The notes beneath the pieces were generated by a model. That model made no database searches and was not told the DNA's origin. It saw only the letters and a list, made by a program, of their open reading frames with translations. DNA of 62,626 nucleotides from a virus. Below are positions 1 through 62,626 of this stretch, piece by piece. The translations under genes were made by a program, and so were the position numbers. Within the stretch, counting starts at the first letter, position 1, and every line of letters begins with the position of its first letter. Where the stretch lies: IMG/VR virus record IMGVR_UViG_3300045988_164134. One strand, written 5' to 3'.

Positions 1-119
1 AAACATGCAAATCTCAGACAAGTCAATAAAAGAATATTCTCGCATTGATAAAGAAAATATTGATATACATGAATTTGCAAAAAAGTGGCTAGGTGTTAAT
101 AAACAAGAGTTGATCCATG
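1..119 (+). repeat. Terminal overlap copy 1 (identical to 62508..62626)
   Basis: Base-by-base comparison of both ends shows 119/119 identical. Confidence 0.95.
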
Positions 120-1072
120 TAGTTGAAACATATTGGGATAACATACTTTTCTTTTTACATGTTATTGAAAATATAAAAGCTAGAGACTCAATAGTAAATG
201 CAATACACATAAATAAAACAGAAAATCCTGTATTGTTTAGCGATTCATCTAAAAAAAATATACAGGAATTAAAGAAAGAAAATATTTATTTTGTTGAAAG
301 ATATATAAAAAGATGGGATACATCAAAGGCGTTTAGAGAATTTATAAGTATAGATGATAAAGTAAAAAACAATACAAATAAAAAAAGCTTTGAACAAATT
401 GGTATTGTTAGCAAAGAAATGAATCACGCCATACCAACGTTTAACGACCATATTCTAGCCAAAGATACATTTTATCGCAGGGCATCTTTTATTCTTCATT
501 TGAATGATATGTTACACATTCAAGAATTAGTGAAAAAAGATACTAGGAAAAGTATTAAAGAATCCAATATCAGTATATATGACCGATATGTACGTGCAAG
601 CAATGCATACATAGAAGCATTGAGAATGGTTGATGAAGCACAAGACGAAAAATGGTTTAAATCTATGCTCGAATCAATGCCGTACTACGAAGAATTTACA
701 GACTTTTACGTTGGTGATTATGAGTATAAAAAAGCTTGTATACGATTGGTTTTGCAAACAGAAACAACGGATTCTAAGCCGACATTATATGATGTGGCAG
801 CAAATGTGGATATAGACGACACAGATGATAGAGGAACTGCAAATATAACTGATACTACAATGCCAACTAAAATATACTTTAACAAACACTATTATAATGC
901 TCCTGAAGTACAAGTCACTGTAAACAGCGGCGTTGGTAATGAAACAGTAACGCCGTATATAGTTAATACAGATGGTATAGACGGTAGTAAACGGTACTTT
1001 GAAGTGGAATTGCGTAACGATTCTAACGAACGAGTTAAAGGGGCAATTTCGTGGATTTCTAAAGGGTGGTGA
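2..1072 (+). CDS. 3' part of a wrap-around tail/baseplate-like structural gene (full CDS = 62215..62507 + 1..1072, 454 aa)
   Basis: The frame is open from ATG 62215 through the junction. The ATG at nt 5 is internal (codon 100). The C-terminus resembles beta-sandwich lectin-like tail tip domains (weak). The stop TGA at 1070-1072 lies just before the fibre-gene SD. Confidence 0.6.
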   Translation, partial: NMQISDKSIKEYSRIDKENIDIHEFAKKWLGVNKQELIHVVETYWDNILFFLHVIENIKARDSIVNAIHINKTENPVLFSDSSKKNIQELKKENIYFVERYIKRWDTSKAFREFISIDDKVKNNTNKKSFEQIGIVSKEMNHAIPTFNDHILAKDTFYRRASFILHLNDMLHIQELVKKDTRKSIKESNISIYDRYVRASNAYIEALRMVDEAQDEKWFKSMLESMPYYEEFTDFYVGDYEYKKACIRLVLQTETTDSKPTLYDVAANVDIDDTDDRGTANITDTTMPTKIYFNKHYYNAPEVQVTVNSGVGNETVTPYIVNTDGIDGSKRYFEVELRNDSNERVKGAISWISKGW

Positions 1073-1076
1073 TATA

Positions 1077-1934
1077 ATGCAAGAATTTTCAGCATTAAAT
1101 ATGACAGAAAATGCCGTTACTGCCATACAAAAAATGCAGAAAAGTATAGAAAGCACAGCGTCTAACTTTAGTGGCGTAGCGTTTCCAACTGAAAACTTGC
1201 AAATAGGCATGCTATGTATGCGTACTGATTTAAACAATAATATATACAAATTAACCTCTCTTGACCCTGCCACATGGGAGCAAGTTGGGGTTGCATCTGA
1301 AACAGCAAGTAAACTGGAAAGTAAAAGAACAATCAAGCTTACTGGAAAAGCGGTGGGAAGCACAACAACAGATTTATCGGGAGATGTATCAATCGAAGTA
1401 AAAGCAGTAACTGCTGATACGGCAAAAACTGCCGATAGTGCAACCAATGCCACTAATGCGACTAATGCGACTAATGCTGATAACGCAAAAAAAGCAGTGA
1501 GTGCAAAAAACGCTACAAACACTACAAAACTAGACCACGATGTCAATATTAACTTAACTGGTGCGGTAACAGGGAGTGCAACAACTAATTTAGCGGATGG
1601 CACACTTAACCTGCAAATGGCGGGAGATGCTAATCAATTTAAAAACATTACGGTCAGTGGTTCACAACAAGGACTTAGATATATAGATGTAGAAACAGAA
1701 CGTGCAGGAGCTGACATTGATTCAAGCTGGACTGAGGGGAGCGGTAATATATCAACACAATACAGACGGTACGAGTGTGTAGCGAATGAATTCCCGGCAG
1801 GAACATATAGCTTGCAAGATATATTACAACGGCTTGTTAATGCGTGTCATAGACACTACGTAAGAGGGATAACGGTAAAAAGTAACTGTATTTGTAAGTG
1901 TAACTGTGCATGTGCCAATAACGATGAAGAATAG
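1077..1934 (+). CDS. Tail fibre protein 1 with (NAT)n repeat and Cys-ladder C-terminus
   Basis: SD AGGGTGGTGA precedes ATG 1077. Fibre-type repeats are present (KRTIKLTGKAVGSTTTDLSGDVSIEV and NINLTGAVTGSATTNL), followed by TADTAKTADSATNATNATNATNADNAKKAVSAKNATN. The protein ends in SNCICKCNCACANNDEE. Confidence 0.75.
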   Translation: MQEFSALNMTENAVTAIQKMQKSIESTASNFSGVAFPTENLQIGMLCMRTDLNNNIYKLTSLDPATWEQVGVASETASKLESKRTIKLTGKAVGSTTTDLSGDVSIEVKAVTADTAKTADSATNATNATNATNADNAKKAVSAKNATNTTKLDHDVNINLTGAVTGSATTNLADGTLNLQMAGDANQFKNITVSGSQQGLRYIDVETERAGADIDSSWTEGSGNISTQYRRYECVANEFPAGTYSLQDILQRLVNACHRHYVRGITVKSNCICKCNCACANNDEE

Positions 1935-2814
1935 TATAAAACTAGGAAGAATATGCATACCACTTGGCATAAGGTGTAATTTATTATGTAGATATTGCTA
2001 TCGAGATATATGCCGAAAAGATATACCTAATAAAGTAAGTAATAAATTTTTATCCTATTTAAAATCACTAGATACTGATAGTTATGCTGTTATATTTAGT
2101 GGTGGAGAGCCATTACTTTACATGGATACAATAAAAAAAATCACCAGTATTCTTCCTAAACATATACACAAAAAAGTAATGACAAACGGCTTGCTTCTTA
2201 CTAAAGAATTGGTGGATTATTTCAATGATAATAATTTCGAGGTACATATATCGCATGATGGGGAACACACAAAAGAATTACGTGGACAAGATGTGTTAGA
2301 AAAGAAATTGCATCTTATAAGAGAAATACGATATTTGCGAATTGTATCGGTTATCAGTAATCACAACACGGATGTCATGAAGGTATATAAATATATACAA
2401 AACAAGCTGAATAGACCGTTTTATTTCGAAGCAAGCCCAATTATCCCAACTGGTTATAATGATGATTTAATTAATGGATTTGATTACGATACATTTGAAA
2501 GAACATTAGCGGAAGTTTTGAGTATACGAAACGAATCACCTTTTGAATGGTATCACAACAAGTCTAGTGGCATGGGATTAAACGTATTATTGGATGGTAG
2601 TATTGTTGGAATGAGTACACTTAATAAATATGGTACGGTATGGGATACAGAGAAAACTATTCGCAGTAACTTCTTAGATAAAGAACACAACCATATTAAA
2701 TATTGTCAGCAGTCTGCGTGTTCCTTAAAAACATGCTATATGAATAAAAGCCTTGCTTGTCAGCACATGTGCAAGATAAATCGTATACGGTACGATATAA
2801 AGAATGAGGTGTAA
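1924..2814 (+). CDS. Radical SAM protein with degenerate/twitch-like C-terminal Cys cluster
   Basis: Motifs CNLLCRYC, SGGEPLL and C-terminal CQQSACSLKTCYMNKSLACQHMC. ATG 1924 overlaps the fibre stop (1932-1934). GTG 1906 is an alternative start. Confidence 0.85.
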   Translation: MKNSIKLGRICIPLGIRCNLLCRYCYRDICRKDIPNKVSNKFLSYLKSLDTDSYAVIFSGGEPLLYMDTIKKITSILPKHIHKKVMTNGLLLTKELVDYFNDNNFEVHISHDGEHTKELRGQDVLEKKLHLIREIRYLRIVSVISNHNTDVMKVYKYIQNKLNRPFYFEASPIIPTGYNDDLINGFDYDTFERTLAEVLSIRNESPFEWYHNKSSGMGLNVLLDGSIVGMSTLNKYGTVWDTEKTIRSNFLDKEHNHIKYCQQSACSLKTCYMNKSLACQHMCKINRIRYDIKNEV

Positions 2815-2816
2815 AT

Positions 2817-3878
2817 ATGATAAACAGAGTTAACTTGATGATGGGTAACAAATGCAATTTCCATTGCCGTCATTGCATACAAAATGATTCAGTAAAAGAC
2901 CAATCCTTAACACTGCCTAATAATGAGGTAATAAAGTACATAAAGCGATTAGCAAACATTCGCCCTAAAAATAAAGGGAAGTTAGATGTGCACTTTTGGG
3001 GGGGGGAGCCGTTAATGTACATGGAAGTGATACAATGCGTCGTGGAAAAAGTAAATAATGCCGAATACACGATCGTCACTAACGGATTGTTACTGGATGC
3101 CCCCATAGTTAACTATTGTAATGAACATGACATAACCGTAGTGCTTAGTAATGACGGCATACATACATCTAAAGTTAGAGGAAAAAACATGCTTGAAAAC
3201 AAACGGTTTATACAGCTGTTTAAACGCCTAAAAAACAAAGCGGTTGATTCCTGTATTACGTCATATAATCAAGATTATTATGCATTGTGGAATTATATAG
3301 AAGCAAAGCTTGGCAAAGATATACCAATATTTCATGAGATGCTTGAATGCACGTGGGATATGCCGAAAGATCTGTATGAGTTTAATTTAGAAAATTATAA
3401 AAAGACAATGGATATGATTGTTGATAATGCATATAAAAAGCTTATACATGGAGAAATAGGCAGAGAGTACATGCTAATTTCAGATACGGCAAACCGCATG
3501 TGTAAAATTGTTGATAACAAACAAGTAGAAGAATATAAATGTTCTCAGATGCGGAATATGGTAAGTATTGATTTAAAAGGCAATGTGTATGCGTGCCATA
3601 ATGCATGTAATGTATTGGGAACTGTAAAAGATGATTGGGAAGTATTAAAAGAACGATATAGCAAATACCTTCAAGATAAAACTCTAGATGATTGCAAGTA
3701 TTGTGAATGGCGTTCGGTGTGTGGTAATGGATGCCCCAATTCATACAATATTTTCCCTGGAAAAGCCATGTCTTGCGAGGTAAAAAAAATATTTATGTCA
3801 GCTTGCATGAGCTTTTTAAAGAAACTACAGGATTCGTTAGAAGACGTGGATATGGAGGATAGTTATGATTGTAATTAG
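2817..3878 (+). CDS. Radical SAM / SPASM-domain protein
   Basis: Motifs CNFHCRHC, WGGEPLMY and the SPASM signature CKYCEWRSVCGNGC (CX2CX5CX3C) with upstream CSQ...GNVYACH. SD GAGGTG lies 3 nt after the previous stop. Confidence 0.9.
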   Translation: MINRVNLMMGNKCNFHCRHCIQNDSVKDQSLTLPNNEVIKYIKRLANIRPKNKGKLDVHFWGGEPLMYMEVIQCVVEKVNNAEYTIVTNGLLLDAPIVNYCNEHDITVVLSNDGIHTSKVRGKNMLENKRFIQLFKRLKNKAVDSCITSYNQDYYALWNYIEAKLGKDIPIFHEMLECTWDMPKDLYEFNLENYKKTMDMIVDNAYKKLIHGEIGREYMLISDTANRMCKIVDNKQVEEYKCSQMRNMVSIDLKGNVYACHNACNVLGTVKDDWEVLKERYSKYLQDKTLDDCKYCEWRSVCGNGCPNSYNIFPGKAMSCEVKKIFMSACMSFLKKLQDSLEDVDMEDSYDCN

Positions 3879-4557
3879 GCGACCATTACAAGAAGGAGAA
3901 AAAAACAAGGTAGAATACAACGTTGATTTAAACAACGATGGCATTATATTTTCTTTTAGCACCACATATATGGGGCAAGATGTAAAAGACAGTGTATCAA
4001 TCCCCTTCAACACGTATAAAGATGTAATCCTGCACTTGTCCTTGCAATGGACACATAAAATAGAAACAAGGTTATATCCATTATACGAATTACAATCACG
4101 CTACAATGTAATTAGTGAAACCAATAACGACGCTTTAGTTCTTGCACGCATATCCATTAATGAAACTTGTGATGACATAGTAATTTTTTTAAACAGCCCG
4201 ACGAACTATACTTGTAAAGTAGCTAAAACGATAGACTGCGAACCCAATACATCCAAGTCAAAAATGATGATGATGTATTCGCCGTATTATACAAAAAGAG
4301 CGGAACATATTCGCAAAAAATGGGATATGATGGCAAATCTTGATATATACGACACAGTTACATATCTTGAATCACAAGTGGACGCATTAACCAAAATTGC
4401 GCTAGGCAATAATAGTGATGACGTTAAAGCGGTATTAACGGCGGCTAATGAACATAGCGTGTTTAATATCAAAAGCAAAGAAAAAATGATTGACGAAATG
4501 CATAAAGATAAAGCGAAAATACGTTCGTTGCAAAAGGAGTATTATGACAAAGCGTAA
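3865..4557 (+). CDS. Hypothetical protein inside the rSAM cluster
   Basis: SD GGAGGA precedes ATG 3865. The gene overlaps the rSAM2 stop by 14 nt and the rSAM3 start by 14 nt. No motif recognised. Confidence 0.6.
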   Translation: MIVIRRPLQEGEKNKVEYNVDLNNDGIIFSFSTTYMGQDVKDSVSIPFNTYKDVILHLSLQWTHKIETRLYPLYELQSRYNVISETNNDALVLARISINETCDDIVIFLNSPTNYTCKVAKTIDCEPNTSKSKMMMMYSPYYTKRAEHIRKKWDMMANLDIYDTVTYLESQVDALTKIALGNNSDDVKAVLTAANEHSVFNIKSKEKMIDEMHKDKAKIRSLQKEYYDKA

Positions 4558-5530
4558 AAAAATTGTACTAAAACTAGGCGGCATGTGTAACTTGCATTGC
4601 AAAAATTGTCATTGTATGCCTCTTAAATTTAAGTATAATCCGGACATTATAGACTGGATAAACAATAATAAAATAGAAGTAATTCACCTTGGCGGTGGTG
4701 AACCGTTTTTGTATTTTGATTTAATTCAAAAAATAGTGCCTAAATTACATGTAAAACAAATAAACGTAACAACAAACGGAACGCTGCTAACTGATGAAAT
4801 GATTAAATTTTGCAACAAGTACAATATACGTGTTGCTTTTTCTTATGACGGACAGAACAGCAAACGTGATCCTGTTTTACCTGATTACGAAAGAATAAAG
4901 AAGTTAAAAAATATTGGTACATCATCTGTTTTTTACCACGGCAATACCAATATACGGCAGATGGAAAACGACTTACATCGGCTTGGTGAAATTTACGATA
5001 TAGATTCATGTAAAAGAACCATCACTTTTTTACCTGCTTTTGTTCATCAAACTAAAAATGCACCCAATAGCGATACCACAAAAGAAGATGCTAAAAGTTA
5101 CATTTTGCAGGTGGGACGTTTATTAGAATTTGGTTTAATGCAGTATGATAAAGAGCAAAAATACTCACTAGGGGCGGCGTTTAATTTTATCCGCCACTAT
5201 TTAAATCACAAGCCATATACGATTGGGTGCAGATGCTGCAATCCCAATAATGTATCATTGGCGATTGATGGGCGCTTTATACTTTGCCCATATGGAAATG
5301 ATTTTGTGGGCGATATATATATAGGTGTAAACTGGGCGGCAGTAGAAGACCACATACCAGATAAGTGTAAAAAATGTGCATTACGTCAATATTGTGGTAC
5401 ATCCTGCGCAGCTCAAATTACGGATAATGAATGTTACATTTTCAGATGTTTGTACAGGCATTATAAAAAACTATTGAAAAAGTACAACATAGACGAAAAT
5501 GACATCCTTAGTTTAGATTTTGATTCATAA
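4544..5530 (+). CDS. Radical SAM / SPASM-domain protein
   Basis: SD AAAGGAG precedes ATG 4544. Motifs CNLHCKNC, GGGEPFLY and the SPASM signature CKKCALRQYCGTSC, preceded by CRCCNPNNVSLAIDGRFILCP. Confidence 0.9.
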   Translation: MTKRKKIVLKLGGMCNLHCKNCHCMPLKFKYNPDIIDWINNNKIEVIHLGGGEPFLYFDLIQKIVPKLHVKQINVTTNGTLLTDEMIKFCNKYNIRVAFSYDGQNSKRDPVLPDYERIKKLKNIGTSSVFYHGNTNIRQMENDLHRLGEIYDIDSCKRTITFLPAFVHQTKNAPNSDTTKEDAKSYILQVGRLLEFGLMQYDKEQKYSLGAAFNFIRHYLNHKPYTIGCRCCNPNNVSLAIDGRFILCPYGNDFVGDIYIGVNWAAVEDHIPDKCKKCALRQYCGTSCAAQITDNECYIFRCLYRHYKKLLKKYNIDENDILSLDFDS

Positions 5531-5544
5531 AGGAGAAGATTATT

Positions 5545-5715
5545 ATGGAAAAAAAACATGTAAACGTATTCAGTGAAAATGGCGAAGTAACAGCAGTACC
5601 TGCATTTGACAGTGCAGAAGAAGAATTGAAACACTATGAAGAAGAACAGAAACGTAAGGAACAGGAAAACAAACATAAAGCACCCGTATTTAGTGAAAAC
5701 GGCGAATTAGAATAG
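5545..5715 (+). CDS. Small acidic 56-aa ORF with duplicated VFSENGE motif (not in ORF track)
   Basis: SD AAGGAGA lies 9 nt upstream of ATG 5545. Translation: MEKKHVNVFSENGEVTAVPAFDSAEEELKHYEEEQKRKEQENKHKAPVFSENGELE. The two 24-nt repeat copies differ mostly by synonymous changes. Confidence 0.5.
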   Translation: MEKKHVNVFSENGEVTAVPAFDSAEEELKHYEEEQKRKEQENKHKAPVFSENGELE

Positions 5716-5723
5716 GTGATTCT

Positions 5724-6101
5724 ATGCAAAACTATCATGATTTGCAAAATACAGAAGCGGCAAATGTATACTTGGATAAAGTCAAAGATAACATACGGAC
5801 AGTTGCAAGTAATTTTAGCGGCACATCATTTCCTACGGATAATCTACAATCAGGAATGTTGTGTTATCGTACAGATGAAAAGAAACTGTACCAATTAACA
5901 AATACATACCCAATTACATGGGAGAGTGTGCAAAGCTCACTCACATTCGATACCACTCCCACAGCCGGTAGCACAAACCCTATTACTAGCGGTGGCGTAA
6001 AGAATGAACTTGATAAGTATGCTAAAAAGACGGATGTTCCGGCTGTTACGGTATCAGGTAATACCATTTCTTTTGGCAGTGTCACCATTGGAGTTGATTA
6101 A
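5724..6101 (+). CDS. Tail fibre protein 2 (short)
   Basis: The N-terminus ASNFSGTSFPTDNLQSGMLCYRTDEKKLYQLT..ITWESV is paralogous to fibre 1. The segment TPTAGSTNPITSGGV is fibre-like. Confidence 0.7.
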   Translation: MQNYHDLQNTEAANVYLDKVKDNIRTVASNFSGTSFPTDNLQSGMLCYRTDEKKLYQLTNTYPITWESVQSSLTFDTTPTAGSTNPITSGGVKNELDKYAKKTDVPAVTVSGNTISFGSVTIGVD

Positions 6102-6707
6102 ATGGCAAAATATATTAGTGTAACGAGAGCAAACGGAGATTTGGAACTTATTCTTCTTGTAGATACGAAAGAATATGGATATAGCTATTTCCCAGTTTTA
6201 TGTTCAGATGGAGTTACTCGGTATGCAGTACTTGGGGAAAGTTCTGATGATAATGTATCACATTTATGGATAACTCAAAACGGCGTAAAAAAATATTTTA
6301 TAAGACAACCAAGTATCACCCCAGCTGTGTACTTAACGATGGGTAAGTATACAGATATGTACGGATTTTCCAATATCGGTTCTTTAAAATTCGGGGCAAT
6401 CAGCGGCACGTTTACGTACAACAGTAAAACAGTTACCGTCCTAACTTTTGAGTTTTATAACCCGTATGTCGATTTTGTTATGCAAATCGACGGCGAAACA
6501 AGTGGAACTTATAATGCAAATGTCACTCTAATAGACCCTGACGCGAATAAAAAGGGAAGTATATATTTTAGTAACATGTACTATCTGGGGTACAGTAAGG
6601 CATTTGTTGGAGATAATACACTATACAGCGGCGATTTACATGATTTTTTTTCAGCTAGTAACGTCGGGAAGAAGTATGTAATAAAAGTAGACATTGCAAA
6701 ACAATAA
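6102..6707 (+). CDS. Hypothetical protein, possibly the distal fibre/receptor-binding partner
   Basis: Its ATG directly abuts the fibre 2 stop. Beta-rich composition, no motif recognised. Confidence 0.5.
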   Translation: MAKYISVTRANGDLELILLVDTKEYGYSYFPVLCSDGVTRYAVLGESSDDNVSHLWITQNGVKKYFIRQPSITPAVYLTMGKYTDMYGFSNIGSLKFGAISGTFTYNSKTVTVLTFEFYNPYVDFVMQIDGETSGTYNANVTLIDPDANKKGSIYFSNMYYLGYSKAFVGDNTLYSGDLHDFFSASNVGKKYVIKVDIAKQ

Positions 6708-6737
6708 TTAAATAAAAAAATATAGGAGCGTGATAAT

Positions 6738-6986
6738 ATGCAAGAAAAAGCACGGAAAATTGTAATGGATTATTTTAATAAACATGTTGATGTAACTGAC
6801 CATAAACAACTTACAATGGATGATGTATTTGTTGTATGGTGGTGTAAAACTTTACAGAACTGGAAAGCGTTAGTATCTACCACTGTTTCTGACGGTATGT
6901 ACTACGAAGTTACGCACAACGGTGATAAGAACGAAACTTACGTTGACGTATATAAGAAGTGGGAAAATTACACAGTAAAAGATTAG
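6738..6986 (+). CDS. Small conserved phage protein, unknown function
   Basis: SD AGGAG. The sequence FVVWWCKTLQNWKALVST..DGMYYEVTHNGDKNETYVDVYKKWEN resembles a small family common in Firmicutes phages (from memory). Confidence 0.6.
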   Translation: MQEKARKIVMDYFNKHVDVTDHKQLTMDDVFVVWWCKTLQNWKALVSTTVSDGMYYEVTHNGDKNETYVDVYKKWENYTVKD

Positions 6987-6998
6987 GAGTGGATAACT

Positions 6999-7448
6999 AT
7001 GAAATACCGTAAGAAACCACCTGTAGTTGATGCGTATCAGACTAAAAGAGAGCGTTGTTGCCACTCGCATAGAGGCGATATATTTGCACAACCTGGGGAT
7101 TATGTAATTACTACGATTGATGGAGAAGAATTTCGTTGCAGGCCTGATATTTTTGAAAAAATGTACGAACCGGTTGAAGACGATGGAATGACTATTGGAC
7201 AAGCTATCGAAGCAATAAAGAAAGGCAAACGTTGTGCAAGAAAATGCTGGAACGGTAAGAGTCAATATATTGAACTGGTTAAAAATGTAAGTTACGTTAA
7301 TTCTAACGGCGAAACAGTTAGGATTAATGTAAATAATGAAACAATGGGAAATAAAGCTATAGCTTTTGTTGGTATATCGGGTGTGCAGCTTGGATGGCTT
7401 GCGTCACAGGCTGATTTACTTTCTGAGGATTGGTATATTGTTGAATAA
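6999..7448 (+). CDS. PGDYG-like N-domain fused to a DUF2829 (Tad2-like) domain
   Basis: The N-terminal part contains KKPPVVDAYQ...AQPGDYVITT. The C-terminal part has the DUF2829 pattern: IGQAIEAIKKGKRCARKCWNGKSQYIEL...LGWLASQADLLSEDWYIVE. Confidence 0.75.
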   Translation: MKYRKKPPVVDAYQTKRERCCHSHRGDIFAQPGDYVITTIDGEEFRCRPDIFEKMYEPVEDDGMTIGQAIEAIKKGKRCARKCWNGKSQYIELVKNVSYVNSNGETVRINVNNETMGNKAIAFVGISGVQLGWLASQADLLSEDWYIVE

Positions 7449-7459
7449 TATGAAAAAGT

Positions 7460-8812
7460 ATGAGAAGGACAAATAAACACCAAATAAACAGAGTGTCTTT
7501 TATCGGCATGACAGGCGGAGTGAATATATCACAGGCACCTGAACAAATAGCCGATACAGAGATGCAACAAGCACAAAATTTTATATATGCGATAGACAGC
7601 AAACGACTAAAAGGGCGTGGCGGACTAGGATTACTAAACACGACGGACGAAACAATTCGTGACATGTGGTATGACGTAGACACCAACGTCCTTTTATTAT
7701 TCACAACGACATTCAAGGTATATCGGTATGTTATGGGGCAGACACCCATATATATAGGTAAGCTAAACGGAAGTTATTCGCCAATGTGTGCAAAATTCAT
7801 GGATAAGATATGGATAGCAAGTGGTGGAAAATTGCAGTATTACGACTATACGCAGAATGCAGAACTACAAACGGTTGGTGATTCGCCGACCTGTTCCATG
7901 GTATTTCAGCGATTTTCACGCATAGCGGTATCACAAGACGGCACAAACGGTTTTTATTTGTCGTCTGTTGGTGATGGCACGGAATGGGCAGAGGATACCA
8001 ATAGGGCAGATAAGGAACAATGGTTAGATGTTGGATATGGTGACAGTGGTACAATTACGGCTATTGTTCCGCTTGCGACTGATATTATCTTTATCAAGTC
8101 AAATGGCAAGATATATCAGCTGAGCGGCGATGCAGACCCGAACGACTGGCAAGTAACAGAAATAGCCAATGGCACCGACCCTGCTGGAACGAATTGTGCT
8201 GTAAACATCGGTAATTCCGTCGTATTCTTGTCTATACGTGGCTTGAAGTCACTAGCAGCAGTTATGGAGTATGGCAATATTGCAACCGCTGATATAGGCG
8301 ATAAATTCAACGGTTTAATTACAGAGAACATGTATGAACCAAGATTTTATCACTTGCAACGGCATAGTTTATTGCTGATACGACCAACTAGCGATTATAG
8401 CTATTTTGTAGCGTATAACTATCAGCTAGGGAGTGCAACAACGCTTAAATTCAATATGGATATAGACGCTATATGTGAAACGAACGATGACATATTGGTA
8501 TCGAGTGAAAATAAGATATATCAGTGGGATGATAGATACACAGATGATGACGGCAAAAAGATAGAGTATGTGTTACAGCCCAAAGCGACCATGGGTATGG
8601 AACAGATGCTCATGAAGGCAATAGATACTAAATTTTCGTCAGACTATTCCGGCAAGGCAACTGTTCAAGAAGGTACCTTGAAAGTATCTGTACCAACTGA
8701 TACAAGAAACAAAATCAAGTGTAATCACTCAACGGACTATATGGATATAACAATTACATCCAATGATAGGTTTATCGTAGACCACATTATGGTAGAGGTG
8801 GCAGATTTATGA
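7460..8812 (+). CDS. Virion structural (tail) protein, 450 aa
   Basis: Sits in the tail module with beta-rich composition. The start is uncertain (no clear SD). Confidence 0.55.
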   Translation: MRRTNKHQINRVSFIGMTGGVNISQAPEQIADTEMQQAQNFIYAIDSKRLKGRGGLGLLNTTDETIRDMWYDVDTNVLLLFTTTFKVYRYVMGQTPIYIGKLNGSYSPMCAKFMDKIWIASGGKLQYYDYTQNAELQTVGDSPTCSMVFQRFSRIAVSQDGTNGFYLSSVGDGTEWAEDTNRADKEQWLDVGYGDSGTITAIVPLATDIIFIKSNGKIYQLSGDADPNDWQVTEIANGTDPAGTNCAVNIGNSVVFLSIRGLKSLAAVMEYGNIATADIGDKFNGLITENMYEPRFYHLQRHSLLLIRPTSDYSYFVAYNYQLGSATTLKFNMDIDAICETNDDILVSSENKIYQWDDRYTDDDGKKIEYVLQPKATMGMEQMLMKAIDTKFSSDYSGKATVQEGTLKVSVPTDTRNKIKCNHSTDYMDITITSNDRFIVDHIMVEVADL

Positions 8813-9267
8813 GAAAAGAATTGTTAGGATGGATACATGAATACGAAGAAAAGACGAAAGAGAAATTCTATGTATTACCCGAATTTACATTATGGTATAT
8901 CCCTGAGAGAGGATTTTGCCAATGGCGGGCAATGGATAAAGAAAAGACTATTCTTTGCTGGAACCTTTGCCATGATGCCAAGTTTTGGCGTGATGCGTTA
9001 GAGTGTGTGGCATTGCAGTGGGGATATGACCGTATTATGACAACCTGCATATTACCCATTAAGGCATATATACGTTATTGGGGATGGGAAATTATGCAGA
9101 CATTTAAAAAAGACGGAATGTACCGGTATATATGTAAAGATAAGCAAGACAGGGAAGTAGTTATCACACCGAAAAGCGTAAACGAAGACGGTACCGTAAA
9201 TTATTTTGTTACAAATGAATTACGGCGAAAATACAAGCCGTGGAAAAATTACGATGAAAGGGCGTGA
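8809..9267 (+). CDS. Hypothetical protein
   Basis: ATGA overlap with the upstream stop. No motif recognised. Confidence 0.55.
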   Translation: MRKELLGWIHEYEEKTKEKFYVLPEFTLWYIPERGFCQWRAMDKEKTILCWNLCHDAKFWRDALECVALQWGYDRIMTTCILPIKAYIRYWGWEIMQTFKKDGMYRYICKDKQDREVVITPKSVNEDGTVNYFVTNELRRKYKPWKNYDERA

Positions 9268-9271
9268 TTAA

Positions 9272-9418
9272 ATGGGTAAAAAGTTTGTAGACCATGGGAA
9301 ATACATAGAATTAATATTAACAGGAATTTGTTTACGTGATAAGTTATACGCCACATTAGAAAAAAATATAAACCAAATAGCCGCGATAGAAAAATCTATA
9401 AAAACGGGGGTGATTTGA
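9272..9418 (+). CDS. Small 48-aa ORF (not in ORF track)
   Basis: Fills the gap between 9267 and 9418. Its TGA overlaps the next ATG (TGATG). Weak SD. Confidence 0.35.
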   Translation: MGKKFVDHGKYIELILTGICLRDKLYATLEKNINQIAAIEKSIKTGVI

Positions 9419-10533
9419 TGTCAAAAAAAGGTGGTGGCAGCCACACAACAACTTACACACCAAGCCCAGAAGAGAGAGCGTTACAAAACGAAGAATTACA
9501 ATATATACGTCAAATCAAACCAAATGCGTTTAAATTAAATGATGTAGCAGGTAACCTGCTATATAATTCATTAGGCGATACGAAAGTAGACTATAATCAG
9601 CTAATGAATGATGCAATTAATCAAGTTAAATGGGGACAACAGGGAATACGCAACTTAGTTGCCGGCAACATTCCATCCAACTATCAAACGGCAATGGAAA
9701 ACAGCATTAAGAGCGGCGTACAAAACAGCATGGGTAATTTACTCAGTGATTTAGGAAACCGTGGTGTAGTCAATTCGAGTGTGATGGATACGGGACTGAA
9801 AGGTATTAGTGACAGTGCTTCAAATGCAATGGCACAGAATTGGAGTAATACCGTAAGCCAGTTACAGTCATTGTATGGCAGTGGCATCGATGCAGCTGGT
9901 CAAGGCACGGCAAATGCGGCAGCAGCACAGGAAGCAGCACAGCAGCCTGCACTTAATTTATGGAATGCGTCGCTAGGATTAAACGGTGCTACAACAGGAG
10001 CATTATCAGCTATTGGCGGTAAAGGCACAACGACAACATCTACAAGTGGCGGCGGTGGCTTGTTCGGTGGTATCCTTACCGGGCTGGCTAGTACCGCCTC
10101 TATTTTCTGTTTTGCGCCAGAAACAAAGGTACGACTGGCGGACGGATCCGACGTTCCGATTACCGACGTCAAAGTTGGGGATAAAGTGCTTTGTCCGCAT
10201 GAAGATGGCACGGAATCTGAAGAAACCGTCCTGCATACCCTGGAACCTCGCTATAGCGACGTATGGAACCTCGTATGCAAAGATGGTGTAGACGATCATT
10301 ATGTCATGGCTACCTTGACACAACCGCTTCTTACGGAGGATAACGGATTTGTCGAAATCAGTGATATGACACTGGGAACGAACCTCAAAGGCTGCGGTAA
10401 AATCGTTAATATGGTATACGCCGGCGAACGCAAGGTATACGACCTGCATGTTTCCAGGGACAATAATTACTATGCAGACGGCTTCATTGCTAAAGGTGGC
10501 AGTACCGACAATTGGGTAAAGGAGGGTAACTAA
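9418..10533 (+). CDS. Internal virion protein with C-terminal Hint (Hedgehog/intein-like) autoprocessing domain
   Basis: SD GGGGGTGA. A Gly/Thr-rich linker is followed by CFAPETKVRLADGSDVPITDVKVGDKV ... VYDLHVSRDNNYYADGFIAKG. There is no terminal HN and no C-extein. Confidence 0.8.
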   Translation: MSKKGGGSHTTTYTPSPEERALQNEELQYIRQIKPNAFKLNDVAGNLLYNSLGDTKVDYNQLMNDAINQVKWGQQGIRNLVAGNIPSNYQTAMENSIKSGVQNSMGNLLSDLGNRGVVNSSVMDTGLKGISDSASNAMAQNWSNTVSQLQSLYGSGIDAAGQGTANAAAAQEAAQQPALNLWNASLGLNGATTGALSAIGGKGTTTTSTSGGGGLFGGILTGLASTASIFCFAPETKVRLADGSDVPITDVKVGDKVLCPHEDGTESEETVLHTLEPRYSDVWNLVCKDGVDDHYVMATLTQPLLTEDNGFVEISDMTLGTNLKGCGKIVNMVYAGERKVYDLHVSRDNNYYADGFIAKGGSTDNWVKEGN

Positions 10534-13271
10534 TGGCAAAATCGAAATATAACTATATCGAAGACAATATCAGCCAGAACTATGCGCCCCGGCAGTATTC
10601 CGCCCCGTTTACCACGCAGACATTACCACAGCTGAACTTTGCACAGTACGCGTTCCAGGACCCGCGGTTTGCTCTTGGGATGCTCATCGGCAACGCCGTC
10701 GGCGCGAACATTCTGAACCGCAAGCAGAAGGAAGCCGACCAGATGCTTTTCAGACAGGATAACCCGGTATCCATGCCGGACAATGTGCCATTGTATGATA
10801 CCGGCTCGACCCCCACCTTGGCAGACGGCAAGACAGCCGCCGTCGGTAATGCGTATAGCGGTTTTGGTGCGAACCCCGCGCAGGTATCGGATAACTTCCT
10901 GGCGAACCTGCAAGGCGTGAACGGCCGCTTGAATTACAATACCGATACCGGCGCCATCAACTACCAGACGCCGACCTTCCTGCCGTCGATGTACGCAGAA
11001 AATAACCTTGGGAAATATTACCCAACGGCAACCGACGCAGACGGTAACATGATTGGCAATATCTCGTTCGCAGACTACCTCAATAACCAGAGTAAGGCGG
11101 GGCAGGGGCAGGGCCTCTTTGACTTCAATGCCTTGCAGAAAATGGCCGCTGATGACGTAGCAAAGGCCGCCGCGAAGAATCCGCAGGCGACCGTAGCGCA
11201 GAACATGGGCGTCCTGCCGACCGCTAACGTCGATGTACCGTCTAAATCCAATAGCTACATCCCGGCCATCACCGGCAGGTTAGGCAATCCGATTAACGGC
11301 AGTCTGAGCATGAGTGGCTTTAACTTGAACAGTAACGACCCGAATAGCAAATTCTATACATGGAATTTAAAAAGCGATGGTGACGTCGCCGACGCGTCGC
11401 CCGCTACAATCCCGTCGGCACAGACCACAGTACCCGGCATGATCGCGCCGGGTAACGTGGATACTCGTAACGGCCTTCCGAAAGTACGCGCCGTAGAAAT
11501 CGACGGCAAGCACTATATCCTGCCAGCCACAGGGGCAGACGGGAAGATACTCGACGAAGACCAGACGGCGTATAACTTCTATGAAACGGGGAATACGTTA
11601 GGCGTGTTTGATAATAAGAAGGACGCGAAGAAGTACGCCGACCAAATCAATAAGGATGCAGGCAGTAACCCGGTACCGGCCGTCCATGCCATGGAAGCAC
11701 AGCCCCTCGATGAACCGCCGATTAAGGATGTGCAACCTATCCAGCCCGTGGATAATCAGCCGATTAAGCCTGTCGATAATCAGCCTATCAAGGCAGAACC
11801 GGCGCCGATACAGCCCGTAGAAGGACCGATTCAGCCCGTGGATGCAACGACGCAGGCCGATGCACAACCGGCCACACAGGCCAATGCACAGGCGGACACA
11901 CAGGCCCCACAGGCTAGTGTTACTATCACACCGGGCCAGCAGGCGAACGCTACCCAGCCAACATCCACACAGACCACAAGCACCGATACCGGCATATTCC
12001 CAAACGACCCGCAGAAATTAATGGACCGGCTCTTCCCTGGCGAAACGCAGATTGACAATCCGCACTATAAGGAACTGCTTGACCAATACAACAAGGAAAC
12101 TGACCCGACGAAGAAACAGGCACTCATGGATAAGCTCAACAATACCCCGGCGTATATGCTCCGTAGCGATAATCCCTATTACATGGCCACTAAGACTTTG
12201 TATGATAATGAAAAGGACGCAAACAAGAAGAAGGAATGGCAGGCCGCATTGGATAACCTGCCACGGTATAATATCCGCCCGTTCGACCAGGTAGGGCAAA
12301 GCCTTGAAACGGATATGAATGGCGGCCACCCGAAACATATAAACGCACAAAAGAACGAGTCTGACTTTGTCCATTGGGCCATCCAGCACGACATGCCGAT
12401 TGATGTCGTGAACTCGACGCTTGAACGGTATAGACCTGTATGGCAAGCCGAAGAGAAGCAGTACAATGACTATCAGACCAGCGCATTGTATCCGTTGTAT
12501 TACCAGGCCGCCATGAATGGCCAGTATGATACCGCAGCCACGATTGCCCAGAGCATGTCCCAGTATAACCCGCAACTGTCGGCACAGATGCTGGCAACCC
12601 TGCCGAACGGCTTGAACTACTACGCAACGGCTGACGCGAAAGAACGGGCGGCCACGGCACAGCAGAATAAAGTATATAACATGGGCTTGCAAAATAAATA
12701 TACCCTTGGTCAAATCGTAACGCGCGGCAAGATTGCTGACAGTCAGTTGAAGGAACGGCTAAAACACGACACCTGGAAAACTAATGTAACTATCGCCGAA
12801 AAAGCCCGTGAAAATGACAATAATAACCGAACGAAGTTTATAACTAGTAAATACGGGCCTAACGGCTCCGGCAAAAGCAGCTCCGGCGGTGGTTCTGGAG
12901 ATATTAAACTTTCCGATGCTAAAAGCGTCATTGAATTGCATAATAAATGGGTAAGCGACCATAAAGGCGATGACGATTACCAAGAATCAAATAGCCCGTA
13001 TTACAATGCATATCAAGACGCTATTCAAGTCATTAATAATAAATTCGGTGAAGGGCTAAAAGAACCGGATTCAGAAGAAAACGCTTGGCATAATGCCACG
13101 GCCCTTCTTGAACAAAATGCGAAGATGGGCAATAAGTATAGCATGTTTGAAATGGAAGATATTATTAAACAAAAATGTGGGGATTGGGCTGACCAAATTA
13201 ACCAGATATTAGCAGACGGCGGAGGAGACATTTCCTTTGCTACCTATGGTTTGCACCCAGATTATGAATAG
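10533..13271 (+). CDS. Large internal/ejection-type virion protein (912 aa) with P/Q-rich repeat linker
   Basis: TAATG coupling to the upstream gene. Contains the motif GNVDTRNGLPKV..IDGKHYILPATGADGKILDEDQTAYNFYETGNTLGVF, as seen in phage tail/internal proteins, and PIQPVDNQPIKPVDNQPIK repeats. Confidence 0.6.
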   Translation: MAKSKYNYIEDNISQNYAPRQYSAPFTTQTLPQLNFAQYAFQDPRFALGMLIGNAVGANILNRKQKEADQMLFRQDNPVSMPDNVPLYDTGSTPTLADGKTAAVGNAYSGFGANPAQVSDNFLANLQGVNGRLNYNTDTGAINYQTPTFLPSMYAENNLGKYYPTATDADGNMIGNISFADYLNNQSKAGQGQGLFDFNALQKMAADDVAKAAAKNPQATVAQNMGVLPTANVDVPSKSNSYIPAITGRLGNPINGSLSMSGFNLNSNDPNSKFYTWNLKSDGDVADASPATIPSAQTTVPGMIAPGNVDTRNGLPKVRAVEIDGKHYILPATGADGKILDEDQTAYNFYETGNTLGVFDNKKDAKKYADQINKDAGSNPVPAVHAMEAQPLDEPPIKDVQPIQPVDNQPIKPVDNQPIKAEPAPIQPVEGPIQPVDATTQADAQPATQANAQADTQAPQASVTITPGQQANATQPTSTQTTSTDTGIFPNDPQKLMDRLFPGETQIDNPHYKELLDQYNKETDPTKKQALMDKLNNTPAYMLRSDNPYYMATKTLYDNEKDANKKKEWQAALDNLPRYNIRPFDQVGQSLETDMNGGHPKHINAQKNESDFVHWAIQHDMPIDVVNSTLERYRPVWQAEEKQYNDYQTSALYPLYYQAAMNGQYDTAATIAQSMSQYNPQLSAQMLATLPNGLNYYATADAKERAATAQQNKVYNMGLQNKYTLGQIVTRGKIADSQLKERLKHDTWKTNVTIAEKARENDNNNRTKFITSKYGPNGSGKSSSGGGSGDIKLSDAKSVIELHNKWVSDHKGDDDYQESNSPYYNAYQDAIQVINNKFGEGLKEPDSEENAWHNATALLEQNAKMGNKYSMFEMEDIIKQKCGDWADQINQILADGGGDISFATYGLHPDYE

Positions 13272-13280
13272 GAGGTAAAT

Positions 13281-16200
13281 ATGGCACTCAACTATCTCGA
13301 TAAAGCCGCTTGGGACGCTGGCGTATATAAAGATAAGGGTAATGATGACGACACGCAACAGGATACTTCTTCTGAGGATTCCGGATATTCGGCGTCTGGC
13401 ATATTGAGCGCCGCTAAAAATTTCCTCAAACACCCATTCCAGGGCATGGGTACTGTCATTGCACCTAATTACACCCCTCGCCCCCTCGACGACAGCGTGT
13501 ACTCGGATATTCCGGGTACACCCGTTGCCAGTGGGCAGTTCGGGGAACTGGAAGACGAAAGCGTCCGCGATGAACGCATGAAGGATTCTGCCGACTACAT
13601 GGCGGCTAACTGGCCGCGTCTGTACGGCGGATTCGTTGCGGCAGACGAAGGCCTGGCTAACGTCGTCGGTGGTATCCAGAACGCCGTTGGCGGCGGCAAT
13701 GGTATCTTGAATAACGTACAGCGCGCCGAAGAAGGGATGCAGGATTATCGCGAACAGTGGAACAACGAGTACGGCGACAGCTATTTCCTAAACCCGAATA
13801 AGTTTGCTACGGACGTTGGCTCCGGTATCGGCTCGACCGTGCCTATCATGGCACTGTCGGCCCTCATGCCGGGCGCCGCCGTCGCAGGTGGCACACGTGC
13901 CTTGACGTCGGCTTTATCCCGTGCAGGGTTAGGCCGTCTTGCTATGTCGAAAGCCGGGCAGGCCCTCATTGCAGATACTGTCCGTTCGATACCTACATCA
14001 AACTTAGCAGACTCCCTGTCTGAATACGGGACCGTCGTTAATGACATGATGCAGAACGGTATGAGTGAAGATGAAGCACGGCGCCGGGCTATCCCGATGT
14101 TCTTCAAGAACATGGCCCTCGATACCTTCACGGTACCTCTTGAATTAGGCGTCATGAAAGGCGGTAAGGGGATTGCGACCGGACTGTTAGGCCGTAGTGC
14201 CGGGGAAGGCATGGCAAAAAGTATCGCCAAAGGCGCGGCCCGTACCGGCATGTTGGCAGGGGCCAGCGGCCTTACGGAAGGCTACCAGGAAGGCGCCCAG
14301 AACGCCCTGGAAAATGACGTGGAAAGCAACCGCGACGGCGGGTGGTACAATCCCTTTACCTGGACTAAGGAAGATTGGGAAGCGGCCCGCGGCGGTTTTG
14401 TCGGCGGCGCTTTGATGGGCGTCCCTGGCAACGTGGCGGCCGGCTTCCATCCCGAAGCAAGACAAGCCCCACTTAGTGCGGAATCCCAGGAACAGGCACA
14501 GAGCATCAAGGATACACTCAGTCACGGCAAACCGAAGGGCATGAGCAACGCCGCGTATAATGCCTATATCGAATTAGCCAATAGCGGGAACCCCGACCTC
14601 ATCAAGCAGGCCGCGTCGTCGCTTGAATCGTTCCAGCAATCGCAAGAAGGCTCCCAGGAAAGCACGGATGACGCCGCCACAGAAGCTTATAAGGATTATG
14701 AAACCTATGACCAGAAGCAGGAAATCGAAAACTTCCTCAACAATAATACGGTTGAGCAAATCGGCGGCGAAAAGAATTTTAACTGGCTCATGGGGGTATT
14801 GCGTAACGGCACGCCGGAAGAAGTGCAGCATGCGTATGATACCGTTATTGCGGCTGAAAAGGCCACGGCCGAACAGGAAGCCAAGAACCGCCCGGCAAGT
14901 GGCGGCGGAAGCATGTCGCCGAATACCGGCAATGCCATGGTTAATATTGTTATCCAGGCGGCTAATGATTCCGGCGTAGAACCACGTCTAGGCCTGGCTA
15001 TTGCCGCCCGTGAAAGCGGCGGGGATGACGTCAATGCCATTTCCATGCCAGAACCTCATGACGGCATTTATGGTATCATGCAGGCCCAGGAGGAAACCGT
15101 TTCCAATATGGGCCTTGACTCCCAGTATCCAGACTGGAAGACGGACCCCTATCAGAACGCCATGGTAGGTATGGCAATCCTAAAGGCTAAAATAGATGGT
15201 GAAAACGGCGACGTATGGGCTGGCGTCCGCGATTACAACGGGGCCGGTGAAGAAGCGGAACAGTATCGCCAGTTGGTCAAGAACAACTATGATAACATGG
15301 GTGATGTTGGTGGCGGTGGTAGTGGCAATGTAGAAGCTCCCAGTGAAGCGTTCTATGATTTGAGCGAAGCCATGAACCCGCAGGTAGACGGCATGGATCC
15401 AAACACCATGGCGAAAATGAATCTCCTGGCCCGCGACTTCTATCAGAAGTACGGCCATCGCCTGTTAGTTACGTCCTTGAAACGTAACGGTGACGGCTCT
15501 TCCTATCATGACGAAGGACACGCCTTTGACTTCTCGGACGACTTTCTAGAACAGAACCCGGACGCCCGCGACTGGCTCGTCCAGCAAGGGGAAAAGTACG
15601 GCCTCAAAGGGCTGGACGAATTCTCTCATCCTGTCGCAACGACTGACGGAGGTAACGTCCACTTTACCGACCATGGCGGCCCGGTCCCTGGCGGTGCATC
15701 CGGCGGCGTATCGAGTAAAGTTGCCGGCGATAATGGGCCGTTTGAACGTGAATTAGACCAGGCCGCGCAGGAAGCCAAAAGCGACATGGACAAGATTCAA
15801 GCTCAAAGCGACCAGGCCATGAATGAAATCATGAACGACGACTCCGCCGAAAAGACGGCGCAGGACGCCCAGCAGGACGCAGAGAACGCCCAGAAGCAGG
15901 CTGATATCGGTAATAACCAGACCGAAACGACGCAGACGCAAGGTGATAATACCACGGATGTTAACCAGGTATTGGGTGCTTTGGGCATTACACAAGATGA
16001 CCTTGCCAGGGCGGCCGCGCAGAATATCATTGGTAAGTTAGACGATAACATCGACCCGAACGACCCTAAATCTATAGACAAGGCAATACGTCAGGCTATA
16101 TCTGCTATGACACCAGATGAGGTTAGGGGAATCGTAAATCAAGCTAAAGGCCAGCAAAAAGCGCCGTCCGCTACACCCGTACCCAAGGCCCAGCAACAGA

Positions 16201-19200
16201 CGCCACACGCCCGTTTAGGCCGTATTTTATCCACCTATGACCGCAAGGACCCGAAGTTCAAGGAATACATGAACACCTTCCGTAACGGCACGGAGCAGGA
16301 ACAGAAGAAGCTGGCCGACGATTTACAGACGACGCAGGAACTGGAACGGGCTAATTCCTTGAAGGGCAATCCGCTTACGACTCAGCAAGACCAGAACGCG
16401 CCTCAAAACGCCCCTCAGCAAGCCGTAGAATCTCCCAAACAGCCCGAACAGGTGAATGCACCTGTACAGGTGAAAGAAAGCCTTGAAACGCAAAAGAAGC
16501 GCAAAATCTACCTTGCGAAGAAACAGAAGCTCATGGAACGGGTCCCGGCTGGCAAAACGGTCAAGGTACATGCCAGTACGAATGACGCCGGATTCGATGC
16601 GACGTATAAGATTGTCCCGGCCGGTGATATTACTGCCAGCCACGACATGAATTACGCCGTGAACGACCTCTACCCGGCAGAATATCAGCCGCGCGACCGT
16701 AACCGTCCTCAGATGCGCGGACAGGTGGAAAAGATGACGAAGGGCATGAAGCCGGAACTGCTGGCAGAAAGCCAGTTCGTCAACGAAGGCGCACCCGTTG
16801 TCAACAACAGCGGCGTCGTCCTTAACGGCAACGGCCGTGTCATGGCTGTCCAGAAGGCCTATAAAGGACTTACGGACGCACACAAGAAGAGTGCCAAGGC
16901 CTATAAGGACTATCTCGTTTCCATCGCTCCGTCGTTAGGTATTGCCCCGGAAAAGGTACAGAGCATGGACCATCCTGTATTGGTACGGCAGGCGGCCGAC
17001 GACGCCGATACCAGCGCTATCATCAACAGCACCGAAGGCGGCGCGAAGTTGGGCGGCGCAGAACAGGCGAAGGCTGATGCGGATAGACTGAAACTGTCCA
17101 CATTAGAACGATTCGCCGATAACGGCACGGGCGAATTCATGAACCCCTCGAACCGTGAATTCAGAAGGGCCGCCGCAAGTGATGTATTCAGCGATGCAGA
17201 AGGCAACTCCGTATTCAATGATAAGGGCGATTTGTCGCCGACAGGGGCGTTTAGAATCCGCAACGCTATCTTTGCCAAGGCCTATAACGATAACTACCTC
17301 TTGACTCAGCTCAGCGAAGCGACGGATAATAACAGCAAGAACATTATGAACGCCATGATTGCTGCCGCGCCGGAAGTCGCCAAGGTCAACGAAGGTATCA
17401 AGAACGGCACCTTGTATCCCGATTATGATATTTCCGACGTCATCACGAAGACGGCCAAGACTATCATGTCGCTCCGTAATGAAGGCAAACCGCTGTCCTT
17501 CCACTTGCAGGAAACGGACCTGTTCTCGCAAGGGGAATCGGAGGCCGAACGACTCGTACTTGAATTCATCGAACGCAATAAATTCAAGAGCCGGACCATT
17601 GCCGATATGTACAAAGGGGCTTGCGACCGTATCTTTGCCGTCGGCAGTCCGAAACAATCCAAGCTGTTCGACAGTAAGGAAGCGCCGCGTATCAGCCTTG
17701 AAAACATCATCTCGAACGCCATCCAGGAGGTAGAACATGGACAATCGTTATTCGACACCACAGAAGAAAAGCCAGCCGAAAAAACTGTATCCGAAGTACC
17801 AGATAATCGACAGGCCGAACCCGCCGGGAGTGGACGCGTACATCAACAAGAAGCTGGCAGAGTACAGAGCCAAGAAAAAGAAGGGAATGAAGTAGATGAA
17901 AAGAGCAAGCAAAGTGACCATGTCGACGCCGAACCTCAGCAAACTGAAAGTAAAGACAAGGAAAGCACCCATGCCGAAGAAGGTTCCCAAGGTGACGTAC
18001 AAGAAGAAGTAAGTAAATTCCATAATGTACTGGATGACGAAAAATCAACGCCTAAACAGATTATAGACGCTTATAAAAGTGTCGTTGATAAAGTCATCGC
18101 AAATGCCAACGGAAGCCGTAAAAACGCCAAAATAGGTGATAAAATCGTAACCGACGAATACCAGTCTTTGACTAATTCCAAGCATTGGGGCGCATTCATG
18201 AACGAAGACGGCGGACGGAACTGGCACGAAGTCGCTACCATCAATGCCGACGCACATAAGACATTGCGTGCTATCATCAAGACTGCCGGGAAAGAAACAG
18301 CTCCTAAAGCGGAACAGTCGAAAGAAACGAAGCCGGCGGAACAGCCCAAAGAAAAAGCCGGATTCACTGACGATGAAATCAAGACTCTCACGGATAGAGG
18401 CTTCAATCGCTGGACGAAGAAACTGTCTAATGGCAAGGTGATGGACCGTCTCTATATTAAACCGGAATATTTAGGGCTTGAACTTACCCGGTACAAATCC
18501 GGCAACATTTCATCTGCAAAATTCAACGGTGAAACAATCAGCAACTCAGAAGCAAGGCGTATAGAAGGTACGAAATGCTATGTAGACGTTGCAACAAAAG
18601 AAGTCGTATGTGACAGGGATGACCTGAAACAGGCGGCACAAGAAGTCGTTGACGATGCGTTGTCAAAAGAAAAATCCCAAGTCTTCGCACAAACAGAAAC
18701 AAAAAAAGCCGCCCCAAAGGACGACGTTGTTGTTACTGGCGATGAATTTGGTGAATATAAAGACCTAAAAGAATTACGAGATAAAGCCAAAGCTTATTAC
18801 AAAAAACATTTACAAGGAACCTATGTACAGAATCCCATATTGGGAACTATTCAATTAGAAAGTAATCGCGTTGATTTTACTCGTTCTGGGATGGGCAAAA
18901 TGGTGGCCACCAGTGCCAAAGAACATAAATTGCTTTTAGTGGCACATTTAAAAGAATTGATTGAAAATGCCGATTCTGTCACAACCAATGGGAATGTAAA
19001 GAACAAAAGAAACGCTTCATCCTACTCTTATTTGCATTCAACAGCAATTATTGAAGGGAAGAAGCAAAATGTCATCATTACTATTTTTACTGATGTAAAC
19101 GGTAATAAGTATTACAATCATACCTTGCCAGATGAAGAAGGTACTAATAAAAAAGAAGCCCTATCAGTACCTCCGGCGCAAGCTACCAAAAATAGTAACG

Positions 19201-22200
19201 GCATTCCGGCCATAGATAGGGCTCCTTCTACCTCAATTATATCTCAAAAGGCAGAAAAAGGGAATAATGTAGACGAGTTGCGCAATCAATTAAGTGGTGG
19301 CGGTAAACAAGCTTATGATTATGCTATTGACAAATTGTCGAAGGGGAATGAGAAGGTAGCACAATCTGCTAAAGAAAGTGCCTTTATCTATGCACGCATG
19401 GCGGAACGCTGGTCTGAAATCATGCATGAGTACGGTAATAAAACATATTCTCCGGAAGATTACACAAAATCACATCCTATTGTCATAAGCAAACAAACCG
19501 GCGACGCCCAACTGGAACAGGTATTTGAGCAACGGGCATGGCATGGAAGCGGTATAGATTTTGATAATTTTGATTTAGGGAAAATCGGCAGTGGCACCGG
19601 AGCGAGTATGCACGGCTGGGGGATTTATGCCGCAAAAAGCAAGCGGACTGCACAAAAATATAAGAAGGAAATGAAAGACCGTGGCCTTCCGTCTGTCTTA
19701 TATGAAATCGATGTTCCGGCCAACAAAGAATTGCTAGATGAAGATAAGCGCTACAAAGACCAGATGAAAGGCGTTCAAACTAAGATTCTCAAGGCAGTGC
19801 AATCCTTGTCCGTGGAACAGAAACAAGCCTTCTGGACAAAATGGTTGCGCCAAGCTATGGGTAGTACTAAAGATGAAATCCAAGCAGAAACAGCCTTGCG
19901 GAAAGTGGAATTAAACATAAAGCATTGCCACGACGCTAGTCTGGGATGGGAAGGGCTTCCGGCGTTTAGAAAGCGGATTGCCTTAGACAGTCTAAAAAAA
20001 CAAGGCTACACCGACGAACAGATAAACGATACTTCCTACATGAAATCAGAAAGTAAAAGGTGGGAAAAAGAACTTCCAGAAGCAAAGCAACAGGCCAAAG
20101 AGTCTAAAGGGGCTGGCGATAAGAAACGGAATCAGTTAATAGAAGCGGCTATGGAAAACCCGGAAGTCACATTGGAAAAAGGCATTGGGACAGGTAAAGA
20201 AATCTATAATTATTTGACTGATGCATTATCAGATGGGAAAGACATAGAAAAAACGTCGAAATATTTAAATGAACAAGGAATTCACGGTATTACCTATGAT
20301 GATGCTTACGATGGCCGATGCTATGTCGTATTTGATGACAAAGCCATTCAGATCATTAACAAATATAATCAAGATGTTCATAATGCCAAAGCTGCCTATG
20401 ACGCAAGTACCGGAGCTATCAGACTGTTTGATATTGCGGACCAGTCGTCTTTTATTCATGAATCTGCTCATATGTTCCTGTCTGACATGGAAAGACTAGC
20501 GCGAAAAAAAGGTGCTCCTGCCGGATTGGTTAGCGACTTACAAACCGTCAAGGACTGGGCCGGATACAAGCCGGGACAGATGAATGGATACAAAGATACG
20601 GCCCTTGAAAAAGAATTCCAGGAATATGCCGACGCTATACGGGAAGCAAAGAAAACTGGCGATGTCGTAGCAATTAAATCGGCGGAAGCACGCTGGATAC
20701 ACGAACGGTTTGCCAGAGGGTTTGAACGCTATATTGCTGAGGGTAAAGCCCCCAATGAATCGCTGAAAAACGTGTTTGAAAAGTTCAAAGAGTGGATGGT
20801 TAGTATCTATCATGATTTGAAGAATTTAGGAAAGAAACCGCCTAAAGAAATTCAAGATGTCATGGCACGAATGATTACACCGGAAGTAAATACTAAATAT
20901 TCAGTGCGAGAAGCAAATGGCCAGTTAACCCGCCCCAAGGAAGACTTGAAAGCGGAAATCAAAGAAGCGTTCCCGAACGCCAAGGAAATCAAGGACGAAG
21001 GCGACCGCATGACCTTCACCATGCCGAACGGTTCCCATATCATCGTCGACGTGAAGAATGAAATCCTCTTGACGGACGAAGAACTGGCGCAGGCGAAGAA
21101 AGACCACCATATCGACGATAACGGCAACGTCGTCGTCGAAGGCTACGCACAGCTCCATGGTAAAGACGCTTATATGGCCCTCTCGCAGGGTAGCCGTGAA
21201 AACACGGGATTCCATGAAGCCTACCACCTCGCAGAAGGCGCCGTCTTGACGGACCGTGAAAAGGCCGCTATTAAGAAGGCTATCCCGGACGCCGAAAAGC
21301 GCGCCGACAAGTACGCTGAATGGGTAGAAGCTCGTAAGCACGGCCGCGGCACGCTGTTTGGTAAGTTGTTCCGTAAGATACAAGATTTTGCAAAGAAAAT
21401 GCAGTCTATTCTTACACGCACCGAAAACGTACATAATGTATTCCGCAAGATTGAAAGTGGTGAAGTATGGAACCGTGAAGCAAGTAATTCTCGTAAAAAC
21501 AGTGCTAGTATTACTAATTCCCATCTTGTTGGGCAAGACCGTATTAAGGTTATTGATGTGTCGAATGAACGAAAGGTTAATATTAACAATAATAAAGAAA
21601 AAGTAAAAATCGCAAAATCGTTAATTGGAAAATCATTTCAAATTTTTAAAAATAGCGGCGTTGGACGTATTGCATCTATTAGCGATGGAAAACATTTTGT
21701 TAATTCATCAAATAATCCCAAACGCAATAATATAACCCGCAGAAAATCGCTGTCAGTTGCTGAAAAAATATTAAGTAATGTTGTTTACGTAGAGAAACAT
21801 CCGGACGTAAAACACGGAAGTTCTCAAGATTATATCGAACTTTTCACTGCTGTTAAAGATAGAAATCAGTTAGTTAGATTTAGAATTATTGCAAAAGAAG
21901 GGAATAATAATTCGGGGAGATATGTTATAAGTGATGCTAAATTTTATGACATAATAAAAGAAGGAACCGTACCCACCAGTACGTCAAATGACGCACAGAG
22001 GATGGCAAGCCATAAAGGCTTGTCTGTTGTTAAACAACAGAATACGATTCCTAATAGTGTTAGCATATCAGAATTATTGGCTGGCGTCAATGACAGGAAA
22101 GGAAAACCTTATGTTAATCCTGATGGTACCTTGAATTATGAGTTTGGAGTCTTGAAATCATTGCCAATGGGTAAAGCAAGTTTACGTGAAGAAAAAACGC

Positions 22201-25200
22201 CGCTTAATCCTAAAGAAAGAGAACAAGAACAGCGCAAGGAAGATATACTGAAAGCTATAAATGAAATAGTCCCCGTATACACCAAATCGGACGTAAAGAA
22301 AAATGCCGTAACTGAAACGTACTATGATAGACGGCAAAAAGCGGGCTTTGTAAAGACCCCTACAATCCGTGAATACGGAAGAATTTTAGCACTCAACCTT
22401 GACCAACAGTTGAAACTCAAGAACAACATGGAACTCACTACAAACGTTAAGCAGGAACTGGAAAAGAACCAATCTTATGCGGCGTTGATGGGCGATAAAA
22501 TTAAAGATATGACACCTGCACAGGCACGTGCAGAGGGCGTATCTATCTTTGGCTCGCTGTATTTTAATGGTAACGAAGAAGCCGCCGCCGCACGCTTCCC
22601 TAAATACTATGAAGCCTTTAAAAATGATTTGAAAGAAAATAAAGAACTGAACGATAAAGTAAATCACATTACCGAAATGATTAGTGATTACAAAGCGCAG
22701 AATCCAGTGCTTAGAGCTAACAGCGGTATGCAAATGCACGATGAAAGTCAAAAGAAAACGACTAAAGGAAAGATAAACGCTATTCTTGATAATGTGTATG
22801 CCGAAATGGTTGATGAACTAGACCCATTGACAAAGATAACCAAACTGGCAGAAAAAGAAGCGCAACAAAAGCTGTTATACAAATATGATGTACATAAACA
22901 GGCACTTATGGCGCAAGGGAACGCACAGTCTAAAGCAAATCTTCTCTTAAATAGTGGCAAAGATAAAGAAGAAGCAATAAACGCATTGAATGATAAAGAT
23001 ATGTTTAACGGTGCCATTCAGTATAAAGTCAATATGAATGATATTATGGATGCTATTAAAAACGTACCGCAGGAAGAACTTGAAAAAATCGGCGTAGACG
23101 ATGCACGACAGGGACTAGCAAAATACTTAATCGCTATGCGTACAAAAGAATTAAGTAATGCTCTTGACAACGATTATGTACGTCCTGACGGATTCGACGA
23201 AGAAGCATGTTACAATATTATTAAAAATGCACCAGAAAGCATAAAAACAGCCGCTAAAATGGTATGGGACTTTAATAAAAACATGATAAACATCATGCAA
23301 CAGCAGGGGCTTATTAATAAAAAAGCTGCCGATACCATGAGAAAATATACCTACTATGTGCCGATGTATCACGACATGAGCGACATGCAGGATATTGATG
23401 ATTTTATCGGTGCAGTAGGAAAAGGTGGCAGAGGATTCGTAGACATAAAGCCCAATATCTATGAAATCAAAGGTGGCAATGAACGTGCTATTATTGACCC
23501 AATCGAAAGCATGGTACGCATGACAGTAACGCTTCTTAACAAGTGCCAACGAAACAGGGTAGGGCAAACATTAGCACGCATTAACCAAGACTTTGAAGGA
23601 ATGGGCAGCATTATAGCCAAAGACCCCACCTTGAAACACGAAGACCCTAAAAAATGTGCATTTTCCGTATATATAGGCGGTAAAAAGGTAATATATCGTA
23701 CAACACCGGAAGTATATTCTATATTAACCGATGTTGATGAAAACGGGGCAAGTGTTCTTGAATCAATTTTAAAACCGTTTGCGTCGGCATTACGGCGTGG
23801 TGCCACTATTTCTCCACCGTTTATTGTTCGAAACTTTACTCGTGACACAGTAACCGCAGGCATTACAAGCCAAACGGGATTTATACCGTTTGTCGATAGT
23901 TTTAGAGGGATGTACAAACTTACAACCGATAAGCAGTTTAAAATGGATTACCTTGCAAGTGGTGCGTCCATGGGTACATTTATTCGTTCTGATGTACATG
24001 GCGCAAAAGATCTGTTAAGCGAAATAACCGGGGATAAATACAGCTCGTGGCCAAAAGGATTAAAGCAAATAGCTCAATTTATATCGGCAGTGTGGAACCA
24101 TTACGATAAGTTCGCTAATCTCGTTGAAGACGGTACTCGTGCAGGTGAATTTATGCGTGCAAGAAAGAAAGGTATTAGTCTTGAAGAAGCTGGGTATCTT
24201 GCGAAAGAAGTAACGCTGAACTTTGGTAGACATGGGAAAGCAGGAAAGCACATAAACCGTGCTGTACCGTTCTTTAACGCCACAATTCAAGGCACGGATA
24301 AGTTTATACGTGCATTCAAGAAAAACCCTGCTAGAGCGTCTTTTATGACCGCAGTAACCATTATTTTACCGTCAATAATGGCGTGGGCATTAGCAAATGG
24401 CAGTGACGACGATTGGTATCAAGATCTTGATGCAAATACGAAATATACTAACTGGTGCTTTAAAATTGGTGATGCCCATATTCTAATACCAAAACCGCAG
24501 GAAGCAGGTATATTGTTTGGCAGCGGGGTAGAAGCTGTACTCAATCAAATGATGGGGAATGACCCGCAGGCAATGAAACAATGGGCAAGACAATATGTAG
24601 AAGCATTGCTTCCTAACATGTTCCCTACAATGATTGCACCTATAGTAGAATGGCAGACAAATTATAGTTTTTGGAAGGGAAGAGCCTTAGTAGGTAAAAG
24701 CTTACAGAATTTACCATCAGAATATCAGTACAATACATATACGAGTGAAATAGCAAAGGCACTGGGCGGTACTTGGCTTGCCAAATCATTAGATATATCG
24801 CCTATTGCAATTGATAATGCAATAAGCGGATATTTTGGTAGTGCAGGTCGGTTTATAGCCAACATGCTCAATTCGCCAGTTGACTATTTAAGAGATTCCA
24901 GCAGACCTGTTGAACCAGCTAAATACTGGTATGAAATGCCATTTGTCGGCTCGTTTGTCCGTAAGAATCATGAAAATTCTGAATATCAAAACAGATTCTA
25001 TGATTTAGTAAGCGATATGACAGATGATTATAACCGCATGAAACATGATAATCCAAAAGCAAAACCGCCCAAAGGGTATAAAGAAATGAAAACCGCCAAG
25101 AAAACAGTTAGCAAGTTAAACAAAGAAATACAAGGGATTAAATCGGACACCAAAATGGGGCCGGAACAAAAATTGCAGCAGATAGAATTACGGCAGAATA

Positions 25201-25247
25201 AAATACGTCATTTCACAAAGAAATTCGTTACACAGTACGGCAGATAA
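13281..25247 (+). CDS. Giant polyvalent protein (3,988 aa)
   Basis: SD AGGAGG and a single uninterrupted ORF. Domains recognised by motif: SLT lytic transglycosylase, M15-type zinc peptidase, ParB-like, two PBECR/LPD3-like modules, an ART-like domain, two HExxH modules and a C-terminal region with a hydrophobic segment. Confidence 0.85.
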   Translation: MALNYLDKAAWDAGVYKDKGNDDDTQQDTSSEDSGYSASGILSAAKNFLKHPFQGMGTVIAPNYTPRPLDDSVYSDIPGTPVASGQFGELEDESVRDERMKDSADYMAANWPRLYGGFVAADEGLANVVGGIQNAVGGGNGILNNVQRAEEGMQDYREQWNNEYGDSYFLNPNKFATDVGSGIGSTVPIMALSALMPGAAVAGGTRALTSALSRAGLGRLAMSKAGQALIADTVRSIPTSNLADSLSEYGTVVNDMMQNGMSEDEARRRAIPMFFKNMALDTFTVPLELGVMKGGKGIATGLLGRSAGEGMAKSIAKGAARTGMLAGASGLTEGYQEGAQNALENDVESNRDGGWYNPFTWTKEDWEAARGGFVGGALMGVPGNVAAGFHPEARQAPLSAESQEQAQSIKDTLSHGKPKGMSNAAYNAYIELANSGNPDLIKQAASSLESFQQSQEGSQESTDDAATEAYKDYETYDQKQEIENFLNNNTVEQIGGEKNFNWLMGVLRNGTPEEVQHAYDTVIAAEKATAEQEAKNRPASGGGSMSPNTGNAMVNIVIQAANDSGVEPRLGLAIAARESGGDDVNAISMPEPHDGIYGIMQAQEETVSNMGLDSQYPDWKTDPYQNAMVGMAILKAKIDGENGDVWAGVRDYNGAGEEAEQYRQLVKNNYDNMGDVGGGGSGNVEAPSEAFYDLSEAMNPQVDGMDPNTMAKMNLLARDFYQKYGHRLLVTSLKRNGDGSSYHDEGHAFDFSDDFLEQNPDARDWLVQQGEKYGLKGLDEFSHPVATTDGGNVHFTDHGGPVPGGASGGVSSKVAGDNGPFERELDQAAQEAKSDMDKIQAQSDQAMNEIMNDDSAEKTAQDAQQDAENAQKQADIGNNQTETTQTQGDNTTDVNQVLGALGITQDDLARAAAQNIIGKLDDNIDPNDPKSIDKAIRQAISAMTPDEVRGIVNQAKGQQKAPSATPVPKAQQQTPHARLGRILSTYDRKDPKFKEYMNTFRNGTEQEQKKLADDLQTTQELERANSLKGNPLTTQQDQNAPQNAPQQAVESPKQPEQVNAPVQVKESLETQKKRKIYLAKKQKLMERVPAGKTVKVHASTNDAGFDATYKIVPAGDITASHDMNYAVNDLYPAEYQPRDRNRPQMRGQVEKMTKGMKPELLAESQFVNEGAPVVNNSGVVLNGNGRVMAVQKAYKGLTDAHKKSAKAYKDYLVSIAPSLGIAPEKVQSMDHPVLVRQAADDADTSAIINSTEGGAKLGGAEQAKADADRLKLSTLERFADNGTGEFMNPSNREFRRAAASDVFSDAEGNSVFNDKGDLSPTGAFRIRNAIFAKAYNDNYLLTQLSEATDNNSKNIMNAMIAAAPEVAKVNEGIKNGTLYPDYDISDVITKTAKTIMSLRNEGKPLSFHLQETDLFSQGESEAERLVLEFIERNKFKSRTIADMYKGACDRIFAVGSPKQSKLFDSKEAPRISLENIISNAIQEVEHGQSLFDTTEEKPAEKTVSEVPDNRQAEPAGSGRVHQQEAGRVQSQEKEGNEVDEKSKQSDHVDAEPQQTESKDKESTHAEEGSQGDVQEEVSKFHNVLDDEKSTPKQIIDAYKSVVDKVIANANGSRKNAKIGDKIVTDEYQSLTNSKHWGAFMNEDGGRNWHEVATINADAHKTLRAIIKTAGKETAPKAEQSKETKPAEQPKEKAGFTDDEIKTLTDRGFNRWTKKLSNGKVMDRLYIKPEYLGLELTRYKSGNISSAKFNGETISNSEARRIEGTKCYVDVATKEVVCDRDDLKQAAQEVVDDALSKEKSQVFAQTETKKAAPKDDVVVTGDEFGEYKDLKELRDKAKAYYKKHLQGTYVQNPILGTIQLESNRVDFTRSGMGKMVATSAKEHKLLLVAHLKELIENADSVTTNGNVKNKRNASSYSYLHSTAIIEGKKQNVIITIFTDVNGNKYYNHTLPDEEGTNKKEALSVPPAQATKNSNGIPAIDRAPSTSIISQKAEKGNNVDELRNQLSGGGKQAYDYAIDKLSKGNEKVAQSAKESAFIYARMAERWSEIMHEYGNKTYSPEDYTKSHPIVISKQTGDAQLEQVFEQRAWHGSGIDFDNFDLGKIGSGTGASMHGWGIYAAKSKRTAQKYKKEMKDRGLPSVLYEIDVPANKELLDEDKRYKDQMKGVQTKILKAVQSLSVEQKQAFWTKWLRQAMGSTKDEIQAETALRKVELNIKHCHDASLGWEGLPAFRKRIALDSLKKQGYTDEQINDTSYMKSESKRWEKELPEAKQQAKESKGAGDKKRNQLIEAAMENPEVTLEKGIGTGKEIYNYLTDALSDGKDIEKTSKYLNEQGIHGITYDDAYDGRCYVVFDDKAIQIINKYNQDVHNAKAAYDASTGAIRLFDIADQSSFIHESAHMFLSDMERLARKKGAPAGLVSDLQTVKDWAGYKPGQMNGYKDTALEKEFQEYADAIREAKKTGDVVAIKSAEARWIHERFARGFERYIAEGKAPNESLKNVFEKFKEWMVSIYHDLKNLGKKPPKEIQDVMARMITPEVNTKYSVREANGQLTRPKEDLKAEIKEAFPNAKEIKDEGDRMTFTMPNGSHIIVDVKNEILLTDEELAQAKKDHHIDDNGNVVVEGYAQLHGKDAYMALSQGSRENTGFHEAYHLAEGAVLTDREKAAIKKAIPDAEKRADKYAEWVEARKHGRGTLFGKLFRKIQDFAKKMQSILTRTENVHNVFRKIESGEVWNREASNSRKNSASITNSHLVGQDRIKVIDVSNERKVNINNNKEKVKIAKSLIGKSFQIFKNSGVGRIASISDGKHFVNSSNNPKRNNITRRKSLSVAEKILSNVVYVEKHPDVKHGSSQDYIELFTAVKDRNQLVRFRIIAKEGNNNSGRYVISDAKFYDIIKEGTVPTSTSNDAQRMASHKGLSVVKQQNTIPNSVSISELLAGVNDRKGKPYVNPDGTLNYEFGVLKSLPMGKASLREEKTPLNPKEREQEQRKEDILKAINEIVPVYTKSDVKKNAVTETYYDRRQKAGFVKTPTIREYGRILALNLDQQLKLKNNMELTTNVKQELEKNQSYAALMGDKIKDMTPAQARAEGVSIFGSLYFNGNEEAAAARFPKYYEAFKNDLKENKELNDKVNHITEMISDYKAQNPVLRANSGMQMHDESQKKTTKGKINAILDNVYAEMVDELDPLTKITKLAEKEAQQKLLYKYDVHKQALMAQGNAQSKANLLLNSGKDKEEAINALNDKDMFNGAIQYKVNMNDIMDAIKNVPQEELEKIGVDDARQGLAKYLIAMRTKELSNALDNDYVRPDGFDEEACYNIIKNAPESIKTAAKMVWDFNKNMINIMQQQGLINKKAADTMRKYTYYVPMYHDMSDMQDIDDFIGAVGKGGRGFVDIKPNIYEIKGGNERAIIDPIESMVRMTVTLLNKCQRNRVGQTLARINQDFEGMGSIIAKDPTLKHEDPKKCAFSVYIGGKKVIYRTTPEVYSILTDVDENGASVLESILKPFASALRRGATISPPFIVRNFTRDTVTAGITSQTGFIPFVDSFRGMYKLTTDKQFKMDYLASGASMGTFIRSDVHGAKDLLSEITGDKYSSWPKGLKQIAQFISAVWNHYDKFANLVEDGTRAGEFMRARKKGISLEEAGYLAKEVTLNFGRHGKAGKHINRAVPFFNATIQGTDKFIRAFKKNPARASFMTAVTIILPSIMAWALANGSDDDWYQDLDANTKYTNWCFKIGDAHILIPKPQEAGILFGSGVEAVLNQMMGNDPQAMKQWARQYVEALLPNMFPTMIAPIVEWQTNYSFWKGRALVGKSLQNLPSEYQYNTYTSEIAKALGGTWLAKSLDISPIAIDNAISGYFGSAGRFIANMLNSPVDYLRDSSRPVEPAKYWYEMPFVGSFVRKNHENSEYQNRFYDLVSDMTDDYNRMKHDNPKAKPPKGYKEMKTAKKTVSKLNKEIQGIKSDTKMGPEQKLQQIELRQNKIRHFTKKFVTQYGR
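14938..15245 (+). other. Domain: SLT-type lytic transglycosylase
   Basis: GLAIAARESGGDDVNAI...GIYGIMQA...YQNAMVGMAILKAK (catalytic Glu-Ser context). Confidence 0.75.
15408..15680 (+). other. Domain: M15 / VanY / Hedgehog-N-like zinc peptidase
   Basis: LLVTSLKRNGDGSSYHDEGHAFDF ... GGNVHFTDHG (H-x-D...H metal ligand pattern). Confidence 0.65.
16555..16870 (+). other. Domain: ParB-fold (DdrB-ParB type of polyvalent proteins)
   Basis: YKIVPAGDITASHD...YQPRDRNR...GAPVVNNSGVVLNGNGRVMAVQKAY. Confidence 0.55.
18745..19135 (+). other. Domain: PBECR/LPD3-like module 1
   Basis: GEYKDLKELRDKAKAYYKKHLQG..VDFTRSGMGKMV...YSYLHSTAIIEGKKQNVIITIFTDVNGNKYYNH. Assignment is from memory of polyvalent-protein domains. 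Confidence 0.4.
19530..20370 (+). other. Domain: ART-like (ADP-ribosyltransferase of polyvalent proteins)
   Basis: RAWHGSGIDFDNFDLGKIGSG..GWGIYAAKSKRTAQKY...LYEIDVP...GIHGITYDDAYDGRCYVVFDDKAIQI. Confidence 0.55.
20400..21350 (+). other. Two HExxH metallopeptidase-like modules
   Basis: SFIHESAHMFLSDME (20458-20472) and TGFHEAYHLAEG (21211-21228). Confidence 0.5.
21540..21965 (+). other. Domain: PBECR/LPD3-like module 2
   Basis: Same layout as module 1: IGKSFQIFKNSGVGRIASISDGKHFVNS...YIELFTAVKDRNQLVRFRIIAKEGNNNSGRYVISDAKFYD. Confidence 0.4.
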
Positions 25248-25328
25248 GGAGAGATAACATGAAAACCTACCTGGCTAGAGCACCTTGCAACGGTGCTTTT
25301 CTACACAAATACTATAAGGTGGTGAACC

Positions 25329-25673
25329 ATGGATATAGAAACAGAATTTATAAAAATGATTATAGGCACGTTAATCCCGGCAGTAGTCGGCTATATAATT
25401 GCGTGGTTTAGATTACGAAGAAGTGCAGCATTGCGGGCTGAAAGAGAATATAAGGCGATAAAAGACGGCATGCAAGCCATATTGCGTGACCGTCTTATTT
25501 ATTACCATGGGCATTATATGGAAAAGGGATGTGCGCCAATATACGCACGAGAAAATTTCCTGCACATGTACCAAAGCTATAAAGAGTTAGGCGGCAATGG
25601 TATTATTGAAAACATTTATTCACAGTTCATGGCACTACCGACGGAGGAACAGTATGAAGAACGTACTAACTAA
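25329..25673 (+). CDS. Membrane-anchored protein at the head of the lysis cassette
   Basis: SD AAGGTGGTGA. One N-terminal TM segment (MIIGTLIPAVVGYIIAWF) and a soluble tail with an LGGNG motif. Confidence 0.6.
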   Translation: MDIETEFIKMIIGTLIPAVVGYIIAWFRLRRSAALRAEREYKAIKDGMQAILRDRLIYYHGHYMEKGCAPIYARENFLHMYQSYKELGGNGIIENIYSQFMALPTEEQYEERTN

Positions 25674-25962
25674 GATAAAAAGCAATATCGGTATAATTTG
25701 TATCGGGTTTGGATTATTCGCCGCCCTAGTTGTCCTGCTATCGTGGCTTATCGGATACTGGCTCAACGGCTTGTACGGCATGAAGTTTGATATAAACAGT
25801 TGCTGGCAGGGAATTAGCGCATGCGGCATGGGGCTTGTAGGGCTGATGAAATGGCTCGTTGACAGCACGAAAAACAGTCCAGCAGGCATGCCACCTAACT
25901 TTATAAAGAAAAATACATGCACTTGTTGTGATGCGAAAGGAGAAAAGCATGAAAGTAATTGA
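25654..25962 (+). CDS. Putative holin (two TM segments)
   Basis: SD GGAGGA precedes ATG 25654. TM1 is IGIICIGFGLFAALVVLLSWLIGYWL, TM2 is GISACGMGLVGLMKWLV, and the C-terminus is charged. The gene overlaps the endolysin start. Confidence 0.55.
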   Translation: MKNVLTKIKSNIGIICIGFGLFAALVVLLSWLIGYWLNGLYGMKFDINSCWQGISACGMGLVGLMKWLVDSTKNSPAGMPPNFIKKNTCTCCDAKGEKHESN

Positions 25963-26524
25963 CATATCATATTGGCAGTTAGGTATTGACTGGGACGAAG
26001 TAGTTGCAAGCGGTGTAGAAGGGGTAATTATTAAAATCACGGAAGGACAGAGCATAGAAGATTCCTTCTATGAACACGTGAATAATGCTAAAGAACACGG
26101 CTTGAAATGGGGCGTATATGCATTTTCCCATGCAAGTACACCAGAAGAAGCACGCATGGAAGGAAACGAAGTCGTTTACCTGTTAAATAAATTCGGTGAA
26201 AAACCGCCGCTTGGTGTATGGTTTGATTTTGAATCAAAAGAAAATTTAAATTGCTCAGACCCGACAGCAGTATGTAGTGCGTTCATATCTTTCTGTAATG
26301 CCAACGGATATGATACCGTGGGTGTATATGCTTCATTATCTACGCTAATTGACGTTGTAAGCGTTTATTCACTTGCAAGCTATGTTCCGTACTGGGTAGC
26401 ACAATACAGCGATACATGCGATTTTAAAGAGTATTACCCTAACGCTAGACTTGCAGGCTGGCAGTACAGTGATCGCCAGTATATAGGCAATACAAACGTT
26501 GATATGAATGAGTGGTATTTATAA
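25949..26524 (+). CDS. Endolysin, GH25 muramidase
   Basis: SD AAAGGAGAA. MKVIDISYWQLGIDWDEVVASGVEGVIIKITEGQS..D..F..NAKEHGLKWGVYAF matches the GH25 N-terminal signature. Confidence 0.85.
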   Translation: MKVIDISYWQLGIDWDEVVASGVEGVIIKITEGQSIEDSFYEHVNNAKEHGLKWGVYAFSHASTPEEARMEGNEVVYLLNKFGEKPPLGVWFDFESKENLNCSDPTAVCSAFISFCNANGYDTVGVYASLSTLIDVVSVYSLASYVPYWVAQYSDTCDFKEYYPNARLAGWQYSDRQYIGNTNVDMNEWYL

Positions 26525-26934
26525 TGGAGATAAAAAAATATGATAAAAAGAAAATTATCAGCTGCATTGTTGGTATGCTGCTTATCATTGCCGTTATTTA
26601 CGGTATCAGCCGATACTACGACAGCAGAACAGCCGCAGACCATCACGATGCAGTACAGTCAGTACAACAGATTGAAAGATATAATCAATCAGCAAGAAAT
26701 GACATTAACAACGCTCGAAGCAAAATTAAAAGTGCTGAATCAATCATCGACAGCGGACAAGCAGACGTTGACACAGCTAAACAACACGTTGGAACATTGC
26801 AACAATCAGCTGATAGCCGCCAAGAACGAATTGACGAATGCCAACAGCTCGTTGACGAAAGCAGAAGAAACATTGACGAAGCAAAACGAATCCTTGCAGA
26901 TATTGAAAACACAGATAAAAGAACTCGAAAATAA
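26524..26934 (+). CDS. Candidate i-spanin-like protein (N-terminal TM + charged coiled coil), in an alternative frame to 26540..27013
   Basis: TAATG overlap with the endolysin stop. Contains IISCIVGMLLIIAVIYGI followed by a charged helical region. Shares about 395 nt with the other frame. Confidence 0.4.
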   Translation: MEIKKYDKKKIISCIVGMLLIIAVIYGISRYYDSRTAADHHDAVQSVQQIERYNQSARNDINNARSKIKSAESIIDSGQADVDTAKQHVGTLQQSADSRQERIDECQQLVDESRRNIDEAKRILADIENTDKRTRK

Positions 26935-27013
26935 AGAAAAGACACTACGAAGACAGCGTGACATGTACGGAGTTTTAGCAGGAAGCATATTGATATATTC
27001 GGCATTAAGATAA
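26540..27013 (+). CDS. Secreted coiled-coil protein with C-terminal TM (u-spanin-like topology)
   Basis: SD GGAGA lies 9 nt upstream. Signal peptide KRKLSAALLVCCLSLPLFTVSA/DT, long Leu-heptad region and C-terminal MYGVLAGSILIYSAL. Confidence 0.55.
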   Translation: MIKRKLSAALLVCCLSLPLFTVSADTTTAEQPQTITMQYSQYNRLKDIINQQEMTLTTLEAKLKVLNQSSTADKQTLTQLNNTLEHCNNQLIAAKNELTNANSSLTKAEETLTKQNESLQILKTQIKELENKEKTLRRQRDMYGVLAGSILIYSALR

Positions 27014-27020
27014 TAAGTCG

Positions 27021-27054
27021 TGGCACGGTGGAACGTTCGCCGTGCCATTTTTTT
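27021..27054 (+). terminator. Rho-independent terminator ending the late/lysis operon
   Basis: TGGCACGG-N11-CCGTGCCA followed by T7. Confidence 0.7.
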
Positions 27055-27072
27055 ATTCAGAAAGGAATTGGC

Positions 27073-27312
27073 ATGAGAAAGGAAAATAAAATAGCAAGAT
27101 ACTGGTTAGACAATTTAACACGAACTAAATTCAAAGAAGTACTAAAAGAATTGAAGCTAAAGCCATGACAAAGAGAATTAGTTATTTTGCGGCATATTCA
27201 CGGATTCGATAACTACAGAATATCTATTGAAATGAATATGTGTAAAAAGAAAATATGTACGGAACTAAATAAAATATACGATAGAACATATAAAAGATAC
27301 GCAAAGAAGTAA
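27073..27312 (+). pseudogene. Sigma-70 region-4-like HTH gene interrupted by one in-frame TGA (27166-27168)
   Basis: SD AAAGGAA. The reading frame gives MRKENKIARYWLDNLTRTKFKEVLKELKLKP-TGA-QRELVILRHIHGFDNYRISIEMNMCKKKICTELNKIYDRTYKRYAKK. The downstream half is the HTH. Confidence 0.55.
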
Positions 27313-27438
27313 TTTTTTATGCTCTTTGATGTCTTTTTGAATCATACATTTGTCCTACAATATAAGTAGGCTAAGGGCTGATGAGTGGCTTGCAATAGCC
27401 GTTTGTCAGCCTATTTTTTATATAAAAGAGGTGTAAAT

Positions 27439-27828
27439 ATGTATTACAACAATCCATATCAATACATGGCACAGCCCAATAGAACACCACCCGTACAAAT
27501 GGTATCAAGCATAGCAGAAGTACAAGGCGCACGAATTGAATATGACGGCAACGTGAATGTATTCCTTTGTCCGGCCCAACAATGCATATACACAAAACAG
27601 ATAGACTTTAATACAGGTGGCGCAAAGATACTTGTCTATAAACTACAGGATATGCAAACGCCACAATACGCCGATATGTCAGCGGTTAATTTATTAGCAC
27701 AACGTGTATCTATGATTGAAAACTATTTGAAAGGCGGTAATGTAAATGTTCAATCCAATGATGCTCTTGCAACAAATGCAACACAGCCAAAACCCAATGA
27801 TGCTACTGCAACAAGTAATGGGCAATAA
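27439..27828 (+). CDS. Hypothetical accessory protein
   Basis: SD AAGAGGTG precedes ATG 27439. P/Q-rich N-terminus, no motif recognised. Confidence 0.55.
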   Translation: MYYNNPYQYMAQPNRTPPVQMVSSIAEVQGARIEYDGNVNVFLCPAQQCIYTKQIDFNTGGAKILVYKLQDMQTPQYADMSAVNLLAQRVSMIENYLKGGNVNVQSNDALATNATQPKPNDATATSNGQ

Positions 27829-27958
27829 TCAACAGTTTGGATTCTTTGAAAGAATGGTAGGGGGAAAGAACCCGCAACAGCTGGAACAGATAGCACGGAA
27901 TATGGCTAGGGAAAAAGGATTCGATTTAGAAGGATTTATGAAGCAAATGAAGCCTTAA
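27746..27958 (+). CDS. Hypothetical small Q/M-rich protein
   Basis: Duplicated NPMMLLQQ. Overlaps the previous ORF by 83 nt. The start is uncertain (27818 is possible). Confidence 0.45.
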   Translation: MFNPMMLLQQMQHSQNPMMLLQQVMGNNQQFGFFERMVGGKNPQQLEQIARNMAREKGFDLEGFMKQMKP

Positions 27959-28003
27959 TTTTGGCTTTATGTATATTTTTTCCATTGATAAGGGGGAATT
28001 GTC

Positions 28004-28756
28004 ATGATGGAAAACACAGGATTACAGGCGGTTTATGATGTAAACAACAACCGTAACTACGACAGCTGGGGCGGCAACGGCTCATGGTTTATGTGGCTTA
28101 TCGCTATCTTTGCTATGATGTGGGGTGGCGGCGGTTTTGGCGGCTGGGGGAACAATAACGGCTTAAACCAAGTCACCAATGACTTCTTGTATACGAACCT
28201 TAACGGACGTATTAACGATGGCTTTGCAAGCACTACGCAGCAGAATTTTGACGCACAAAAGGGTACATGGCAACAGGCACAGGCGTTACAACAGCAGTTA
28301 TGCAATAATGCTATGCAACAGCAACAGAACACGCAGGATTTATTGATGCAGGGAACGGCAAATGGTTATGTTGCACAGAACAACACAAAAGATTTATTAA
28401 TGGCAATGAATGATAATCGTTTTGCTAGTCAGCAGTGTTGCTGCGAAACGCAAAAAGCAATAGCCGCTGTACAGGCTGAAAATTACCGCAATACATGTGA
28501 AATCACAACAGCCTTGCATGCAGAGGGGGAAGCAACAAGAGCGTTGATTACACAGAATACTATGCAGGAATTGCGTGATAGACTGGCAGATCGTGACCGT
28601 GACTTGCAGACAGCCAATTTCCATCTTAGCCAGCAAGCACAGAACGCAACACTTATTAGTCAGTTAAGACCATTCCCACAGCCTGCATATATTACGGCAA
28701 GCCCGTACCAGTCCGTGAATAGCGGCTGTTGCGGATATACGAATGGTTGTGCATAA
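28004..28756 (+). CDS. Hypothetical membrane/Q-N-rich protein
   Basis: SD AAGGGGGAA. N-terminal hydrophobic Gly/Trp segment WFMWLIAIFAMMWGGGGFGGWG, Q-rich helical body, and CCC and CC motifs. Confidence 0.6.
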   Translation: MMENTGLQAVYDVNNNRNYDSWGGNGSWFMWLIAIFAMMWGGGGFGGWGNNNGLNQVTNDFLYTNLNGRINDGFASTTQQNFDAQKGTWQQAQALQQQLCNNAMQQQQNTQDLLMQGTANGYVAQNNTKDLLMAMNDNRFASQQCCCETQKAIAAVQAENYRNTCEITTALHAEGEATRALITQNTMQELRDRLADRDRDLQTANFHLSQQAQNATLISQLRPFPQPAYITASPYQSVNSGCCGYTNGCA

Positions 28757-28851
28757 AACATTTTCGCAACATCACGAAAATGGTACAGTGTATGTCTACA
28801 CGTTTAGGGGCGGCGTAGACCGTCCCTATTTATTTAAGGGGGGGAATATAT

Positions 28852-29274
28852 ATGAGATGCTATAAAAAATCATCTGTAATGGCAATAAACACAACTGAAC
28901 AAGCAGTAGCAGCTAATGGTATTGTAAGTTTGGCCACAGGTAAAAAGACCGGATGCAGTATCGGGTATGTATCCGGCAGTAATGCGGTATCGCTGAAAAA
29001 TGCCGGACTGTACTATGTATCCGTTCATGCTAACGTAGAGGGGACAGCAGCAGGAGCGGCAACCTTACAGCTGCTGAATAATAACGTAGCAGTAGCAGGG
29101 GCAGCAGCAACAACTACACTTGCTAACGGCAACACGGCTAATATGTCATTTGATGCCGTTGTCAATGTACTGCCGTCGTGCAACTGCATAAACAATGCTG
29201 CATCGCTGCAAGTACAGCTGTCGGCAGCAGCTACAGTAAGCAGCATTGAAATAGTCGTTATTAAATTGGCATAA
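28852..29274 (+). CDS. BclA-C-terminal / C1q-TNF-like jelly-roll protein
   Basis: SD contains a G7 run. VSLKNAGLYYVSVHANVEG..ATLQLLNNNVAVAGAAA...ASLQVQLSAAATVSSIEIVVIKLA matches the BclA_C-type pattern (from memory). Confidence 0.55.
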   Translation: MRCYKKSSVMAINTTEQAVAANGIVSLATGKKTGCSIGYVSGSNAVSLKNAGLYYVSVHANVEGTAAGAATLQLLNNNVAVAGAAATTTLANGNTANMSFDAVVNVLPSCNCINNAASLQVQLSAAATVSSIEIVVIKLA

Positions 29275-29290
29275 AAAAGGGGGCATAATC

Positions 29291-29746
29291 ATGGATAAAT
29301 TCATCGAATTGTATCGGCAGATAGTAAATGACCCTGCCAAGCATGAAGAAATGGAACATGCGCTTGATTTTGTCGTGAAAAAAGTAAAATCAGTGTGCAA
29401 GGATGACTATGAACGGGCACTACATAAAATGTACTATATCGCTCACGACGGCCATTTTTGTGAAAAGCTGGCAAAAGAAGCTGTATCCAATATGCGCAAT
29501 GTAAACGGCACGATCGGTGAAAAGTGGAGCATGGAGCAGACAAATCAAGTCATGCAACAGTACGGGGTGCAGGCGAATCCCTATGATTTCTACTATGTAA
29601 TGAATATGTTCTATAGCGATTTTAGCACCGTCATGGGGGAAGATGTCAGTAACTATTGTCGGATGGCAAATGCATATATAAATGATGTAGATGCCAAGCC
29701 GGATAAGACATTAAAAATATACCTGGCAACGCACTGCATAGACTAA
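29291..29746 (+). CDS. Conserved phage/Firmicutes hypothetical protein
   Basis: SD AAGGGGG. Contains HFCEKLAKEAVSNMRNVNGTIGEKWSMEQT..YDFYYVMNMFYSDF. Confidence 0.65.
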   Translation: MDKFIELYRQIVNDPAKHEEMEHALDFVVKKVKSVCKDDYERALHKMYYIAHDGHFCEKLAKEAVSNMRNVNGTIGEKWSMEQTNQVMQQYGVQANPYDFYYVMNMFYSDFSTVMGEDVSNYCRMANAYINDVDAKPDKTLKIYLATHCID

Positions 29747-29768
29747 TAAAAGGCTTTTTGTCAAGGTA

Positions 29769-29797
29769 TTGAATGTGAGTATATACTTTAGTATAAT
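29769..29797 (+). promoter_or_regulatory. Near-consensus sigma-70-type promoter
   Basis: TTGAAT, 17 nt spacer, TATAAT. Confidence 0.5.
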
Positions 29798-29801
29798 ATA
29801 G

Positions 29802-29852
29802 CTAAGTACTTGCACCAGTACTTAGGGCTAAGTGACTAACCGCATTTAGCCC
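29802..29852 (+). ncRNA. Candidate small RNA: two adjacent stem-loops just downstream of the promoter
   Basis: CTAAGTACT-TGCACC-AGTACTTAG (9 bp), then GGCTAA-N14-TTAGCC. No ORF follows before attP. Confidence 0.25.
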
Positions 29853-29900
29853 GATTCCTTTCTGTGAAAAACTGTATAGATAAAAATAGGTCTATATTCG

Positions 29901-29919
29901 CAATACACGCACAATACAC
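29901..29919 (+). repeat. Arm-type repeat pair CAATACAC x2 with 11-bp phasing (putative Int binding sites)
   Basis: CAATACACGCACAATACAC. Confidence 0.45.
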
Positions 29920-30008
29920 AAAATTAAAAAAAACGGCTTATTTGCGTTGTTCTCAGTTCTCGAAACGTTAATATTTCGTATATTTTCGTCAAAATCTATG
30001 CATATGAA

Positions 30009-30039
30009 AGACCGCACAAACATTGCATTTGTGCGGTCT
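30009..30039. terminator. Perfect 12-bp hairpin in the attP-like region
   Basis: AGACCGCACAAA-CATTGCA-TTTGTGCGGTCT followed by TTATCGTTTTT. Confidence 0.5.
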
Positions 30040-30103
30040 TTATCGTTTTTGGTTATACAATAGTTTGTATAAAACGGATAAGAAACGAGAAAAATTTTAT
30101 TTG

Positions 30104-30133
30104 TAATACACGTACAATACACGTACAATACAC
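30104..30133 (+). repeat. Arm-type repeats (T/C)AATACAC x3 with 11-bp phasing, abutting the int stop
   Basis: TAATACACGTACAATACACGTACAATACAC. Confidence 0.45.
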
Positions 30134-30139
30134 AAAAAA

Positions 30140-31159
30140 TTATATCTTGTTTATTGCTTCAATGAGTTGCTCTATTGTTTTGTGTGTATAAACCTTGTCC
30201 GTAATATCTTTACTTGCGTGCCCTAAAATCAACTGGATTGTCTTTTTATTTATATCAGCATCAGACAATAAAGTGGCACAAGTATGGCGGCCATCGTGCG
30301 GCAGATGGTCCATCTTAGATAAAATAGGGGAGCGCTCCCAAACATGTGAACGCAGCCTGTCATACGTGAATAATGGTTTTTTATCTTTTTGGCTCAGGGC
30401 AAGATATTCGCCGCCGTCCCTGTACATATCCGCAATAAATGGCATTATTTTTCTTGCAATCGGTATAATTCTGTTTTTTCCGGCAGCGGTTTTCATACCG
30501 CCGAGCATATACTGCTTATCAATAAAAACGTTCTCTCGCTTTATCCGCAGCAGCTCGGATGGACGCAGGCCGGTATAGATATAGATAAGCGCATAGCGAA
30601 CACCTATATCGCCCGTATGTTCCCGCAATGTTTTAATTTCAGGTTGTGTAAACGGTTTATGTACACGGCTTAGTGTAGCTGCTGGAAGAATTATAAATTG
30701 CGAGTAGTTCGTATTAGTTATTTCTATGCGCATTGCGTACTTATATAGCTGATTACATAAGATTTTTATATTTTTTTTAGTGCTATATCCTTTCCCGCAC
30801 TGGTCAACAGCTGCCTGCAGGTCGTCGGGGCGCAAATCTAAAAAAGGCTTATCATGCAGTGCTGCGGTCCATTTATAGGCTGATATGTAAGAGTTTGATA
30901 TATCATCATCTTTGTATTTCCACGCGGCCCATTTTTTATATATATCGGCAAATGTAAGATGGCGCGCGTCGGCATCATATGGATTATCGTTATATTCTTT
31001 TAAAAACGCCAATGCTTCTGCTCTCGTGCGAAATGTCCCTAAATATTTTATAATCTGCTTGCCATTGTCTTCCCATCCAGTCGTTATGCGCACAGCGAAA
31101 GGCTTGCGGCGCTTGCCGCCTATTTTATAAATACTGCCATATCCATTCGGTAACCTCAT
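30140..31159 (-). CDS. int: Tyrosine integrase
   Basis: SD AAAGGAG. Contains LRPSELLRIK, HLPHDGRHTCATLL, LGHAS and the C-terminal YTHKT (R..H-x-x-R..H..Y). Confidence 0.9.
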   Translation of the reverse strand: MRLPNGYGSIYKIGGKRRKPFAVRITTGWEDNGKQIIKYLGTFRTRAEALAFLKEYNDNPYDADARHLTFADIYKKWAAWKYKDDDISNSYISAYKWTAALHDKPFLDLRPDDLQAAVDQCGKGYSTKKNIKILCNQLYKYAMRIEITNTNYSQFIILPAATLSRVHKPFTQPEIKTLREHTGDIGVRYALIYIYTGLRPSELLRIKRENVFIDKQYMLGGMKTAAGKNRIIPIARKIMPFIADMYRDGGEYLALSQKDKKPLFTYDRLRSHVWERSPILSKMDHLPHDGRHTCATLLSDADINKKTIQLILGHASKDITDKVYTHKTIEQLIEAINKI

Positions 31160-31248
31160 TGAATGTGCTCCTTTCTAATGATATACTATAGACAGTTGGT
31201 TAGCACCAACATAAAATACGCACCAAAACAACACAAGAGCCCTGAAAA

Positions 31249-31296
31249 AATAACGTCAATCTATCTATCTCCCTGATCCCAATGATTGACGTTATT
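31249..31296. terminator. Bidirectional terminator between the immunity operon and int
   Basis: AATAACGTCAAT-N24-ATTGACGTTATT flanked by A and T runs. Confidence 0.6.
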
Positions 31297-31459
31297 TTTT
31301 TTACTATTTTTTATTGAATAGGCGAGTAGAGCATGATATTATATATGTGAGCCTGTTCAATGAACTTCACATCATTTATCAGTAGAGGGAGCCACTTAAA
31401 ACGTGGCTCTTTTCTTGTATATAAGTAAAGCCCAACCGTTTTGGTTGAGCTTTTTTTAT

Positions 31460-31807
31460 TTAATCGTGTATTAACGAAACTTGTGCGTTTATCATTTCTT
31501 TTGCCCACTGGTACTTACTAGCTGGTACGGGAATGAACGACGTTATTAAATAATCAATAACGAGAATTATGAGCGCATAGTACCATTCATACTGATAAAC
31601 TATATAGATAAGTATAAGCCAGCTAAGAATCGAAAAAACTCTGCGCAATCTATATAACTTAGATAACGGGCATACTGTTTGCCTAAAATCCATAGGAAGA
31701 TTATATTTTCTTTGTAAATCTAAAACGGCACGTTGCGTTAAAAAATTGTTTATGCAAAAAATATCAACTATTATATATAGAATTACCATTAATATCATAT
31801 TTACCAC
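31460..31807 (-). CDS. Small multi-TM membrane protein in the repressor operon
   Basis: GTG start overlapping the ImmA stop. Three hydrophobic segments. Confidence 0.55.
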   Translation of the reverse strand: MVNMILMVILYIIVDIFCINNFLTQRAVLDLQRKYNLPMDFRQTVCPLSKLYRLRRVFSILSWLILIYIVYQYEWYYALIILVIDYLITSFIPVPASKYQWAKEMINAQVSLIHD

Positions 31808-32268
31808 CTCCTCAGCCCTTCGACAAATAAACTATATAAATCAAATAAACTATATAAATCCTTACACGTCATAATCTTTTCAAAAGGTGGTATCTTATCA
31901 TACATTCTTTTTAGCTGTATGAATTTATGTGACAGCAGGTAAAAAGCGAATAGGTCGGCTTCATATTCACGCCTTGCACATCTGTATTCACCGCAGTTAT
32001 AGTGAAACAGATAGAACTGCTTATCGTGTAAGAAGTAGTGACCCATCTCGTGAGCAACCACCATGGATGCTTCCCAGTTATTTATACTATCGGATACCAC
32101 TATGCAACACCTTTTATCTATATGCAGCATATATCCTCGTATCTGCTTGGGAAGCTTTGTATATACGATGGGTATATGCATTTTATTAGCTAATTTGAAA
32201 GGGCAAGCCGTACCCATTGTATCTATAACAGTATGAACACGGTGCTCAATGGCTTTCCTCGTTGCCAT
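31801..32268 (-). CDS. ImmA/IrrE-family metallopeptidase
   Basis: VVAHEMGHYFLHD (HExxH). Sits immediately downstream of the XRE repressor and overlaps it. Confidence 0.85.
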   Translation of the reverse strand: MATRKAIEHRVHTVIDTMGTACPFKLANKMHIPIVYTKLPKQIRGYMLHIDKRCCIVVSDSINNWEASMVVAHEMGHYFLHDKQFYLFHYNCGEYRCARREYEADLFAFYLLSHKFIQLKRMYDKIPPFEKIMTCKDLYSLFDLYSLFVEGLRRW

Positions 32269-32641
32269 TGTTTCCGCCTTCTCTCTGCCTTTTAATAGCC
32301 ATGAAAGCTATCTTCAACGATTGTTCTAATATATCTCTATCCTTATCAGATAAATTAACGGCATTTCCATCGAATACAATCCTTGCTTGCGATAGAAATT
32401 GATTCATATCGTTATCATCAACTCCATTCTTTACATAAGGAGAATCAGTTCGCCCAAGAAGATAATCTGTAGAAACATGAAAAAAATTAGCAAACGCAAT
32501 AATCATATCGGCTTTAGGTATTCTTCTATTTTTTTCGTAATTAGCCAATGTACTTTGCTCAATTCCCAATGATATACAAACTTCACTTTGCGTATTTCCG
32601 TTTTTTTCTCTTAACAAACGGATCCTATCACCAATTTTCAT
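32246..32641 (-). CDS. XRE-family CI-like repressor
   Basis: The N-terminal HTH is IRLLREKNGNTQSEVCISLGIEQSTLANYEKNRRIP. Divergent from the cro-like gene. Confidence 0.85.
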   Translation of the reverse strand: MKIGDRIRLLREKNGNTQSEVCISLGIEQSTLANYEKNRRIPKADMIIAFANFFHVSTDYLLGRTDSPYVKNGVDDNDMNQFLSQARIVFDGNAVNLSDKDRDILEQSLKIAFMAIKRQREGGNNGNEESH

Positions 32642-32659
32642 AAAAACACCTTCTTTTTT

Positions 32660-32770
32660 ATTTCAAATAGAAATATTTCCTTGTGAAATAATATTAACAT
32701 TAATATAATTAAAAATCAATTTTCTTTTTGAAATATTTTGCTTGACATTTATTTCCAAATGAAATATAAT
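32660..32770. promoter_or_regulatory. Genetic switch: divergent promoters with ATTTC-N5-GAAAT operators
   Basis: Operators lie at 32660-74, 32675-89 and 32751-65. The rightward promoter is TTGACA (32742-47), 17 nt, TATAAT (32765-70). The leftward promoter has its -35 as AATCAA (32714-19, reverse complement TTGATT) and its -10 as ATATTA (32691-96, reverse complement TAATAT). Confidence 0.6.
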
Positions 32771-32954
32771 ATAAACATCAAATGAATACAGAAACCGCCG
32801 TGAAGATGCGGCGGAGCTAGTGCAACTAGAATGTCGTGAGAAATGCCGTCACTTGTGCGTGGCAGAATACGGCTTATCAAATACGACCGCTTGTAAACAG
32901 CAACGTGGAGAGATGCACGGCTAGCATTTAGAAAATTTAAGGAGAAGGAAAAAG

Positions 32955-33140
32955 ATGAAAAATAAAATAAAAAAATATCGGCTAAAGAAAAAGCTAACTC
33001 AAGCAGAGTTAGCTAAAAAAATTGGTAAATCGCAAATCTGTATTTCTCTATACGAAACAGGTCGGCGTAAGCCAGATATTTATGTAGCCGTAAAAATTGC
33101 CAAGGCGTTGGAAACAACACTTGATAGTATTTTTTTATAA
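32955..33140 (+). CDS. Cro-like XRE HTH protein
   Basis: SD AAGGAGAAGG. Contains KKYRLKKKLTQAELAKKIGKSQICISLYETGRRKP. Confidence 0.8.
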   Translation: MKNKIKKYRLKKKLTQAELAKKIGKSQICISLYETGRRKPDIYVAVKIAKALETTLDSIFL

Positions 33141-33145
33141 CTTAC

Positions 33146-33160
33146 ATTTCAAAATGAAAT
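33146..33160. promoter_or_regulatory. Distal operator copy ATTTCAAAATGAAAT
   Basis: Same ATTTC-N5-GAAAT palindrome as in the switch region. Confidence 0.4.
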
Positions 33161-33195
33161 ATAAAAAATAGTTTTTGAAATATAAAGGAGGGTTT

Positions 33196-33309
33196 ATGAG
33201 TAAAAAAATAGCCACCATAAAACGACATTGGAAGTCGCTATGGTGGCAAAACAAAGTGTCTATTGTATGTATCATCGTTTCCATTATCTGTATAATACTA
33301 ATTTACTAA
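33196..33309 (+). CDS. 37-aa membrane peptide (not in ORF track)
   Basis: SD AAGGAGGG lies 7 nt upstream. Translation: MSKKIATIKRHWKSLWWQNKVSIVCIIVSIICIILIY. Confidence 0.4.
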   Translation: MSKKIATIKRHWKSLWWQNKVSIVCIIVSIICIILIY

Positions 33310-33382
33310 GGATAGGACAATTGTTGCTATCCCGGTAACAGCTGCTATGGCAGAAGGTGATTATATCAGAAAGAGAGGATTT

Positions 33383-34150
33383 ATGAACGAATTAAAGATT
33401 TTTAAGAACTCACAGTTTGGTACAATCCGAACACTTAGTATTAACAATGAACCATGGTTTGTTGGTAAGGATGTCACTAGTATTTTAGGATATACCAACG
33501 CTAGTAAGGCATTAGCAGACCACGTAGACGATGAAGATAAACTCAATAACGATTCGTTACTGAGTTTAGGACAGCGTGGTGGTTGGCTTATCAACGAATC
33601 CGGCTTATACAGCCTTATCCTTTCAAGTAAGCTCCCCAAAGCAAAAGAATTTAAACGCTGGGTAACGAGCGAAGTCCTGCCGTCAATCCGCAAACACGGG
33701 GCATACATGACAGATGATGTTCTTGAAAGAACAATTACTGATCCCGATTTTATGATAAAGCTGCTCACGAAAATGAAAGAGGAAAAGAAAGCAAGAGAAA
33801 TAGCAGAACAGCAGGTGAAGGAACTCACGCCAAAAGGCATTTTTGCCGACGCCGTTAATTCATCAGAAACGTCAATTCTTGTTGGTGAGCTTGCAAAGCT
33901 GTTAAAACAAAATGGTGTAAATATGGGACGTAATCGTTTATTCGACTGGATGAAGAATAACGGCTATCTCATTAAGAGTGGCAGTGAACGCAACATGCCG
34001 ACACAAAAGAGTATGGAAATGAAACTACTCGAAATTAAAGAGCGGAATGTTGCAAATCCTGACGGCTCAATCAAGATAGTAAAAACGCCAAAGGTTACAG
34101 GAAAGGGACAGATTTATTTTATCAATAAGTTGTTAGCAAAAGAGGTGTAA
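33383..34150 (+). CDS. Antirepressor (BRO-N + KilAC/ANT domains)
   Basis: SD AGAGAGGA precedes ATG 33383. Contains LKIFKNSQFGTIRTLSINNEPWFVGKDVTSILGY and the C-terminal VGELAKLLKQNGVNMGRNRLFDWMKNNGYL. Confidence 0.85.
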   Translation: MNELKIFKNSQFGTIRTLSINNEPWFVGKDVTSILGYTNASKALADHVDDEDKLNNDSLLSLGQRGGWLINESGLYSLILSSKLPKAKEFKRWVTSEVLPSIRKHGAYMTDDVLERTITDPDFMIKLLTKMKEEKKAREIAEQQVKELTPKGIFADAVNSSETSILVGELAKLLKQNGVNMGRNRLFDWMKNNGYLIKSGSERNMPTQKSMEMKLLEIKERNVANPDGSIKIVKTPKVTGKGQIYFINKLLAKEV

Positions 34151-34152
34151 AC

Positions 34153-34461
34153 ATGGACGATAAATTAAAATTAGCGATTGAAATTGCAGATAAATGCAGA
34201 AAACAATTGGCAGGCCTTGGATTTCACCCTTTTATTATTGTCACAGACGGTAAGCCATGTGCAACGAGTTTTATAACGTCCACTATTGAAGGTGCTTTCG
34301 ACAAAAGCGAAATTATGGAAATGCTTGTAAGAAACATCATCATCACTGAAAAAAACGGCACAGAGCAAGGGACAAAAGAAGTCCTTGAAGTGCTGACGGA
34401 TATTATTGAAAATATCCAAGAAATAAAAAGGCAATGTGATGAAAGCATAGGGAAGGAGTAA
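34153..34461 (+). CDS. Hypothetical protein
   Basis: SD AAGAGGTG. No motif recognised. Confidence 0.55.
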   Translation: MDDKLKLAIEIADKCRKQLAGLGFHPFIIVTDGKPCATSFITSTIEGAFDKSEIMEMLVRNIIITEKNGTEQGTKEVLEVLTDIIENIQEIKRQCDESIGKE

Positions 34462-34464
34462 TAA

Positions 34465-34671
34465 ATGAAAATAACCGTCGAGCAAGCCAGCAAACTTTTA
34501 GGCATTAGTAAACAGTGCTTGAGAGTGGCTATGCAAAGAAAAAACCTTCCTATCGGATTTGAGCAGTTGTCCGATGGGAAGGCAAAACGGCGGTATTACT
34601 ACATATCGCCGAAAATGTTGGCTAATTATATTGGCATTAGTATTGAAGAATTGAAAGAGAGGTTAGCGTAA
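34465..34671 (+). CDS. Small HTH DNA-binding protein
   Basis: ITVEQASKLLGISKQCLRVAMQRKNLP. Confidence 0.6.
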   Translation: MKITVEQASKLLGISKQCLRVAMQRKNLPIGFEQLSDGKAKRRYYYISPKMLANYIGISIEELKERLA

Positions 34672-34874
34672 TGATCGCGAACCGGATTAACAAGAACCAC
34701 GAATTAGCTCAATTAGAGCATATTCGTAAAGCAAGAGAAAACTTGCGAATCGCCTTGGAAGCTGAACGAGCTGTAAAAAAGGCAGAAAAAAAAGAAGCCA
34801 TAAAAGCCTTCTTGGAAGGGCTGATTGTAGCTGTATTATGTGCCGCCTGCTTCATTATGGCGGGTGCTTTGTAA
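34671..34874 (+). CDS. Small protein with C-terminal TM
   Basis: TAATG coupling to the upstream gene. Contains LIVAVLCAACFIMAGAL. Confidence 0.5.
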   Translation: MIANRINKNHELAQLEHIRKARENLRIALEAERAVKKAEKKEAIKAFLEGLIVAVLCAACFIMAGAL

Positions 34875-34918
34875 TATGAGAAAAGCCGCACAGCGAATAT
34901 AAGAGAGGTGGTGAAAAG

Positions 34919-35257
34919 ATGAAAGCTATAGAAATCCGTGACCATGTGCCGGAAGGGAATCGGCATGATCGCAAGCTTTTCAAGCGGATTGCCAGTGCGA
35001 TTGTATTCACCCTGGCCCTTGCCACGGCTTGTGGCATCGGCTGGTACGCAGGCGCGAAGCTGGCCTATGAGCAGAAAGCGGCGGGAATCTCCAAAGTCCA
35101 CTACGTGGAAGAAGGGGAAACCCTATGGGACATAGCCGCCGGGCTGGCTGGCGATGAGCAGGACGTAAGAGAAGTGGTATACGACCTGCAAAAACTGAAC
35201 GGGATTGCTCCCGACGCTGACCTCAAAGTTGGCCAGAAGATTGTAATAGCAAAGTAG
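34919..35257 (+). CDS. Membrane-anchored LysM-domain protein
   Basis: TM segment IASAIVFTLALATACGIGWYAG and LysM segment HYVEEGETLWDIAAGL...LNGIAPDADLKVGQKIVI. Confidence 0.75.
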   Translation: MKAIEIRDHVPEGNRHDRKLFKRIASAIVFTLALATACGIGWYAGAKLAYEQKAAGISKVHYVEEGETLWDIAAGLAGDEQDVREVVYDLQKLNGIAPDADLKVGQKIVIAK

Positions 35258-35342
35258 ACCTTGCGACGGTTACGCAAGGCCTACGAGGCTAGATGTATTA
35301 AATTGATTGCCTTAATTATAAGGCAGAAAGTTGAGGAAGTCA

Positions 35343-35756
35343 ATGAGAGCAAGAGATATTTCCGATTGGGGCCGTAAACCTTGGCCATTTGAAACGCATT
35401 ACGAATTGCTAAGCCCCCTGTCGCGCAGTGTATCCCATGAACTGGCAGATACCTGCCTAAAGATTGGAACATTGCTAAAGGAAAAGTTTCCCGACAACGA
35501 CGACATTACCTATGAAGCCGACGCGCTTATTTCAGCCGCGGAAACCTTTGAAGGCAACTGTTGTTTCCCGGAACTGACGGATGAATTATCCGACAACTTA
35601 AAGTTCGTTTCCGTCCATATCGACAATTTAAAGCAAATTGATGAGGTTGATTTATCTGACTTCATTGATGACTTGACAGAAAAATTGCAGGACGGCAAAG
35701 ACGCTGTTCTGTTTGATCGTAGTCGTTGGTTCAACGACACGAAGAAAGGAGCATAA
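35343..35756 (+). CDS. Hypothetical acidic protein
   Basis: SD GAGGAA precedes ATG 35343. TTG 35331 is an alternative start. Confidence 0.5.
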   Translation: MRARDISDWGRKPWPFETHYELLSPLSRSVSHELADTCLKIGTLLKEKFPDNDDITYEADALISAAETFEGNCCFPELTDELSDNLKFVSVHIDNLKQIDEVDLSDFIDDLTEKLQDGKDAVLFDRSRWFNDTKKGA

Positions 35757-35757
35757 A

Positions 35758-36246
35758 ATGGCAAGCTTGTATGAAATTAATACCGCTATCCTTAATTGCG
35801 TAGAAGTCGAACCGGGTACGACGGTCAACATGGAAACAGGGGAAATCATCGACCTGGAAAAACTTTCCCTGCTGAAAATGGAACGTAGCGAAAAAATCCG
35901 AAACATTGCCTTATGGATTAAGAACTTGAAGGCCGACGCAAAGGCCCTCAAGGAAGAAAAAGAAGCCTTCTACAAGCGGCAGAAGGCGGCAGAAAACAAG
36001 GCCGCACAGCTGGAAAGCTACCTTGCCAACGTCCTCGACGGCGAAAAGGTCAAGGAAACGGAATTCTCCATCGGCTGGCGGAAGAGCAAGGCCGTCACGA
36101 TTACGGACGAAAAGAAGCTGCCGGAAGCCTTCTTGATTGCACAGCCTCCGAAAGTCGACAAGACGGCCATCGGGAAAGCCTTGAAAGGCGGGGAAGACGT
36201 TCCGGGTGCTGAACTCGAAGAACGGGTAAACATTCAGATCAAGTGA
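35758..36246 (+). CDS. Siphovirus Gp157-like protein
   Basis: SD AAGGAG. N-terminal LYEINTAILNC...GEIIDLEKLSLLKMERSEKIRNIALWIKNLKADAKALKEEK is typical of the family, and the gene lies upstream of the annealing protein. Confidence 0.65.
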   Translation: MASLYEINTAILNCVEVEPGTTVNMETGEIIDLEKLSLLKMERSEKIRNIALWIKNLKADAKALKEEKEAFYKRQKAAENKAAQLESYLANVLDGEKVKETEFSIGWRKSKAVTITDEKKLPEAFLIAQPPKVDKTAIGKALKGGEDVPGAELEERVNIQIK

Positions 36247-36256
36247 GGTGCTAGTC

Positions 36257-36979
36257 ATGGAAAAGACAATTTACAAGAAACTCATGGCTGTACAGTCGGA
36301 GTTGAAAGCGCCGAAAGGCCAGTACAACAAATTCGGCGGTTACAGTTACCGCTCGTGTGAAGATATCCTTGAAGCCGTAAAGCCCTTGTTAAGCAATCAT
36401 GGGCTGGTGTTGACCATCGCGGATGAAATCAAAACCGTTGGCGACCGTTTTTATGTACAGGCAGAAGCCCGATTGATTGACGCCGACAACGGCGACGAAA
36501 TCAAGACTAGTGCTTATGCCCGTGAAGCACTGGCCCGCAAGGGCATGGACGACAGCCAGGTGACAGGTAGCGCGTCAAGCTACGCCCGCAAGTACGCCTT
36601 GAACGGTCTGTTCTGTATCGACGATAACAAGGACGCCGATACATGGAATAATGCACTTCAGAGCCGTTCTAACGCGCGTAATGATAGTCCCAAGGGTAAT
36701 TACACCAAAGCAGGACGACAGGCCGAAAAAACCGCGTCTAGCTCGTCTCAGACGCAAAAAAAGCCTACATCTGTTGACGACTATTACCAGCTCGTCATTG
36801 ACTGGGCTAGAGCAAACGAGGCCGTCATGTTCATCGGGCCGTTGCTCAAAGAAAAATTCAACAAGGGGCATTTCAAAGAATTGTCCCTTGCAGAGGCCAA
36901 GGCCTTCTACGAAAACGTAGGCAAATTAGTCAATGCGGCGAAGGCCAAAGACGACGCTGCACTGATGGAAGGCGTATAG
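36257..36979 (+). CDS. ERF-family single-strand annealing protein
   Basis: KKLMAVQSELKAPKGQYNKFGGYSYRSCEDILEAVKPLLSNHGL ... QVTGSASSYARKYALNGLF. Confidence 0.85.
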   Translation: MEKTIYKKLMAVQSELKAPKGQYNKFGGYSYRSCEDILEAVKPLLSNHGLVLTIADEIKTVGDRFYVQAEARLIDADNGDEIKTSAYAREALARKGMDDSQVTGSASSYARKYALNGLFCIDDNKDADTWNNALQSRSNARNDSPKGNYTKAGRQAEKTASSSSQTQKKPTSVDDYYQLVIDWARANEAVMFIGPLLKEKFNKGHFKELSLAEAKAFYENVGKLVNAAKAKDDAALMEGV

Positions 36980-36980
36980 C

Positions 36981-37529
36981 ATGAAATTCCATGTGAAGGG
37001 TGTGCAGGTGCTCAAAGGGAACAGCGGCTATATGCTGCTGATTCCCGCACCGCTCACCGAAGATTTGAATAATATCAAAGTGGATGGCGATTACTCCATT
37101 GAGATTAAGCGCCATTCAGAAAAACGCTCATTGAACGCTAACTCCTACTGCTGGGTATTGTGCCAACGGATAGCCGAAAAATTATCCAGCGACGGCCAAT
37201 ATGTCAGCAAAGAAGAAGTGTATCGCGGTGCCATCCAAGATTCTCAAGGATTTACCCCGATATGCGTCCAGAAGAAGCTGGCGGCCAGCGTGTGCCGGGA
37301 CTGGCGTCACAACGGTATTGGATGGATTGCCATTGATACCGGGGCCAGCAAGGTCAAGGGCTGTACCGTCCTGCACTTATACGCCGGCTCAAGCGTATAT
37401 GACACGCACGACATGAGCCGACTGATTGACTGCCTTGTCGATGAGGCCCGTCAGATTGGCGCGAACGTCGAGGACCGGGAATGGGTCCAGACGCTCATTG
37501 ATGATTGGAGGCCCGAACAAGATGATTGA
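36981..37529 (+). CDS. NinB/Orf-like recombination mediator (tentative)
   Basis: EKRSLNANSYCWVLCQRIAEK parallels lambda NinB RNRSLDQNRKLWACLGDVSRQ. Confidence 0.45.
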   Translation: MKFHVKGVQVLKGNSGYMLLIPAPLTEDLNNIKVDGDYSIEIKRHSEKRSLNANSYCWVLCQRIAEKLSSDGQYVSKEEVYRGAIQDSQGFTPICVQKKLAASVCRDWRHNGIGWIAIDTGASKVKGCTVLHLYAGSSVYDTHDMSRLIDCLVDEARQIGANVEDREWVQTLIDDWRPEQDD

Positions 37530-37926
37530 CTTATACCCTCGCAAATGTAATATATGCGGCGGTCCTGTCCGACTCGTCGACAATAGCCGGGTATACTCCC
37601 CGGAATATGCCAGTCTTCACCCCGGAAAGGTGTATCTGTGCCAGCGATGCGGGGCATACGTCGGGTTGCATCCTCACTCGCATCGGGCGCTGGGGATTCT
37701 GGCAAGCCGGAAAATGAGGCGAGCCAGGATGTACTGTCATGATTTGTTTGATAGCTTCTGGCAAGGGCGGCGCCACGCCCACCGCAAACGGGTACGGGCT
37801 TACACCGAACTGGCCAGGCGGCTAGGAATTCCCGTAGAAGAATGTCACTTCGGGTGGATGACCGTTCCAGAAATGCGGGTTGCCTACCGGCACTTGCTGG
37901 ACATGAAGAAGGAGGGCTGGCGATGA
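37522..37926 (+). CDS. Zinc-ribbon protein
   Basis: ATGA coupling to the upstream gene. Contains CNICGGPV...CQRCGAYVGLHPHS. Confidence 0.55.
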   Translation: MIDLYPRKCNICGGPVRLVDNSRVYSPEYASLHPGKVYLCQRCGAYVGLHPHSHRALGILASRKMRRARMYCHDLFDSFWQGRRHAHRKRVRAYTELARRLGIPVEECHFGWMTVPEMRVAYRHLLDMKKEGWR

Positions 37927-38186
37927 ATAGACGTAAACGTCGTGACGACGCGCTATACCGAAAGAACCGCCTTCCGGCTTATGAACGGGCTGGCGGCGTA
38001 TGTGAGAACTGTGGCGCACCGGCTGCGGAAATACATCACATTACATTCCGGTCCCACTGCGGGACGAGCGATTTAGATAACCTCATCGTATTGTGCCGGG
38101 ACTGTCATGAAAAGGCACACGGTCCCGACGCAAAAGCGATGAGAGAAAGTTTTAGGGAGATAAGAAGAAATGGAAAGGAAATTTAA
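37923..38186 (+). CDS. HNH endonuclease
   Basis: CENCGAPAAEIHHITFRSHCGTSDLDNLIVLCRDCHEKAH. Confidence 0.85.
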   Translation: MNRRKRRDDALYRKNRLPAYERAGGVCENCGAPAAEIHHITFRSHCGTSDLDNLIVLCRDCHEKAHGPDAKAMRESFREIRRNGKEI

Positions 38187-38961
38187 AGGCATATGGATTC
38201 CTGCCGAACTATGGAACTCAAAAGGACTTAGTTTGCAAGAGAAATGCTTGATAGCCGAGATTGATAGCTTCACTGAGTTCTGGATGAGCAATAAAGCCAT
38301 TGGAGAGTTTCTAGGGGTATCCAAGGACCGTGCAAAACAAATCGTCGCCAAGATGAAGGATGGCGGAATTATCAACGTTGAAACGACCAGGGATGCAGAA
38401 ACAAAACAAATTCTCAAGCGGACTATCACCGTATCAAACGATTTTAAGCGAAAAATATTTGAAGCATCATTAAATAAAAAAGTTGATGATTACCCTAGTG
38501 GGGTAGAAAATTCCCCCAGGGGTGGGGTAGAAAATTCCCCCAGGGGTGGGGTAGAAAACTACCCAGAGAGTAATAAATCTTTTTATAACAAATCTTCTTT
38601 AGATAATAAGGGGGATAAACCCCCAGCGCTCCCCCAGGTATCTAAAAAGAGCAAACGGTTTGTAAAGCCTACCTTGGATGACGTTCAAGCGTACTGCCAA
38701 GAACGTCAGAACAATGTAGATCCGGAAAGCTTCGTCGACTTCTACGAAAGCAAAGGTTGGAAGGTTGGCAACCAGCCCATGAAGGACTGGGAGGCAGCTG
38801 TACGGACGTGGGAACGACGGGACAACAACCGTCCGCGGTATAAGACCCGCGACGAACGGCTGCGGGAAGATGACGCACGGAGAGAAAGGATGTGTAAAGA
38901 ATATGACGAGCAACACAGCCAATCAAGTTTTGAAGATATTAAGAGGCTCTTATCCAAATGA
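38170..38961 (+). CDS. Replication initiator / replisome organiser (wHTH N-domain, DnaD-like C-terminal region)
   Basis: FKGIWIPAELWNSKGLSLQEKCLIAEIDSF...NKAIGEFLGVSKDRAKQIV, with C-terminal PTLDDVQAYCQERQNNVDPESFVDFYESKGWKVGNQPMKDWEAAVRTW. Confidence 0.75.
   Translation: MERKFKGIWIPAELWNSKGLSLQEKCLIAEIDSFTEFWMSNKAIGEFLGVSKDRAKQIVAKMKDGGIINVETTRDAETKQILKRTITVSNDFKRKIFEASLNKKVDDYPSGVENSPRGGVENSPRGGVENYPESNKSFYNKSSLDNKGDKPPALPQVSKKSKRFVKPTLDDVQAYCQERQNNVDPESFVDFYESKGWKVGNQPMKDWEAAVRTWERRDNNRPRYKTRDERLREDDARRERMCKEYDEQHSQSSFEDIKRLLSK
38498..38566 (+). repeat. 2.8 x 24-bp tandem iterons inside the initiator gene (candidate ori)
   Basis: GTGGGGTAGAAAATTCCCCCAGGG x2, then GTGGGGTAGAAAACTACCCA. 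Each unit contains GGGG..CCCC, and an A-rich tract lies just upstream. Confidence 0.7.
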
Positions 38962-39472
38962 CGCCTGGAAGCTGAGTGGCCAGAATGGCGATGAATTTAT
39001 TGGCGCGATGATGCTCCAACTTGAACGCTACAGCGACGGTGACGTCCTGCGGGCCGTTGGCCGTGTGATTGACAGCGCCGACACTATGCCGAGCGTGACG
39101 ATGATCAAGAAAGAAGTTAAGCGGAAAATCAACGCCGTGCCGGACTACCAGGCACTACCGGAAGCGCCGGTCAACGAAGCCGGGCGCAAGCGCATCCACG
39201 ACATGATAAGCGGCCTTAGAAGCCAATGGAAGCGGCCGGACAAGGAAAAGAAACCGCCGTCGCTGGATGACGTGCCGAAAGACGTCATCGAATTCGCCCG
39301 CCGGGCCGTTCCAGGAATCCCGGACGAACTGATTATCAAGAACATCCCCGCCTTCAAAGATGGGATGTCCTGTAACATGCGCATGGGCAACGAATACATG
39401 CGCTTTTGGCTAGACCCGAACACAGGACTTGTAAGCATGACCATTGTCATGAAGAGAGGAGTAGCGAAATGA
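38903..39472 (+). CDS. Hypothetical replication-module protein
   Basis: Long ORF in operon orientation. The start is uncertain (38870, 38903 or 39008). Confidence 0.45.
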   Translation: MTSNTANQVLKILRGSYPNDAWKLSGQNGDEFIGAMMLQLERYSDGDVLRAVGRVIDSADTMPSVTMIKKEVKRKINAVPDYQALPEAPVNEAGRKRIHDMISGLRSQWKRPDKEKKPPSLDDVPKDVIEFARRAVPGIPDELIIKNIPAFKDGMSCNMRMGNEYMRFWLDPNTGLVSMTIVMKRGVAK

Positions 39473-39876
39473 AGACATGTATGATGTGCAGCAAGGAATT
39501 CAACCAGGACTATAGATCACAGAAATTGTGCAAGGAATGTCTGGACAAATTCACGAAGCGCTACTGGGACTGGAACGAATACCGAAAGCAGGGCCATACA
39601 CGGCGACCGACCTGTATCGTGTGCGATAAGCCGTTGACAAGCGGATTCAGCGTATGCCCGGATTGCCGGGAAGCATGGAAACATATTTACTACGAAATCA
39701 CGCGTCCCAAAACATTGATACAAGCAAGAAAACGGATGGCACGCAACCGGCATCAACAGCCTGGGCTTGAAACTCAGTTACAACCAACAAAGTTGGATGA
39801 CGATATCACGGCCGCCCGCAAAGCGGGAATGTCGTACGGCATTTACATGGCAAGAAAGAAGGGACTGGTACGATGA
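39469..39876 (+). CDS. Cys-rich zinc-ribbon protein
   Basis: ATGA coupling and SD AGAGGAG. Contains CMMCSKEF...CKEC...CIVCDKP...CPDC. Confidence 0.55.
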   Translation: MKTCMMCSKEFNQDYRSQKLCKECLDKFTKRYWDWNEYRKQGHTRRPTCIVCDKPLTSGFSVCPDCREAWKHIYYEITRPKTLIQARKRMARNRHQQPGLETQLQPTKLDDDITAARKAGMSYGIYMARKKGLVR

Positions 39877-40463
39877 ACGCTATCAGCCGGGCGCTGGCAA
39901 GGCGTGACAGGGCGCGTACAGAGTTACGACGTGAAGCCGGGGCCGAAAGCGGTACGGACTGGGCAACGACATTGCTGTTTAGCTGCCTTCACGACAAGTA
40001 CGGGTTCGGCCGCAACCGGTTCGCCGCGATGGACGACATGTGGACGCACCTCGACGAATTCCAGGAAGGTTTCATTTTCGACTGGCGCGATGAATTGTGT
40101 GAACATGGATTCGACCGTTTCCTAAACGAACGTATCGCCGAAAGGATGCAGAAAATGATAACCGGCCGGACGCGCGATCTGAAACTCATGGCGAAGACAC
40201 GCGACATGATAGCCGGAGTAGCCATCGTCATATTCTGGACGCTGTACACGAAATACAAATGGCGTGACAAACGTCTCAAAGATTTGCAGAACTACTACAA
40301 AGACAAAGTCCACGTACTGACTCACAACGAAGTGCCCATATGGGAGTTCATGAAATGCCTCAATGTAGAGTGCAACATAGATTACCCGGCACTGAAAGCG
40401 TATGAGAAACAGAACGGACCAGTCGATATATACCACGGCAACCGTGGAGAAAGGAATAAATAA
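39873..40463 (+). CDS. Hypothetical protein
   Basis: ATGA coupling. No motif recognised. Confidence 0.55.
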   Translation: MNAISRALARRDRARTELRREAGAESGTDWATTLLFSCLHDKYGFGRNRFAAMDDMWTHLDEFQEGFIFDWRDELCEHGFDRFLNERIAERMQKMITGRTRDLKLMAKTRDMIAGVAIVIFWTLYTKYKWRDKRLKDLQNYYKDKVHVLTHNEVPIWEFMKCLNVECNIDYPALKAYEKQNGPVDIYHGNRGERNK

Positions 40464-40464
40464 C

Positions 40465-40692
40465 ATGAATATTGACAAGAAATCAACGCTTTGTGCGCTA
40501 TTGGTGGAACAGAAAAAAGAATTATGTGAATATTATTGCCACCATGAAAAGCTCGACGACTGTTGCATAATGCGTCGCCCGTGTGGCAGCTCCAACATTG
40601 CCCCGGACGATATAGACTGGTGCCCGGCTACCTGGAATCATGGAGACGCCTGCATGATAGAACAGCTGGTTATTGAATTGTTTGGTTGCTAA
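40465..40692 (+). CDS. Small Cys-rich protein
   Basis: The ATG lies 2 nt after the previous stop. Nine Cys in 75 aa. Confidence 0.5.
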   Translation: MNIDKKSTLCALLVEQKKELCEYYCHHEKLDDCCIMRRPCGSSNIAPDDIDWCPATWNHGDACMIEQLVIELFGC

Positions 40693-40722
40693 ATACGAGA
40701 GGGATAACAGGAGGAAATCAAA

Positions 40723-41385
40723 ATGAAGAAATTACAGGTAACTATCGAACTCATCGAAGAAATGTTGGGGACAGCGAACAGCGACCCGAAGATTCATGAA
40801 GAATTCATCGCGTCGAAAGCGCCGGACGCCGCCAGCCGGGAAGAAGAAGTCGAAGCGCTGGGAGTGGAAGCCGTCGTCGAAAAGGGCAAGACGATTTTCC
40901 CGAAGGAAGACGGCAAACCGTTTGTCTACTCGTATCAAATCCGCGGGTTCTTCAAAGCGGCCGCCGGATTCTTGCAGCGTTGCAAAGGCGAAAAATTCGC
41001 CGCCCACACGAATAAAATCAAGGCTTACAAGAAAGTCATCGACGGCTGTATATTTGTCGAACCGCGGAAAATCATGATTGAAATGCCGAAAGGCGCTGAA
41101 ATCGGTGACTGCCAGCGGCCGTTGAGAGCGCAGACCGCACAGGGCGAACGCGTGGCACTGGCAAACAGTGAAAGCGTACCGGAAGGCAGCCGAATGACAT
41201 TTACAATCGAAATCGACAACGAAGCCTATACGGACGCCGTCCTGGAATGGCTGGCCCATGGTAGTAAAAACGGGCTGGGACAGTGGCGGAACTCCGGCAA
41301 AGGACGGTTCAAGATTGTTGACATCAAAGAAATCAAGGATGCGGAAAGCGAAGTCGACCGTATCAAGAAAATGCTGAAAGGCTAA
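40723..41385 (+). CDS. Hypothetical protein with C-terminal Gly-rich loop GLGQWRNSGKGRF
   Basis: SD AGGAGGAA. Balanced composition and operon orientation. The long antisense ORF over it is judged spurious. Confidence 0.6.
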   Translation: MKKLQVTIELIEEMLGTANSDPKIHEEFIASKAPDAASREEEVEALGVEAVVEKGKTIFPKEDGKPFVYSYQIRGFFKAAAGFLQRCKGEKFAAHTNKIKAYKKVIDGCIFVEPRKIMIEMPKGAEIGDCQRPLRAQTAQGERVALANSESVPEGSRMTFTIEIDNEAYTDAVLEWLAHGSKNGLGQWRNSGKGRFKIVDIKEIKDAESEVDRIKKMLKG

Positions 41386-42120
41386 GGCCGACAGCAAGCG
41401 AAGAGAAGCAAAGGCACAGTTTTGTGTGGTTGTGTGATGCAAAGGCACGGTACTGTTCCGCGGTGTGACGTGGCGTAACGGCATAGCTCTGTATAGTTGA
41501 GTGAAGGCATGGCACGGTGCTGCGAAGGCGAGGCCTCGAATAGTATCGTAACAGCAGCGCAATGTGGCGCAACGCAAAGGCAAAGTAGCGTCGCGCAGGG
41601 TGCAGTAGCGCCCAGCAAGGCAAAGGCCGTGTATAGCCAAGAAATGTGACGGCAGAGCAAGGCCTGGTTGAGTACAGCAGCGGCATAGCATCGTAGCATT
41701 GAGCAAGGGCAAAGTAAGGTTACGCGGTGGTATGGCAATACATAGCGCTGTGAGGGCGATGAAAGGCAACACCACGTAATGGAAAAGCAGGGTATAGTCA
41801 CGTAAAGGAAAAGTAAAGTTAAGTAAAGTTTGGCGAGGCGGAGGCATAGCATTGTAACGTTTGGCATAGCACAGCCAGGGCAATGCATGGCAATGACTTG
41901 TCATGAACGTGTTGCAATGGAATGGCAATGCATAGTGGTGTTTCGCAGGGTAAAGGCGTGGTAGCGTGACGCAATGGCTAGGTACAGCCTTGTGCCGTCC
42001 GGCCATGGATACGCATAGTAGTGCAGTGTGGTGTAAAGGCATTGTTAAGCAGTGCTGATTATAGCCATGGTATGGCGACGCAACGTTTGGCCTGGTAACG
42101 GCCAACATCATAAAAAAAGG
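41386..42120 (+). repeat. Non-coding, G-rich/C-poor degenerate-repeat tract
   Basis: No + strand ORF of 60 aa or more. About 20 GGCA-centred words: GGCATAGC x4, GCAAAGGCA x3, GGCAATGCAT x2, and tandem AAGTAAAGTT x2. All minus-strand frames are open as a side effect of the composition. Confidence 0.6.
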
Positions 42121-42131
42121 AGTGACAGACA

Positions 42132-42527
42132 ATGAACACAATCACAGTAATCGGCAACATTGGCAAGGACCCGGAAAGCCGGGTCACTGCCAAAGGGACG
42201 CCCGTCGTGACGTTTTCGGTAGCGGATAACAAGAAGCTGCCGGGGACGAGCGGCAAGAGCAAGGAAGACTGGACAAGTCAATGGTGGTACTGCACCGCAT
42301 TTAAGGAGCTGGCGGAAGCCATTGTCCAGGATGTCAAGCGCGGCGATCGCGTAGAAGTGACAGGCAAAATAGATATGCATGAATACACCGCTAAGGACGG
42401 TACACAGAAAGTAGCATATAACTTGCTTGTCAATCGCATTGCGAAGGTTGTACGGCCAATGAGGACCAATAACGGCGGTTTTAACAGCATGGGTAGCGAA
42501 GTCGCCGATGAAGAAATCCCATTCTAG
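42132..42527 (+). CDS. ssb: Single-stranded DNA-binding protein
   Basis: SD AAGGAG. Contains NTITVIGNIGKDPESRVTAKGTPVVTFSVA...WW.C.AF and the acidic tail DEEIPF. Confidence 0.9.
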   Translation: MNTITVIGNIGKDPESRVTAKGTPVVTFSVADNKKLPGTSGKSKEDWTSQWWYCTAFKELAEAIVQDVKRGDRVEVTGKIDMHEYTAKDGTQKVAYNLLVNRIAKVVRPMRTNNGGFNSMGSEVADEEIPF

Positions 42528-42542
42528 AGAGGAGCAATCAAA

Positions 42543-42827
42543 ATGAAAAACATCACAAAAAAACAGTTTATCGACACGGTAGCACAGCGTAGCGGCAAGA
42601 CAAAAGGCACTTGCGCCCGTATCGTGGACGAAATGTTGGGGACTATCGCAGACCTCGTAGCGCAGGACTGCAAGATTACCTTTGTCGGGTTCGGTTCATT
42701 TGAAAAGAAATACGTAGCGCCCCGCACAACACGCAACCCCCAGACCGGGGAAATGATGGAAACGACTGGCCATAACAGCATGAAATTCAAGGCCGGAAGT
42801 ATCTTGAAAGAACGGCTTAATCAGTAA
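42543..42827 (+). CDS. HU/IHF-family DNA-binding protein
   Basis: KKQFIDTVAQRSG.TKG....VDEMLGTIADLVAQDCKITFVGFGSFEKKYVAPRTTRNPQTGE. Confidence 0.9.
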   Translation: MKNITKKQFIDTVAQRSGKTKGTCARIVDEMLGTIADLVAQDCKITFVGFGSFEKKYVAPRTTRNPQTGEMMETTGHNSMKFKAGSILKERLNQ

Positions 42828-42840
42828 GCGGTGATGCAAT

Positions 42841-43035
42841 GTGACACGCTGCTATTACTGTCATAAGAAACTCACGGGCTACCGGCACTATGTGGTGACG
42901 GTAGACGGGAAACTCATGCCGGTATGTGCAGATGATCGGGAATGTCGGCCACGGGCGATAAAGTGCCACGGGCCGCGACCCGGCGTCGCACACCAGGCAA
43001 GGAACAAAGTGTTAGAAAGGAACAAGCATAAATGA
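42841..43035 (+). CDS. Small Cys-containing protein (GTG start)
   Basis: The only ORF filling the gap. No SD seen. Confidence 0.4.
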   Translation: MTRCYYCHKKLTGYRHYVVTVDGKLMPVCADDRECRPRAIKCHGPRPGVAHQARNKVLERNKHK

Positions 43036-43268
43036 TGGACATTAAAATCAAGAAAATCCTCGACAATTACAGCAAAGACGACGTGAAACTGCCGCTCATC
43101 ACGGAAGGAAACGCTTGCTATGACTTTTACGCGCCCGCGAAATTCGTCATCTATCCCGGCGAACACGGCGTCAAGATTCCGTCGGGGCTGGCGTTTGAAA
43201 TCCCGGAAGGCTACTGCATGATGCTCTTCATGCGCTCCAGCTACGGCGCAAAGCGGGAACTGCTTTAG
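43032..43268 (+). pseudogene. Truncated trimeric dUTPase (N-terminal ~78 aa only)
   Basis: LPLITEGNACYDFYAP...IYPGEHGVKIPSGLAFEIPEGYCMMLFMRSSYGAK covers dUTPase motifs 1-2. The GxIDxDYRGE motif and later motifs are absent. The stop coincides with a GC-to-AT composition break. Confidence 0.6.
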
Positions 43269-43383
43269 GAAATATAAAGAAGCGCAAGCGAATGCAGGCA
43301 TAATGATGAAACGGCTGATAAGAGCCAGGAATCTATTGAGGAAGTTGCGTGATGAATAACAGGATCTCTTGGGAGGAAATAAA

Positions 43384-43974
43384 ATGAAAAAAGAAGATAT
43401 TTTAGTTGGTAATGATGTTTACTTTATCGCTGGCGACGGTAAATTATATCCATGTCGTGTAATTGCGTATGATTCAGAAGACACAGATATACCTTTTCTA
43501 GTGTCTTTCGGCAGCAACTTGGACAGTGCCCCAGACGATGTTGGGTGGAGAATATCGAAAAGCGACATAAGCGAAGAAGATGGTGTGGGAGAAGATGTCG
43601 TACATAAGCATCATGGCGAGTTAGCGAAATGGGCTAGATTAGATGAGTTACTATGGCCACGGCTCGTCAAACTGGAAGATTGCAGTATGAAAACTAAGGA
43701 TGCATATCCGGAAACGTACTGGTTGGAAGAAAATGCACATGATGCCGTCAATCATCCGTCACACTACTGCCGAGACGGTATAGAATGCATTGATGTAATT
43801 AAGGCTACAACTAAAGGCCTGAGTGCATTTGATGCCTTCTGTCAGGGCAATGCAATGAAATATTTATTCAGATGGCAGTTTAAAAACGGTGCGGAAGATT
43901 TAAAAAAAGCACGGTGGTATATAGATAAATTATTAGAACAATGGGACGGGCAAGTAAACAACAAAGGAGATTAG
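43384..43974 (+). CDS. DUF3310-domain protein
   Basis: SD GGGAGGAA. The C-terminal part VNHPSHYCRDGIECIDVIKA...FCQGNAMKYLFRWQFKNGAEDLKKARWYIDKL matches the family. Confidence 0.7.
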   Translation: MKKEDILVGNDVYFIAGDGKLYPCRVIAYDSEDTDIPFLVSFGSNLDSAPDDVGWRISKSDISEEDGVGEDVVHKHHGELAKWARLDELLWPRLVKLEDCSMKTKDAYPETYWLEENAHDAVNHPSHYCRDGIECIDVIKATTKGLSAFDAFCQGNAMKYLFRWQFKNGAEDLKKARWYIDKLLEQWDGQVNNKGD

Positions 43975-43976
43975 AC

Positions 43977-45290
43977 ATGTGTTTCAAGTATACACTAGGC
44001 AGTTTATTCGATGGATTAGGCGGTTGGCAAATAGCTGCAATGCGAGCAGGAATACAGCCGATATGGTCAAGCGAAATAGAAAAATTTACGTGTGCTTTAA
44101 CTAAAGTTAGATTTCCAGATACGGAACAACTCGGAGATATTACTAAAATCGACGGCGGAACAATTCCGCCAGTCGATATAGTAACAATGGGAAGCCCGTG
44201 CCAAGATTTAAGTATAGCAGGAAGGAGAGAGGGACTTGCAGGAAAAAGAAGTGGGTTGTTTTTACGAGCAACAGAATTTATTCGACAAATGCGAGAAAGA
44301 TACCACGAATGGTATCCCAAAATCGTTATTTGGGAAAACGTACTGGGGGCATTTTCAACCAATCGAGGGGCTGATTTTCAAGCCGTGCTCGAATCGTTCA
44401 CAGAAACCCATATTCCAATGCCTAGAGGTGGGCGATGGGCAAACGCAGGAATGGTTAGAAGCAACAAGTGTAACATCGTGTGGAGAACATTGGACGCCCA
44501 GTATTGGGGAGTCCCCCAGCGTCGTCGTAGAATCTTCCTTGTTGTCGATTATACAAGAGGATGCACCGAAGAAATATTATTTAAGCCCGAAAGCTTGTCT
44601 TGGGATATTGAACAGAGCAAAGAGCAAAGGGAAAGAATTGCCGATAGAACTTGTAAAGGGTTTGGAGGTTCAGTCGCGTATTGTATAAGAAATTCAATTA
44701 TAAACCGAAAACAAGAAAATGGTGGTAATGGATTGGGCATTAGTAAAGAAATTTCTTATACACTTGATACAACCGGAGCGTATGCTGTAGCTGTAATTGC
44801 CGACAAAGATGATAATCAGAGAGTGTTTGATATGTCATATAGAGCTAACGTTATTAGGGAACAAAAAGGTGATGAATGTTTTGAAAAAGCAGTGCCATTT
44901 GACATGACGCATGCAAACGACGTTATCAGAGAAAACCGTGGCAGCATTCATACGCTGCAGGCACGCATGGGAACCGGCGGGAATCAGATACCACTTATCT
45001 ATGCAAGACCTTCATATGCAGATTTAAAGCAAGATGAAACTGCCGTTACATTAAGAGCAAGCGGCGGTTCCAATGGCGGTGGAAGCGAAAATCTTGTCGC
45101 TGATAAATTGTTAAGGAAATTAACTCCGCTGGAATGTGAGCGCCTACAGGGGCTTCCGGATAATTGGACGTTAATAGATGACAAGTCGTGCAGCGACAGC
45201 GCCAGATACAAAGCAATCGGAAATGGCATGGCTCAACCGTGCGCGGATTTTGTAATGAAAAGAGTGTGCGAATTTTTACAGAATAGCTAG
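43977..45290 (+). CDS. DNA (cytosine-5) methyltransferase
   Basis: SLFDGLGGW, GSPCQDLSIAG, WENV, QRRRRIFLV, ECERLQGLPDNWT and IGNGMA. Confidence 0.9.
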   Translation: MCFKYTLGSLFDGLGGWQIAAMRAGIQPIWSSEIEKFTCALTKVRFPDTEQLGDITKIDGGTIPPVDIVTMGSPCQDLSIAGRREGLAGKRSGLFLRATEFIRQMRERYHEWYPKIVIWENVLGAFSTNRGADFQAVLESFTETHIPMPRGGRWANAGMVRSNKCNIVWRTLDAQYWGVPQRRRRIFLVVDYTRGCTEEILFKPESLSWDIEQSKEQRERIADRTCKGFGGSVAYCIRNSIINRKQENGGNGLGISKEISYTLDTTGAYAVAVIADKDDNQRVFDMSYRANVIREQKGDECFEKAVPFDMTHANDVIRENRGSIHTLQARMGTGGNQIPLIYARPSYADLKQDETAVTLRASGGSNGGGSENLVADKLLRKLTPLECERLQGLPDNWTLIDDKSCSDSARYKAIGNGMAQPCADFVMKRVCEFLQNS

Positions 45291-45304
45291 AAAGAGGTGA
45301 GCAA

Positions 45305-45727
45305 ATGGTTTATAAATTTATCATACATGGACGACCGATGACTAAGAAAAACAGCATGACCAAGACCCGCTATGGACTCATCCAGTCCAAGCAGTACCGT
45401 GATTATGAAAAAATGGCCCTGTGCCAGCTGATGATCCAGAAGCCGAGAAACTTCCGTACGATTGCTTGCGCGGTCCGGATGAATGTCGAATACTATATGC
45501 CGGACCGCAGGGGCTGGCCTGATTTGTTCGGGCTGGTCCAGGCGACGGCCGACATTTTAGAGAAAGCCGGCATCGTAGAAGACGACGGCTATATCGCCGA
45601 TGTGGCCTACAGCTGCATCGCAGGCGTCGATCCGGTATGGCCACGCGCTGAAATCAAGGTCATCCCCATTCCGGACGACAAGCTCAACGAACTGCATCCC
45701 AAGCTCAGAAAGAGGTGTATCGAATGA
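45305..45727 (+). CDS. rusA: RusA-family Holliday junction resolvase
   Basis: FIIHGRPMTKKN... PDRRGWPDLFGLVQATADILEKAGIVEDDGYI. Confidence 0.8.
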   Translation: MVYKFIIHGRPMTKKNSMTKTRYGLIQSKQYRDYEKMALCQLMIQKPRNFRTIACAVRMNVEYYMPDRRGWPDLFGLVQATADILEKAGIVEDDGYIADVAYSCIAGVDPVWPRAEIKVIPIPDDKLNELHPKLRKRCIE

Positions 45728-45822
45728 CTCATTTTCTAAGCTGCCTATGCGGCAGTTAACTACAGGAAACGCAGCGGGGCGACGGCGGTTTTGGAAGCAT
45801 TGGGAAATTTTAAGGAGAATAA

Positions 45823-46284
45823 ATGAAGATAATAAAAGACACAGTGATTCTATTGCTTTTAATCATGTTTTTAATCATGTATTGTATGTGCGTAACGATA
45901 CTGCATATTAAATATATAAATGGGGCATGCGTTTTGGACACAATTATGTGGCTGATGATGGTGGTTACTATTTTACTTTGTATTTTACATCATAAAGTAA
46001 AATGGTTTGCAATTCAAGTTGGCAAGAAGATATTTTTTTACAATTTAAAAAAAAGGAGTGGCAGCAACATGAGAGATAACAGCATAAATTGGTATGCGCC
46101 CAGTAAAATAAAAGTTAGCCGCTTATCGCAAGAAGAAATTGACGCATATAAAGAGCGGAAAGCAAAACGGCAGAAAGAAAAGTTAAAGGAAGAGCTGGCT
46201 AAACAAAAGATTATGAAGCTTGATTTGTATGATTATGAAAATAAGCGTGCTAAAAAGACTATGAAAAGGATAAAAAGGTGGTAG
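45823..46284 (+). CDS. Membrane N-domain + Lys/Glu-rich C-domain protein (internal in-frame start possible at 46069)
   Basis: SD AAGGAG precedes 45823. A second AAGGAG lies 9 nt before the in-frame ATG 46069. Confidence 0.5.
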   Translation: MKIIKDTVILLLLIMFLIMYCMCVTILHIKYINGACVLDTIMWLMMVVTILLCILHHKVKWFAIQVGKKIFFYNLKKRSGSNMRDNSINWYAPSKIKVSRLSQEEIDAYKERKAKRQKEKLKEELAKQKIMKLDLYDYENKRAKKTMKRIKRW

Positions 46285-46287
46285 ATT

Positions 46288-46746
46288 ATGGAAATAAAAG
46301 GGCAACGTACTAAAAATGACAGAAAACGGCGAAAGCTGGAACTGATGTTTTATCGCGAAAAACAAATCATGCGAGCAGTAAAAGAAGCTAGAGAAGATAC
46401 CGGCGGTGGACATACAGGCGGCAACGGGGCACATGCTTTGGTATCAGACCCGACAGCGATACAGGGCATTAAAGCGGCTAGTGAGCTAAAAATGGTCGTA
46501 CTGGACGATGGAATAGCCGTGGAAAAGCCGGAAAGATGGCTGCGTGTGATACATAACACGTATAAATTAAGCGATGGAATCACGAAGATGATATTGATTA
46601 AACGGTTTCGTGAATCCAAGCCAATGTCTGTAATAGCAGATGAAGTCGGGATAAGCGAACGGCGGGCTTATGACATAAAAGACGATGTATTCAATGGATT
46701 TATCGAAACAGCAGCGGCGCAAGAAGGGTTGCTAAGAGTATATTAA
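46288..46746 (+). CDS. RinA/ArpU-like late-gene transcriptional activator
   Basis: GGGHTGGNGAHALVSDPTA...EKPERWLRVIHNTY...MSVIADEVGISERRAYDIKDDV (C-terminal HTH). Located just upstream of the packaging region. Confidence 0.6.
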   Translation: MEIKGQRTKNDRKRRKLELMFYREKQIMRAVKEAREDTGGGHTGGNGAHALVSDPTAIQGIKAASELKMVVLDDGIAVEKPERWLRVIHNTYKLSDGITKMILIKRFRESKPMSVIADEVGISERRAYDIKDDVFNGFIETAAAQEGLLRVY

Positions 46747-46750
46747 ACAG

Positions 46751-46793
46751 AAAAAAGCACGAGCAGGAATTTCATCCTACCCGTGCTTTTTTT
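46751..46793. terminator. Bidirectional terminator
   Basis: A6-GCACG...CGTGC-T9 with an inner AGGA/TCCT stem. Confidence 0.7.
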
Positions 46794-46846
46794 ATGATTT
46801 ATATGCTAGAAACCACATGAGCTTTCGCCTAATATATCATTAAACT

Positions 46847-46990
46847 CTATTTTTTTCTTCTTCCTGCTGCCCGTGCGGCAATTCTATCTAATTCGGCCAC
46901 AATCAGCCGTTCTGCCCATTCTGGGCATTCTCTTTGTCCGCCTTCCCAATTTTCTATAGTACGTACTGGGATGCCCATTGCTCTATGCAT
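46847..46990 (-). pseudogene. N-terminally truncated HTH gene relic (47 aa, not in ORF track)
   Basis: MHRAMGIPVRTIENWEGGQRECPEWAERLIVAELDRIAARAAGRRKK. The frame is closed 12 codons upstream, and the relic lies outside the flanking terminators. Confidence 0.4.
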
Positions 46991-47211
46991 ATCCGGTCGT
47001 GACAAACCGTAGCCGGGGCCATGGCTGTTAGCTGTTTAATAAAATAATATCATATTATGTAACAAGACCCTGGTCACGTGCGTGGCCGGGGCTATTTTTT
47101 TTTGTTGCAAATTTTGCAAGATGTGCTATACCATAAGCAAGTCTTGGCCGGTAAATTACCGGACCATGTGGATTGAAATTGTAATGTTGATTAGTAAGAT
47201 ACTGATCAAGC

Positions 47212-47251
47212 AAAAAAGGCTTGTTTACCACATTGGTAAACAAGCCTTTTT
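47212..47251. terminator. Bidirectional terminator closing the reverse cassette
   Basis: GGCTTGTTTACC-ACATT-GGTAAACAAGCC (12 bp), with A6 upstream and T5 downstream. Confidence 0.75.
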
Positions 47252-47262
47252 GCTATGGAAAT

Positions 47263-47667
47263 TTATTTAAGCCATTCTGCGACGCCTAATTTGGCTGTCC
47301 GCTGGGGCCGTTCGTCGCGGTGGTCAATCCACCACGAGGCACTGGCATGGCCGCCGTACCAGGCCAGGCATTTATCTGCCTGTTCGCCGGGATGACGGGC
47401 CAGCCATTCACGAGCGGCCGCCATCTTTTCCTTGCGGATACTTTCAGCCCACCGGATTTGCTTTTCGCTACCAGTAAGGGCCGGAAGTCCGTCCGCTTTA
47501 GCCTGTTTAGCTGCGGTTGCGGCTTCTTCCTGCCGGGCCTTTTTGTAGCAGTCGGGGCAGACTGCATAATTTTCGTACCAGGCAATCTTTTTTTCTTTTT
47601 CGGCTGCCGTGCCGTAGATCTGGACGGCACCAACATGGCCACACGAATACGTTACTTCATACTTCAT
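47263..47667 (-). CDS. Zinc-ribbon protein with GSEKQIRWAESIR motif
   Basis: SD AGGAGGG lies 6 nt before ATG 47667. Contains YSCGH...CPDCYKK...LTGSEKQIRWAESIRKEK. Confidence 0.6.
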   Translation of the reverse strand: MKYEVTYSCGHVGAVQIYGTAAEKEKKIAWYENYAVCPDCYKKARQEEAATAAKQAKADGLPALTGSEKQIRWAESIRKEKMAAAREWLARHPGEQADKCLAWYGGHASASWWIDHRDERPQRTAKLGVAEWLK

Positions 47668-47719
47668 AATAATCCCTCCTGTTGTCATTATACCATGCTA
47701 CCATGGAAAACTATCTTCC

Positions 47720-48010
47720 TTAAAAAACGACTGTTACTGTACGGCCAGTGTAGCCGCGCAGCTCCCAAAACGCCTTTTCCAGGCTGTCAAGCATCACATG
47801 GCAAATAGGGGTATCCCCTTCTACCCATGTGACCCGCCACGGATACGGGCTGTCATTCGTGGCGGGGCTGAGGCAGACGTCGTCAAAGTAGAGAGCCTGG
47901 AGCGGTTGAGCAAGGATGTTTCTCCAAGCGTCATCCACTGCCTTCCGTTGCGCCTTATATGCGGCGAGGTCTTTCAAATTGGCCTTCATGGCCGGGATTG
48001 TGTAAGTCAT
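47720..48010 (-). CDS. Hypothetical protein
   Basis: SD AAAGGA lies 8 nt before ATG 48010. Upstream starts are possible up to 48049. Confidence 0.55.
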   Translation of the reverse strand: MTYTIPAMKANLKDLAAYKAQRKAVDDAWRNILAQPLQALYFDDVCLSPATNDSPYPWRVTWVEGDTPICHVMLDSLEKAFWELRGYTGRTVTVVF

Positions 48011-48049
48011 GGTATCCATCCTTTCTAGGGGCCTTTCGACCCCCAACAA

Positions 48050-48475
48050 TCAAGCTAATACACGTTCCAGCGCATGTGTTAGTGTTGATAACGTTTCACG
48101 GTCCAACATGGTTGAAATGGTCTTACCGCCGCGACATAAGTTGTACCATACTTTCGGGTTATCTTCCCCGATTTCCAGGCAATAGGTAACGTAAAATTCG
48201 TTGCCGCCGACAGCTTTGTTGAGCAAGTACGGCATAATTTCTCCGAACCGGAATGTCATGTTTGCCAGTGCTGCCTTCATGCGGCTTGCCAGTTCTTTTT
48301 TATCCGTTGCCGTGATGATCGGGCGGCTGATAGTGCCTACTTTCTGATAAACGGCGATTGTATGCGTTTCCCAGCCGACAGTCAACGGTTCCGGCAACGC
48401 CGCGATGTAATAGCGATACCCCGTAACATTTTTGATTAAATTGAGTTCGTTCATTTCTTCCATTGTAAGTTTCAT
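48050..48475 (-). CDS. Hypothetical protein
   Basis: 141-aa ORF in cassette orientation. No motif recognised. Confidence 0.6.
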   Translation of the reverse strand: MKLTMEEMNELNLIKNVTGYRYYIAALPEPLTVGWETHTIAVYQKVGTISRPIITATDKKELASRMKAALANMTFRFGEIMPYLLNKAVGGNEFYVTYCLEIGEDNPKVWYNLCRGGKTISTMLDRETLSTLTHALERVLA

Positions 48476-48535
48476 GATTCATACTCCCTTCCATGTATCC
48501 GGGAGCCTTGCGGCCCCCGTACAACTACTATCTAG

Positions 48536-48982
48536 CTATCTAGCAATTTTCCAGATTAATGCGCTACGGCGTTTGATTAATTCGTCGCGCTGGGCTTTGA
48601 CTGCATAATACCGCGGTTTTTCACTTTCGCCATCGTCTTCTACTTTGAAAGTTTTAACTATTTCATGCATCTTTGTGCCAAGGGCGTCAATTTCGGCGTC
48701 AAGGTAGCTGATTTGGTACCTGATGGAATCATGTTCCGCCAAATCTGTGACGTAGTTAATTACCATTTGTGCTTCCACGGAGTCCAATCCCTGGATGCGA
48801 AGCAGTTCGCTTAGAACTGCTACATTAGCTCTGTAATTAATGTAACAGTTTTCAGAATCGGACGAACCAGGTTCAGCTAACCGCCATTCGCGGTAGTTGT
48901 ACTTTAACGATTCCATTTCATTTGAGATTCTTTCTTGTAATTCCTTTGCGTTGATGATGTACGCGTTCTTTAACATTGTCAT
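48536..48982 (-). CDS. Hypothetical helical protein
   Basis: SD AAAGGAGA lies 7 nt before ATG 48982. Confidence 0.6.
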   Translation of the reverse strand: MTMLKNAYIINAKELQERISNEMESLKYNYREWRLAEPGSSDSENCYINYRANVAVLSELLRIQGLDSVEAQMVINYVTDLAEHDSIRYQISYLDAEIDALGTKMHEIVKTFKVEDDGESEKPRYYAVKAQRDELIKRRSALIWKIAR

Positions 48983-49025
48983 GATGTTTTCTCCTTTCTA
49001 TAACTGCATTTCCTTTGTTGTCTAC

Positions 49026-49121
49026 ATAATATCACGAGTTTAAGCACTTGTCAACAGTAAAAATAGAGTTATTTAAAAAGTTTAAAAAGTTATTGACTTT
49101 TTAAAGGTAGTTATATATACT
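49026..49121. promoter_or_regulatory. Divergent promoter pair
   Basis: Leftward promoter: TTGACA (reverse complement of 49049-54), 17 nt, TATTAT (reverse complement of 49026-31). Rightward promoter: TTGACT (49093-98), 17 nt, TATACT (49116-21). A tandem TTTAAAAAG x2 lies between them. Confidence 0.55.
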
Positions 49122-49147
49122 ATAGATAACAGAAAGGAGTGCATAGA

Positions 49148-49345
49148 ATGACAAAAGAAGAATTTAAGATAATGTGGAAAAAGTGGCTTGTCGAGATTGG
49201 CAAGTCGGAAACGGAGCTTTGTAAAGAACAGGGTCTCAAACAGCAGACTTTCAATGCAAAGACTAGGAACGCAACTATCAAATATATCGAATTAGACGAT
49301 ATTGTTAGCCGATATGGTTACACAATAGAAATCAGAAAGAGGTAG
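49148..49345 (+). CDS. Small HTH-like protein
   Basis: SD AAAGGAG precedes ATG 49148. Confidence 0.55.
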   Translation: MTKEEFKIMWKKWLVEIGKSETELCKEQGLKQQTFNAKTRNATIKYIELDDIVSRYGYTIEIRKR

Positions 49346-49357
49346 GAGGGAAGTATC

Positions 49358-49825
49358 ATGAAGCTGTATCACGGGAGTTATGACAAATTATCTGATATGA
49401 CAGTCCGGGCCGGTAGCATGTTCAACGGCATGTTCTTTTCAGATGAAAAAGAACATGCGTTCGGGCCGGGAGCTGAACCACGCTATTATTACAGCGTAGA
49501 TATTAACGACGATGAAATTGCAGACGTTAACGAACTTGCGTACGAAGATTCTTCCGTGGGAGCAGCTCGTGATCTATGGGGCGATGATGCCGATACGATG
49601 ATTGATATTGTATGCGACGAAGTAGCACCGTGGGAAGCGGACGAAGAACAGAGTGAAGTTATAAATCGCCTGTTTCCGGGATTAGAAGGATGGGAAATGT
49701 CGTATGAACTCCAGCGACAGGCAAGCCTGCTGGCTGAAAAAATGGGATATAAAGCAGTATCCCTACATGACGAACACGGAACGTCTTATATCGTCTGCCC
49801 TGGCGCTATAATGAAAGAAGAATAA
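49358..49825 (+). CDS. Stand-alone ART-like protein paralogous to the ART module of the polyvalent protein
   Basis: KLYHGSYDKLSD..GSMFNGMFFSD ... YYYSVDI ... GYKAVSLHDEHGTSYIVCPGAI parallels AWHGSGIDFDNFD..GWGIYAAK ... LYEIDVP ... GIHGITYDDAYDGRCYVVFDDKAI. Confidence 0.5.
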   Translation: MKLYHGSYDKLSDMTVRAGSMFNGMFFSDEKEHAFGPGAEPRYYYSVDINDDEIADVNELAYEDSSVGAARDLWGDDADTMIDIVCDEVAPWEADEEQSEVINRLFPGLEGWEMSYELQRQASLLAEKMGYKAVSLHDEHGTSYIVCPGAIMKEE

Positions 49826-49827
49826 TC

Positions 49828-50553
49828 ATGAGTAAAGTAAGAAAAAATATCGTTGGAAAGCGCTACGGAAGACTTATAGTGACGAAAGAGCTGGGGCACG
49901 GCTACGTCATGTGTCACTGCGATTGTGGCAAGGATAAAAAGATCAGAAAGTGGTTGCTCATGCAAGGTGGCATCCATTCTTGTGGATGTTTACGCAAAGA
50001 AGCAGCACCAAAACGGTCAGATGTTCGCTTGCTGTCGAAAAACGGCACGAATCTGAGCATACTTGCTAGCAAGAAAACAAGAAGTAGCAACACGTCTGGC
50101 GTACGCGGCGTGCATTGGGATAAGTCTCGATGTAAGTGGATCGGGGGCGTAAAAATAAAGGGCGTTGATAAAAAGAAGCGCTTTGAAAAATTTGAAGATG
50201 CAGTTGAATACAGAAAAATGCTTGAAGAACTGTACGTCGAACCACTTATTGAAAAGTATCAGCTCAAGAAACAGTCAACCATACCGGACAAAGAGTTGAG
50301 AGATGCACGTGAGAAAGCATGTGTGACCCGTCAGACGGTGCATGATCGTACGGGACTGTCGATTGTATCACTACAACGGTGGGAGAACGGATGGCAACAT
50401 CCAACAGTAGAAGCACGCAATCTCTTGTTGTTCTGGTATCGGTCCGGGTGCCCGGTTCTGCCAGCAATAGGAGTAGCAGACGATAAGCCAGATGGCGATT
50501 ACTTGATACGTCTCGAACAATTTAAAGAGGAGAATGAAAATGCTGGACAGTAG
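49828..50553 (+). CDS. AP2-domain DNA-binding protein with C-terminal XRE-like HTH
   Basis: VGKRYGRLIV...CDCG...SCGC, then NTSGVRGVHWDKSRCKWIGGVKIKGVDKKKRFEKFEDAVEYR. Confidence 0.75.
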   Translation: MSKVRKNIVGKRYGRLIVTKELGHGYVMCHCDCGKDKKIRKWLLMQGGIHSCGCLRKEAAPKRSDVRLLSKNGTNLSILASKKTRSSNTSGVRGVHWDKSRCKWIGGVKIKGVDKKKRFEKFEDAVEYRKMLEELYVEPLIEKYQLKKQSTIPDKELRDAREKACVTRQTVHDRTGLSIVSLQRWENGWQHPTVEARNLLLFWYRSGCPVLPAIGVADDKPDGDYLIRLEQFKEENENAGQ

Positions 50554-50716
50554 AAAAAAAGCAAATCAAAAATGGCTCAAAGCGAACTACGAGTCTATCA
50601 CGATACGTGTCCCCAAGGGGACTAAAGATAAAATAAAGGCATGGGCAGCCGCCCGCAACATAAGCATGGCGTCTTATATTCAAGAAGCGTGCAAAGAAAA
50701 ATCGGAAAAAAGCTGA
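50540..50716 (+). CDS. Ribbon-helix-helix (Arc/CopG-like) protein
   Basis: SD GAGGAG lies 8 nt before ATG 50540. Contains ITIRVPKGTKDKIKAWAAARNISMASYIQEA. Confidence 0.55.
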   Translation: MLDSRKKANQKWLKANYESITIRVPKGTKDKIKAWAAARNISMASYIQEACKEKSEKS

Positions 50717-50724
50717 AAAAGCCC

Positions 50725-50753
50725 TTGACGCGTTGTACTGTATGTAGTACAAT
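50725..50753 (+). promoter_or_regulatory. Sigma-70-type promoter
   Basis: TTGACG, 17 nt spacer, TACAAT. Confidence 0.5.
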
Positions 50754-50759
50754 AATAAA

Positions 50760-50865
50760 GAGTTAAAACTATCATATTGCCGCAACAAGAACGGCGGCGA
50801 TATGATATAATAATAGTGTGAAAAATTAAAGAACTCCAAAGGCACCTGCAAAAGGGTGTCTTTTT
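50760..50865 (+). ncRNA. Candidate ~100-nt small RNA (promoter + 12-bp hairpin + terminator, no ORF)
   Basis: Hairpin ATCATATTGCCG-N12-CGGCGATATGAT (50771-50806). Terminator GGCACC-TGCAAAA-GGGTGTC-T5 (50841-50865). Confidence 0.3.
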
Positions 50866-50889
50866 GCTATCAAAGAAAGGGACGCATCT

Positions 50890-51228
50890 ATGGTTATTGT
50901 ACAAGTATTGACAGATAGCAGCTTAACACGTGGTATATATGATGATGCATGTGCTATATATGTGTGCAATCGGGCGTCTAACAGTCTGGGGAAAGCGGCT
51001 GTAGACGGTATCGTATATATGCTAAATCACGGCTTGACTACTAACGGCATTAGATACGCACGTGATGGACGGGATATCACACACATGATAGTAAGCAATA
51101 TCAACGCAACAAGCAATCTATTGATAGAGTCAGCAGTAAAAAGTATAGAGCTTGTATGCAAAAAGTATCAATGCAAGTACAAGATACAATACATAGATAA
51201 AGACGACAAAACAAACGTTCTTTTCTGA
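50890..51228 (+). CDS. Hypothetical protein
   Basis: SD AAAGGGA. No motif recognised. Confidence 0.5.
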   Translation: MVIVQVLTDSSLTRGIYDDACAIYVCNRASNSLGKAAVDGIVYMLNHGLTTNGIRYARDGRDITHMIVSNINATSNLLIESAVKSIELVCKKYQCKYKIQYIDKDDKTNVLF

Positions 51229-51328
51229 TTAGAAATAAATCGTAGGTATAATTACATGCGATGACGAAATAAAACGGCTTAAAACGGCAAATATGATGAG
51301 AATAAATGTTCGATAGGTGGTGATACTC

Positions 51329-51766
51329 ATGGGAAGACCGTCAATGGCAGACAAGTGGATAAAAGGCGATGGATTGATAAAAGTCCGTGGATGGGCTAGG
51401 GACGGACTGACCAATGAACAAATCGCACACAATATCGGAATAAATGTCAAAACGCTGTATGATTGGCAAAATAAATATAGTGATTTTTGTAACGCCTTAA
51501 AAGACACGAAAGACATAGTGGATAGGCAGGTCGAAAACGCTTTATATAAGAGCGCATGCGGATTTATAGGCGATGATGGCAAGTATTATCCGCCGAGCAC
51601 GACAGCACAGATATTTTGGCTAAAGAATCGTAAGCGGCTTGAATGGCGTGACAAGATAGAGCAGGAAATAACTGGGGCTGACGGTGGCGCAATCAAGGTG
51701 CAGAGTATGACTGATGAGCAGATAGATAAGCGTATTGCAGAGTTGAAAAGCAAGTTGAAAGAATAA
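51329..51766 (+). CDS. terS: Terminase small subunit
   Basis: SD AGGTGG. The HTH is GWARDGLTNEQIAHNIGINVKTLYDWQNKYSDFCNALK. Lies directly upstream of terL. Confidence 0.75.
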   Translation: MGRPSMADKWIKGDGLIKVRGWARDGLTNEQIAHNIGINVKTLYDWQNKYSDFCNALKDTKDIVDRQVENALYKSACGFIGDDGKYYPPSTTAQIFWLKNRKRLEWRDKIEQEITGADGGAIKVQSMTDEQIDKRIAELKSKLKE

Positions 51767-51804
51767 ATATGCAGTAATGTATCGTAAAATACGGGGCTGA
51801 TAGC

Positions 51805-53325
51805 ATGAAATCAACAAAAACAATGAATAAAACCGAAAAAGAAGAGTTGATAGCGTTGTTGGAGTGGAAATTATGGAAAGAAAATCCAACGGCATGGATA
51901 CAAGATTGCTGCTACACGGTCAATGAAGCGAAGCACGGAGCAGTAGAGAGATTCCCGAAGCTAGACTATCTTGCAAGAGTTGATGAGATTATACAGCATG
52001 CACAAGTAGCGGCATTCCCGAAAAGCCGACGCATGATGATGACCTGGCGGTGTTTGGCGAACCTTTTATACTATGCAATGTTCGGGAAAAACTTATCTAT
52101 ATTTGTGCAGTCAAAGAAGTATGATGATAGCGCGTACCTACTAGGCGATAGCCGATTGTTGTTTTTATACGAGCATTTGCCGAAAAATCATGCATGGCCG
52201 CAAATTGAGCGTAAAACACGGTCTAAAATGGGCTATGATTACGTTAAATTCGACAATGGCGTAGAATTTAGAGCTGTTGCCGAGGGGGCTGACCAGCTGC
52301 GACAATATACAGCATCTATTGTGTATTGTACGGAAATGGCGTTTTGGGATTTTGCACAAGCAACCTGGAACTCATTGCGACCGACGATTGAAGGCGGCGG
52401 GAAGATATTTATTGACTCATCAGCGAATCCAGGCTTTTTCTGTCAGTTAGTTACTGGACAGCTAAACGAAGATGAACCGGAAGAAGAACAGGAGCCACAC
52501 GACCCACTGATAGGTGTACATGAATACAAGCGGAATGGCGTACATGTAGCACGGATACACTATACTGCCGACCCGTCAAAACGCTCGGAAGAATGGAAAG
52601 AACGGGAAAAGAAAGGGACCACAACGGAAGGCTGGGAACGAGAATATGAAATCAACTGGACTGTATCAGCTGATCCGAAATATTACCCGGAATTCAATTA
52701 TAATCTCAATGTAGCGCACGAGCAGCTTAAGCCGATTGAAGGACGACCACTGATATTGGGATTTGACTACGGATTAACGCCGGCAACAGTTGTCGCACAG
52801 ACGACTGCTAAAGGACAATTACTGATACTCAAAGAATTGCAGTCATGGGATTGCGGAATGTTGGCACATGGACGAGTTGTTACTAATGAGCTATCGACGT
52901 TTTACAGCGGCTATGACTACACATGCATTGGCGACCCGGCGGGCAATCAGCGTGCACAATCAGACGAAAGCACGGCTAATCAGATACTCTATAGAGAGTA
53001 TGGATTGTCAGTTGAACCGGGTGAATTATCGCAAACAGGAAGAAGCGAAGCAATCAGGTATTTTTTAACGACGCTCACCCCGGACGGCAAACCACTCTTA
53101 CTACTAGACCCACGGTGTCAAATGCTGATAGAAGCGTTTACCGGTGGGTATCATCGTAAAGTAGTCGGCAGTCGCACACTTGATGAGCCGGATAAAAACG
53201 AATACTCACATCTTATGGACTGCCTGGCATATATATGCGCCAAGTTGTACCGGGAAAAGGATATGAGTGCAAAGATTTGGAAACAGCGTACCGCTGGCAA
53301 AATGCGGAAGTACGCTCATATGTAG
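51805..53325 (+). CDS. terL: Terminase large subunit
   Basis: 506 aa. The C-terminal nuclease-type block is GFDYGLTPATVVAQ...CIGDPAGNQRAQSDE...HLMDCLAY. Position is consistent. Confidence 0.8.
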   Translation: MKSTKTMNKTEKEELIALLEWKLWKENPTAWIQDCCYTVNEAKHGAVERFPKLDYLARVDEIIQHAQVAAFPKSRRMMMTWRCLANLLYYAMFGKNLSIFVQSKKYDDSAYLLGDSRLLFLYEHLPKNHAWPQIERKTRSKMGYDYVKFDNGVEFRAVAEGADQLRQYTASIVYCTEMAFWDFAQATWNSLRPTIEGGGKIFIDSSANPGFFCQLVTGQLNEDEPEEEQEPHDPLIGVHEYKRNGVHVARIHYTADPSKRSEEWKEREKKGTTTEGWEREYEINWTVSADPKYYPEFNYNLNVAHEQLKPIEGRPLILGFDYGLTPATVVAQTTAKGQLLILKELQSWDCGMLAHGRVVTNELSTFYSGYDYTCIGDPAGNQRAQSDESTANQILYREYGLSVEPGELSQTGRSEAIRYFLTTLTPDGKPLLLLDPRCQMLIEAFTGGYHRKVVGSRTLDEPDKNEYSHLMDCLAYICAKLYREKDMSAKIWKQRTAGKMRKYAHM

Positions 53326-53525
53326 ATAATAAGCACATTGGCGGCGTTAGTTACATGAGTTTTTCTCATATTGTATGTAAATTCCGACGCGTTGAGTACA
53401 ACGCCATCGTGCTTACTATACCATTCCGGGTATGTACGAGTGCCCGGAACACCTCCTTTCTAATATATACTTAAAAACTTGGGTAACGGTTCCGTATCGG
53501 ATGCGGTTTTACGTGCCCGGTTCAT

Positions 53526-53600
53526 GGCGAGTTAATTTAACGGTCAAAATGCACGACTTATAATCGTGTCTTGCCGGTTCGAATCCAGCACTTGCCACCA
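53526..53600 (+). tRNA. tRNA with anticodon UAU (reads AUA, Ile), CCA encoded
   Basis: Hand-folded cloverleaf. Acceptor GGCGAGT/ACTTGCC (one G-U pair), D stem ATTT/AAAT, anticodon stem CACGA/TCGTG, anticodon loop CT-TAT-AA, T arm GCCGG-TTCGAAT-CCAGC (one C-A mismatch), discriminator A, CCA. Confidence 0.8.
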
Positions 53601-53604
53601 CATA

Positions 53605-53634
53605 GACGTACCAATAAAACGGTCGTCTTTTTTT
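53605..53634 (+). terminator. Terminator after the tRNA
   Basis: GACGTACC-AATAAAAC-GGTCGTC followed by T7. Confidence 0.55.
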
Positions 53635-53658
53635 ATTTTACGAAAAATAGAGGATGCT

Positions 53659-55821
53659 ATGGACGATAACATGACGAGTAGTCTTGCACAACAAGCCGGC
53701 TTATTTGGCAGAGCGGAACCGCAGATTGATATATCCAATTGGCTGATGCAGCAGGCAGAGCCGGAAGAAGAGCCGGTATCACTCGATAATCTCAAGCAAG
53801 ATGAGATTGATAAGATTATGACAGCGGTCAAGAACGGTCGTGAGATAGCCAAAACATACTACGAAGGTACCGTGGAACCGGAATTAATAGAGCGCCAAAA
53901 GCTACGCAGAGCAGATAAATTGCTATACAAGAAGAAATTCCCGAATCTTACGGAATATAGTAAATTCGTATCCATGGATTTCAATAATACGGTCGAGTGG
54001 ATAAAGCCGTCGCTTGTAGAGGTTTTTATCGGTACAGAATCGCCGGTAACGATTGCCGGTGCGAATATACAGAACGATGATACAGCGACTAAGATGCAGC
54101 AGCTTGTAGAGTATCAGCTCACACGGAAAAATAGCTATACATCTATGGTGCATGACGTGATAGATGATGCATTAAGCGTCAATATCGGCGTGTGCAAGGC
54201 ATGGTGGAAACGTGAAGAAAAGCGTGATAGATACAAGATGATGTTTGACGTGGCGGATATGCAAACAGCTATGATGCTTACTCAAGCGTCAATGAGCGGC
54301 GAGATAGAAATACAGTCTATTAAGCCGCTAAAGGATGCGACGGATTTATACGAAGTGCAGTTTGATAGAGTGCAAGTCACAGCTAATTATCCGGTAGTTG
54401 AGTATGTGCCGCCGTCTGAGTTGAGATATACACCGGAAGGGAGCAGTTTACAAGAATGCAAGTTCGTTGCTCATCGCAAGATTGTAAAAGGCGATTATCT
54501 CAAGCGTAAAGAGCAGGAAGGAATATATCAGAATGTCGATGAAGCGTTGGAGCATACAGGCGATGCTAATTACACTGATGACGATGTATATCACAACGAA
54601 ACGCTGAATAAAGGAAAGATGAAGACGGATGACGGCGACGACGCAAGTAAAGACATAGAGCTGTATGAATGCTATGTAGATGTCGATTACAACAACGACG
54701 GCATATACGAGCATTTGATTGTGCATTGCGTTGGCGATACGGCATTATCGATACAGACTAATGAGTTTAATATCGCACCGTTCTTCTCAATTCCAGGTAT
54801 TCGTGACAGCCGAAAGATATTCTCTGATAGGTCACTGGCAGAAGAAATAGAAGGGCTACAAGATATAAAGACAGCTCTTGTAAAGCAGCTGATTATAAAT
54901 GTGGCTAAAACCAACGACCAGCAGAAGTTTATCGACTACGAAAAAATTGCGGATGCAGACGCAATGTTATCCGGCGATGAATACGTAGCATGTAAGGGCG
55001 ACCCAAACGCAGCTATATTCATACCGCCGCAGGCACCGGTATCGCCACTCACTATGGATTTAATCAACTATGCTGAAACAGAAATCCAAAATCGCAGCGG
55101 CTCGACAAAGTATAATCAAGGGCTTGATGCGGACTCGTTAAACAAGACGGCAACGGGGATTACAGCAATCATGGGGGCTGCGGATAAGCGTATTAAGCTA
55201 ATGGCGCGGCTCATAGCGGAAAACTGGACGATACCAATGGTCCGCTTTATTATCCTGCTCAATAAAAAATACGGCGAACCAATACAGACGTTTAGATATA
55301 AAGGCACAGAGGTATCAATCAATAACAATGACCTTGACATAGACTATGACTTTGTTATCAACGTCGGCAATGGAGCAGGCACGAAAGAAGCACGTATTCA
55401 GTCTTATATGCTGCTGTTGTCTAATGTATACCCGATATTAGCACAGGTTGGAGTAGCAACTCCCAAATCATATTATGCAGCAGGTACCGCTTTACTGGAA
55501 GAAATGGGATTGAAGAATACACAGGAAATCCTGCTTGACCCGGATAGCAAAGAAGCCAAGGCACAACAGGCACAACAGGCACAACAGGCACAACAGGCAC
55601 AACAACAGGCAATGGCTGTACAGCAAGCAGCACAGCAGGCACAAATGGCACTTAAACAGGCTGATATACAAGGCAAGATAGCTGTTAAAGCAACTCCGTC
55701 TATTAGTGCTGATATTAAAGACTTGCCGGTTGACGCACAGACTGAAATTATCAATAAGGCTACGGCAGGGAATACTAAGCAACAGGATGTAGCTATGAAA
55801 GAGGTATTAAACCATGCATGA
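53659..55821 (+). CDS. Portal protein
   Basis: SD AGAGGA precedes ATG 53659; the ORF-track start at 53566 lies inside the tRNA. 720 aa, immediately after the terminase. The C-terminus has an (AQQ)n repeat. Confidence 0.8.
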   Translation: MDDNMTSSLAQQAGLFGRAEPQIDISNWLMQQAEPEEEPVSLDNLKQDEIDKIMTAVKNGREIAKTYYEGTVEPELIERQKLRRADKLLYKKKFPNLTEYSKFVSMDFNNTVEWIKPSLVEVFIGTESPVTIAGANIQNDDTATKMQQLVEYQLTRKNSYTSMVHDVIDDALSVNIGVCKAWWKREEKRDRYKMMFDVADMQTAMMLTQASMSGEIEIQSIKPLKDATDLYEVQFDRVQVTANYPVVEYVPPSELRYTPEGSSLQECKFVAHRKIVKGDYLKRKEQEGIYQNVDEALEHTGDANYTDDDVYHNETLNKGKMKTDDGDDASKDIELYECYVDVDYNNDGIYEHLIVHCVGDTALSIQTNEFNIAPFFSIPGIRDSRKIFSDRSLAEEIEGLQDIKTALVKQLIINVAKTNDQQKFIDYEKIADADAMLSGDEYVACKGDPNAAIFIPPQAPVSPLTMDLINYAETEIQNRSGSTKYNQGLDADSLNKTATGITAIMGAADKRIKLMARLIAENWTIPMVRFIILLNKKYGEPIQTFRYKGTEVSINNNDLDIDYDFVINVGNGAGTKEARIQSYMLLLSNVYPILAQVGVATPKSYYAAGTALLEEMGLKNTQEILLDPDSKEAKAQQAQQAQQAQQAQQQAMAVQQAAQQAQMALKQADIQGKIAVKATPSISADIKDLPVDAQTEIINKATAGNTKQQDVAMKEVLNHA

Positions 55822-56119
55822 GATAGAGCGATTAAGAGAAGAATACGAAAAAGACAGCAAGAATCAGAAGAAAAGGCAGCGGTATTTAGCAGCTATTATC
55901 AGCCGTGGTGATAGAGCTAAAGATCTGCTGTTTTTTATGTCCGAATTATTGCGTAGTGAAGAAAGAAGTACACTGAAAAAAATGCTTGATAATGATGATG
56001 CATACAAAGCACAGCTAGATTATCAAGCCACAGTAAAGCTATACAACTACATCAACACTATTGTAAACATAGCAAGTATGAAAAAGAAGAAAGCAGAAGG
56101 GAGTAACACGGATGAGTGA
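55814..56119 (+). CDS. Hypothetical head-module protein
   Basis: Overlaps the portal stop. SD AAGAGGT. Confidence 0.5.
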   Translation: MHEIERLREEYEKDSKNQKKRQRYLAAIISRGDRAKDLLFFMSELLRSEERSTLKKMLDNDDAYKAQLDYQATVKLYNYINTIVNIASMKKKKAEGSNTDE

Positions 56120-57269
56120 TTTTAAACTTGATTTACAGCTATTTGCTGATAGCGAACCTGGCTCGACCGCCACCGAAATGACGGCGGCACCAACAGATAC
56201 AACACCGACTACTACGCAGGAACCGACAACAACGACGGAACCGGCAAGCGAGCCGACACATACAGAACCTGCTAATGAGCCAAAAGACGGCGATATAATG
56301 CTTGTCACTGACCCAAGAACAGGGCGTAAAACGATTGTCACTAAAGAGCCCGAGGAACCACAGCGGGAAGAGCCACCTGCTACACAGCCTACAGCACAGC
56401 AGCCGGAAGGGCAACAGGAACCCCCGCAGGAAGAACCACCAAAACCACAGGAACCTCTTATTCAGACTGGTGCATATACGCTTGATGAATTGAATGACGC
56501 TATTCGGCAGAACACGGTAAACGAAAGCCGTATTCCTGACGAATATAAATTCCAGTATCAGCAGTATAGACAGCAGCAAACACAGCGGCAGGCACAATAT
56601 CGAGCACAGCAGCAACAGATGCAGGAACAAGCACAAAAAACGGCGATTGAACAGCAGCGGAAACTGTATGCAGATATTGATGAAGCAGCAAAGAAAAAGG
56701 CCATGCAGGATTTAGGTATTACAGCTGATGACCTGAGTTTGTCTGAATATTCCGATGATGAGGAAACTAAGAAAAAAGTACAGGAATATACAACCGCTGT
56801 TGCGTGGAATAGACAGACGCTTATTAATGCGATGCAGCAACAGCAGATGCAGAAGCAGATGCAGCAAAGCCAGCAGCAGGCTATTTATAAGAGCATTACA
56901 GACTTTGCAGCAGACAAGCAGCTGAATGAACCACATTTCGCTGAAATTAATCAGCTATTGAGCATCCATTATCAAGAATTGCCGTACAAAGAAGCGGCAA
57001 CTATTGCAAGTGCTATCAATGCATTAAACCAAGGTAACATCACTGAGCAGCAATGCAAAGTGTTGGAACAATATTATAACGACACACGCACTTATTTTTA
57101 TGGAAAGCAAAACGACTTGACGAAACAGCCAAAGAAAATTCCAGTCCCGAATGTAGAAAAGCCAGGTATGGGGGCACAGACTAAACCGAAAGCCGTTGAC
57201 TTTACCAAGATGCGGGGTATGGGCGACCGTGAACGCAGAGCGTTTATGAGTCGCTATTTTAGTAATTAG
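56112..57269 (+). CDS. Scaffolding protein
   Basis: N-terminal DLQLFA motif, a P/T/E/Q-rich region, then a Q-rich helical body. Position between portal and capsid. Confidence 0.65.
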   Translation: MSDFKLDLQLFADSEPGSTATEMTAAPTDTTPTTTQEPTTTTEPASEPTHTEPANEPKDGDIMLVTDPRTGRKTIVTKEPEEPQREEPPATQPTAQQPEGQQEPPQEEPPKPQEPLIQTGAYTLDELNDAIRQNTVNESRIPDEYKFQYQQYRQQQTQRQAQYRAQQQQMQEQAQKTAIEQQRKLYADIDEAAKKKAMQDLGITADDLSLSEYSDDEETKKKVQEYTTAVAWNRQTLINAMQQQQMQKQMQQSQQQAIYKSITDFAADKQLNEPHFAEINQLLSIHYQELPYKEAATIASAINALNQGNITEQQCKVLEQYYNDTRTYFYGKQNDLTKQPKKIPVPNVEKPGMGAQTKPKAVDFTKMRGMGDRERRAFMSRYFSN

Positions 57270-57288
57270 CACAAAGGAGATTTAATAC

Positions 57289-58491
57289 ATGGCAGATGTA
57301 ACACGTAATCTTGGCCCGTCCAAGAATCAATCTTATACTTATGACGCTGTCGGGCATGCAGAAGATATTAGCCCGATTCTTACGAATATCGACCCGGAAG
57401 AAACGCTTTTCTATTCTAAATTCGGCAATACCAAACCAGCTACAGAGTTACATTTTTCTTGGATGACAAAAGGATTATCGCCAGCACAGGATAACGCATA
57501 TAAAGAAATGGAAACCTACACGTTTAAGCCGTCCGGTTCCATTCAAGGCATGTCTAACAATATCCAGTTCTTTAAAAAGAGCGGTATGATTACAGACGCA
57601 CAGCAGAAAGTAGCTAAGGTGTATAAAAACGAACACGGTAGTGAAATTGCTGATATGAAATATGATGCTTATGTAGGTTTGGCCAAAGATATTGAATACA
57701 TGCTTGTCAACAGCGAAAAGAAAGTAGATGGCAGTTCTACAGTAGCACCTCGTAGCGGCGGCGTACCGTTTTTTATGAAACGAGATTTAATTGATGTAAC
57801 AGTGAGTGGCACAGACGGTACAGTTACAACAACCACAGAATCAAACCTGAAAACTGGCGATATTGCATATTTCATTGCTGATACCATCCCCACAGGCATG
57901 AAAGAAGGTCTATATTACTATGTACGCGTGGATGATAGCAATACGAAGAAACTCACATTGTTTGATACACAGAAAGGCGCAGTTGAAAACATTGCGTCTT
58001 TACAGGTTAAAGCTACTACGGCAGGCACTAATGTAAAATTAGTTACTAACAATGTTGTATCGCTGGCTGGTAAAAATACCTTTACACTGGACGACATTAA
58101 CACTGTTATGGAAATGGCGTTCAAACGTGGCGGGAAACCAACGGAAGCATACATGTCTAGCGGTAAATTCAAAGAATTTAGCAAAATGGTACTGGCAACC
58201 ATGACAGCCACACGCAAAGGCACGGATAAAAACGCTAAAGTGTACGAAGTGGCTACATCGTACCAAGGTGCTTTTGGCTTAGTAAATGCGAATATCCATC
58301 GTTTGTATCCCGATACTCGTGTAGATATTCTTGATTTGCAGTACTGGGATATGCGGTATTTCACTAAACCGCATGAAGTAACTGGCTTGGATAAAGACGG
58401 TTCGTATCAGAAATTCATGCTCGAAGCAGAACTTGGCTTGCAGGGTACACAGCCTAAAGCTTCTTGTTCCATTGTAGATATTAAACGGTAG
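57289..58491 (+). CDS. Major capsid protein (DUF5309/SU10-type, HK97 fold inferred)
   Basis: SD AAAGGAG, 400 aa. The N-terminal segment is GHAEDISPILTNIDPEETLFYSKFGNTKPATELHFSWMTKGL. Followed by a strong terminator. Confidence 0.7.
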   Translation: MADVTRNLGPSKNQSYTYDAVGHAEDISPILTNIDPEETLFYSKFGNTKPATELHFSWMTKGLSPAQDNAYKEMETYTFKPSGSIQGMSNNIQFFKKSGMITDAQQKVAKVYKNEHGSEIADMKYDAYVGLAKDIEYMLVNSEKKVDGSSTVAPRSGGVPFFMKRDLIDVTVSGTDGTVTTTTESNLKTGDIAYFIADTIPTGMKEGLYYYVRVDDSNTKKLTLFDTQKGAVENIASLQVKATTAGTNVKLVTNNVVSLAGKNTFTLDDINTVMEMAFKRGGKPTEAYMSSGKFKEFSKMVLATMTATRKGTDKNAKVYEVATSYQGAFGLVNANIHRLYPDTRVDILDLQYWDMRYFTKPHEVTGLDKDGSYQKFMLEAELGLQGTQPKASCSIVDIKR

Positions 58492-58502
58492 CAATTTTTA
58501 TG

Positions 58503-58531
58503 AGAGGGGTACCGTAGGGGATCCCTCTTTT
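58503..58531 (+). terminator. Terminator after the capsid gene
   Basis: AGAGGG-N14-CCCTCT followed by TTT. Confidence 0.55.
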
Positions 58532-58550
58532 CTGTTAAGGAAGTGATGCG

Positions 58551-58886
58551 ATGATTACTCAACAGAAACTATATCAAGACGGCGATAAGATATGCCTTAG
58601 AAATACTATTAACGTAAAGCCGTACATTGATGCGGCACGGCAGGTCAATGAAATAGATAACGGCGGCTGGTTTGGCGATAAGAACGAACGAATGCAGCTG
58701 ATGGGCTATATACCTCCTGAATTATGGACAGTTGACCCATGGCTTATCAGTGCAAGAAATGCACAGCGTGAGGGCGATATGCTTCATTATCAGCATTATA
58801 TAAAGAAATTCTTTGATGTATGGACGCAGTTTAAAGTCAATCACAAGCGCGCCACATGGAATGGATATTCGGCGGTGTTGCTATGA
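58551..58886 (+). CDS. Hypothetical head/connector protein
   Basis: SD AAGGAAG. Confidence 0.5.
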   Translation: MITQQKLYQDGDKICLRNTINVKPYIDAARQVNEIDNGGWFGDKNERMQLMGYIPPELWTVDPWLISARNAQREGDMLHYQHYIKKFFDVWTQFKVNHKRATWNGYSAVLL

Positions 58887-59506
58887 TACAAGTCAAAGAA
58901 TTAATCAATCTTATACGCTACAAGCTTAAAGACAACAACGCCATTACATACAGTGACTACGATATTATGCAAGGCATTAACGAATGTATTCGGTACATTA
59001 ACCAGTACTATTTGAATACTGATTTCCTCGAAAAGATTAAGCACTATAGACAGGATGATATAAATGCTGCTATTGATGAAGCTAATAAGACGAACGATAC
59101 CGCCGTAGAGCATGTGCATTTTAGAGATACAGGCGTAGACCTTCCCGACGATTTCATTTCACTAGTGCGTATAGTACGGCAGTGGGACGGTGAGGATTTA
59201 GCCCCATGCCCTGCTATTAAACCGCCTAGATTTGATGAATATAAAGTACTGGGCAATAAGATATACGCAGGCGTAAAAGACTTTGACATGCTTTATGTAG
59301 CAGCCATAGCAAGCGTTACGGATGCGGACGGCAGTATAGAGCTGCCAGTTACATTCAAGGATGCTCTTGTTAAAATCACAAACATGATATTGGCCAACAA
59401 TCCCGATACAGATACTATGAGCAGTGCTGTACAGGATATATTATCGTCTATCGTACCGTTGCGCCGATACAGCAACGCCAAAAAGCGCATGCCGTTTATT
59501 TGTTAA
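58883..59506 (+). CDS. Hypothetical head-tail connector protein
   Basis: ATGA coupling at 58883. Confidence 0.5.
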   Translation: MIQVKELINLIRYKLKDNNAITYSDYDIMQGINECIRYINQYYLNTDFLEKIKHYRQDDINAAIDEANKTNDTAVEHVHFRDTGVDLPDDFISLVRIVRQWDGEDLAPCPAIKPPRFDEYKVLGNKIYAGVKDFDMLYVAAIASVTDADGSIELPVTFKDALVKITNMILANNPDTDTMSSAVQDILSSIVPLRRYSNAKKRMPFIC

Positions 59507-59520
59507 GGTGGTGATCCCCC

Positions 59521-59988
59521 ATGAAAGCAGAAAAAGCAATCGCAAGAATCAAGCAAGAAACTCATGATATTAGCGATGAGTACTCAACAGAGCGATGCAT
59601 ACAGTTTTTAAATACGGCTATTCAGCAGGTATCTTCATTACTAATAGCGGCTAAATATCCCGTATTGGTAAAGGAAATGACGATGCGAAACGGCGATAGC
59701 ATACCAAAAAACTACATGAATTTATGCGGCACGTATCCTGTCAAGATGACAGATGGCAAAGCTATTATTACAGATGATGCCTATAAATCAATTACCATTC
59801 GTTACTTTGCTACGCCTGACTTGATAGAGTACGAAACGGACGATATGCCGTACACTCATGACGCAATTAATGATATTATCGTGAAAACAGCGGTATTACT
59901 AGCACTTAACGAAAACGAATACGATATTACGCAGGACAGTAATATAGTGGAAGCCTTGAAACAGGCCGTATCTTCAGGAATGAGCTGA
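59521..59988 (+). CDS. Hypothetical head-tail connector protein
   Basis: SD AAGGTGGTGA. Confidence 0.5.
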   Translation: MKAEKAIARIKQETHDISDEYSTERCIQFLNTAIQQVSSLLIAAKYPVLVKEMTMRNGDSIPKNYMNLCGTYPVKMTDGKAIITDDAYKSITIRYFATPDLIEYETDDMPYTHDAINDIIVKTAVLLALNENEYDITQDSNIVEALKQAVSSGMS

Positions 59989-59992
59989 TAGT

Positions 59993-61783
59993 ATGGCGGA
60001 CGAAAAGAACAATAAGCAAATACTGTATATGCCTGAGTTGCCGACGACGGTAAAAGGTGATGGACGGTATGTATTATCACTTTTGCGTAAATATCTTAAA
60101 TCAGTCAATGAGCAGGTAAACATAGCTAACGGATTTACCCAAGATGACATAGAAGAAAATAAAAAAGGCGACTTTCCAAGACCTAAAAACTTTACGCTTA
60201 CATTTGATAGAATGGGCGGCGTTCTGAATTGGGATGCAGTAGACGACGATAAGCTTGCATATTATGAATTGCGCACGAATGACGCCATTGACACGGTAAC
60301 AGGTTTACTGGAAAAGACAACGGCAATATCGTCTATACAGCTGCCACCCACAGCAAGTGGCAAAATATACCTATATGCAGTAAGCACAGAAGGTAAGGTA
60401 TCAAATCCAAATACGCTGACATACAATAAGCGTCGTCCTGAAGCTCCTGGCGACATATCACTAACCAAGAATAATGAAGGCACGCTGATTACATTTCTTG
60501 AAATACCGACAAACTGTATAGGGGCAAATATCTATGTAGATAAAACCAAGTATATATCTCTTGATAATGTATACTTATACCCAGATAAAAGTATTACAGA
60601 TGTTGAGATTGCATACTACGACCAATTCGGTGAAGGCGAACGTGCTAAATTCTCTTGCGTTGTACCTAACGTTACAGGATTTTGGGTAGAAAAGAATGGT
60701 GCCAACTTATATTTCTACTGGGATTCCGTACCAGCCTATAACGTAACTTATGTGGTTAAGGTGGGAGAAACAAACCGGTGGGAAGAAGGAATAGAAATAT
60801 TCCGCTCTAAAACAAACAAGCACCGTTATATACGACCAAATCAGAGCGCAAGTTATTTCATGATAAAGGCAATGGATGACCATAATAACTATTCTAACGA
60901 ATGTGCATGGTACCTGATTGACACAACACTTGAGATTAATAAGAACATTATTCTTAATTTTGACCAAGATAAAGTTGGGTATAACGGCGTAAAAATTAAT
61001 CTCTATTATGACAGCACTAAACACGGTCTTGTATTAGAAGACAACACATTTATTGGCGAATATCTTATACACATACAGCTTCCACAAAAGATAAAAGCAC
61101 GCAACTGGATAGATGATAAAATAAGCGGCTTAACAGAAAATACACTACGTGTTATGGATTTAACATTCCCGCTAAACAGTAAAGAAGCGGAACGGTTTCT
61201 ATTAAATGGGAGTATTGGCGATTTGAATAATGTTTCATTAAAAAAACAAATCGCACGCTATACGGGTAAAAACACGGACTATTTCAATGCATTGACTGAT
61301 GGAACGACAGCCGCAAAAAACGGAACAGTACTAGATGAGCATAACGTTACATTTGATTATGCACGGTTCGATAAAGGGGCACTGATTACTGATATTACAC
61401 GGCTTGAATATTCGTGTGATATTCCTGAAACATATTCAATGTGCTTTTGGATGAAGAAAAGCACGCCCTTTGATGACTGCATTATTATAACGTTAAAATC
61501 AACCAAAACGGGCAACACACTGTATATTGGCTACGATAAACACTATAAACGCTTCTATGTTAAGGACAACGTTCAAGACAAGATGTTATTTCTAGAGATT
61601 GATACGACTGAAAGAGATTGGGTGTTTATTGGTATATCACAATCAGTAAATACACGAATGCTTTTTGTAAAAGAGATAAATTATAATCAAACAAAATATA
61701 TAAAAGATTCTATTCCGGCATGCGGAACCTTTGATAATTTGTGTTTAAGCCAAAAGGGGGATATAAATGCAGACAAAAGATGA
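59993..61783 (+). CDS. Tail protein with a C-terminal LamG/ConA-like jelly-roll (tentative)
   Basis: 596 aa. The C-terminal segment YSMCFWMKKSTPFDDCIIITLKS..GNTLYIGYDKHYKRFYV is LamG-like. Confidence 0.5.
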   Translation: MADEKNNKQILYMPELPTTVKGDGRYVLSLLRKYLKSVNEQVNIANGFTQDDIEENKKGDFPRPKNFTLTFDRMGGVLNWDAVDDDKLAYYELRTNDAIDTVTGLLEKTTAISSIQLPPTASGKIYLYAVSTEGKVSNPNTLTYNKRRPEAPGDISLTKNNEGTLITFLEIPTNCIGANIYVDKTKYISLDNVYLYPDKSITDVEIAYYDQFGEGERAKFSCVVPNVTGFWVEKNGANLYFYWDSVPAYNVTYVVKVGETNRWEEGIEIFRSKTNKHRYIRPNQSASYFMIKAMDDHNNYSNECAWYLIDTTLEINKNIILNFDQDKVGYNGVKINLYYDSTKHGLVLEDNTFIGEYLIHIQLPQKIKARNWIDDKISGLTENTLRVMDLTFPLNSKEAERFLLNGSIGDLNNVSLKKQIARYTGKNTDYFNALTDGTTAAKNGTVLDEHNVTFDYARFDKGALITDITRLEYSCDIPETYSMCFWMKKSTPFDDCIIITLKSTKTGNTLYIGYDKHYKRFYVKDNVQDKMLFLEIDTTERDWVFIGISQSVNTRMLFVKEINYNQTKYIKDSIPACGTFDNLCLSQKGDINADKR

Positions 61784-62213
61784 TGTAAAAATAAAAGGCG
61801 CAATTATTTTAACGGTAAAACATAAAAATGGCAGCGTAGAAACCCGTCGTAAAGACAACCTTATTTTAACTGCTGGGTTCAATTTTATTTGCGACGCTAT
61901 TGCAAATCCGCAACGACCAGCATTAATGGGATTTACGGCGGTTGGCACGGGAAACACAGCAGTAGCGGCATCGCAAACGGGGTTGGTTTCAGAACTATTA
62001 AGAAAGAAAGCTACATATACTCATAGCACAAATAGTAAGGTATTTACATTAACAACAACATTTAACGCCGGAGAAGCAACTGGTGCTATTACAGAAGCTG
62101 GCATTTGCAATGCCGAGAGTGGAGGAACATTCTTAGACAGAGTTAATTTTGCGGTAATTAATAAGGCAGAAGACGATACAATGACAACAACATTCCAGTT
62201 TGCATTATCGTAA
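61767..62213 (+). CDS. Small beta-rich virion protein
   Basis: SD AAGGGGGA. Contains NLILTAGFNFICDAI...GTGNTAVAASQTGLVSE...AITEAGICNA. Confidence 0.5.
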   Translation: MQTKDDVKIKGAIILTVKHKNGSVETRRKDNLILTAGFNFICDAIANPQRPALMGFTAVGTGNTAVAASQTGLVSELLRKKATYTHSTNSKVFTLTTTFNAGEATGAITEAGICNAESGGTFLDRVNFAVINKAEDDTMTTTFQFALS

Positions 62214-62214
62214 A

Positions 62215-62626
62215 ATGGAACTACATAAAGCGTTCAAGCCATATATACTTAGTGATTTAAACTTCCCATTGTCTGATAATAGGAACAAGAAATTATTAAA
62301 AGACTATGGCATATATACGTATAACGCTATAATATCAGAAAACTTGTTTTTTAATGAATTGTATCGTTCGTTGTACCGCCTTTCTAAATTTGAACATATA
62401 TTTTTTAACGCCAAAAAAACAACATATATAGAGAAACATGTGTTTGATTATTTGCTTGCACGGGAAATATACCACAAAACCTTTTATAGCTCATTAAGTT
62501 TTTTTGAAAACATGCAAATCTCAGACAAGTCAATAAAAGAATATTCTCGCATTGATAAAGAAAATATTGATATACATGAATTTGCAAAAAAGTGGCTAGG
62601 TGTTAATAAACAAGAGTTGATCCATG
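62215..62626 (+). CDS. 5' part of the wrap-around structural gene (continues at nt 2..1072)
   Basis: ATG 62215 lies 1 nt after the previous stop. I translated 99 codons with no stop up to the ATG equivalent to nt 5. Confidence 0.6.
   Translation, partial: MELHKAFKPYILSDLNFPLSDNRNKKLLKDYGIYTYNAIISENLFFNELYRSLYRLSKFEHIFFNAKKTTYIEKHVFDYLLAREIYHKTFYSSLSFFENMQISDKSIKEYSRIDKENIDIHEFAKKWLGVNKQELIH
62508..62626 (+). repeat. Terminal overlap copy 2 (identical to 1..119)
   Basis: 119/119 identity. Confidence 0.95.

Follow-up and report, generated by a model that had tools for sequence, protein, structure and literature searches.

A radical-SAM gene trio in a phage tail-fibre module and a putative maturation system for the fibre tip

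We found that three radical-SAM (rSAM) genes form one co-directional, tightly packed block flanked by two fibre genes in the IMG/VR virus record IMGVR_UViG_3300045988_164134, which was analysed over 62,626 nucleotides (the window). We propose that this block is a phage-borne, RiPP-like maturation system. Its substrate would be a virion protein and not a free peptide, and the reaction would be intraprotein thioether cross-linking of the fibre tip. We give this reading a probability of about 60%. The specific substrate is likely the Cys-rich C-terminal tail of the first fibre protein (fibre 1). The proposal builds on the class of the enzymes, their lack of a RiPP-recognition element (RRE), a conserved tail module, and a conserved and reciprocal gene linkage, all established here. 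From this linkage and from distant homology (20-25% identity), we infer the substrate and the type of bond. A preliminary description of the same DNA had inferred that cross-linking or oxidation may take place. If the proposal is true, phages cross-link the tips of their host-recognition fibres, and no description of such cross-linking by phages was found in the searchable literature.

Organization of the fibre module

The features of the region are as follows.

61767..62213, plus strand: 148-aa tail protein upstream of the fibre module, matching PHROG 5417 and 4176 ('tail fiber protein')
5..1072, plus strand: C-terminal 355 aa of a structural protein of ~455 aa, whose start is at 62216
1077..1934, plus strand: fibre 1, 285 aa, proposed here as the substrate, with fibre-type repeats in its translation
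1800..1856, plus strand: leader-like, putative recognition segment of fibre 1 (aa 242-260, GTYSLQDILQRLVNACHRH), an amphipathic helix plus HxH
1884..1931, plus strand: Cys-rich core and acidic end of fibre 1 (aa 270-285, NCICKCNCACANNDEE-COOH, read directly)
1924..2814, plus strand: rSAM1, 296 aa, radical-SAM with a 4-Cys twitch-like C-terminal region
2817..3878, plus strand: rSAM2, 353 aa, radical-SAM/SPASM
3865..4557, plus strand: ORF230, conserved partner with an N-terminal beta domain and a helical C-terminus
4544..5530, plus strand: rSAM3, 328 aa, radical-SAM/SPASM
5545..5715, plus strand: 56-aa ORF with two copies of VFSENGE and no Cys
5724..6101, plus strand: fibre 2, 125 aa, with an anchor domain of the fibre 1 type at its N-terminus and no Cys tail; a variable slot

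The gene junctions given in the preliminary description agree with the ORF table, and direct reading of the sequence (aac gat gaa gaa tag) shows that the fibre 1 stop codon overlaps the ATG of rSAM1 at 1924. Promoter- or terminator-like sites showed no excess within the block. The block had also been called AT-rich, and the GC content in 1-kb windows was 31-40% over 1-9 kb versus 48-56% at 10-18 kb. However, this AT-richness is not peculiar to the rSAM block, and the region of 27-35 kb is comparable. The arrangement of rSAM and fibre genes is not a matter of chance, since many contigs without relation to each other contain this gene set too.

The gene of the ~455-aa structural protein spans the circular junction of the window, and the first 119 nt of the window recur as its terminal 119 nt. 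The 148-aa tail protein is 50% identical to L057:3559-4005, which occupies the equivalent place in a Limnohabitans contig, upstream of an (NC)n-tailed protein. In addition, a full-length homologue of the ~455-aa protein (L002:6883-8250) is 24% identical to L057:4011-5363 (E = 4e-29). The gene order of 148-aa protein, ~450-aa protein and tail-bearing protein is kept between the window family and L057, and Limnohabitans-type elements have these 148-aa and 450-aa tail proteins of the window.

A common N-terminal segment of the two flanking fibres had been noticed before, and we found it to be a 70-aa domain with 50% identity (E = 5e-21). When fibre 2 was used for the comparison, this domain was 35% identical to the N-terminus of gp028 of the cultured Achromobacter phage JWF, where gp028 directly follows gp026, which is the central tail fibre J, and the small gp027. 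Furthermore, the tail-bearing protein of the sipho-type contig L170 closes the TMP-to-tip module, and ORF048 of RSP15, annotated as 'side tail fiber', ends in NTNCQCGN and has an rSAM gene downstream. In L002, an unrelated 277-aa fibre stands in the place of fibre 2.

The three radical-SAM enzymes

The three ORFs that had been recognized as radical-SAM genes by their motifs were all found where they had been placed. CNLLCRYC, CNFHCRHC and CNLHCKNC lie 13-25 residues from the respective N-termini, and GGEP(L/F) and TNG(L/T)LL...(H/N/Y)DG are present in all three enzymes. Each of them reaches the gathering score of the Pfam model PF04055 (44.3 bits for rSAM1, 38.4 for rSAM2 and 35.8 for rSAM3; cut-off 29.5 bits). 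They are old paralogues, as their pairwise identity is 23-29% (E 1e-13 to 1e-24), in agreement with the paralogy suggested earlier.

The SPASM signature attributed to the second and third enzymes, with CKYCEWRSVCGNGC and CKKCALRQYCGTSC near the respective C-termini, was also borne out. rSAM2 meets the TIGR04085 SPASM model (36.4 bits, cut-off 27), and its 7-Cys motif (C242..G255..C260 / C293xxC296x5C302x3C306 / C320) is invariant among 23 homologues. In rSAM3, C15/C19/C22 are conserved together with C231..G243..C248, C275xxC278x5C284x3C288 and C297, and this 7-Cys pattern is kept across 11 orthologues. The conserved Cys of rSAM1 are C18/C22/C25 and just four C-terminal ones (C261/C266/C271/C283), a pattern by which its C-terminal region is classed as twitch-like or partial SPASM. 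The orthologous group of rSAM1 covers 10 distinct loci, not counting the window.

By HMM, PDB sequence and predicted fold, the best matches are peptide- or protein-modifying SPASM enzymes, and not QueE, NrdG, MoaA or viperin. The best NCBIfam matches are the PapB, AF0577, QhpD, SCIFF and CcpM maturases. For example, rSAM2 matches the PapB model over its full length with 96.5 bits (equivalog cut-off 340), and the best match of rSAM3 is the AF0577 SPASM subfamily with 56 bits; none of the three enzymes reaches a curated equivalog cut-off. Against PDB sequences, the rSAM2 profile scored 97 bits with TigE (8vpo), 90 bits with CteB (5wgg) and 57 bits with anSME (4k36). The AF2 model of rSAM2 (pLDDT 90.6) has CteB (E = 5e-16), anSME (1e-15), ChlB and TigE as its top folds. 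No RRE was found in the enzymes of the window. The earlier argument that there is no room for one at the N-terminus holds, since CxxxCxxC begins at residues 13-18 and the alignments with CteB and TigE start at chain residues 96-108, past their RRE.

The Cys-rich tail, ORF230 and the 56-aa ORF

The C-terminus of fibre 1 runs from an amphipathic helix through HxH to NCICKCNCACANNDEE-COOH. This module of ~45 aa consists of the helix, HxH, a short spacer, NCICKCNCAC with five Cys, and the acidic end NNDEE-COOH. Among 12 divergent tail proteins, the G, Y, L and HxH of the leader-like segment are invariant, and the NCxCxC pattern and the acidic end are also conserved. The helix-HxH segment occurs in stand-alone proteins of 67-79 aa adjoining rSAM genes as well. 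In the wider family (85 unique tails), the position between two Cys is occupied by N in 57% and by D in 19%, together 76%. The NCICKCNCAC of fibre 1 is less regular than the NCNCNC consensus, a point against the proposal.

The fibre and the 56-aa ORF had both been named as candidate substrates before. The fibre stands, with a Cys tail that was overlooked at that time, and the 56-aa ORF, having no Cys and being kept only in L001 and L002, the two closest relatives, does not. With 12 synonymous versus 10 non-synonymous codon changes, this small gene is probably real. L003, L005, L006 and L090 do not have it, and on this distribution it falls outside the conserved set.

ORF230 adds a fourth component to the system as first described, and its recurrence marks it as conserved. 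Its C-terminus carries the invariant motif D.Y...TYLESQVDALT, which is also present in JWF gp029, and an iterated HMM found 32 such ORFs beside rSAM genes in many loci, including Sutterellaceae and Burkholderiales types. Its homologues form 15 clusters, none of which has a Pfam domain. The AF2 model (pLDDT 79) gave no significant fold match, and no similarity to RRE was detectable.

Recurrence and reciprocal linkage

The full set, namely the fibre tail, three orthologous rSAMs and ORF230, was found in no fewer than 10 phage loci that are distinct and divergent. In a wider form, with an (Asn/Asp-Cys)n C-terminal tail and at least one rSAM/SPASM gene, the system was found in well over 100 phage or prophage contigs, and phage JWF is among its carriers. 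In the close family (the window, L001/2, L003, L005, L006, L090, L092, L093, L095 and L096), the gene that directly precedes the enzyme set always ends in the helix-HxH-NCxCxC-acidic module, and the remainder of this upstream protein varies from 101 to 439 aa. L094 keeps the Cys run and lacks the helix-HxH segment. L004 has a 101-aa precursor with the Cys core and NDEE end only. It includes two tail proteins, two ORF230-like genes and further rSAM genes in addition to the core trio.

The linkage was seen in both directions. Among 163 loci fetched through an rSAM, 89 have a same-strand Cys-tail ORF at most 3.1 kb away, and the Cys tail was found on 95 of 5801 plus-strand ORFs versus 2 of 6272 minus-strand ORFs. 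For the reverse search, 120 IMG/VR stretches were retrieved only by the DNA pattern for NCNCNCNC. The pattern lay at an ORF C-terminus in 71 of them, and for 49 of these 71 the retrieved DNA also contains an rSAM; where at least 4.5 kb of room was available, an rSAM adjoined the NCNCNCNC-tailed ORF in 30 of 32 cases (by reading of the table). The tails and the enzymes also vary together: of 15 helix-HxH tails, 9 go along with a set of three rSAMs, and of 153 plain (NC)n tails, 107 go along with one. As the proposed check of gene neighbourhoods had asked, the linkage of rSAM and fibre genes is conserved across very different phages (JWF, the sipho-type contig and Limnohabitans-type elements). 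All refuting conditions of the preliminary description that are open to in silico analysis gave results in its favour.

Proposed maturation and alternative explanations

Fibre 1 would be joined to the tail via its N-terminal domain, with the Cys module at the distal C-terminus. The co-translated rSAM1-3, of which rSAM1 has one auxiliary-cluster-type C-terminus and rSAM2 and rSAM3 have full SPASM domains, would modify this tail inside the infected cell, either ahead of fibre assembly or in the course of it. ORF230 probably helps, and may replace the missing RRE by gripping the helix-HxH segment. The likeliest chemistry would be that of the nearest characterised relatives: a carbon in Asn, Asp or Glu loses a hydrogen to the enzyme and is then attacked by the sulfur of a neighbouring Cys, so that several intraprotein thioether rings could form. 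At the end of the fibre that binds the receptor, this would give a compact knot resistant to reduction and proteases, and possibly also a staple joining the chains of the trimer. A free C-terminus of the tail is in line with about 10 relatives in which a self-cleaving Hint domain comes in frame after the tail, as its cleavage would expose a C-terminus similar to that of fibre 1. The scores below every equivalog cut-off, the lack of an RRE and the small size of many tail-bearing proteins elsewhere count against the proposal. The argument that thioethers replace disulfides under anoxia is not general, because some hosts are aerobic, such as Achromobacter.

It is unlikely, with a small but real chance of being correct, that the tail is the substrate of another chemistry, such as Cys to formylglycine conversion of the anSME type, epimerisation, C-C or ether links, or a mix in which each enzyme may differ. 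In fold, anSME is as close as CteB (E = 1e-15 vs 5e-16), and it has no RRE, as is the case for rSAM1-3. The epimerase YydG/EpeE and SuiB are also among the matches, rSAM1 is without a full SPASM domain, and three distinct, anciently diverged enzymes (23-29% identity) suggest more than one type of reaction. However, anSME scored below the thioether maturases in sequence (46 vs 96 bits for PapB; 57 vs 90-97 in PDB), and its substrate motif, C/S-x-P/A-x-R, is absent from the fibre 1 tail. Furthermore, the strict alternation of Cys with Asn/Asp in the 85 tails best fits a pairing of donor and acceptor.

We consider it improbable that the block is a phage-carried RiPP cluster, in which the fibre-like part is a long leader and a modified Cys-rich peptide is cut from the carrier and freed at lysis as a bacteriocin, signal or metal chelator. 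Elsewhere, many of the proteins with such a tail measure just 61-113 aa, and this size, which resembles that of classical RiPP precursors, leaves room for a released product. Stand-alone precursors of 67-113 aa that share the leader-like helix and the Cys core occur in L004, L122, L180 and L232, and L225 and L263 have tandem precursor paralogues. In addition, the variants with a Hint domain show that C-terminal processing is in use. However, neither the window block nor the conserved set includes a leader protease, a C39-ABC exporter or an immunity gene. The anchor domain of the carrier is a genuine one of fibres, shared with fibre 2 and JWF gp028, and phage types that are unrelated have the carrier within their tail module. 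The Cys core is at the extreme C-terminus, the receptor-binding place in fibres, and even the small tail proteins have fibre-type N-terminal motifs.

Very improbable, in our judgement, is a metal or iron-sulfur needle on the trimer axis, formed by HxH and the Cys run, with the rSAM/SPASM proteins building or inserting the cofactor. This idea draws on a likeness to phage T4 gp37, which has HxH iron sites. The invariant HxH lies directly upstream of the Cys run, and alternating Cys would all point to one side of a beta-strand. Maturases of metallo-cofactors are known among the SPASM families, and the weak matches include W_rSAM_matur and rSAM_Geo_metal. However, these two are weaker than the peptide-maturase matches and mostly cover the core domain. 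HxH is missing from most plain (NC)n tails, and we saw none of the scaffold or carrier genes that usually go with cofactor pathways.

Finally, a role of the genes in auxiliary metabolism or anti-defence, with a host molecule or nucleic acid as the target of the enzymes and the fibres nearby by accident, has hardly any chance and is largely refuted. In its favour are weak matches to prokaryotic viperin, MoaA and QueE models and to PHROG 2076 ('QueE-like'). It is opposed by the fold matches, the SPASM domains and the linkage with Cys-tail proteins, which is reciprocal and co-varying. The viperin, MoaA and QueE matches are limited to the N-terminal rSAM core (23-51 bits vs cut-offs of 180-284), and a QueE, NrdG, MoaA or viperin identity was rejected, as such matches concern this core only and stay far under the cut-offs.

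Comparison with known systems

The nearest relatives of rSAM1-3 are the thioether-forming peptide or protein maturases CteB, PapB and QhpD, together with anSME. In CteB and TigE, an RRE precedes residues 96-108, whereas the enzymes described here have no RiPP-recognition domain. PapB offers a precedent for the proposed chemistry: it bonds Cys to the carbon adjacent to the carboxylate, either in an Asp or Glu on the C-terminal side of the Cys or in the C-terminal residue (PMC12373016). Compared with these acceptors of PapB, fibre 1 offers N, D or E after Cys and a free acidic C-terminus.

Genome and gene block

The window represents a complete circular phage genome of ~62,507 bp: positions 62508-62626 are identical to positions 1-119, and these identical ends of 119 nt indicate a circularly closed assembly. 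One gene begins at 62216 and runs across the junction into 5-1072, and its product has ~455 aa. All of the genes discussed here are on the + strand, directly downstream of the head and tail genes, and are arranged as follows.

57289-58491, major head protein
61767-62213, + strand, 148-aa protein matching a PHROG 'tail fiber protein'
1077-1934, + strand, fibre 1 (285 aa, Cys-rich C-terminal tail)
1924-2814, + strand, radical-SAM enzyme rSAM1
2817-3878, + strand, radical-SAM enzyme rSAM2
3865-4557, + strand, ORF230 (230 aa)
4544-5530, + strand, radical-SAM enzyme rSAM3
5545-5715, + strand, 56-aa ORF
5724-6101, + strand, fibre 2 (125 aa)

The ORF table contained every ORF that the preliminary description had named at 1077-6101. 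The genes of the block overlap or are separated by gaps of at most 14 nt, and reading of the sequence confirmed that the stop codon of fibre 1 overlaps the start of rSAM1. In a scan of the block, promoter- or terminator-like sites did not exceed the shuffled expectation. The block had been called AT-rich, which holds against the region at 10-18 kb (31-40% versus 48-56% GC), but it is not unique in this, as other parts of the genome are equally AT-rich. In addition, a near-identity DNA search with 1-9300 gave no match among GenBank phages, and the phage is known from metagenomes only.

Several other features of the genome were observed. The base composition is strongly mosaic, with 48-56% GC at 10000-18000 and 35000-43000 and 31-42% GC in much of the remaining genome. 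The first GC-rich stretch spans a 912-aa ORF and the first third of a giant ORF (13281-25247, 3988 aa). This single ORF, a 'large polyvalent protein', includes SLT transglycosylase (aa 557-665), ddrB-ParB (1101-1237), LPD3 (1827-1945), and LPD38 (3710-3889) domains, and its product is probably an injected internal virion protein. Meanwhile, a 372-aa protein (9415-10533) has a C-terminal Hint/intein-like domain (CFAPETKV... in the homologue of locus L002) with Pfam matches just below threshold, and is a second candidate for self-processing in the structural module, unrelated to the Cys tail. The start of a 751-aa ORF, probably the portal, was listed mechanically as a GTG at 53566, and a tRNA-Ile (anticodon TAT, 53526-53600) overlaps it. 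The true start of this ORF must be further downstream.

Classification of the three enzymes

All of the three enzymes belong to the radical SAM superfamily, with N-proximal CxxxCxxC motifs (CNLLCRYC, CNFHCRHC, and CNLHCKNC) and PF04055 scores of 44.3, 38.4, and 35.8 bits (gathering score 29.5). Their pairwise identities are 23-29%. A SPASM domain was called from the 7-Cys pattern CX9-15GX4C ... CX2CX5CX3C ... C (two auxiliary [4Fe-4S] clusters) or from a TIGR04085 score of at least 27 bits. rSAM2 scored 36.4 bits with TIGR04085, and its three cluster Cys and seven SPASM Cys were invariant in an alignment of 23 homologues. The full 7-Cys motif of rSAM3 was conserved in 11 orthologues, and neither TIGR04085 nor PF13186 was listed for it in the Pfam and NCBIfam scans. 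rSAM1 retains only four conserved C-terminal Cys and does not have a full SPASM domain. The earlier count of two enzymes with a full SPASM signature therefore stands, by model and motif for rSAM2 and by motif for rSAM3.

None of the enzymes reaches the cut-off of an equivalog family tested here. The PapB model (NF047865, an equivalog with a cut-off of 340 bits) was the best match for rSAM1 (57 bits) and rSAM2 (96.5 bits), and the third for rSAM3 (45.9 bits), after the AF0577 subfamily and HxsB. The next NCBIfam matches of rSAM2 were AF0577, nif11-type, QhpD, and SCIFF maturases, all far below their cut-offs. For instance, QhpD (TIGR03906, cut-off 453) was among the top matches with 49 bits for rSAM1 and 62 bits for rSAM2, and the best scores were 52 bits for the SCIFF maturase (TIGR03974, cut-off 425) and 46 bits for anSME (TIGR03942, cut-off 349). 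Furthermore, rSAM2 gave profile matches to the solved structures of TigE (8vpo), CteB (5wgg), anSME, and SuiB. Its AlphaFold model (pLDDT 90.6) had CteB and anSME as the nearest folds, followed by ChlB, TigE, SuiB, and SkfB.

A nucleotide or cofactor role (QueE, NrdG, MoaA, viperin) was rejected, because the scores were low (viperin_w_prok at most 50.8 bits versus 180, MoaA at most 32.8 versus 284-325, QueE 26.7 versus 260) and only the N-terminal core domain was matched. In addition, no RRE (RiPP-recognition element) is fused to the maturases: the CxxxCxxC motif begins at residues 13-18, and the alignments of rSAM2 to CteB and TigE begin at chain residues 96-108, past the N-terminal recognition domains of these proteins. 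Thus, the best family and fold matches, the alignment starts, and the core-only cofactor matches support both the assignment to peptide- or protein-modifying rSAM/SPASM enzymes and the view that there is no room for an N-terminal RRE, as had been proposed from the sequence.

The Cys-rich tail of fibre 1

The preliminary description had left it between a receptor-binding protein and a co-encoded peptide as the possible substrate. Fibre 1 ends in ...GTYSLQDILQRLVNACHRHYVRGITVKSNCICKCNCACANNDEE-COOH. Relatives were fetched via rSAM2 from IMG/VR and metagenome assemblies. In the close family, this tail module recurs at the end of the protein encoded upstream of the enzyme set, while the rest of that protein varies in length and sequence; in L004 and L094 (two of the fetched loci) the Cys-rich end alone is kept. 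In 12 aligned tails, G, Y, L, HxH, CxC, and a late D were invariant, and the consensus was GxYx[LI]xx[LI][LI]xxL[VI]xxxHxH, 5-10 residues, NCxCxC..., and an acidic end. Judged from its sequence, the tail is built like a RiPP precursor, in which a core comes after a recognition segment, except that it forms part of a fibre protein. The sulfatase substrate motif (C/S-x-P/A-x-R) is absent from this tail.

A homologue search with the last 120 aa of fibre 1 returned no match, and an exhaustive search with the last 100 aa returned 49 representative clusters. About 10 of these have the tail followed by an in-frame Hint domain, and in one such protein cluster, P0077, the N-terminus is almost the same as in fibre 1. 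NCBIfam had no family model for any of ten tail proteins tested. The in-frame arrangement of tail and Hint domain was seen at L009:186-848, in P0059, P0062, P0066, P0072, P0074, P0077, P0088, and P0096, and at L291:4664-6115 (gp028 of Achromobacter phage JWF), and many relatives have junctions such as ...DCGGT/CFVKG. Self-cleavage of Hint would expose a C-terminus like that directly encoded in fibre 1. The Hint variants, together with the directly encoded end, suggest that it is important for the Cys run to lie near a free C-terminus. The Hint thioester intermediate might also be used for ligation.

Two other candidate substrates were rejected. Fibre 2 is without a Cys tail and occupies a variable slot. 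The 56-aa ORF, the co-encoded peptide of the preliminary description, includes no Cys and is found only in the two nearest relatives. It carries VFSENGE twice and a PAFDS.EEE motif, and three copies of the latter are present in a lipoprotein-like ORF of 120 aa next to the L004 fibre gene (L004:4194-4556). The 56-aa product could be a small fibre-associated or exclusion protein.

ORF230 and the conserved gene set

When the three enzymes were compared by BLAST with every ORF in the fetched loci, three separate orthologous groups were resolved, which co-occur in the window, L001/2, L003, L004, L005, L006, L090, L092, L093, L094, and L095. In L003, the gene order is rearranged and the set is still complete. 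ORF230 is the fourth conserved member of the set. It shares the invariant motif D.Y...TYLESQVDALT, none of its 15 homologue clusters has a Pfam domain, and an iterated HMM search found ORF230-type genes adjoining rSAMs (32 ORFs, including Sutterellaceae- and Burkholderiales-type loci). In its predicted structure, a beta domain at the N-terminus is modelled with confidence and the C-terminus is helical, and no significant fold match was found in PDB or BFVD (best SPP1 gp22, E 0.05, TM 0.5 for the target). Identification of ORF230 as an RRE or a chaperone is unsupported, since it has no Pfam family and no RRE-like fold match.

Tails and enzymes in the wider family

Distant rSAM/SPASM homologues (21-30% identity) were found in dozens of phage and prophage contigs, with hosts including Limnohabitans, Variovorax, other Burkholderiales, Rhodospirillales, and Magnetospirillum. 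Same-strand ORFs whose ends are runs such as ...RYNCNCDCNCC or ...TNCNCNCNCCGC are located at distances of 0-3 kb from these enzymes, and a Cys-tail ORF is near the rSAM in 89 of 163 loci. The tail pattern was present in 95 of 5801 plus-strand ORFs versus 2 of 6272 minus-strand ORFs. Among 85 unique tails, the residue between Cys is Asn in 57% and Asp in 19%, and Asn precedes the Cys run in 76.

In a reverse test, at least 120 IMG/VR stretches were fetched only by a degenerate DNA pattern for NCNCNCNC. Among the matches listed, the run is at an ORF C-terminus in 71 of 120 stretches, and an rSAM is within the fetched stretch for 49 of these 71; it is present in 30 of the 32 listed stretches with at least 4.5 kb of room (table count). 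Furthermore, the tail type co-varies with the number of enzymes: tails with the helix-HxH segment, which resembles a leader before the Cys run, mostly accompany three rSAMs, and plain tails mostly one. L004 combines two tail proteins with two ORF230-like genes and with rSAM genes additional to the core trio.

Some variant arrangements should also be noted. At L004:10760-16149, there is a second complete set with a 300-aa CQ-repeat protein ending in CNCNCNCNCISH, three additional rSAMs, the other ORF230-like gene of this contig, and a ThiF-like E1 enzyme, which hints at additional C-terminal activation chemistry. At L225:6202-7114 and L263:2048-2972, three tandem paralogous proteins (92-109 aa), each ending in NCNCNCNC or a variant, are beside a single rSAM. 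This arrangement resembles multi-precursor RiPP clusters, but the N-termini carry fibre-type motifs. A separate class (L099:7384-7983, L111:7766-7954, and L013:6641-7966) has one rSAM/SPASM gene directly after a protein with a Gly/Ser/Glu-rich end (...YEGSSGEGSGGEGSGGE, ...CGSEGGCGGGEG) and no CxC run. It occurs mainly in IMG/VR contigs and a Succiniclasticum genome, and may be a sister system with a different chemistry.

The carriers as tail fibre proteins

On sequence grounds, fibre 1 qualifies as a tail fibre by homology and synteny, by its N-terminal anchor, and by its distal C-terminus. The segment said to be shared by the two fibres is indeed present (70 aa, 50% identical), and this N-domain matches the N-terminus of gp028 of Achromobacter phage JWF (E 1e-12). 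The gene order in JWF is tail assembly protein, central tail fibre J, gp027, gp028, gp029, gp030, terminator, and endolysin. Here gp028 carries ...KPRQNCNCDCNCNCS and then a Hint domain, gp029 carries the ORF230 motif as ALEAQVDLLT, and gp030 is an rSAM/SPASM enzyme. In L170, a 90-kb sipho-type contig, the tape measure, distal tail, and tip proteins precede the tail-bearing protein, which closes the TMP-to-tip module. In addition, the 'side tail fiber' of Ralstonia phage RSP15 ends in NTNCQCGN upstream of an rSAM, and homologues of the two proteins preceding fibre 1 (148 aa and ~455 aa) occupy the same positions in a Limnohabitans contig. Linkage of enzyme homologues to fibre genes outside the window, on which the earlier proposal depended, is thus present in JWF, L170, RSP15, and the Limnohabitans contig.

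Proposed function and alternatives

The best-supported reading, by analogy, is that the three enzymes would introduce cross-links within the fibre 1 protein, acting on its tail in the infected cell. Among characterised enzymes, the nearest ones (CteB, PapB, and QhpD) make Cys thioethers and would be the model for the tail chemistry, and Cys alternating with Asn/Asp before an acidic end fits a donor-acceptor ladder. ORF230 may stand in for the missing recognition domain by binding the helix-HxH segment. More widely, we tentatively propose, with a probability of about 0.4, that phages of many lineages (from gut, freshwater, and soil, of podo-, sipho-, and myo-types) have added a new RiPP-like class to the tips of their tail fibres. 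'Cys-every-second' Asn/Asp-Cys repeats would be converted to a thioether ladder by dedicated rSAM/SPASM enzymes, possibly bridging three fibre chains, with ORF230, as a new partner protein family, replacing the RRE and Hint trimming the C-terminus in some.

Four rival explanations were considered. The strongest is a different chemistry on the same tail. According to the second, the product is a released RiPP. An RRE (PqqD-like wHTH), fused or discrete, as expected of a canonical RiPP cluster, was not found in the window block. Nor did Pfam, NCBIfam, and PHROGs reveal a leader peptidase or exporter among the nine ORFs of 5-6707 or their neighbours, and none was found in the conserved set of related loci. 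The third explanation is a putative metal-cluster site: the invariant HxH of the fibre tails resembles the metal sites on the axis of trimeric fibres (T4). An unrelated metabolic role is improbable, given the cofactor scores and the recurrent pairing of enzyme and tail. Thioether cross-linking of the fibre 1 tail is preferred here.

If this cross-linking takes place, host recognition or the stability of the fibre would rely on radical chemistry carried out by enzymes. To our knowledge, virion maturation of this kind is not known so far, and the covalent virion reinforcement known to us is autocatalytic or oxidative. The enzyme class is already known; new are the class of substrate, the partner protein, the layout with several enzymes and no RRE, and the setting in a virion. 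In openly searchable full text, outside which most subscription journals lie, no description of rSAM action on phage fibres or of Asn-Cys repeat tails was found, so that a prior description is possible. The nearest concept in the searched literature was the disulfide anchoring of Pam3 fibres (PMC9942802).

A radical-enzyme pathway dedicated to receptor-binding fibres would add a new level to the biology of phage assembly and host range. RiPP-type chemistry would then reach beyond small secreted peptides to large structural proteins, with the (N/D-C)n tails as a new class of substrate and ORF230 as a new partner in recognition. Such a pathway could also explain the rSAM genes annotated as 'arylsulfatase regulator' or 'anSME' in phage tail modules, such as that of Achromobacter phage JWF. 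Furthermore, maturases that need no RRE and act on any protein through a C-terminal tag would make attractive protein-stapling tools, and fibre-swapped engineered phages may need these enzymes for infectivity. Because cultured carriers exist (Achromobacter phages JWF and 2-1 and Ralstonia phage RSP15), the system is directly testable.

Comparison with known systems

The NxxC beta-thioether system (NxxcB) and the 'Cys-every-fifth' CefB-type RiPPs have Cys repeats at regular intervals, in which Asn may be the acceptor. As a lead only, the NCxC run of the tails contains overlapping NxxC units. However, the Cys of the tails are at every second residue, and the carrier is a phage structural protein. 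No significant specific match to NxxcB or CefB was found (CefB 27.8 versus 600 for the JWF enzyme).

The anSME enzymes have the same size and domain layout as the window enzymes (core plus SPASM, no RRE), match the fold of rSAM2 over the whole chain (TM ~0.65), and act on Cys within a folded-protein substrate, as is proposed for the window enzymes. The JWF homologue was once annotated as anSME. The difference is in the score (46 versus 349 bits) and in the sulfatase motif, which the tail does not have; no sulfatase-like match was found among the scanned window proteins.

The isopeptide chainmail of the HK97 capsid, the Pam3 fibres, and the HxH sites of T4 resemble the proposal in the covalent or metal stapling of phage structural proteins. 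The fibres of cyanophage Pam3 are disulfide-anchored (PMC9942802). These systems are autocatalytic, oxidative, or metal-mediated, and none is known to have dedicated radical enzymes encoded beside the fibre gene.

In enzyme terms, the closest systems are CteB, which links Cys to a backbone or side-chain carbon, and PapB. The PapB thioether is reported to join Cys to the carbon next to the carboxylate of an Asp/Glu C-terminal to the Cys, or to the C-terminal residue (PMC12373016). The tail of fibre 1 matches this acceptor logic, with Cys followed by Asp/Glu and a nearby C-terminal carboxylate. In addition, PapB and CteB provide the best sequence, profile, and fold matches of rSAM2 and share the 7-Cys SPASM. 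However, the window scores are far below the cut-offs (96.5 versus 340 and 52 versus 425), and the window has three enzymes without an N-terminal RRE and a partner protein of no known family. The PapB/CteB substrate is a free peptide with CX3D repeats, whereas the proposed substrate in this phage-encoded system is the end, with a Cys at every second residue, of a tail-fibre protein of 285 aa.

QhpD, an rSAM/SPASM enzyme, forms thioethers between Cys and Asp/Glu within the gamma subunit of quinohemoprotein amine dehydrogenase, and the cross-linked protein stays part of a functional assembly instead of becoming a natural product. It differs from the window enzymes, which are not near its cut-off of 453, in having an N-terminal extension, an enzyme subunit as substrate, and no phage or fibre context. 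Nevertheless, with TIGR03906 among the top matches for rSAM1 and rSAM2, QhpD is conceptually the nearest case to the window system.

Follow-up and report, generated by a model that had tools for sequence, protein, structure and literature searches.

Cysteine ladders at the C-termini of phage tail fibres are followed by radical SAM genes and may be substrates of the encoded enzymes

The radical SAM (rSAM) enzyme QhpD installs Cys-to-Asp/Glu thioethers in QhpC, and an rSAM enzyme is also known to form an Asn-Cbeta to Cys thioether within an NxxC motif. Such NxxC beta-thioethers are known only from short streptococcal peptides with a single motif. PapB joins Cys to Asp or Glu located C-terminal of the Cys, and also to the C-terminal carboxylate (PMC12373016). 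In the 62,626-nt stretch of viral DNA analysed here as a whole (IMG/VR record IMGVR_UViG_3300045988_164134, hereafter the window), the product of a tail-fibre gene ends in a ladder of alternating Cys residues, and three rSAM genes follow downstream (Table 1). The literature searched, whose coverage is incomplete and leaves novelty unproven, describes neither ladders on fibres nor structural proteins of phages that are modified by rSAM enzymes.

Table 1. Features of the fibre-rSAM region, in window coordinates
Feature	Position	Strand	Description
Tail-fibre gene	1077..1934	+	285 aa from the ATG at 1077; alternative start TTG at 999
Pre-ladder module AGTYSLQDILQRLVNACHRH	1797..1856	+	conserved; predicted amphipathic helix, then invariant HxH
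Asn/Cys ladder N-C-I-C-K-C-N-C-A-C	1884..1913	+	five Cys at i,i+2; proposed core, providing the donor thiols
Acidic tail A-N-N-D-E-E plus stop	1914..1934	+	proposed acceptor residues; (G)NDEE ending kept in the close clade
rSAM1	1924..2814	+	296 aa; CX3CX2C at residues 18-25; start overlaps fibre end by 11 nt
rSAM2	2817..3878	+	353 aa; full SPASM motif set (CX12GX4C, CX2CX5CX3C, downstream Cys)
p230	3865..4557	+	putative accessory protein; N-terminal beta-sandwich plus helices
rSAM3	4544..5530	+	328 aa from the ATG at 4544; full SPASM motif set
p56	5545..5715	+	56-aa acidic peptide; two invariant FSENG motifs

The fibre gene is located 3′ of the SU10-type portal and MCP genes and 5′ of the lysis genes. 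Its product begins with an N-terminal anchor, continues through a shaft rich in Ala, Thr and Asn into a C-terminal domain, and closes with the ladder tail. The N-terminal ~70 aa (NFSGxAFPTxNLxxGMxCxRTD) are common to proteins with the Pfam domains PF21882 (Gp53-like_C) or PF21939 (Gp10_C), which are C-terminal domains of tail-fibre and baseplate proteins; the same anchor is found in gp028 of phage JWF and in many ladder-bearing fibres of other phages. Moreover, the C-terminal halves of these fibres are exchanged between close relatives. In its homology, in its place within the structural module and in the modular exchange of its C-terminus, the protein behaves as a phage tail fibre, and the label of putative fibre is therefore reasonable.

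The C-terminal sequence of the 285-aa protein is ...VKSNCICKCNCACANNDEE, and the ORF, read from 1077 or from 999, closes with ...GITVKSNCICKCNCACANNDEE and the stop codon at 1932-1934. All five ladder Cys are encoded by TGT (at 1887, 1893, 1899, 1905 and 1911 on the + strand), and the last of them is residue 7 counted from the C-terminus. The protein has 8 Cys in total, namely one in the N-terminal GMLCMRTD, one each in ECVANEF and NACHRH, and five in the ladder. An earlier note, made from the sequence alone, had read five Cys at i,i+2 spacing between 1887 and 1913, seven residues from the C-terminus, two further Cys upstream and only one in the remainder, and it had placed the ATG of the first rSAM gene (1924) within the last codons of the fibre gene; codons, residue counts and the overlap of the two ORFs agree with it on every point. 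The Cys frequency of the + strand ORFs in the window (1.55% over 18,402 aa) would by itself produce about 1.6e-5 runs of five Cys at i,i+2, so the ladder is not a chance occurrence. Among 10 homologues (down to 53% identity), N270, C271, C273, C275 and C277 are invariant. With a pLDDT of 47, the AF2 monomer model of the fibre has low confidence and is too poor for the ladder to be placed in a fold; the tail (residues 274-285) has pLDDT <50 and is predicted to be unstructured.

All three enzymes belong to the Radical SAM superfamily, defined here by CX3CX2C and a match to Pfam PF04055 above the gathering threshold of 29.5 bits: rSAM1 (CNLLCRYC) scores 44.3 bits, rSAM2 (CNFHCRHC) 38.4 and rSAM3 (CNLHCKNC) 35.8. 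The C-terminal 7-Cys signature of SPASM domains (CX9-15GX4C, CX2CX5CX3C and a downstream Cys) is present in rSAM2 (C242..C260; C293-C306; C320), which also reaches 36.4 bits against TIGR04085 (cut-off 27), and in rSAM3 (C229..C248; C275-C288; C297). rSAM1 is without canonical SPASM motifs, its C-terminal domain having 5 Cys and only CX4CX4CX7CX3C. rSAM2 is the paralogue retained in single-rSAM loci and is the closest of the three to the rSAMs of distant ladder loci. The best curated-profile matches are to peptide- and protein-crosslinking SPASM maturases (PapB, QhpD, SCIFF/CteB and CcpM), and for rSAM2 the best of these is the PapB profile, aligned over its full length (96.5 bits, 1.8e-27). 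Membership in these families is another matter. The PapB family (NF047865) has a cut-off of 340 bits, compared to 96.5 for rSAM2, 57 for rSAM1 and 45.9 for rSAM3, and the window enzymes score 52, 39 and 30 bits against the SCIFF maturase profile (TIGR03974, cut-off 425). Alignments to the latter begin at profile position about 97-99, and the RRE-containing N-terminal region of CteB has no counterpart in the window enzymes. The JWF homologue is annotated in GenBank as an "anaerobic sulfatase-maturating enzyme" (anSME). This identity was rejected on two grounds: TIGR03942 gives 46 and 41 bits where 349 are required, and the fibre tail SNCICKCNCACANNDEE contains no C/S-x-P/A-x-R, the motif that anSMEs target. 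By sequence, the nearest solved relatives are 8VPO and, as second closest, CteB (PDB 5WGG); 8VPO is associated in papers with a study of a radical SAM cyclopropyl synthase. Since the scores are far under the maturase cut-offs, and since the nearest solved relatives differ in chemistry (CteB being a thioether former), the reaction cannot be fixed by similarity.

The p230 protein carries an invariant motif, DIYxTVTYLESQVDALT, and is conserved as far as gp029 of Achromobacter phage JWF. It was considered as an RRE or an enzyme and rejected as either, there being no family match in Pfam, PHROGs, NCBIfam or PDB sequences; in fold, its AF2 model (pLDDT 79) resembles SPP1 gp22 only weakly (prob 0.96, E 0.05, TM 0.32/0.50). 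Neither protease nor transporter families turned up among the ORFs between 5 and 6707. A blastn search of positions 1-8000 against GenBank phages matched the DUF6275 gene only.

Association of the ladder with the rSAM genes was examined in both directions. In the close clade, the ladder fibres (the window, L004-L013 and L015-L016; 51-99% identity) are each followed by rSAM1, rSAM2, p230 and rSAM3. Two further relatives, P0011 and P0012, are alike in the N-terminal 146 aa of the fibre (87% identity) and in the upstream genes, and have a different C-terminus without a ladder; their loci contain no rSAM, p230 or p56. In the forward direction, 80 IMG/VR loci were retrieved with an rSAM2 alignment. 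In the multi-rSAM clade (L015-L023), a Cys-rich fibre C-terminus lies 5′ of the first rSAM in 9/9 loci, the fibre gene being directly upstream in 8 and about 1.2 kb upstream in L023. In another set (L051-L094), an ORF with a C-terminal ladder is found 0.2-3.3 kb upstream on the same strand in 34/44 loci, and 4 of the other 10 are truncated there. In general, IMG/VR relatives of the rSAMs, down to ~23% identity, are usually encoded just 3′ of a protein ending in (N)CxCxC.

The reverse test was blind to rSAM: a DNA pattern for NCNCNCxC was searched, and the ladder had to lie within 25 aa of the stop. This returned 59 real genes with a C-terminal ladder (45 distinct tails). Wherever at least 4.5 kb of downstream sequence was available, a same-strand rSAM was present within 4.5 kb (24/24); the 14 ladder genes without an rSAM are all truncated. 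Matches to NCNCNCxC other than C-terminal ladders have no rSAM, the exceptions being L133, a ladder-Hint fusion, and L131, which has another kind of C-terminal region behind its ladder. In several loci the ladder gene comes first and its stop overlaps the start of the next gene, or the two are 1-5 nt apart. The covariation of ladder and neighbouring rSAM that the earlier note had suggested examining thus holds both ways, down to ~23% rSAM identity. Obligatory co-occurrence of a core with its modifying enzyme is a RiPP-like logic, and it is seen here in all 24 evaluable blind matches, with no rSAM beside the ladder-less homologues.

Such pairing might theoretically reflect linkage only, with the ladder domain and the rSAM genes forming one recombination cassette without any enzyme-substrate relation. 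The exchange in the close clade does involve one contiguous block, from fibre residue ~147 to p56, and was possibly a single event. Against this, the pairing survives differences in fibre body, in intervening genes (0 to 2.5 kb, with other accessories), in rSAM number, in morphotype and in host. It is seen across fibre architectures and in phages of hosts ranging from Firmicutes and Negativicutes to Proteobacteria. Linkage without function would not persist over such a distance, and we consider this explanation very improbable.

Ladders were seen in 87 distinct C-termini from other phages. The last Cys is followed by 0-7 residues, and 36/87 proteins stop at it. The positions between and before the ladder Cys are mostly occupied by Asn, a statistic that the NCNCNCxC search pattern biases towards Asn. 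At loci with at least two rSAMs, 13/16 distinct sequences have at least two Asp/Glu after the last Cys, compared to 0/29 at single-rSAM loci (raw counts, uncorrected for shared ancestry). Of the 87 ladders, 29 are without any Asp or Glu, so links from Cys to carboxylates cannot be universal. The system is found in phages resembling podo-, sipho- and myoviruses, with Gram-negative as well as Gram-positive hosts, and includes three cultured phages: Achromobacter JWF, Achromobacter 2-1 and Ralstonia RSP15, the ladder protein of the last being annotated as "putative side tail fiber". Some distant loci encode small ladder proteins of 60-130 aa. A gene resembling 2OG-Fe(II) oxygenases (a weak match, below cut-off) lies between ladder and rSAM in some distant loci. 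No relative was found in GTDB representative genomes scanned with the rSAM2 and p230 alignments, and host information comes solely from one Phascolarctobacterium-labelled prophage contig. In a gut clade of rSAM relatives (L024-L050), the enzymes are encoded behind mostly Cys-free, Gly/Ser/Glu-rich tails, so this family of enzymes goes with C-terminal tails of any kind and not with Cys alone.

These Cys-free tails are among the observations that would fit a different reaction. The enzymes could act on the ladder with non-thioether chemistry. They might, like anSMEs, oxidise Cys to formylglycine, or turn it into dehydroalanine or another derivative; C-C cross-linking and epimerisation are further candidates, and the tip could become reactive or adhesive. 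The nearest relatives do include one of different chemistry (8VPO, which a cyclopropyl synthase paper cites), the JWF enzyme bears its GenBank anSME annotation, and the oxygenase-like gene, weak and below cut-off as it is, occurs at some distant loci. On the other hand, the anSME score is 46 vs 349 and its target motif is missing from the tail, the top profile matches are thioether formers, thioether peptides typically have just such an invariant array of several donor Cys, and the association of acidic tails with extra rSAMs suits Cys-Asp/Glu chemistry. On balance, a non-thioether reaction appears unlikely.

The pre-ladder module raises another possibility. In the AF2 model a helix (residues 246-258) leads to the HxH, formed by H258 and H260 (1848-1856), and this motif also stands ahead of the ladder in L017, L019, L021, L022, L023, L078 and L217. 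It may be a recognition ("leader-like") element, a metal site of the trimer, or both. In the trimeric fibres and spikes of phages (T4 gp37 and gp12; P2 gpV), HxH motifs act as ligands of metal ions, and C-x-C repeats are typical of metallothioneins. The ladder might then be a metal-binding or disulfide element of a trimeric tip, with its Cys directed to the three-fold axis under an HxH collar, and the rSAMs might serve p56, another virion protein or a small molecule. An invariant HxH upstream of alternating Cys would suit a trimer metal site, and within the close clade (and only there) p56 tracks the presence of the rSAM module as well as the ladder does. Nevertheless, p56 was rejected as the true substrate because it is absent from all distant ladder-rSAM loci, while the ladder-rSAM pairing holds in 24/24 cases and at ~23% identity; p56 may be a second, clade-specific substrate or an accessory. 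Many ladder proteins are also without HxH, the 60-130-aa proteins and the unrelated fibre architectures have in common just the ladder and the rSAM, and coupling is indicated by the gene order, the ladder gene coming first and, at several loci, overlapping the next gene or ending 1-5 nt short of it. We therefore regard this explanation as distinctly unlikely. The metal knuckle and the disulfides that the earlier note had listed as alternatives are possible as additional properties of the tip; alone, they leave the obligatory rSAM neighbour unexplained.

There are also variant fibres, distinct from that of the window, in which the ladder is internal and a candidate Hint-type domain begins at the next Cys. 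The junctions, with a slash between ladder region and domain, are ...CDCGGT/CFVKGT in P0002 and P0008, ...CNCNCS/CFPAGT in JWF gp028 and ...CSDSDGS/CIIEGN in L217; L133 and L210 are further cases. The post-ladder domain starts with C(F/I)xxG(T/N), and the Pfam family Hom_end_hint matches at the junction. Hint or intein-like domains are characterised by an N-terminal Cys block, a (T/S)xxH block and a Pfam Hint-family match. In P0002, the PF05203 match equals the cut-off (32.1 bits) and covers residues 289-324 only, the first ~36 residues of the domain, and the SGEH and VNGY blocks were recognised by eye; JWF gp028 is annotated as Hom_end-associated Hint. There is no apparent intein C-terminal splice junction, so the Hint variant is not a splicing intein. 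N-terminal Hint cleavage, predicted from the sequence, would re-expose the ladder as a C-terminus. The placing of a putatively self-cleaving domain straight after the ladder, seen in several lineages, implies that the ladder must end up C-terminal, a requirement that these variants have in common with the terminal ladders.

The ladder is always followed by crosslinking-type rSAMs, here and in many unrelated phages, and therefore it is probable that phages treat the tip of one of their virion proteins much as bacteria mature small modified peptides. For the window, we lean towards the view that the fibre tail (NCxCxCxCxC plus ANNDEE) is a substrate of the phage's own rSAM/SPASM enzymes and carries a thioether knot at the tip, which we judge to be rather probable. 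The tail is a putative substrate on the evidence of genomic association and enzyme family. Of the earlier note's proposal that the tail is an rSAM core, the part upheld by the two-way association and the enzyme family stands, and membership in the SCIFF/sactipeptide group does not, given scores far below the cut-offs and the missing RRE region. The rSAM genes, immediately 3′ of the fibre gene, are probably translationally coupled to it, and modification would take place in the cytoplasm of the host, whose reducing conditions prevent disulfides from forming. Carbons of neighbouring residues would lose hydrogen to the enzymes and become joined to the ladder thiols by thioether bridges. The likeliest acceptors would be the beta-carbons of the interleaved Asn/Asp and, in the close clade, also the Asp/Glu of the acidic tail. 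The product would be a compact polycyclic knot at the fibre C-terminus, resistant to reduction and protease. In this scheme rSAM2, which occurs in all ladder loci, would be the core enzyme, and rSAM1 and rSAM3 clade-specific additions accompanying the acidic tail; p230 would be a conserved non-enzymatic accessory, perhaps acting in docking or as a chaperone in place of the missing N-terminal RRE region. The helix-HxH segment, 12-17 residues before the ladder, may serve for recognition.

A broader version of this view is possible but doubtful. RiPP-type cross-linking of full-length virion proteins by phage rSAM/SPASM enzymes could be a widespread maturation step, in which ladders become overlapping thioether rings, Hint domains act as removable caps in some lineages and extra rSAMs stitch the acidic tail in others. 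In its boldest form, the rings would link the three chains at the tip in an inter-chain covalent, redox-inert clamp, assembled while still in the cytoplasm.

If the tail is modified, it would represent enzyme-installed, RiPP-style chemistry on a viral structural protein, performed by enzymes that the virus itself carries. This would be a new kind of virion maturation and would account for a set of unannotated "radical SAM" genes that recur among the structural genes of phages. A further implication would concern how receptor-binding tips gain disulfide-like stability despite assembly in a reducing cytoplasm. Theoretically, compact enzymes without the RRE region of CteB/SCIFF-type maturases, acting on a C-terminal tag of about 10-25 residues, could be used as tools for stapling protein C-termini, if other proteins are tolerated. 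Since three cultured phages (JWF, 2-1 and RSP15) carry the system, the question is directly testable.

Comparison with known systems shows parallels and differences on each side. First, the ranthipeptide freyrasin system (PapB and PapA) is similar in its rSAM-SPASM enzyme, its several Cys donors and its carboxylate acceptors C-terminal to the Cys. PapA, however, is a short leader-plus-core peptide with CX3D repeats and RRE recognition, whereas the candidate in the window is the tail of a 285-aa virion protein with CxC spacing, accompanied by three paralogous enzymes and p230 and by no protease or exporter. Second, SCIFF/CteB also combines a Cys-rich C-terminal core with a thioether-forming rSAM-SPASM enzyme, but SCIFF precursors are ~45 aa long, with six Cys in a different pattern, compared to the 285 aa of the window candidate. 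Third, QhpD sets a precedent as an rSAM-SPASM enzyme acting on a protein that stays in a functional complex and not on a secreted peptide, and its profile (TIGR03906) is among the top matches, with window scores of 49-62 vs 453. Its substrate, QhpC, is the gamma subunit of quinohemoprotein amine dehydrogenase, small and dedicated to that bacterial enzyme, whereas the substrate candidate here is a phage structural protein. Fourth, the (NC)n ladder, dominated by Asn, is composed of overlapping N-x-x-C units and in this resembles the NxxC-type beta-thioether peptides. The invariant HxH towards the C-terminus of a fibre that is presumably a trimer recalls the metal sites of trimeric fibres, as a resemblance of motif only. 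The Hint-like domain behind the ladder in the variant fibres is similar to the self-cleaving C-terminal domains of phage fibres and to bacterial Hint domains (BIL or Hedgehog-type), with cleavage in the variants being predicted. Finally, a RiPP pathway has a short leader/core precursor and genes for leader removal and/or export, whereas the precursor in this locus would be the full-length fibre itself.

Comparison of the fibre gene of the window with its neighbours and relatives suggests that the C-terminal tail of the fibre is very probably a substrate of the radical SAM (rSAM)/SPASM enzymes encoded 3' of it. The earlier note had seen a run of five cysteines at i,i+2 spacing at 1887-1913, and the codons of this "ladder" are indeed located at 1887, 1893, 1899, 1905 and 1911, before the stop codon at 1932-1934. 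The remaining cysteines, described there as two upstream and a single one in the other ~240 residues, were matched as well (8 Cys in the protein), as was the start of the first rSAM gene inside the last fibre codons (ATG 1924, 11 nt shared with the fibre gene). With Cys at 1.55% in the plus-strand ORFs, about 1.6e-5 five-Cys runs of this type would be expected in the whole window. Across ten homologues, down to 53% identity, N270, C271, C273, C275 and C277 are invariant, and so is H258-x-H260 upstream of the ladder. The fibre monomer is poorly modelled by AF2 (pLDDT 47), with a helix (246-258) and a strand (260-269) predicted and no confident structure for residues 274-285. One alternative is that the ladder is a metal or disulfide element and that the rSAM enzymes act elsewhere; HxH together with alternating cysteines would fit a trimeric metal site as well.

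Features of the window around the ladder fibre and elsewhere in the phage genome
Feature	Position	Strand	Description
Ladder fibre	1077-1934	+	285 aa, ends ...YVRGITVKSNCICKCNCACANNDEE; TTG 999 is an alternative start
rSAM1	1924-2814	+	296 aa, CNLLCRYC
rSAM2	2817-3878	+	353 aa
rSAM2 C-terminus	3830-3878	+	acidic Cys-containing tail VDxEDSYDC(N/D), conserved in orthologues from three-rSAM loci
p230	3865-4557	+	230 aa, no family
rSAM3	4544-5530	+	328 aa
p56	5545-5715	+	56 aa, acidic; two invariant FSENG motifs and AVPAFD; directly after rSAM3
Second fibre-like gene	5724-6101	+	125 aa; N-terminal anchor (NFSGTSFPTDNLQSGMLCYRTD) common to the ladder fibre
ORF	6102-6707	+	201 aa; directly 3' of the second fibre-like gene
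DUF6275 protein	6738-6986	+	82 aa; sole GenBank-phage blastn match in window 1-8000
ORF	6999-7448	+	149 aa; the L004 orthologue has a precomputed Pfam Tad2-like (PF11195) match
Hint protein	9415-10533	+	372 aa; putative C-terminal Hint/pretoxin-HINT domain, residues ~228-359 (all Pfam scores just under cut-offs)
Giant protein	13281-25247	+	3988 aa in a single ORF of a 62.6-kb phage genome

At ~62.6 kb, the window is the complete genome of a phage whose portal and capsid genes are of SU10 type, and no close relative of it was found among GenBank phages. In all fibre homologues at 51-99% identity there is a ladder, with 3-6 Cys and (G)NDEE or NDGE at its end (for example, SNCNCKCLCSGNDEE, SNCDCKCDCKCDCTGGNDEE and YNCNCNCNCSTNDGE), and all of these fibres are followed by rSAM1-rSAM2-p230-rSAM3, usually also by p56. 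The homologues P0011 and P0012 match their ladder relatives in the N-terminal 146 aa (87% identity) and in the upstream genes, and differ in the C-terminal half, which has no ladder; rSAM, p230 and p56 are all absent from these two loci. The ladder thus tracks the rSAM genes in the close clade, which is the covariation that the earlier note had proposed to look for. In P0002 and P0008 a Hint-type domain directly follows the ladder (...NCNCNCNCDCGGT|CFVKGTFVLMADG), and here p56 and one rSAM gene, an rSAM2 ortholog (44% identity), are found downstream. In L001, a Hint variant with one rSAM, that enzyme has no counterpart of the acidic rSAM2 tail. The number of CxC units shifts quickly among close relatives: P0005, P0006 and P0007 are near-identical over their N-terminal two-thirds and have ladders of 4, 6 and 5 Cys, respectively. 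In relatives, the counterpart of the second fibre-like gene encodes 240-422 aa, with a Gp10_C-domain protein encoded next.

The association extends far beyond the close clade. An alignment of rSAM2 orthologues led to 80 IMG/VR loci. In the multi-rSAM clade among them (L015-L023), a Cys-rich fibre C-terminus (for example, NCNCKCACNCTDNDEE, YNCNCNCSDTDE, NCNCRCRCDNDHGR; degenerate NCDCCGSDS in L021) always lies upstream of the first rSAM, directly 5' in eight loci and ~1.2 kb 5' in L023. Among 44 more distant loci (L051-L094), with rSAMs 22-31% identical to those of the window, 34 have a ladder-ending ORF on the same strand 0.2-3.3 kb upstream (YNCNCDCNCC, TNCNCNCACACNCACSTDGGG, TNCNCNCNCNCNCACDCNC), and in four further ones the sequence ends within that stretch. 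Many of these ladder proteins have the N-terminal anchor of the window fibre; others are small (60-130 aa) and sometimes in tandem. In the opposite direction, IMG/VR was scanned, blind to the enzyme, for DNA encoding NCNCNCxC, which gave at least 120 loci. Among the matches listed, 59 ORFs that are 90 aa or longer (45 distinct tails) have a ladder no more than 25 residues from their stop. Ladders lacking an rSAM neighbour, which the earlier note had named as evidence against its proposal, did not appear among the evaluable genes: in all 24 of the listed matches with at least 4.5 kb downstream, a same-strand rSAM homologue is present within 4.5 kb (gaps 1-2513 nt). It is also present in 21 of the 35 listed loci with shorter downstream sequence, and the 14 listed loci without it all have less than 2.5 kb. 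The listed matches that are not C-terminal have no rSAM, except for L133, a ladder-Hint fusion, and L131, where another C-terminal region follows the ladder. Mere linkage of ladder and rSAM genes is a further rival explanation. One finding counts against our proposal: in a gut clade (L024-L050), rSAM relatives stand behind Gly/Ser/Glu-rich tails such as ...SGSGGSAGEGSGGEGN, which are mostly Cys-free. What the enzyme family as a whole goes with is therefore a C-terminal tail, and thiols are not a strict part of it.

The gut-clade enzymes (~340-430 aa, 25-30% identical to rSAM2) follow tail ORFs that end at ~5750-5990, just before the rSAM (SGEGSGGEGN, EYEGSSGEGSGGEGSGGE; a few have Cys, as in SSCGSEGGCGGGEG), which points to a sister system whose tail chemistry differs. 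In two jumbo-phage contigs of 275 and 175 kb (L046, 7075-7938; L093, 8843-9736), rSAM relatives adjoin proteins with 19-28 Cys in CxxC or CQSC-type repeats, not CxC ladders. Tandem families of 60-110 aa proteins (L157, 1595-2084; L208, 5926-6542 in reverse-strand coordinates; L056, 5293-5795; L064, 1889-2565) have a common N-terminus, MAxKVxxTTVxxN..., a ladder at the end of some copies only, and a 450-aa rSAM directly 3'; they look more like classical precursor peptides. In L096, L099, L152 and L208, a ~260-aa protein ending GWKYFPG-like lies between the ladder gene and the rSAM, often with a ~185-aa protein weakly matching 2OG-Fe(II) oxygenases (PF13759, 21 bits, under cut-off). An Asn/Asp hydroxylase-type partner at distant ladder loci would be interesting.

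The ladder is always terminal, with 0-7 residues after its last Cys, which is itself the final residue in 36 of 87 distinct proteins. Where a ladder lies internally, it runs straight into the Cys block that opens a Hint-type domain; this holds for three or more fibre backgrounds that are unrelated to each other. Since such domains cleave at their own N-terminus, the ladder would become C-terminal after the inferred cleavage. The Hint protein of the structural region is kept in relatives (373 aa), and such domains are a possible source of the fusions. The residues between cysteines are Asn (63%), Ala (15%) and Asp (13%), and the residue preceding the first Cys is nearly always Asn; the search pattern biases both figures to Asn, and the tendency is also present in the rSAM-first set. 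An acidic stretch follows the ladder in 13 of 16 distinct sequences at loci with at least two rSAMs and in 0 of 29 at single-rSAM loci (Fisher 8e-9, ignoring shared ancestry). The segment before the ladder is of two conserved kinds: a helix ending HxH (AGTYSLQDILQRLVNACHRH in the window), mostly with short 290-360 aa enzymes without an N-terminal extension, and a beta-strand-like G-x-x-V-x-L-R...(T/N)NC, paired with 450-aa enzymes having a ~70-aa N-terminal extension.

The arrangement is also present in cultured phages. In Achromobacter phage JWF, gp028 (483 aa, annotated as Hom_end-associated Hint) reads ...VKPRQNCNCDCNCNCS|CFPAGTMVLMADG and is followed by gp029, which is homologous to p230 (hhalign probability 91%, E 1e-6), and gp030, a 454-aa rSAM; Achromobacter phage 2-1 has a homologous rSAM gene in the same genomic position. 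In Ralstonia phage RSP15, ORF048 ("putative side tail fiber") ends ...SMSNTNCQCGN and precedes two accessory genes and an rSAM. A prophage on Phascolarctobacterium-labelled contigs has a fibre ending ...AGTYTLQNLLQGLVSKSHTHGSVNVYSNCNCNCSDSDGS|CIIEGN..., then two rSAMs, a p230 homologue and a third rSAM. The searchable literature holds no comment on this arrangement in these phages or the prophage. JWF and RSP15 allow a direct test of the system.

All three window enzymes pass the Pfam Radical_SAM threshold. SPASM motifs are complete in rSAM2 and rSAM3, and the C-terminal region of rSAM1 is degenerate, with 5 Cys only. The best curated-profile matches are peptide- or protein-crosslinking SPASM maturases (PapB, QhpD, SCIFF maturase and CcpM), with PapB matching rSAM2 over the full length at 96.5 bits, and all window scores are far under these family cut-offs. 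By sequence, the closest solved structures are CteB and 8VPO, the latter cited in a paper on a radical SAM cyclopropyl synthase (PMC10878394). The window enzymes fall in the clade of thioether- and cross-link-forming maturases, and similarity alone does not settle their chemistry. The invariant feature of their partner is a thiol array, and its position is the flexible C-terminus. PapB joins Cys to an Asp or Glu necessarily C-terminal to it, and can also use the C-terminal carboxylate (PMC12373016). This geometry matches a ladder followed by NDEE. In the (NC)n ladder, NxxC units also overlap one after another, and NxxC is a motif for which a beta-thioether between Cys and Asn is known. From these two points thioether bridges are proposed: a core rSAM2-like enzyme would link ladder cysteines to Asn/Asp beta-carbons, and in the clade of the window rSAM1 and rSAM3 would supply further bridges, reaching the acidic tail, with p230 as a conserved non-enzymatic partner. 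The product would be a knot at the fibre end, resistant to reduction and protease and formed in the cytoplasm, where disulfides cannot form. We give thioether chemistry an even chance; the rival is a different Cys chemistry on the ladder, and 29 of 87 ladders have no Asp/Glu, which counts against our proposal. So does the covariation of p56 in the close clade. Every close relative with rSAM genes has it, the Hint variant with one rSAM among them; it is missing from relatives without a ladder and was not found in distant ladder loci. p56 could be a second substrate, or else a cofactor-like partner.

The system is undescribed in the literature that could be searched, and it failed membership tests for PapB, SCIFF and anSME. 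It has no leader-core precursor peptide, protease or exporter. Its enzymes also differ from CteB/SCIFF-type maturases in lacking the N-terminal region, the RRE site of CteB-type enzymes, because alignments to N-terminally extended maturases begin at profile position ~80-110. In its working, the system resembles both the ranthipeptide/sactipeptide pathway and QhpD/QhpC, and we file it as widespread rSAM maturation of the RiPP type, with phage tail-fibre proteins as its probable targets.

What the first reader, a model, noticed from the sequence alone, without database searches (positions are those of the whole stretch)
41386..42131. ~740-nt non-coding, strand-asymmetric tract built from degenerate GGCA-centred words, between an unknown gene and ssb
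Seen in the sequence:
- This is the largest gap in an otherwise tightly packed genome, with no + strand ORF of 60 aa or more.
- The + strand is visibly G/A/T-rich and C-poor.
- About 20 occurrences of short related words are present. GGCATAGC occurs at 41480, 41682, 41843 and 41863. GCAAAGGCA occurs at 41408, 41439 and 41574.
- GGCAATGCAT occurs at 41879 and 41924, and a perfect tandem AAGTAAAGTT x2 lies at 41811-41830.
- GGCA-to-GGCA distances cluster around 26-36 nt without a strict period.
- TAG/GAG triplets are dense.
- As a by-product all three minus-strand frames stay open for 100-250 codons. Their translations almost lack Asp, Glu, Lys and Gly, so I treat them as non-coding.

Inference, three possible roles:
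- a protein-binding array, such as a second or alternative origin, a primosome or ssDNA initiation site, or a partition-like site next to ssb and HU;
- a long non-coding RNA carrying many copies of a short motif, analogous to the protein-sponge RNAs CsrB/RsmZ or to TRAP-type (G/U)AG arrays;
- a decoy for a host defence.

It is not a CRISPR array, because the repeats are degenerate and there is no repeat-spacer regularity. I do not recognise it as any described element.
Basis: partly seen in the sequence, partly recalled or inferred. Interest (0 to 1): 0.7.

Follow-up and report, generated by a model that had tools for sequence, protein, structure and literature searches.

The report
Phage VIPR guide-RNA repeat array
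The "non-coding tract" is an array of about 144 five-base repeats that pairs with the small Cas7-like gene just upstream to form a VIPR system, a phage RNA-guided DNA-silencing device related to CRISPR and first described in 2026 preprints, so it is real and striking but no longer unknown.

Summary
It is a quasi-periodic array of 144 units, G-Y-N-N-N, with period 5.15 nt and Fourier power 29. That is by far the strongest periodic signal in the window.

It belongs to the "unknown" 220-aa gene upstream (40723-41385), not to ssb. In 121 of 128 related loci from at least eight phyla, an array of the same period directly abuts a homologue of that gene. It always lies on the gene's strand, downstream, upstream or on both sides. 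No other neighbouring gene is conserved.

The protein models as a single-domain RAMP. Its closest solved folds are type VII Cas7 and type III Csm3. It has a G-loop, GLGQWRNSGKGRF.

This matches VIPR systems (bioRxiv 10.64898/2026.04.26.720920 and .720927). In VIPR, a phage RAMP protein, Vipr, polymerises one protomer per pentanucleotide repeat on a vrRNA. The variable bases then guide gapped pairing to DNA and silence competing phages.

This clade uses the published alternative repeat YNNNG. A canonical GGC(A) unit recurs about every six units. The arrays have no 3' tail and no ribozyme, and there is no conserved accessory gene.

I found no targets, so the guide function here is inferred. Verdict: a new member of a known kind.

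The parts
40723..41385 (+). vipr-like gene. It encodes a 220-aa single-RRM RAMP protein (Cas7-like) with a G-loop, G184-L-G-Q187-W188-R189-N-S-G-K-G-R-F196.
   Evidence: - **Databases.** No Pfam or PHROG hit. At least 7855 unnamed homologues.
- **Fold.** AlphaFold2 model with pLDDT 80. Top Foldseek PDB hits are type VII Cas7 (E = 6e-9), Csm3 and Cas7-11. An HMM search of PDB sequences gives type VII Cas7 at E = 0.003.
- **Link to Vipr.** A model of the SUSP1-type Vipr shows the same order of secondary-structure elements. Both models hit the same five BFVD proteins.
41387..42105 (+). Pentanucleotide repeat array, the presumed vrRNA array. It has 144 units of consensus G-Y-A/n-W/n-N (YNNNG in the register used by the VIPR paper). 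118 units are 5 nt and 24 are 6 nt.
   Evidence: - **Periodicity.** Fourier peak at 5.15 nt with power 29.
- **Conservation among 14 relatives.** Column entropy is 0.14 at the anchor G and 0.52-0.58 at the three N positions.
- **Indels.** Gap lengths between relatives cluster at 5, 10, 15, 20/21, 26, 31 and 62 nt.
- **RNA features.** No predicted stable RNA fold, z = -1.1. No Rfam family and no hammerhead.
- **Transcription signals.** No promoter-like or terminator-like site on the + strand between the RAMP gene and ssb.
41408..41416 (+). Example of the recurring punctuation motif G-C-a-A-n-G|G-C-A. It is a 6-nt unit ending in an extra G, followed by a canonical GGC unit. The 24 six-nt units recur every 4-9 units through the array. 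GGCA occurs 18 times, for example at 41413, 41444, 41480, 41579, 41619, 41651, 41682, 41708, 41734, 41765, 41843, 41879, 41924 and 42038.
   Evidence: - **Positions.**
- **Conservation.** The extra G is as conserved as the anchor G, with entropy 0.145.
- **Motif logo.** Built from 252 and 1809 sites.
- **Spacing.** In 162 loci the spacing peaks at 5, 6 and 7 units, with counts 568, 621 and 434.
42089..42103 (+). Short GC hairpin GGCC-TGGTAAC-GGCC at the 3' edge of the array, just before the ssb ribosome-binding site (GGAG at 42119-42122). It may be a 3' boundary or cap, but its status is uncertain.
   Evidence: Present in all 14 relatives. In three of them one stem position is mismatched (GACC) and there is no compensating change. 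It is not a predicted terminator.

Best explanation
Together, 40723-42105 is a VIPR (Viral Interference Programmable Repeat) system of a temperate Megasphaera-type phage.

The proposed mechanism is as follows.

1. The 220-aa protein is a Vipr-type RAMP.
2. The tract is transcribed with the gene on the + strand, giving vrRNA.
3. One protein protomer binds each ~5-nt unit and builds a helical filament.
4. The invariant G and the following pyrimidine of each unit are flipped into pockets formed by the G-loop (W188, R189) and the thumb.
5. The variable bases of successive units are presented together as a non-contiguous guide.
6. The guide pairs with gapped complementary DNA in a competing phage or prophage and silences its transcription.

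**Shown here**
- The periodic array.
- Selective conservation of the G (and GG) scaffold against variable N positions.
- Strict linkage of the array, same strand and abutting, to this protein family across phyla.
- The RAMP fold and G-loop.
- The same structural neighbourhood as the experimentally characterised SUSP1 Vipr.

**Inferred from the two VIPR preprints, not shown for this clade**
- Transcription and processing of the array.
- One protomer per unit.
- Guide function, the pairing rule and the targets.
For: 1. **Array.** Period 5.15 nt, power 29, 144 units G-Y-N-N-N. This is the YNNNG variant that the VIPR paper lists beside YNNGG.
2. **Linkage.**
   - 78 of 80 viral loci and 72 of 80 genome loci encoding a 41-99% identical protein carry an array of period 5.1-5.2 next to the gene.
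   - Of 128 loci with enough flank, the array is downstream in 71, upstream in 29, on both sides in 21 and absent in 7. The median distance from array edge to gene edge is about -9 nt.
   - The array is always on the gene's strand.
   - This is the locus layout the paper describes, with vipr flanked by long intergenic ncRNA regions.
3. **Only conserved neighbour.** No other conserved neighbouring gene was found.
4. **Protein.**
   - RAMP fold.
   - A BFVD homologue at 56% identity is already labelled "Cas system-associated RAMP superfamily protein".
   - The SUSP1-type Vipr model (pLDDT 94) has the same order of elements. This includes the helical bundle between strand 1 and strand 2, the thumb hairpin, and the helix, G-loop and final strand.
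   - That model retrieves the window family's representative A0A8S5R426 as hit 3 (E = 3.7e-8, TM 0.61). The same four other viral proteins appear in both searches.
5. **Residue logic.**
   - In SUSP1 Vipr, H17 and D177 read G1, R138 and W178 hold G2, and R179 helps form the Y3 pocket.
   - The window family keeps W188 and R189, which are invariant or nearly so. It has T17 and an invariant Q187 where SUSP1 has H17 and D177.
   - This fits a repeat that keeps G-Y and has lost the first G.
6. **Scaffold and variable positions.**
   - The scaffold is conserved and the N positions vary.
   - The 5' half of the array is replaced wholesale among relatives whose flanking proteins are 92-98% identical.
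   - Indels come in whole units.
7. **RNA properties.** The RNA is predicted to be unstructured.
8. **Positive control.** The same period scan recovers the one upstream and three downstream vrRNAs published for phage SUSP1.
Against: - **Weak sequence homology.** Similarity to the characterised type II Vipr is marginal. hhalign gives E = 3e-4 to 4e-3 at probability 9-39%, and only the C-terminal G-loop module aligns robustly.
- **Non-canonical unit.** The unit is NGY/NNN, not the canonical GGY/NN. 16% of units are 6 nt, so the period is 5.15 nt rather than 5.0.
- **No punctuation between guides.** There is no conserved 3' tail or pseudoknot, no ribozyme and no per-guide promoter.
- **No vap partner.** No conserved accessory gene was found.
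- **No target.** No natural target emerged under any of 8-12 gapped pairing rules.
- **Type not assigned.** I could not see the paper's type table or figures, so I cannot confirm that this clade is among its 667 systems.
Confidence: 0.82

Rival explanations
1. The RAMP protein does coat the repeat RNA, but the filament is not a DNA guide. It could be an anti-CRISPR or anti-defence decoy that mimics a Cas7-crRNA backbone or sequesters host Cas subunits. It could also be a scaffold with some other role.
For: - The protein is Cas7-like.
- The phage also carries a solitary type I-F-like CRISPR repeat 3.6 kb downstream. That is the hallmark of RNA anti-CRISPRs (PMC10651486, listed).
- No targets were found.
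- The arrays are far longer (up to 1145 nt) than the 9-16-unit guides of characterised VIPRs.
Against: - The N positions are hypervariable while the scaffold is conserved. A pure decoy has no need for that.
- The same protein and array architecture occurs in hosts from eight or more phyla, whatever their CRISPR type.
- In characterised relatives with this locus layout, the array RNAs act as guides.
Confidence: 0.08
2. The tract is a cis-regulatory leader or trailer, like TRAP on the trp leader or T4 gp32 on its own mRNA. The protein would bind the periodic G-Y sites in its own transcript to control expression of itself or of the downstream ssb.
For: - In this window the array is the 5' UTR of ssb and the 3' UTR of the RAMP gene, with no promoter-like or terminator-like site in between.
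- A period of 5-6 nt resembles the spacing of TRAP sites. That comparison rests on my own knowledge, not on a tool result.
Against: - The downstream gene is not conserved. SSB is present in 14-24 of 153 loci.
- Arrays lie upstream, downstream or on both sides of the gene.
- 100-230 units is far more than a regulatory switch needs.
- The N positions turn over rapidly.
Confidence: 0.04
3. It is a DNA-level element: a replication origin or iteron field, an R-loop or primosome initiation zone, or a binding array for SSB or HU. The first reader's first option was of this kind.
For: - It sits in the replication and recombination module. Erf, NinB, an O-like initiator, SSB, HU and RusA are all nearby.
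- The G-rich non-template strand has GC skew around 0.3.
- The 5.15-nt period is close to half a DNA helical turn. That is my inference.
Against: - The element is strand-locked to the RAMP gene in about 150 loci.
- It tracks that gene and not initiator, ssb or HU genes.
- There are no iterons of 10-22 bp, only degenerate 5-mers.
- The scaffold and variable pattern fits a protein reading single-stranded RNA, as solved for VIPR.
Confidence: 0.04
4. It is a neutral, decaying pentanucleotide microsatellite produced by slippage, with no function.
For: Indels occur in unit multiples.
Against: - The anchor G is 90-93% conserved over about 16,800 units in 162 loci from many phyla, while the other positions vary.
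- The period is constant at 5.1-5.2 nt everywhere.
- The linkage to one protein family is obligatory.
Confidence: 0.01

Closest known systems
VIPR systems (Vipr protein plus vrRNA), as characterised for type II in Escherichia phage SUSP1 and a Pseudomonas fulva prophage (bioRxiv 10.64898/2026.04.26.720920 and 10.64898/2026.04.26.720927)
   Same: - The system is phage-borne.
- The protein is a single small RAMP (about 20-25 kDa) with an RRM core, helical bundle, thumb and G-loop.
- Tandem pentanucleotide repeats lie in the intergenic DNA flanking the gene, on its strand.
- A conserved G/Y scaffold alternates with hypervariable positions.
- W and R of the G-loop are conserved.
- The repeat consensus YNNNG is one of the alternatives the paper lists.
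   Different: - The first G of GGY is not conserved, except about once every six units. The residues that read it in SUSP1 (H17, D177) are T and Q here.
- There are three variable bases per unit, not two.
- 16% of units are 6 nt, giving a period of 5.15 nt. SUSP1 has exactly 5.0.
- There is one uninterrupted array of 144 units, and up to about 230 in relatives. SUSP1 has separate ~100-nt vrRNAs of 9-16 units, each with a structured tail.
- There is no conserved vap gene.
- Protein sequence similarity is marginal.
- Targets and the pairing rule are unknown.
Class 1 CRISPR-Cas backbone (Cas7, Csm3 or Cmr4 filament on crRNA)
   Same: - The protein fold is the closest among solved structures (type VII Cas7, Csm3, Cas7-11).
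- One protomer binds each short RNA segment, with a thumb and a G-loop.
- The RNA acts as a guide.
   Different: - There is no repeat-spacer array and there are no other cas genes.
- The periodicity is about 5 nt with a sequence-specific G-Y in every unit. Cas7 filaments use 6 nt and are sequence-independent.
- The system is encoded by the phage, not the host.
TRAP bound to the trp leader (G/U)AG repeats
   Same: A protein oligomer reads a short motif that recurs every 5-6 nt on otherwise unstructured RNA.
   Different: - The motif is G-Y, not (G/U)AG. TAG and GAG are not enriched.
- There are 144 units rather than 11.
- The protein has a RAMP fold, not the TRAP beta-sandwich ring.
- It is not an attenuator.
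RNA anti-CRISPRs (Racr; solitary CRISPR repeats in phages, PMC10651486)
   Same: Both are phage non-coding RNAs that engage RAMP-type proteins. A candidate Racr lies in the same window at 45733-45760.
   Different: - The tract does not mimic a CRISPR repeat.
- It comes with its own RAMP gene.

Membership tests
VIPR | A small stand-alone RAMP protein (single RRM core, G-loop, thumb, helical bundle) encoded outside any CRISPR-cas locus | tested here: met
   - AlphaFold2 model and Foldseek or HMM hits to Cas7 and Csm3.
- G-loop GLGQWRNSGKGRF.
- Same order of elements as the SUSP1-type Vipr model.
- No other cas genes or CRISPR array are adjacent.
VIPR | Sequence or structure homology to an experimentally characterised Vipr (SUSP1 ALH47069) | tested here: inconclusive
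   - **Sequence.** Profile against the single SUSP1 sequence gives E = 0.0036 at probability 9%, collinear over the full length. Profile against profile gives E = 3e-4 to 5e-4 at probability 33-39%, covering only the C-terminal 27-47 columns.
- **Structure.** This is stronger. Reciprocal Foldseek searches return the same five BFVD proteins. Vipr hits the window family's representative at E = 3.7e-8, TM 0.61.
- No solved VIPR structure appeared among the listed PDB hits.
VIPR | Tandem pentanucleotide repeats in the intergenic DNA flanking vipr, on the same strand | tested here: met
   - Period 5.15 nt and 144 units.
- 121 of 128 related loci have an abutting array on the same strand.
VIPR | Canonical repeat consensus YNNGG (GGY/NN) | tested here: not met
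   - The unit is G 93%, Y 89%, then three variable positions. The base before the anchor G is G in only 23% of units.
- This equals YNNNG, which the paper names as an alternative vrRNA repeat.
- A canonical GGC unit recurs about every six units.
VIPR | Conserved scaffold bases alternate with hypervariable guide bases | tested here: met
   - Column entropy among 14 relatives is 0.14 for G, 0.145 for the extra G, 0.47 for Y and 0.52-0.58 for the N positions.
- The 5' half of the array is replaced between relatives whose flanking proteins are 92-98% identical.
VIPR | Each vrRNA is capped by a conserved structured 3' tail, or guides are separated by ribozymes or staggering | tested here: not met
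   - There is no significant RNA fold (z = -1.1).
- There is no hammerhead or any other Rfam family.
- Only a weak 4-bp hairpin sits at the 3' edge.
- The +1 register shifts at the GG units might correspond to the paper's "staggered arrays". Its figure S18 is not available to me.
VIPR | Associated vap accessory gene (six vap families for seven types) | tested here: not met
   - No neighbouring protein cluster is shared by more than 57 of 153 loci. That one is a generic HTH regulator at variable distance and on either strand.
- The paper says loci "typically" have a vap, so this feature is not strictly required.
VIPR | vrRNAs are expressed and co-purify with Vipr, with one protomer per repeat | not testable with these tools
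   This needs small-RNA sequencing, pull-down or cryo-EM.
VIPR | Guide bases match DNA of competing phages under a gapped rule (xNN for type II) | tested here: inconclusive
   - No excess over reversed-order controls for 8-12 rules, in 1.25 Mb and 2.45 Mb of phage DNA.
- Two exact IMG/VR pattern scans gave 0 hits.
- The databases at hand hold few Megasphaera phages.
CRISPR-Cas class 1 | Repeat-spacer array, a multi-gene cas operon and a 6-nt Cas7 periodicity | tested here: not met
   - There is no repeat-spacer regularity.
- There is a single RAMP gene.
- The period is 5.15 nt.
TRAP-type (G/U)AG RNA site | About 11 GAG or UAG triplets spaced by 2-3 nt, and a TRAP (MtrB) protein | tested here: not met
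   - TAG and GAG are not enriched.
- The motif is G-Y.
- The partner protein is a RAMP.
Phage replication origin or iteron array | Iterons of 10-22 bp with an AT-rich unwinding region, linked to the initiator gene and independent of orientation | tested here: not met
   - There are only degenerate 5-mers and no long direct-repeat family above 60-78% identity.
- The element is linked to the RAMP gene and strand-locked.

The most novel reading that the evidence does not exclude
This very large, mostly gut-phage clade (at least 7855 proteins) may be a VIPR architecture not yet characterised. Its distinguishing features would be:
- uninterrupted arrays of 100-230 units without tails or ribozymes;
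- three variable bases per unit;
- loss of the G1-reading residues (H to T, D to Q);
- a conserved GCaAnG|GCA punctuation about every six units.

That spacing is roughly one turn of the published Vipr filament, which has 6 subunits per turn free and 5 per turn on DNA. It gives a universal period of 5.15 nt.

This would imply one of two things. The reading rule could differ, for example 3 nt per protomer. Or there could be a long continuous or multi-guide filament whose register is reset once per turn.
Probability: 0.3. Interest if true: 0.7.

Novelty: new member of a known kind. Interest (0 to 1): 0.5.

Why it matters
- **Annotation.** This converts an "unknown gene plus odd non-coding tract" in a Megasphaera-type temperate phage into a recognisable two-part RNA-guided system. 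It also shows that the partner of the tract is the upstream RAMP gene, not ssb.
- **Detection.** A simple Fourier scan for a G period of 5.1-5.2 nt beside a ~200-aa RAMP gene finds such systems reliably. It succeeded in 121 of 128 loci and recovered the SUSP1 positive control. This is a practical way to annotate VIPR arrays that repeat finders, TRF and Rfam all miss.
- **Abundance.** The clade is very abundant in gut metagenomes and spans at least eight phyla.
- **Constraints on the clade's mechanism.** Two regularities limit how this clade's filament can read its RNA and are directly testable. They are a constant 5.15-nt period caused by a conserved GG unit about once per six units, and the matching substitution of the residues that read the first G in SUSP1 Vipr.
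- **If the guide function holds.** The array would record which competing phages this phage fights.

Tried and rejected
1. **Recoded protein gene (TAG or TGA reassignment).** Rejected. All three stop codons interrupt all three + frames, with 12, 14 and 20 stops. The period is also not a multiple of 3.
2. **Minus-strand gene (469-aa ORF).** Rejected. It is an artefact of the scarcity of TTA, CTA and TCA on the + strand. No homologous ORF family exists beyond antisense shadows.
3. **Known RNA families, tRNA, hammerhead.** None found.
4. **Tandem or direct repeat tools.** TRF sees only the 20-nt AAGTAAAGTT pair. The repeat finder gives overlapping families at 60-78% identity. The order appeared only with Fourier analysis, autocorrelation and a dynamic-programming parse.
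5. **Link to ssb or HU, or a conserved accessory gene.** None found.
6. **Second array elsewhere in the window.** The weak G-period signal at 29750-30150 is not a GY array. It holds integrase-proximal direct repeats.
7. **Do the three variable bases look like codons?** TAA and TAG are depleted (0.65 and 0.59 of expected) but TGA is not (1.19), and TA dinucleotides are depleted in general. The result is inconclusive.
8. **Target search.** This led nowhere.
   - Exact 18-nt gapped seeds against 1.25 Mb.
   - Seed-and-extend against 2.45 Mb, including 80 Ant-region loci fetched for the purpose.
   - IMG/VR scans of a 12-unit abN pattern and a 7-unit abc pattern.
   - No rule beat its reversed-order control.
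9. **Assigning a VIPR type (I-VII).** Not possible. The type table and figures are not held as text.
10. **Sequence bridging to SUSP1 Vipr with broader profiles.** This stayed marginal.
Full report
**1. The observation**

The region 41386-42131 lies between the stop codon of a 220-aa ORF (40723-41385, + strand) and the start of an SSB gene (42132-42527). A gene for an HU-like protein follows at 42543-42827.

The tract holds no + strand ORF above 50 aa. It is G-rich and C-poor, with G 247, A 213, T 146 and C 140.

The words are strongly enriched over dinucleotide-preserving shuffles:
- GGCATAGC occurs 4 times against 0.1 expected.
- GCAAAGGCA occurs 3 times against 0.1 expected.
- GCA[AT][AT]G occurs 21 times against 3.7 expected.
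- Repeated 7-mers give z = 8.

The claim that TAG and GAG are dense does not survive that control. TAG is 18 against 15.5 expected and GAG is 10 against 11.3.

All three + frames carry all three kinds of stop codon, so this is not a gene with a reassigned stop codon. The long open minus-strand frames, including a spurious 469-aa ORF at 40732-42141, follow from the scarcity of TTA, CTA and TCA on the + strand.

**2.

- The Fourier spectrum of G has one sharp peak at period 5.15 nt, with normalised power 29. The spectrum of A peaks at the same period with power 20.8.
- In a sliding scan of the whole 62.6-kb window, the thirteen best 300-nt windows all start between 41351 and 41951. Nothing elsewhere exceeds about 10.
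- Autocorrelation peaks at lags 5, 10/11, 15/16, 21, 26, 31 and onward beyond 190 nt.
- A dynamic-programming parse turns 41387-42105 into 144 consecutive units: 118 of 5 nt, 24 of 6 nt and 1 of 4 nt.
- G is at position 1 in 135 of the 144 parsed positions. In the 5-nt units, position 2 is C or T in 89% and position 3 is A in 54%.
- The 6-nt units almost always end in an extra G and are followed by GCA.
- TRF, the repeat finder, Rfam and ARAGORN all fail to see the array.

**3. What it belongs to**

Fourteen IMG/VR relatives have flanking proteins 92-98% identical to the window's. Their tracts are 512-746 nt long. The 5' half is largely non-homologous between them and the 3' half is conserved. 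All are built from the same units.

The upstream protein has no Pfam or PHROG family, yet it has at least 7855 homologues in metagenomes. I fetched 80 viral and 80 bacterial-genome loci encoding 41-99% identical proteins and scanned them for periodicity.
- 78 of the 80 viral loci and 72 of the 80 genome loci have a tract of period 5.1-5.2 immediately beside the gene.
- Of 128 loci with enough flank, the array is downstream in 71, upstream in 29, on both sides in 21 and absent in 7. The edge of the array lies within tens of nucleotides of the gene.
- The array is always on the gene's strand.
- Hosts span Clostridia, Negativicutes, Bacteroidota, Actinomycetota, Planctomycetota, Synergistota, Elusimicrobiota, Acidobacteriota, Chloroflexota and Patescibacteria. 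The closest host is Megasphaera sp., at 91% identity.
- No other neighbouring gene is conserved. SSB occurs in 14-24 of 153 loci and HU in 1.

So the tract is the partner of the upstream gene, not of ssb.

**4. The protein**

An AlphaFold2 model (pLDDT 80) finds Cas7 of type VII CRISPR (E = 6e-9), Csm3 of type III and Cas7-11 as its best solved neighbours. A family profile hits type VII Cas7 and Csm4 by sequence.

The C-terminus carries a RAMP glycine-rich loop, GLGQWRNSGKGRF. Q187 and W188 are invariant and R189 is nearly invariant across a 20-sequence alignment with 40% mean column identity.

In the viral structure library, a 56%-identical protein is already labelled "Cas system-associated RAMP superfamily protein".

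**5. Comparison with what is known**

A literature search found two linked preprints from April 2026. They describe VIPR systems as follows.
- They are mostly borne by phages.
- A ~20-kDa ancestral RAMP protein, Vipr, is flanked by long intergenic regions that encode vrRNAs.
- The vrRNAs are made of tandem pentanucleotide repeats. The consensus is YNNGG, with alternatives NNNGG, YNNNG and NNNNG.
- In the cryo-EM structures, one Vipr protomer binds one repeat in a right-handed helical filament. The filament has six subunits per turn when free and five when on DNA.
- The GGY bases are flipped into protein pockets. H17 and D177 read G1. R138 and W178 hold G2. R179, E71, M72, C173 and T175 form the pyrimidine pocket.
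- The NN bases pair with target DNA while skipping every third target base. This silences genes of competing phages.
- Seven types are reported, with variable array architecture: separate tailed vrRNAs, staggered arrays, or ribozyme-separated arrays. There are six vap accessory families.

**6. Membership tests**

As a positive control I fetched phage SUSP1. Its 195-aa Vipr gene (28474-29061, minus strand) is flanked by one upstream and three downstream GGYNN tracts. My scan finds them at period exactly 5.0.

Sequence homology between the window family and the SUSP1 family is marginal. E is 3e-4 to 4e-3, and only the strand, helix and G-loop module at the C-terminus aligns robustly.

Structure is clearer.
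- The SUSP1-type model (pLDDT 94) has the same succession of elements at nearly the same residue numbers. These are strand 1, a helical bundle, strand 2, helix 1, the thumb hairpin, a helix, the G-loop and the last strand.
- Both models retrieve the same five proteins from about 350,000 viral models. Vipr hits the window family's representative at E = 3.7e-8.

The residue pattern fits the repeat pattern.
- The window family keeps W and R, the contacts for G2 and Y3.
- It replaces both G1 contacts, H17 by T and D177 by an invariant Q.
- Its repeat keeps G-Y and has lost the first G.

Among 14 relatives the anchor G and the extra G are conserved, with column entropy 0.14. Y varies between C and T (0.47), and the three N positions are the most variable (0.52-0.58). 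Indels come in whole units or in whole units plus one base. The RNA is predicted to be unstructured (z = -1.1).

Several features are not met.
- The canonical GGY/NN consensus.
- A conserved 3' tail or ribozymes.
- A conserved vap gene.

I could not read the paper's type table or figures. I therefore cannot say which type this clade is, or whether it is among the 667 systems in the paper.

**7. Features peculiar to this clade**

I parsed 162 loci, giving 193 segments, 88 kb and about 16,800 units. Of these units, 83% are 5 nt, 16% are 6 nt and 1% are 4 nt. This gives the same 5.15-nt period everywhere.

The 6-nt units carry a specific motif, G-C-a-A-n-G followed by G-C-A. In the Megasphaera group the A at position +3 is present in 91% of sites.

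These units recur every 5, 6 or 7 units, with counts of 568, 621 and 434. That is about one turn of the published filament. The coincidence is my inference, not a result.

Arrays are long. The median segment is 450 nt and the longest is 1145 nt. Here the array has no internal promoter-like or terminator-like sites on the + strand. It is therefore probably co-transcribed with the RAMP gene and ssb, and processed afterwards.

**8. Targets**

I tried to find natural targets under 8-12 pairing rules. These used two or three of the variable bases per unit, with 0-3 skipped target bases.
- Exact gapped seeds against 1.25 Mb.
- Seed-and-extend against 2.45 Mb, including 80 loci fetched around homologues of the window's Ant gene.
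- Two exact pattern scans of IMG/VR.

No rule exceeded its reversed-order control. The guide function and the pairing rule therefore remain inferred for this clade. The sequence at hand holds few Megasphaera phages, so this is weak negative evidence.

**9. Verdict**

The element is best explained as a Vipr protein with its vrRNA array, with confidence about 0.8.

The kind was described in 2026. This locus is a new member, from a temperate Megasphaera-type phage that carries an integrase, a repressor and Ant. It has the YNNNG repeat and an unusually long, punctuated array.

The rival readings are each unlikely, for the reasons given in their entries. They are a non-guide RNP or anti-CRISPR decoy, a cis-regulatory leader, a DNA-level origin or R-loop site, and a neutral microsatellite.

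The most novel reading still open is that this abundant gut-phage clade uses a distinct array architecture or reading rule. I put its probability at about 0.3.

Noticed in passing
window 45733-45760 (- strand): A single 28-nt type I-F-like CRISPR repeat, GTTAACTGCCGCATAGGCAGCTTAGAAA, matches Rfam CRISPR-DR4 at 45.3 bits. It lies in the intergenic region after the RusA-like gene. There are no spacers and no second copy in the window. It is a candidate solitary-repeat RNA anti-CRISPR (Racr). IMG/VR holds no exact copy.
   Followed up: partly
L013 4589-5250 and L014 4589-5250 (relatives of the window locus): A ~200-aa HNH/AP2-type ORF resembling a homing endonuclease is inserted in frame at the 3' end of the vipr-like gene. 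The match to the window protein stops at residue 196. The inserted ORF ends with the same KKMLKG as the intact protein. The repeat array follows it.
   Followed up: no
window 29895-29925 and 30100-30140: Direct repeats of CAATACACG[C/T]ACAATACAC flank an AT-rich stretch just upstream of the integrase gene (30140-31159, - strand). They are probably integrase arm-type or attachment-site repeats. This region gave the only other, weak, period-5 signal in the window, and it is not a GY array.
   Followed up: partly
window 40732-42141 (- strand): A 469-aa ORF runs antisense through the RAMP gene and the whole array. It exists only because the + strand lacks TTA, CTA and TCA. An automatic gene caller could mis-annotate it.
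   Followed up: yes
window 13281-25247 (+ strand): A single 3988-aa ORF lies in the structural half of the phage. I did not examine it.
   Followed up: no
window 53526-53600 (+ strand): A tRNA-Ile gene with anticodon TAT, the only tRNA in the window.
   Followed up: no
L177 19891-20040, L178 4336-4500, L193 921-1125, L204 19776-19970, L226 9981-10140, L231 13101-13265, L253 12086-12235: Short period-5 G or C segments occur in unrelated phages that I fetched through the Ant homologue. They are probably further VIPR-type arrays. I did not check them for an adjacent RAMP gene.
   Followed up: no
window 36248-45727: The VIPR locus sits inside a recombination and replication module. The neighbours are an Erf-like annealing protein, NinB/Orf, an O-like initiator, SSB, HU, a DUF3310 protein, a C5 cytosine methyltransferase and RusA. 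In other phages the same RAMP gene lies next to RecT, SSB or SbcC-like genes. The early-region placement seems general, but no partner gene is fixed.
   Followed up: partly
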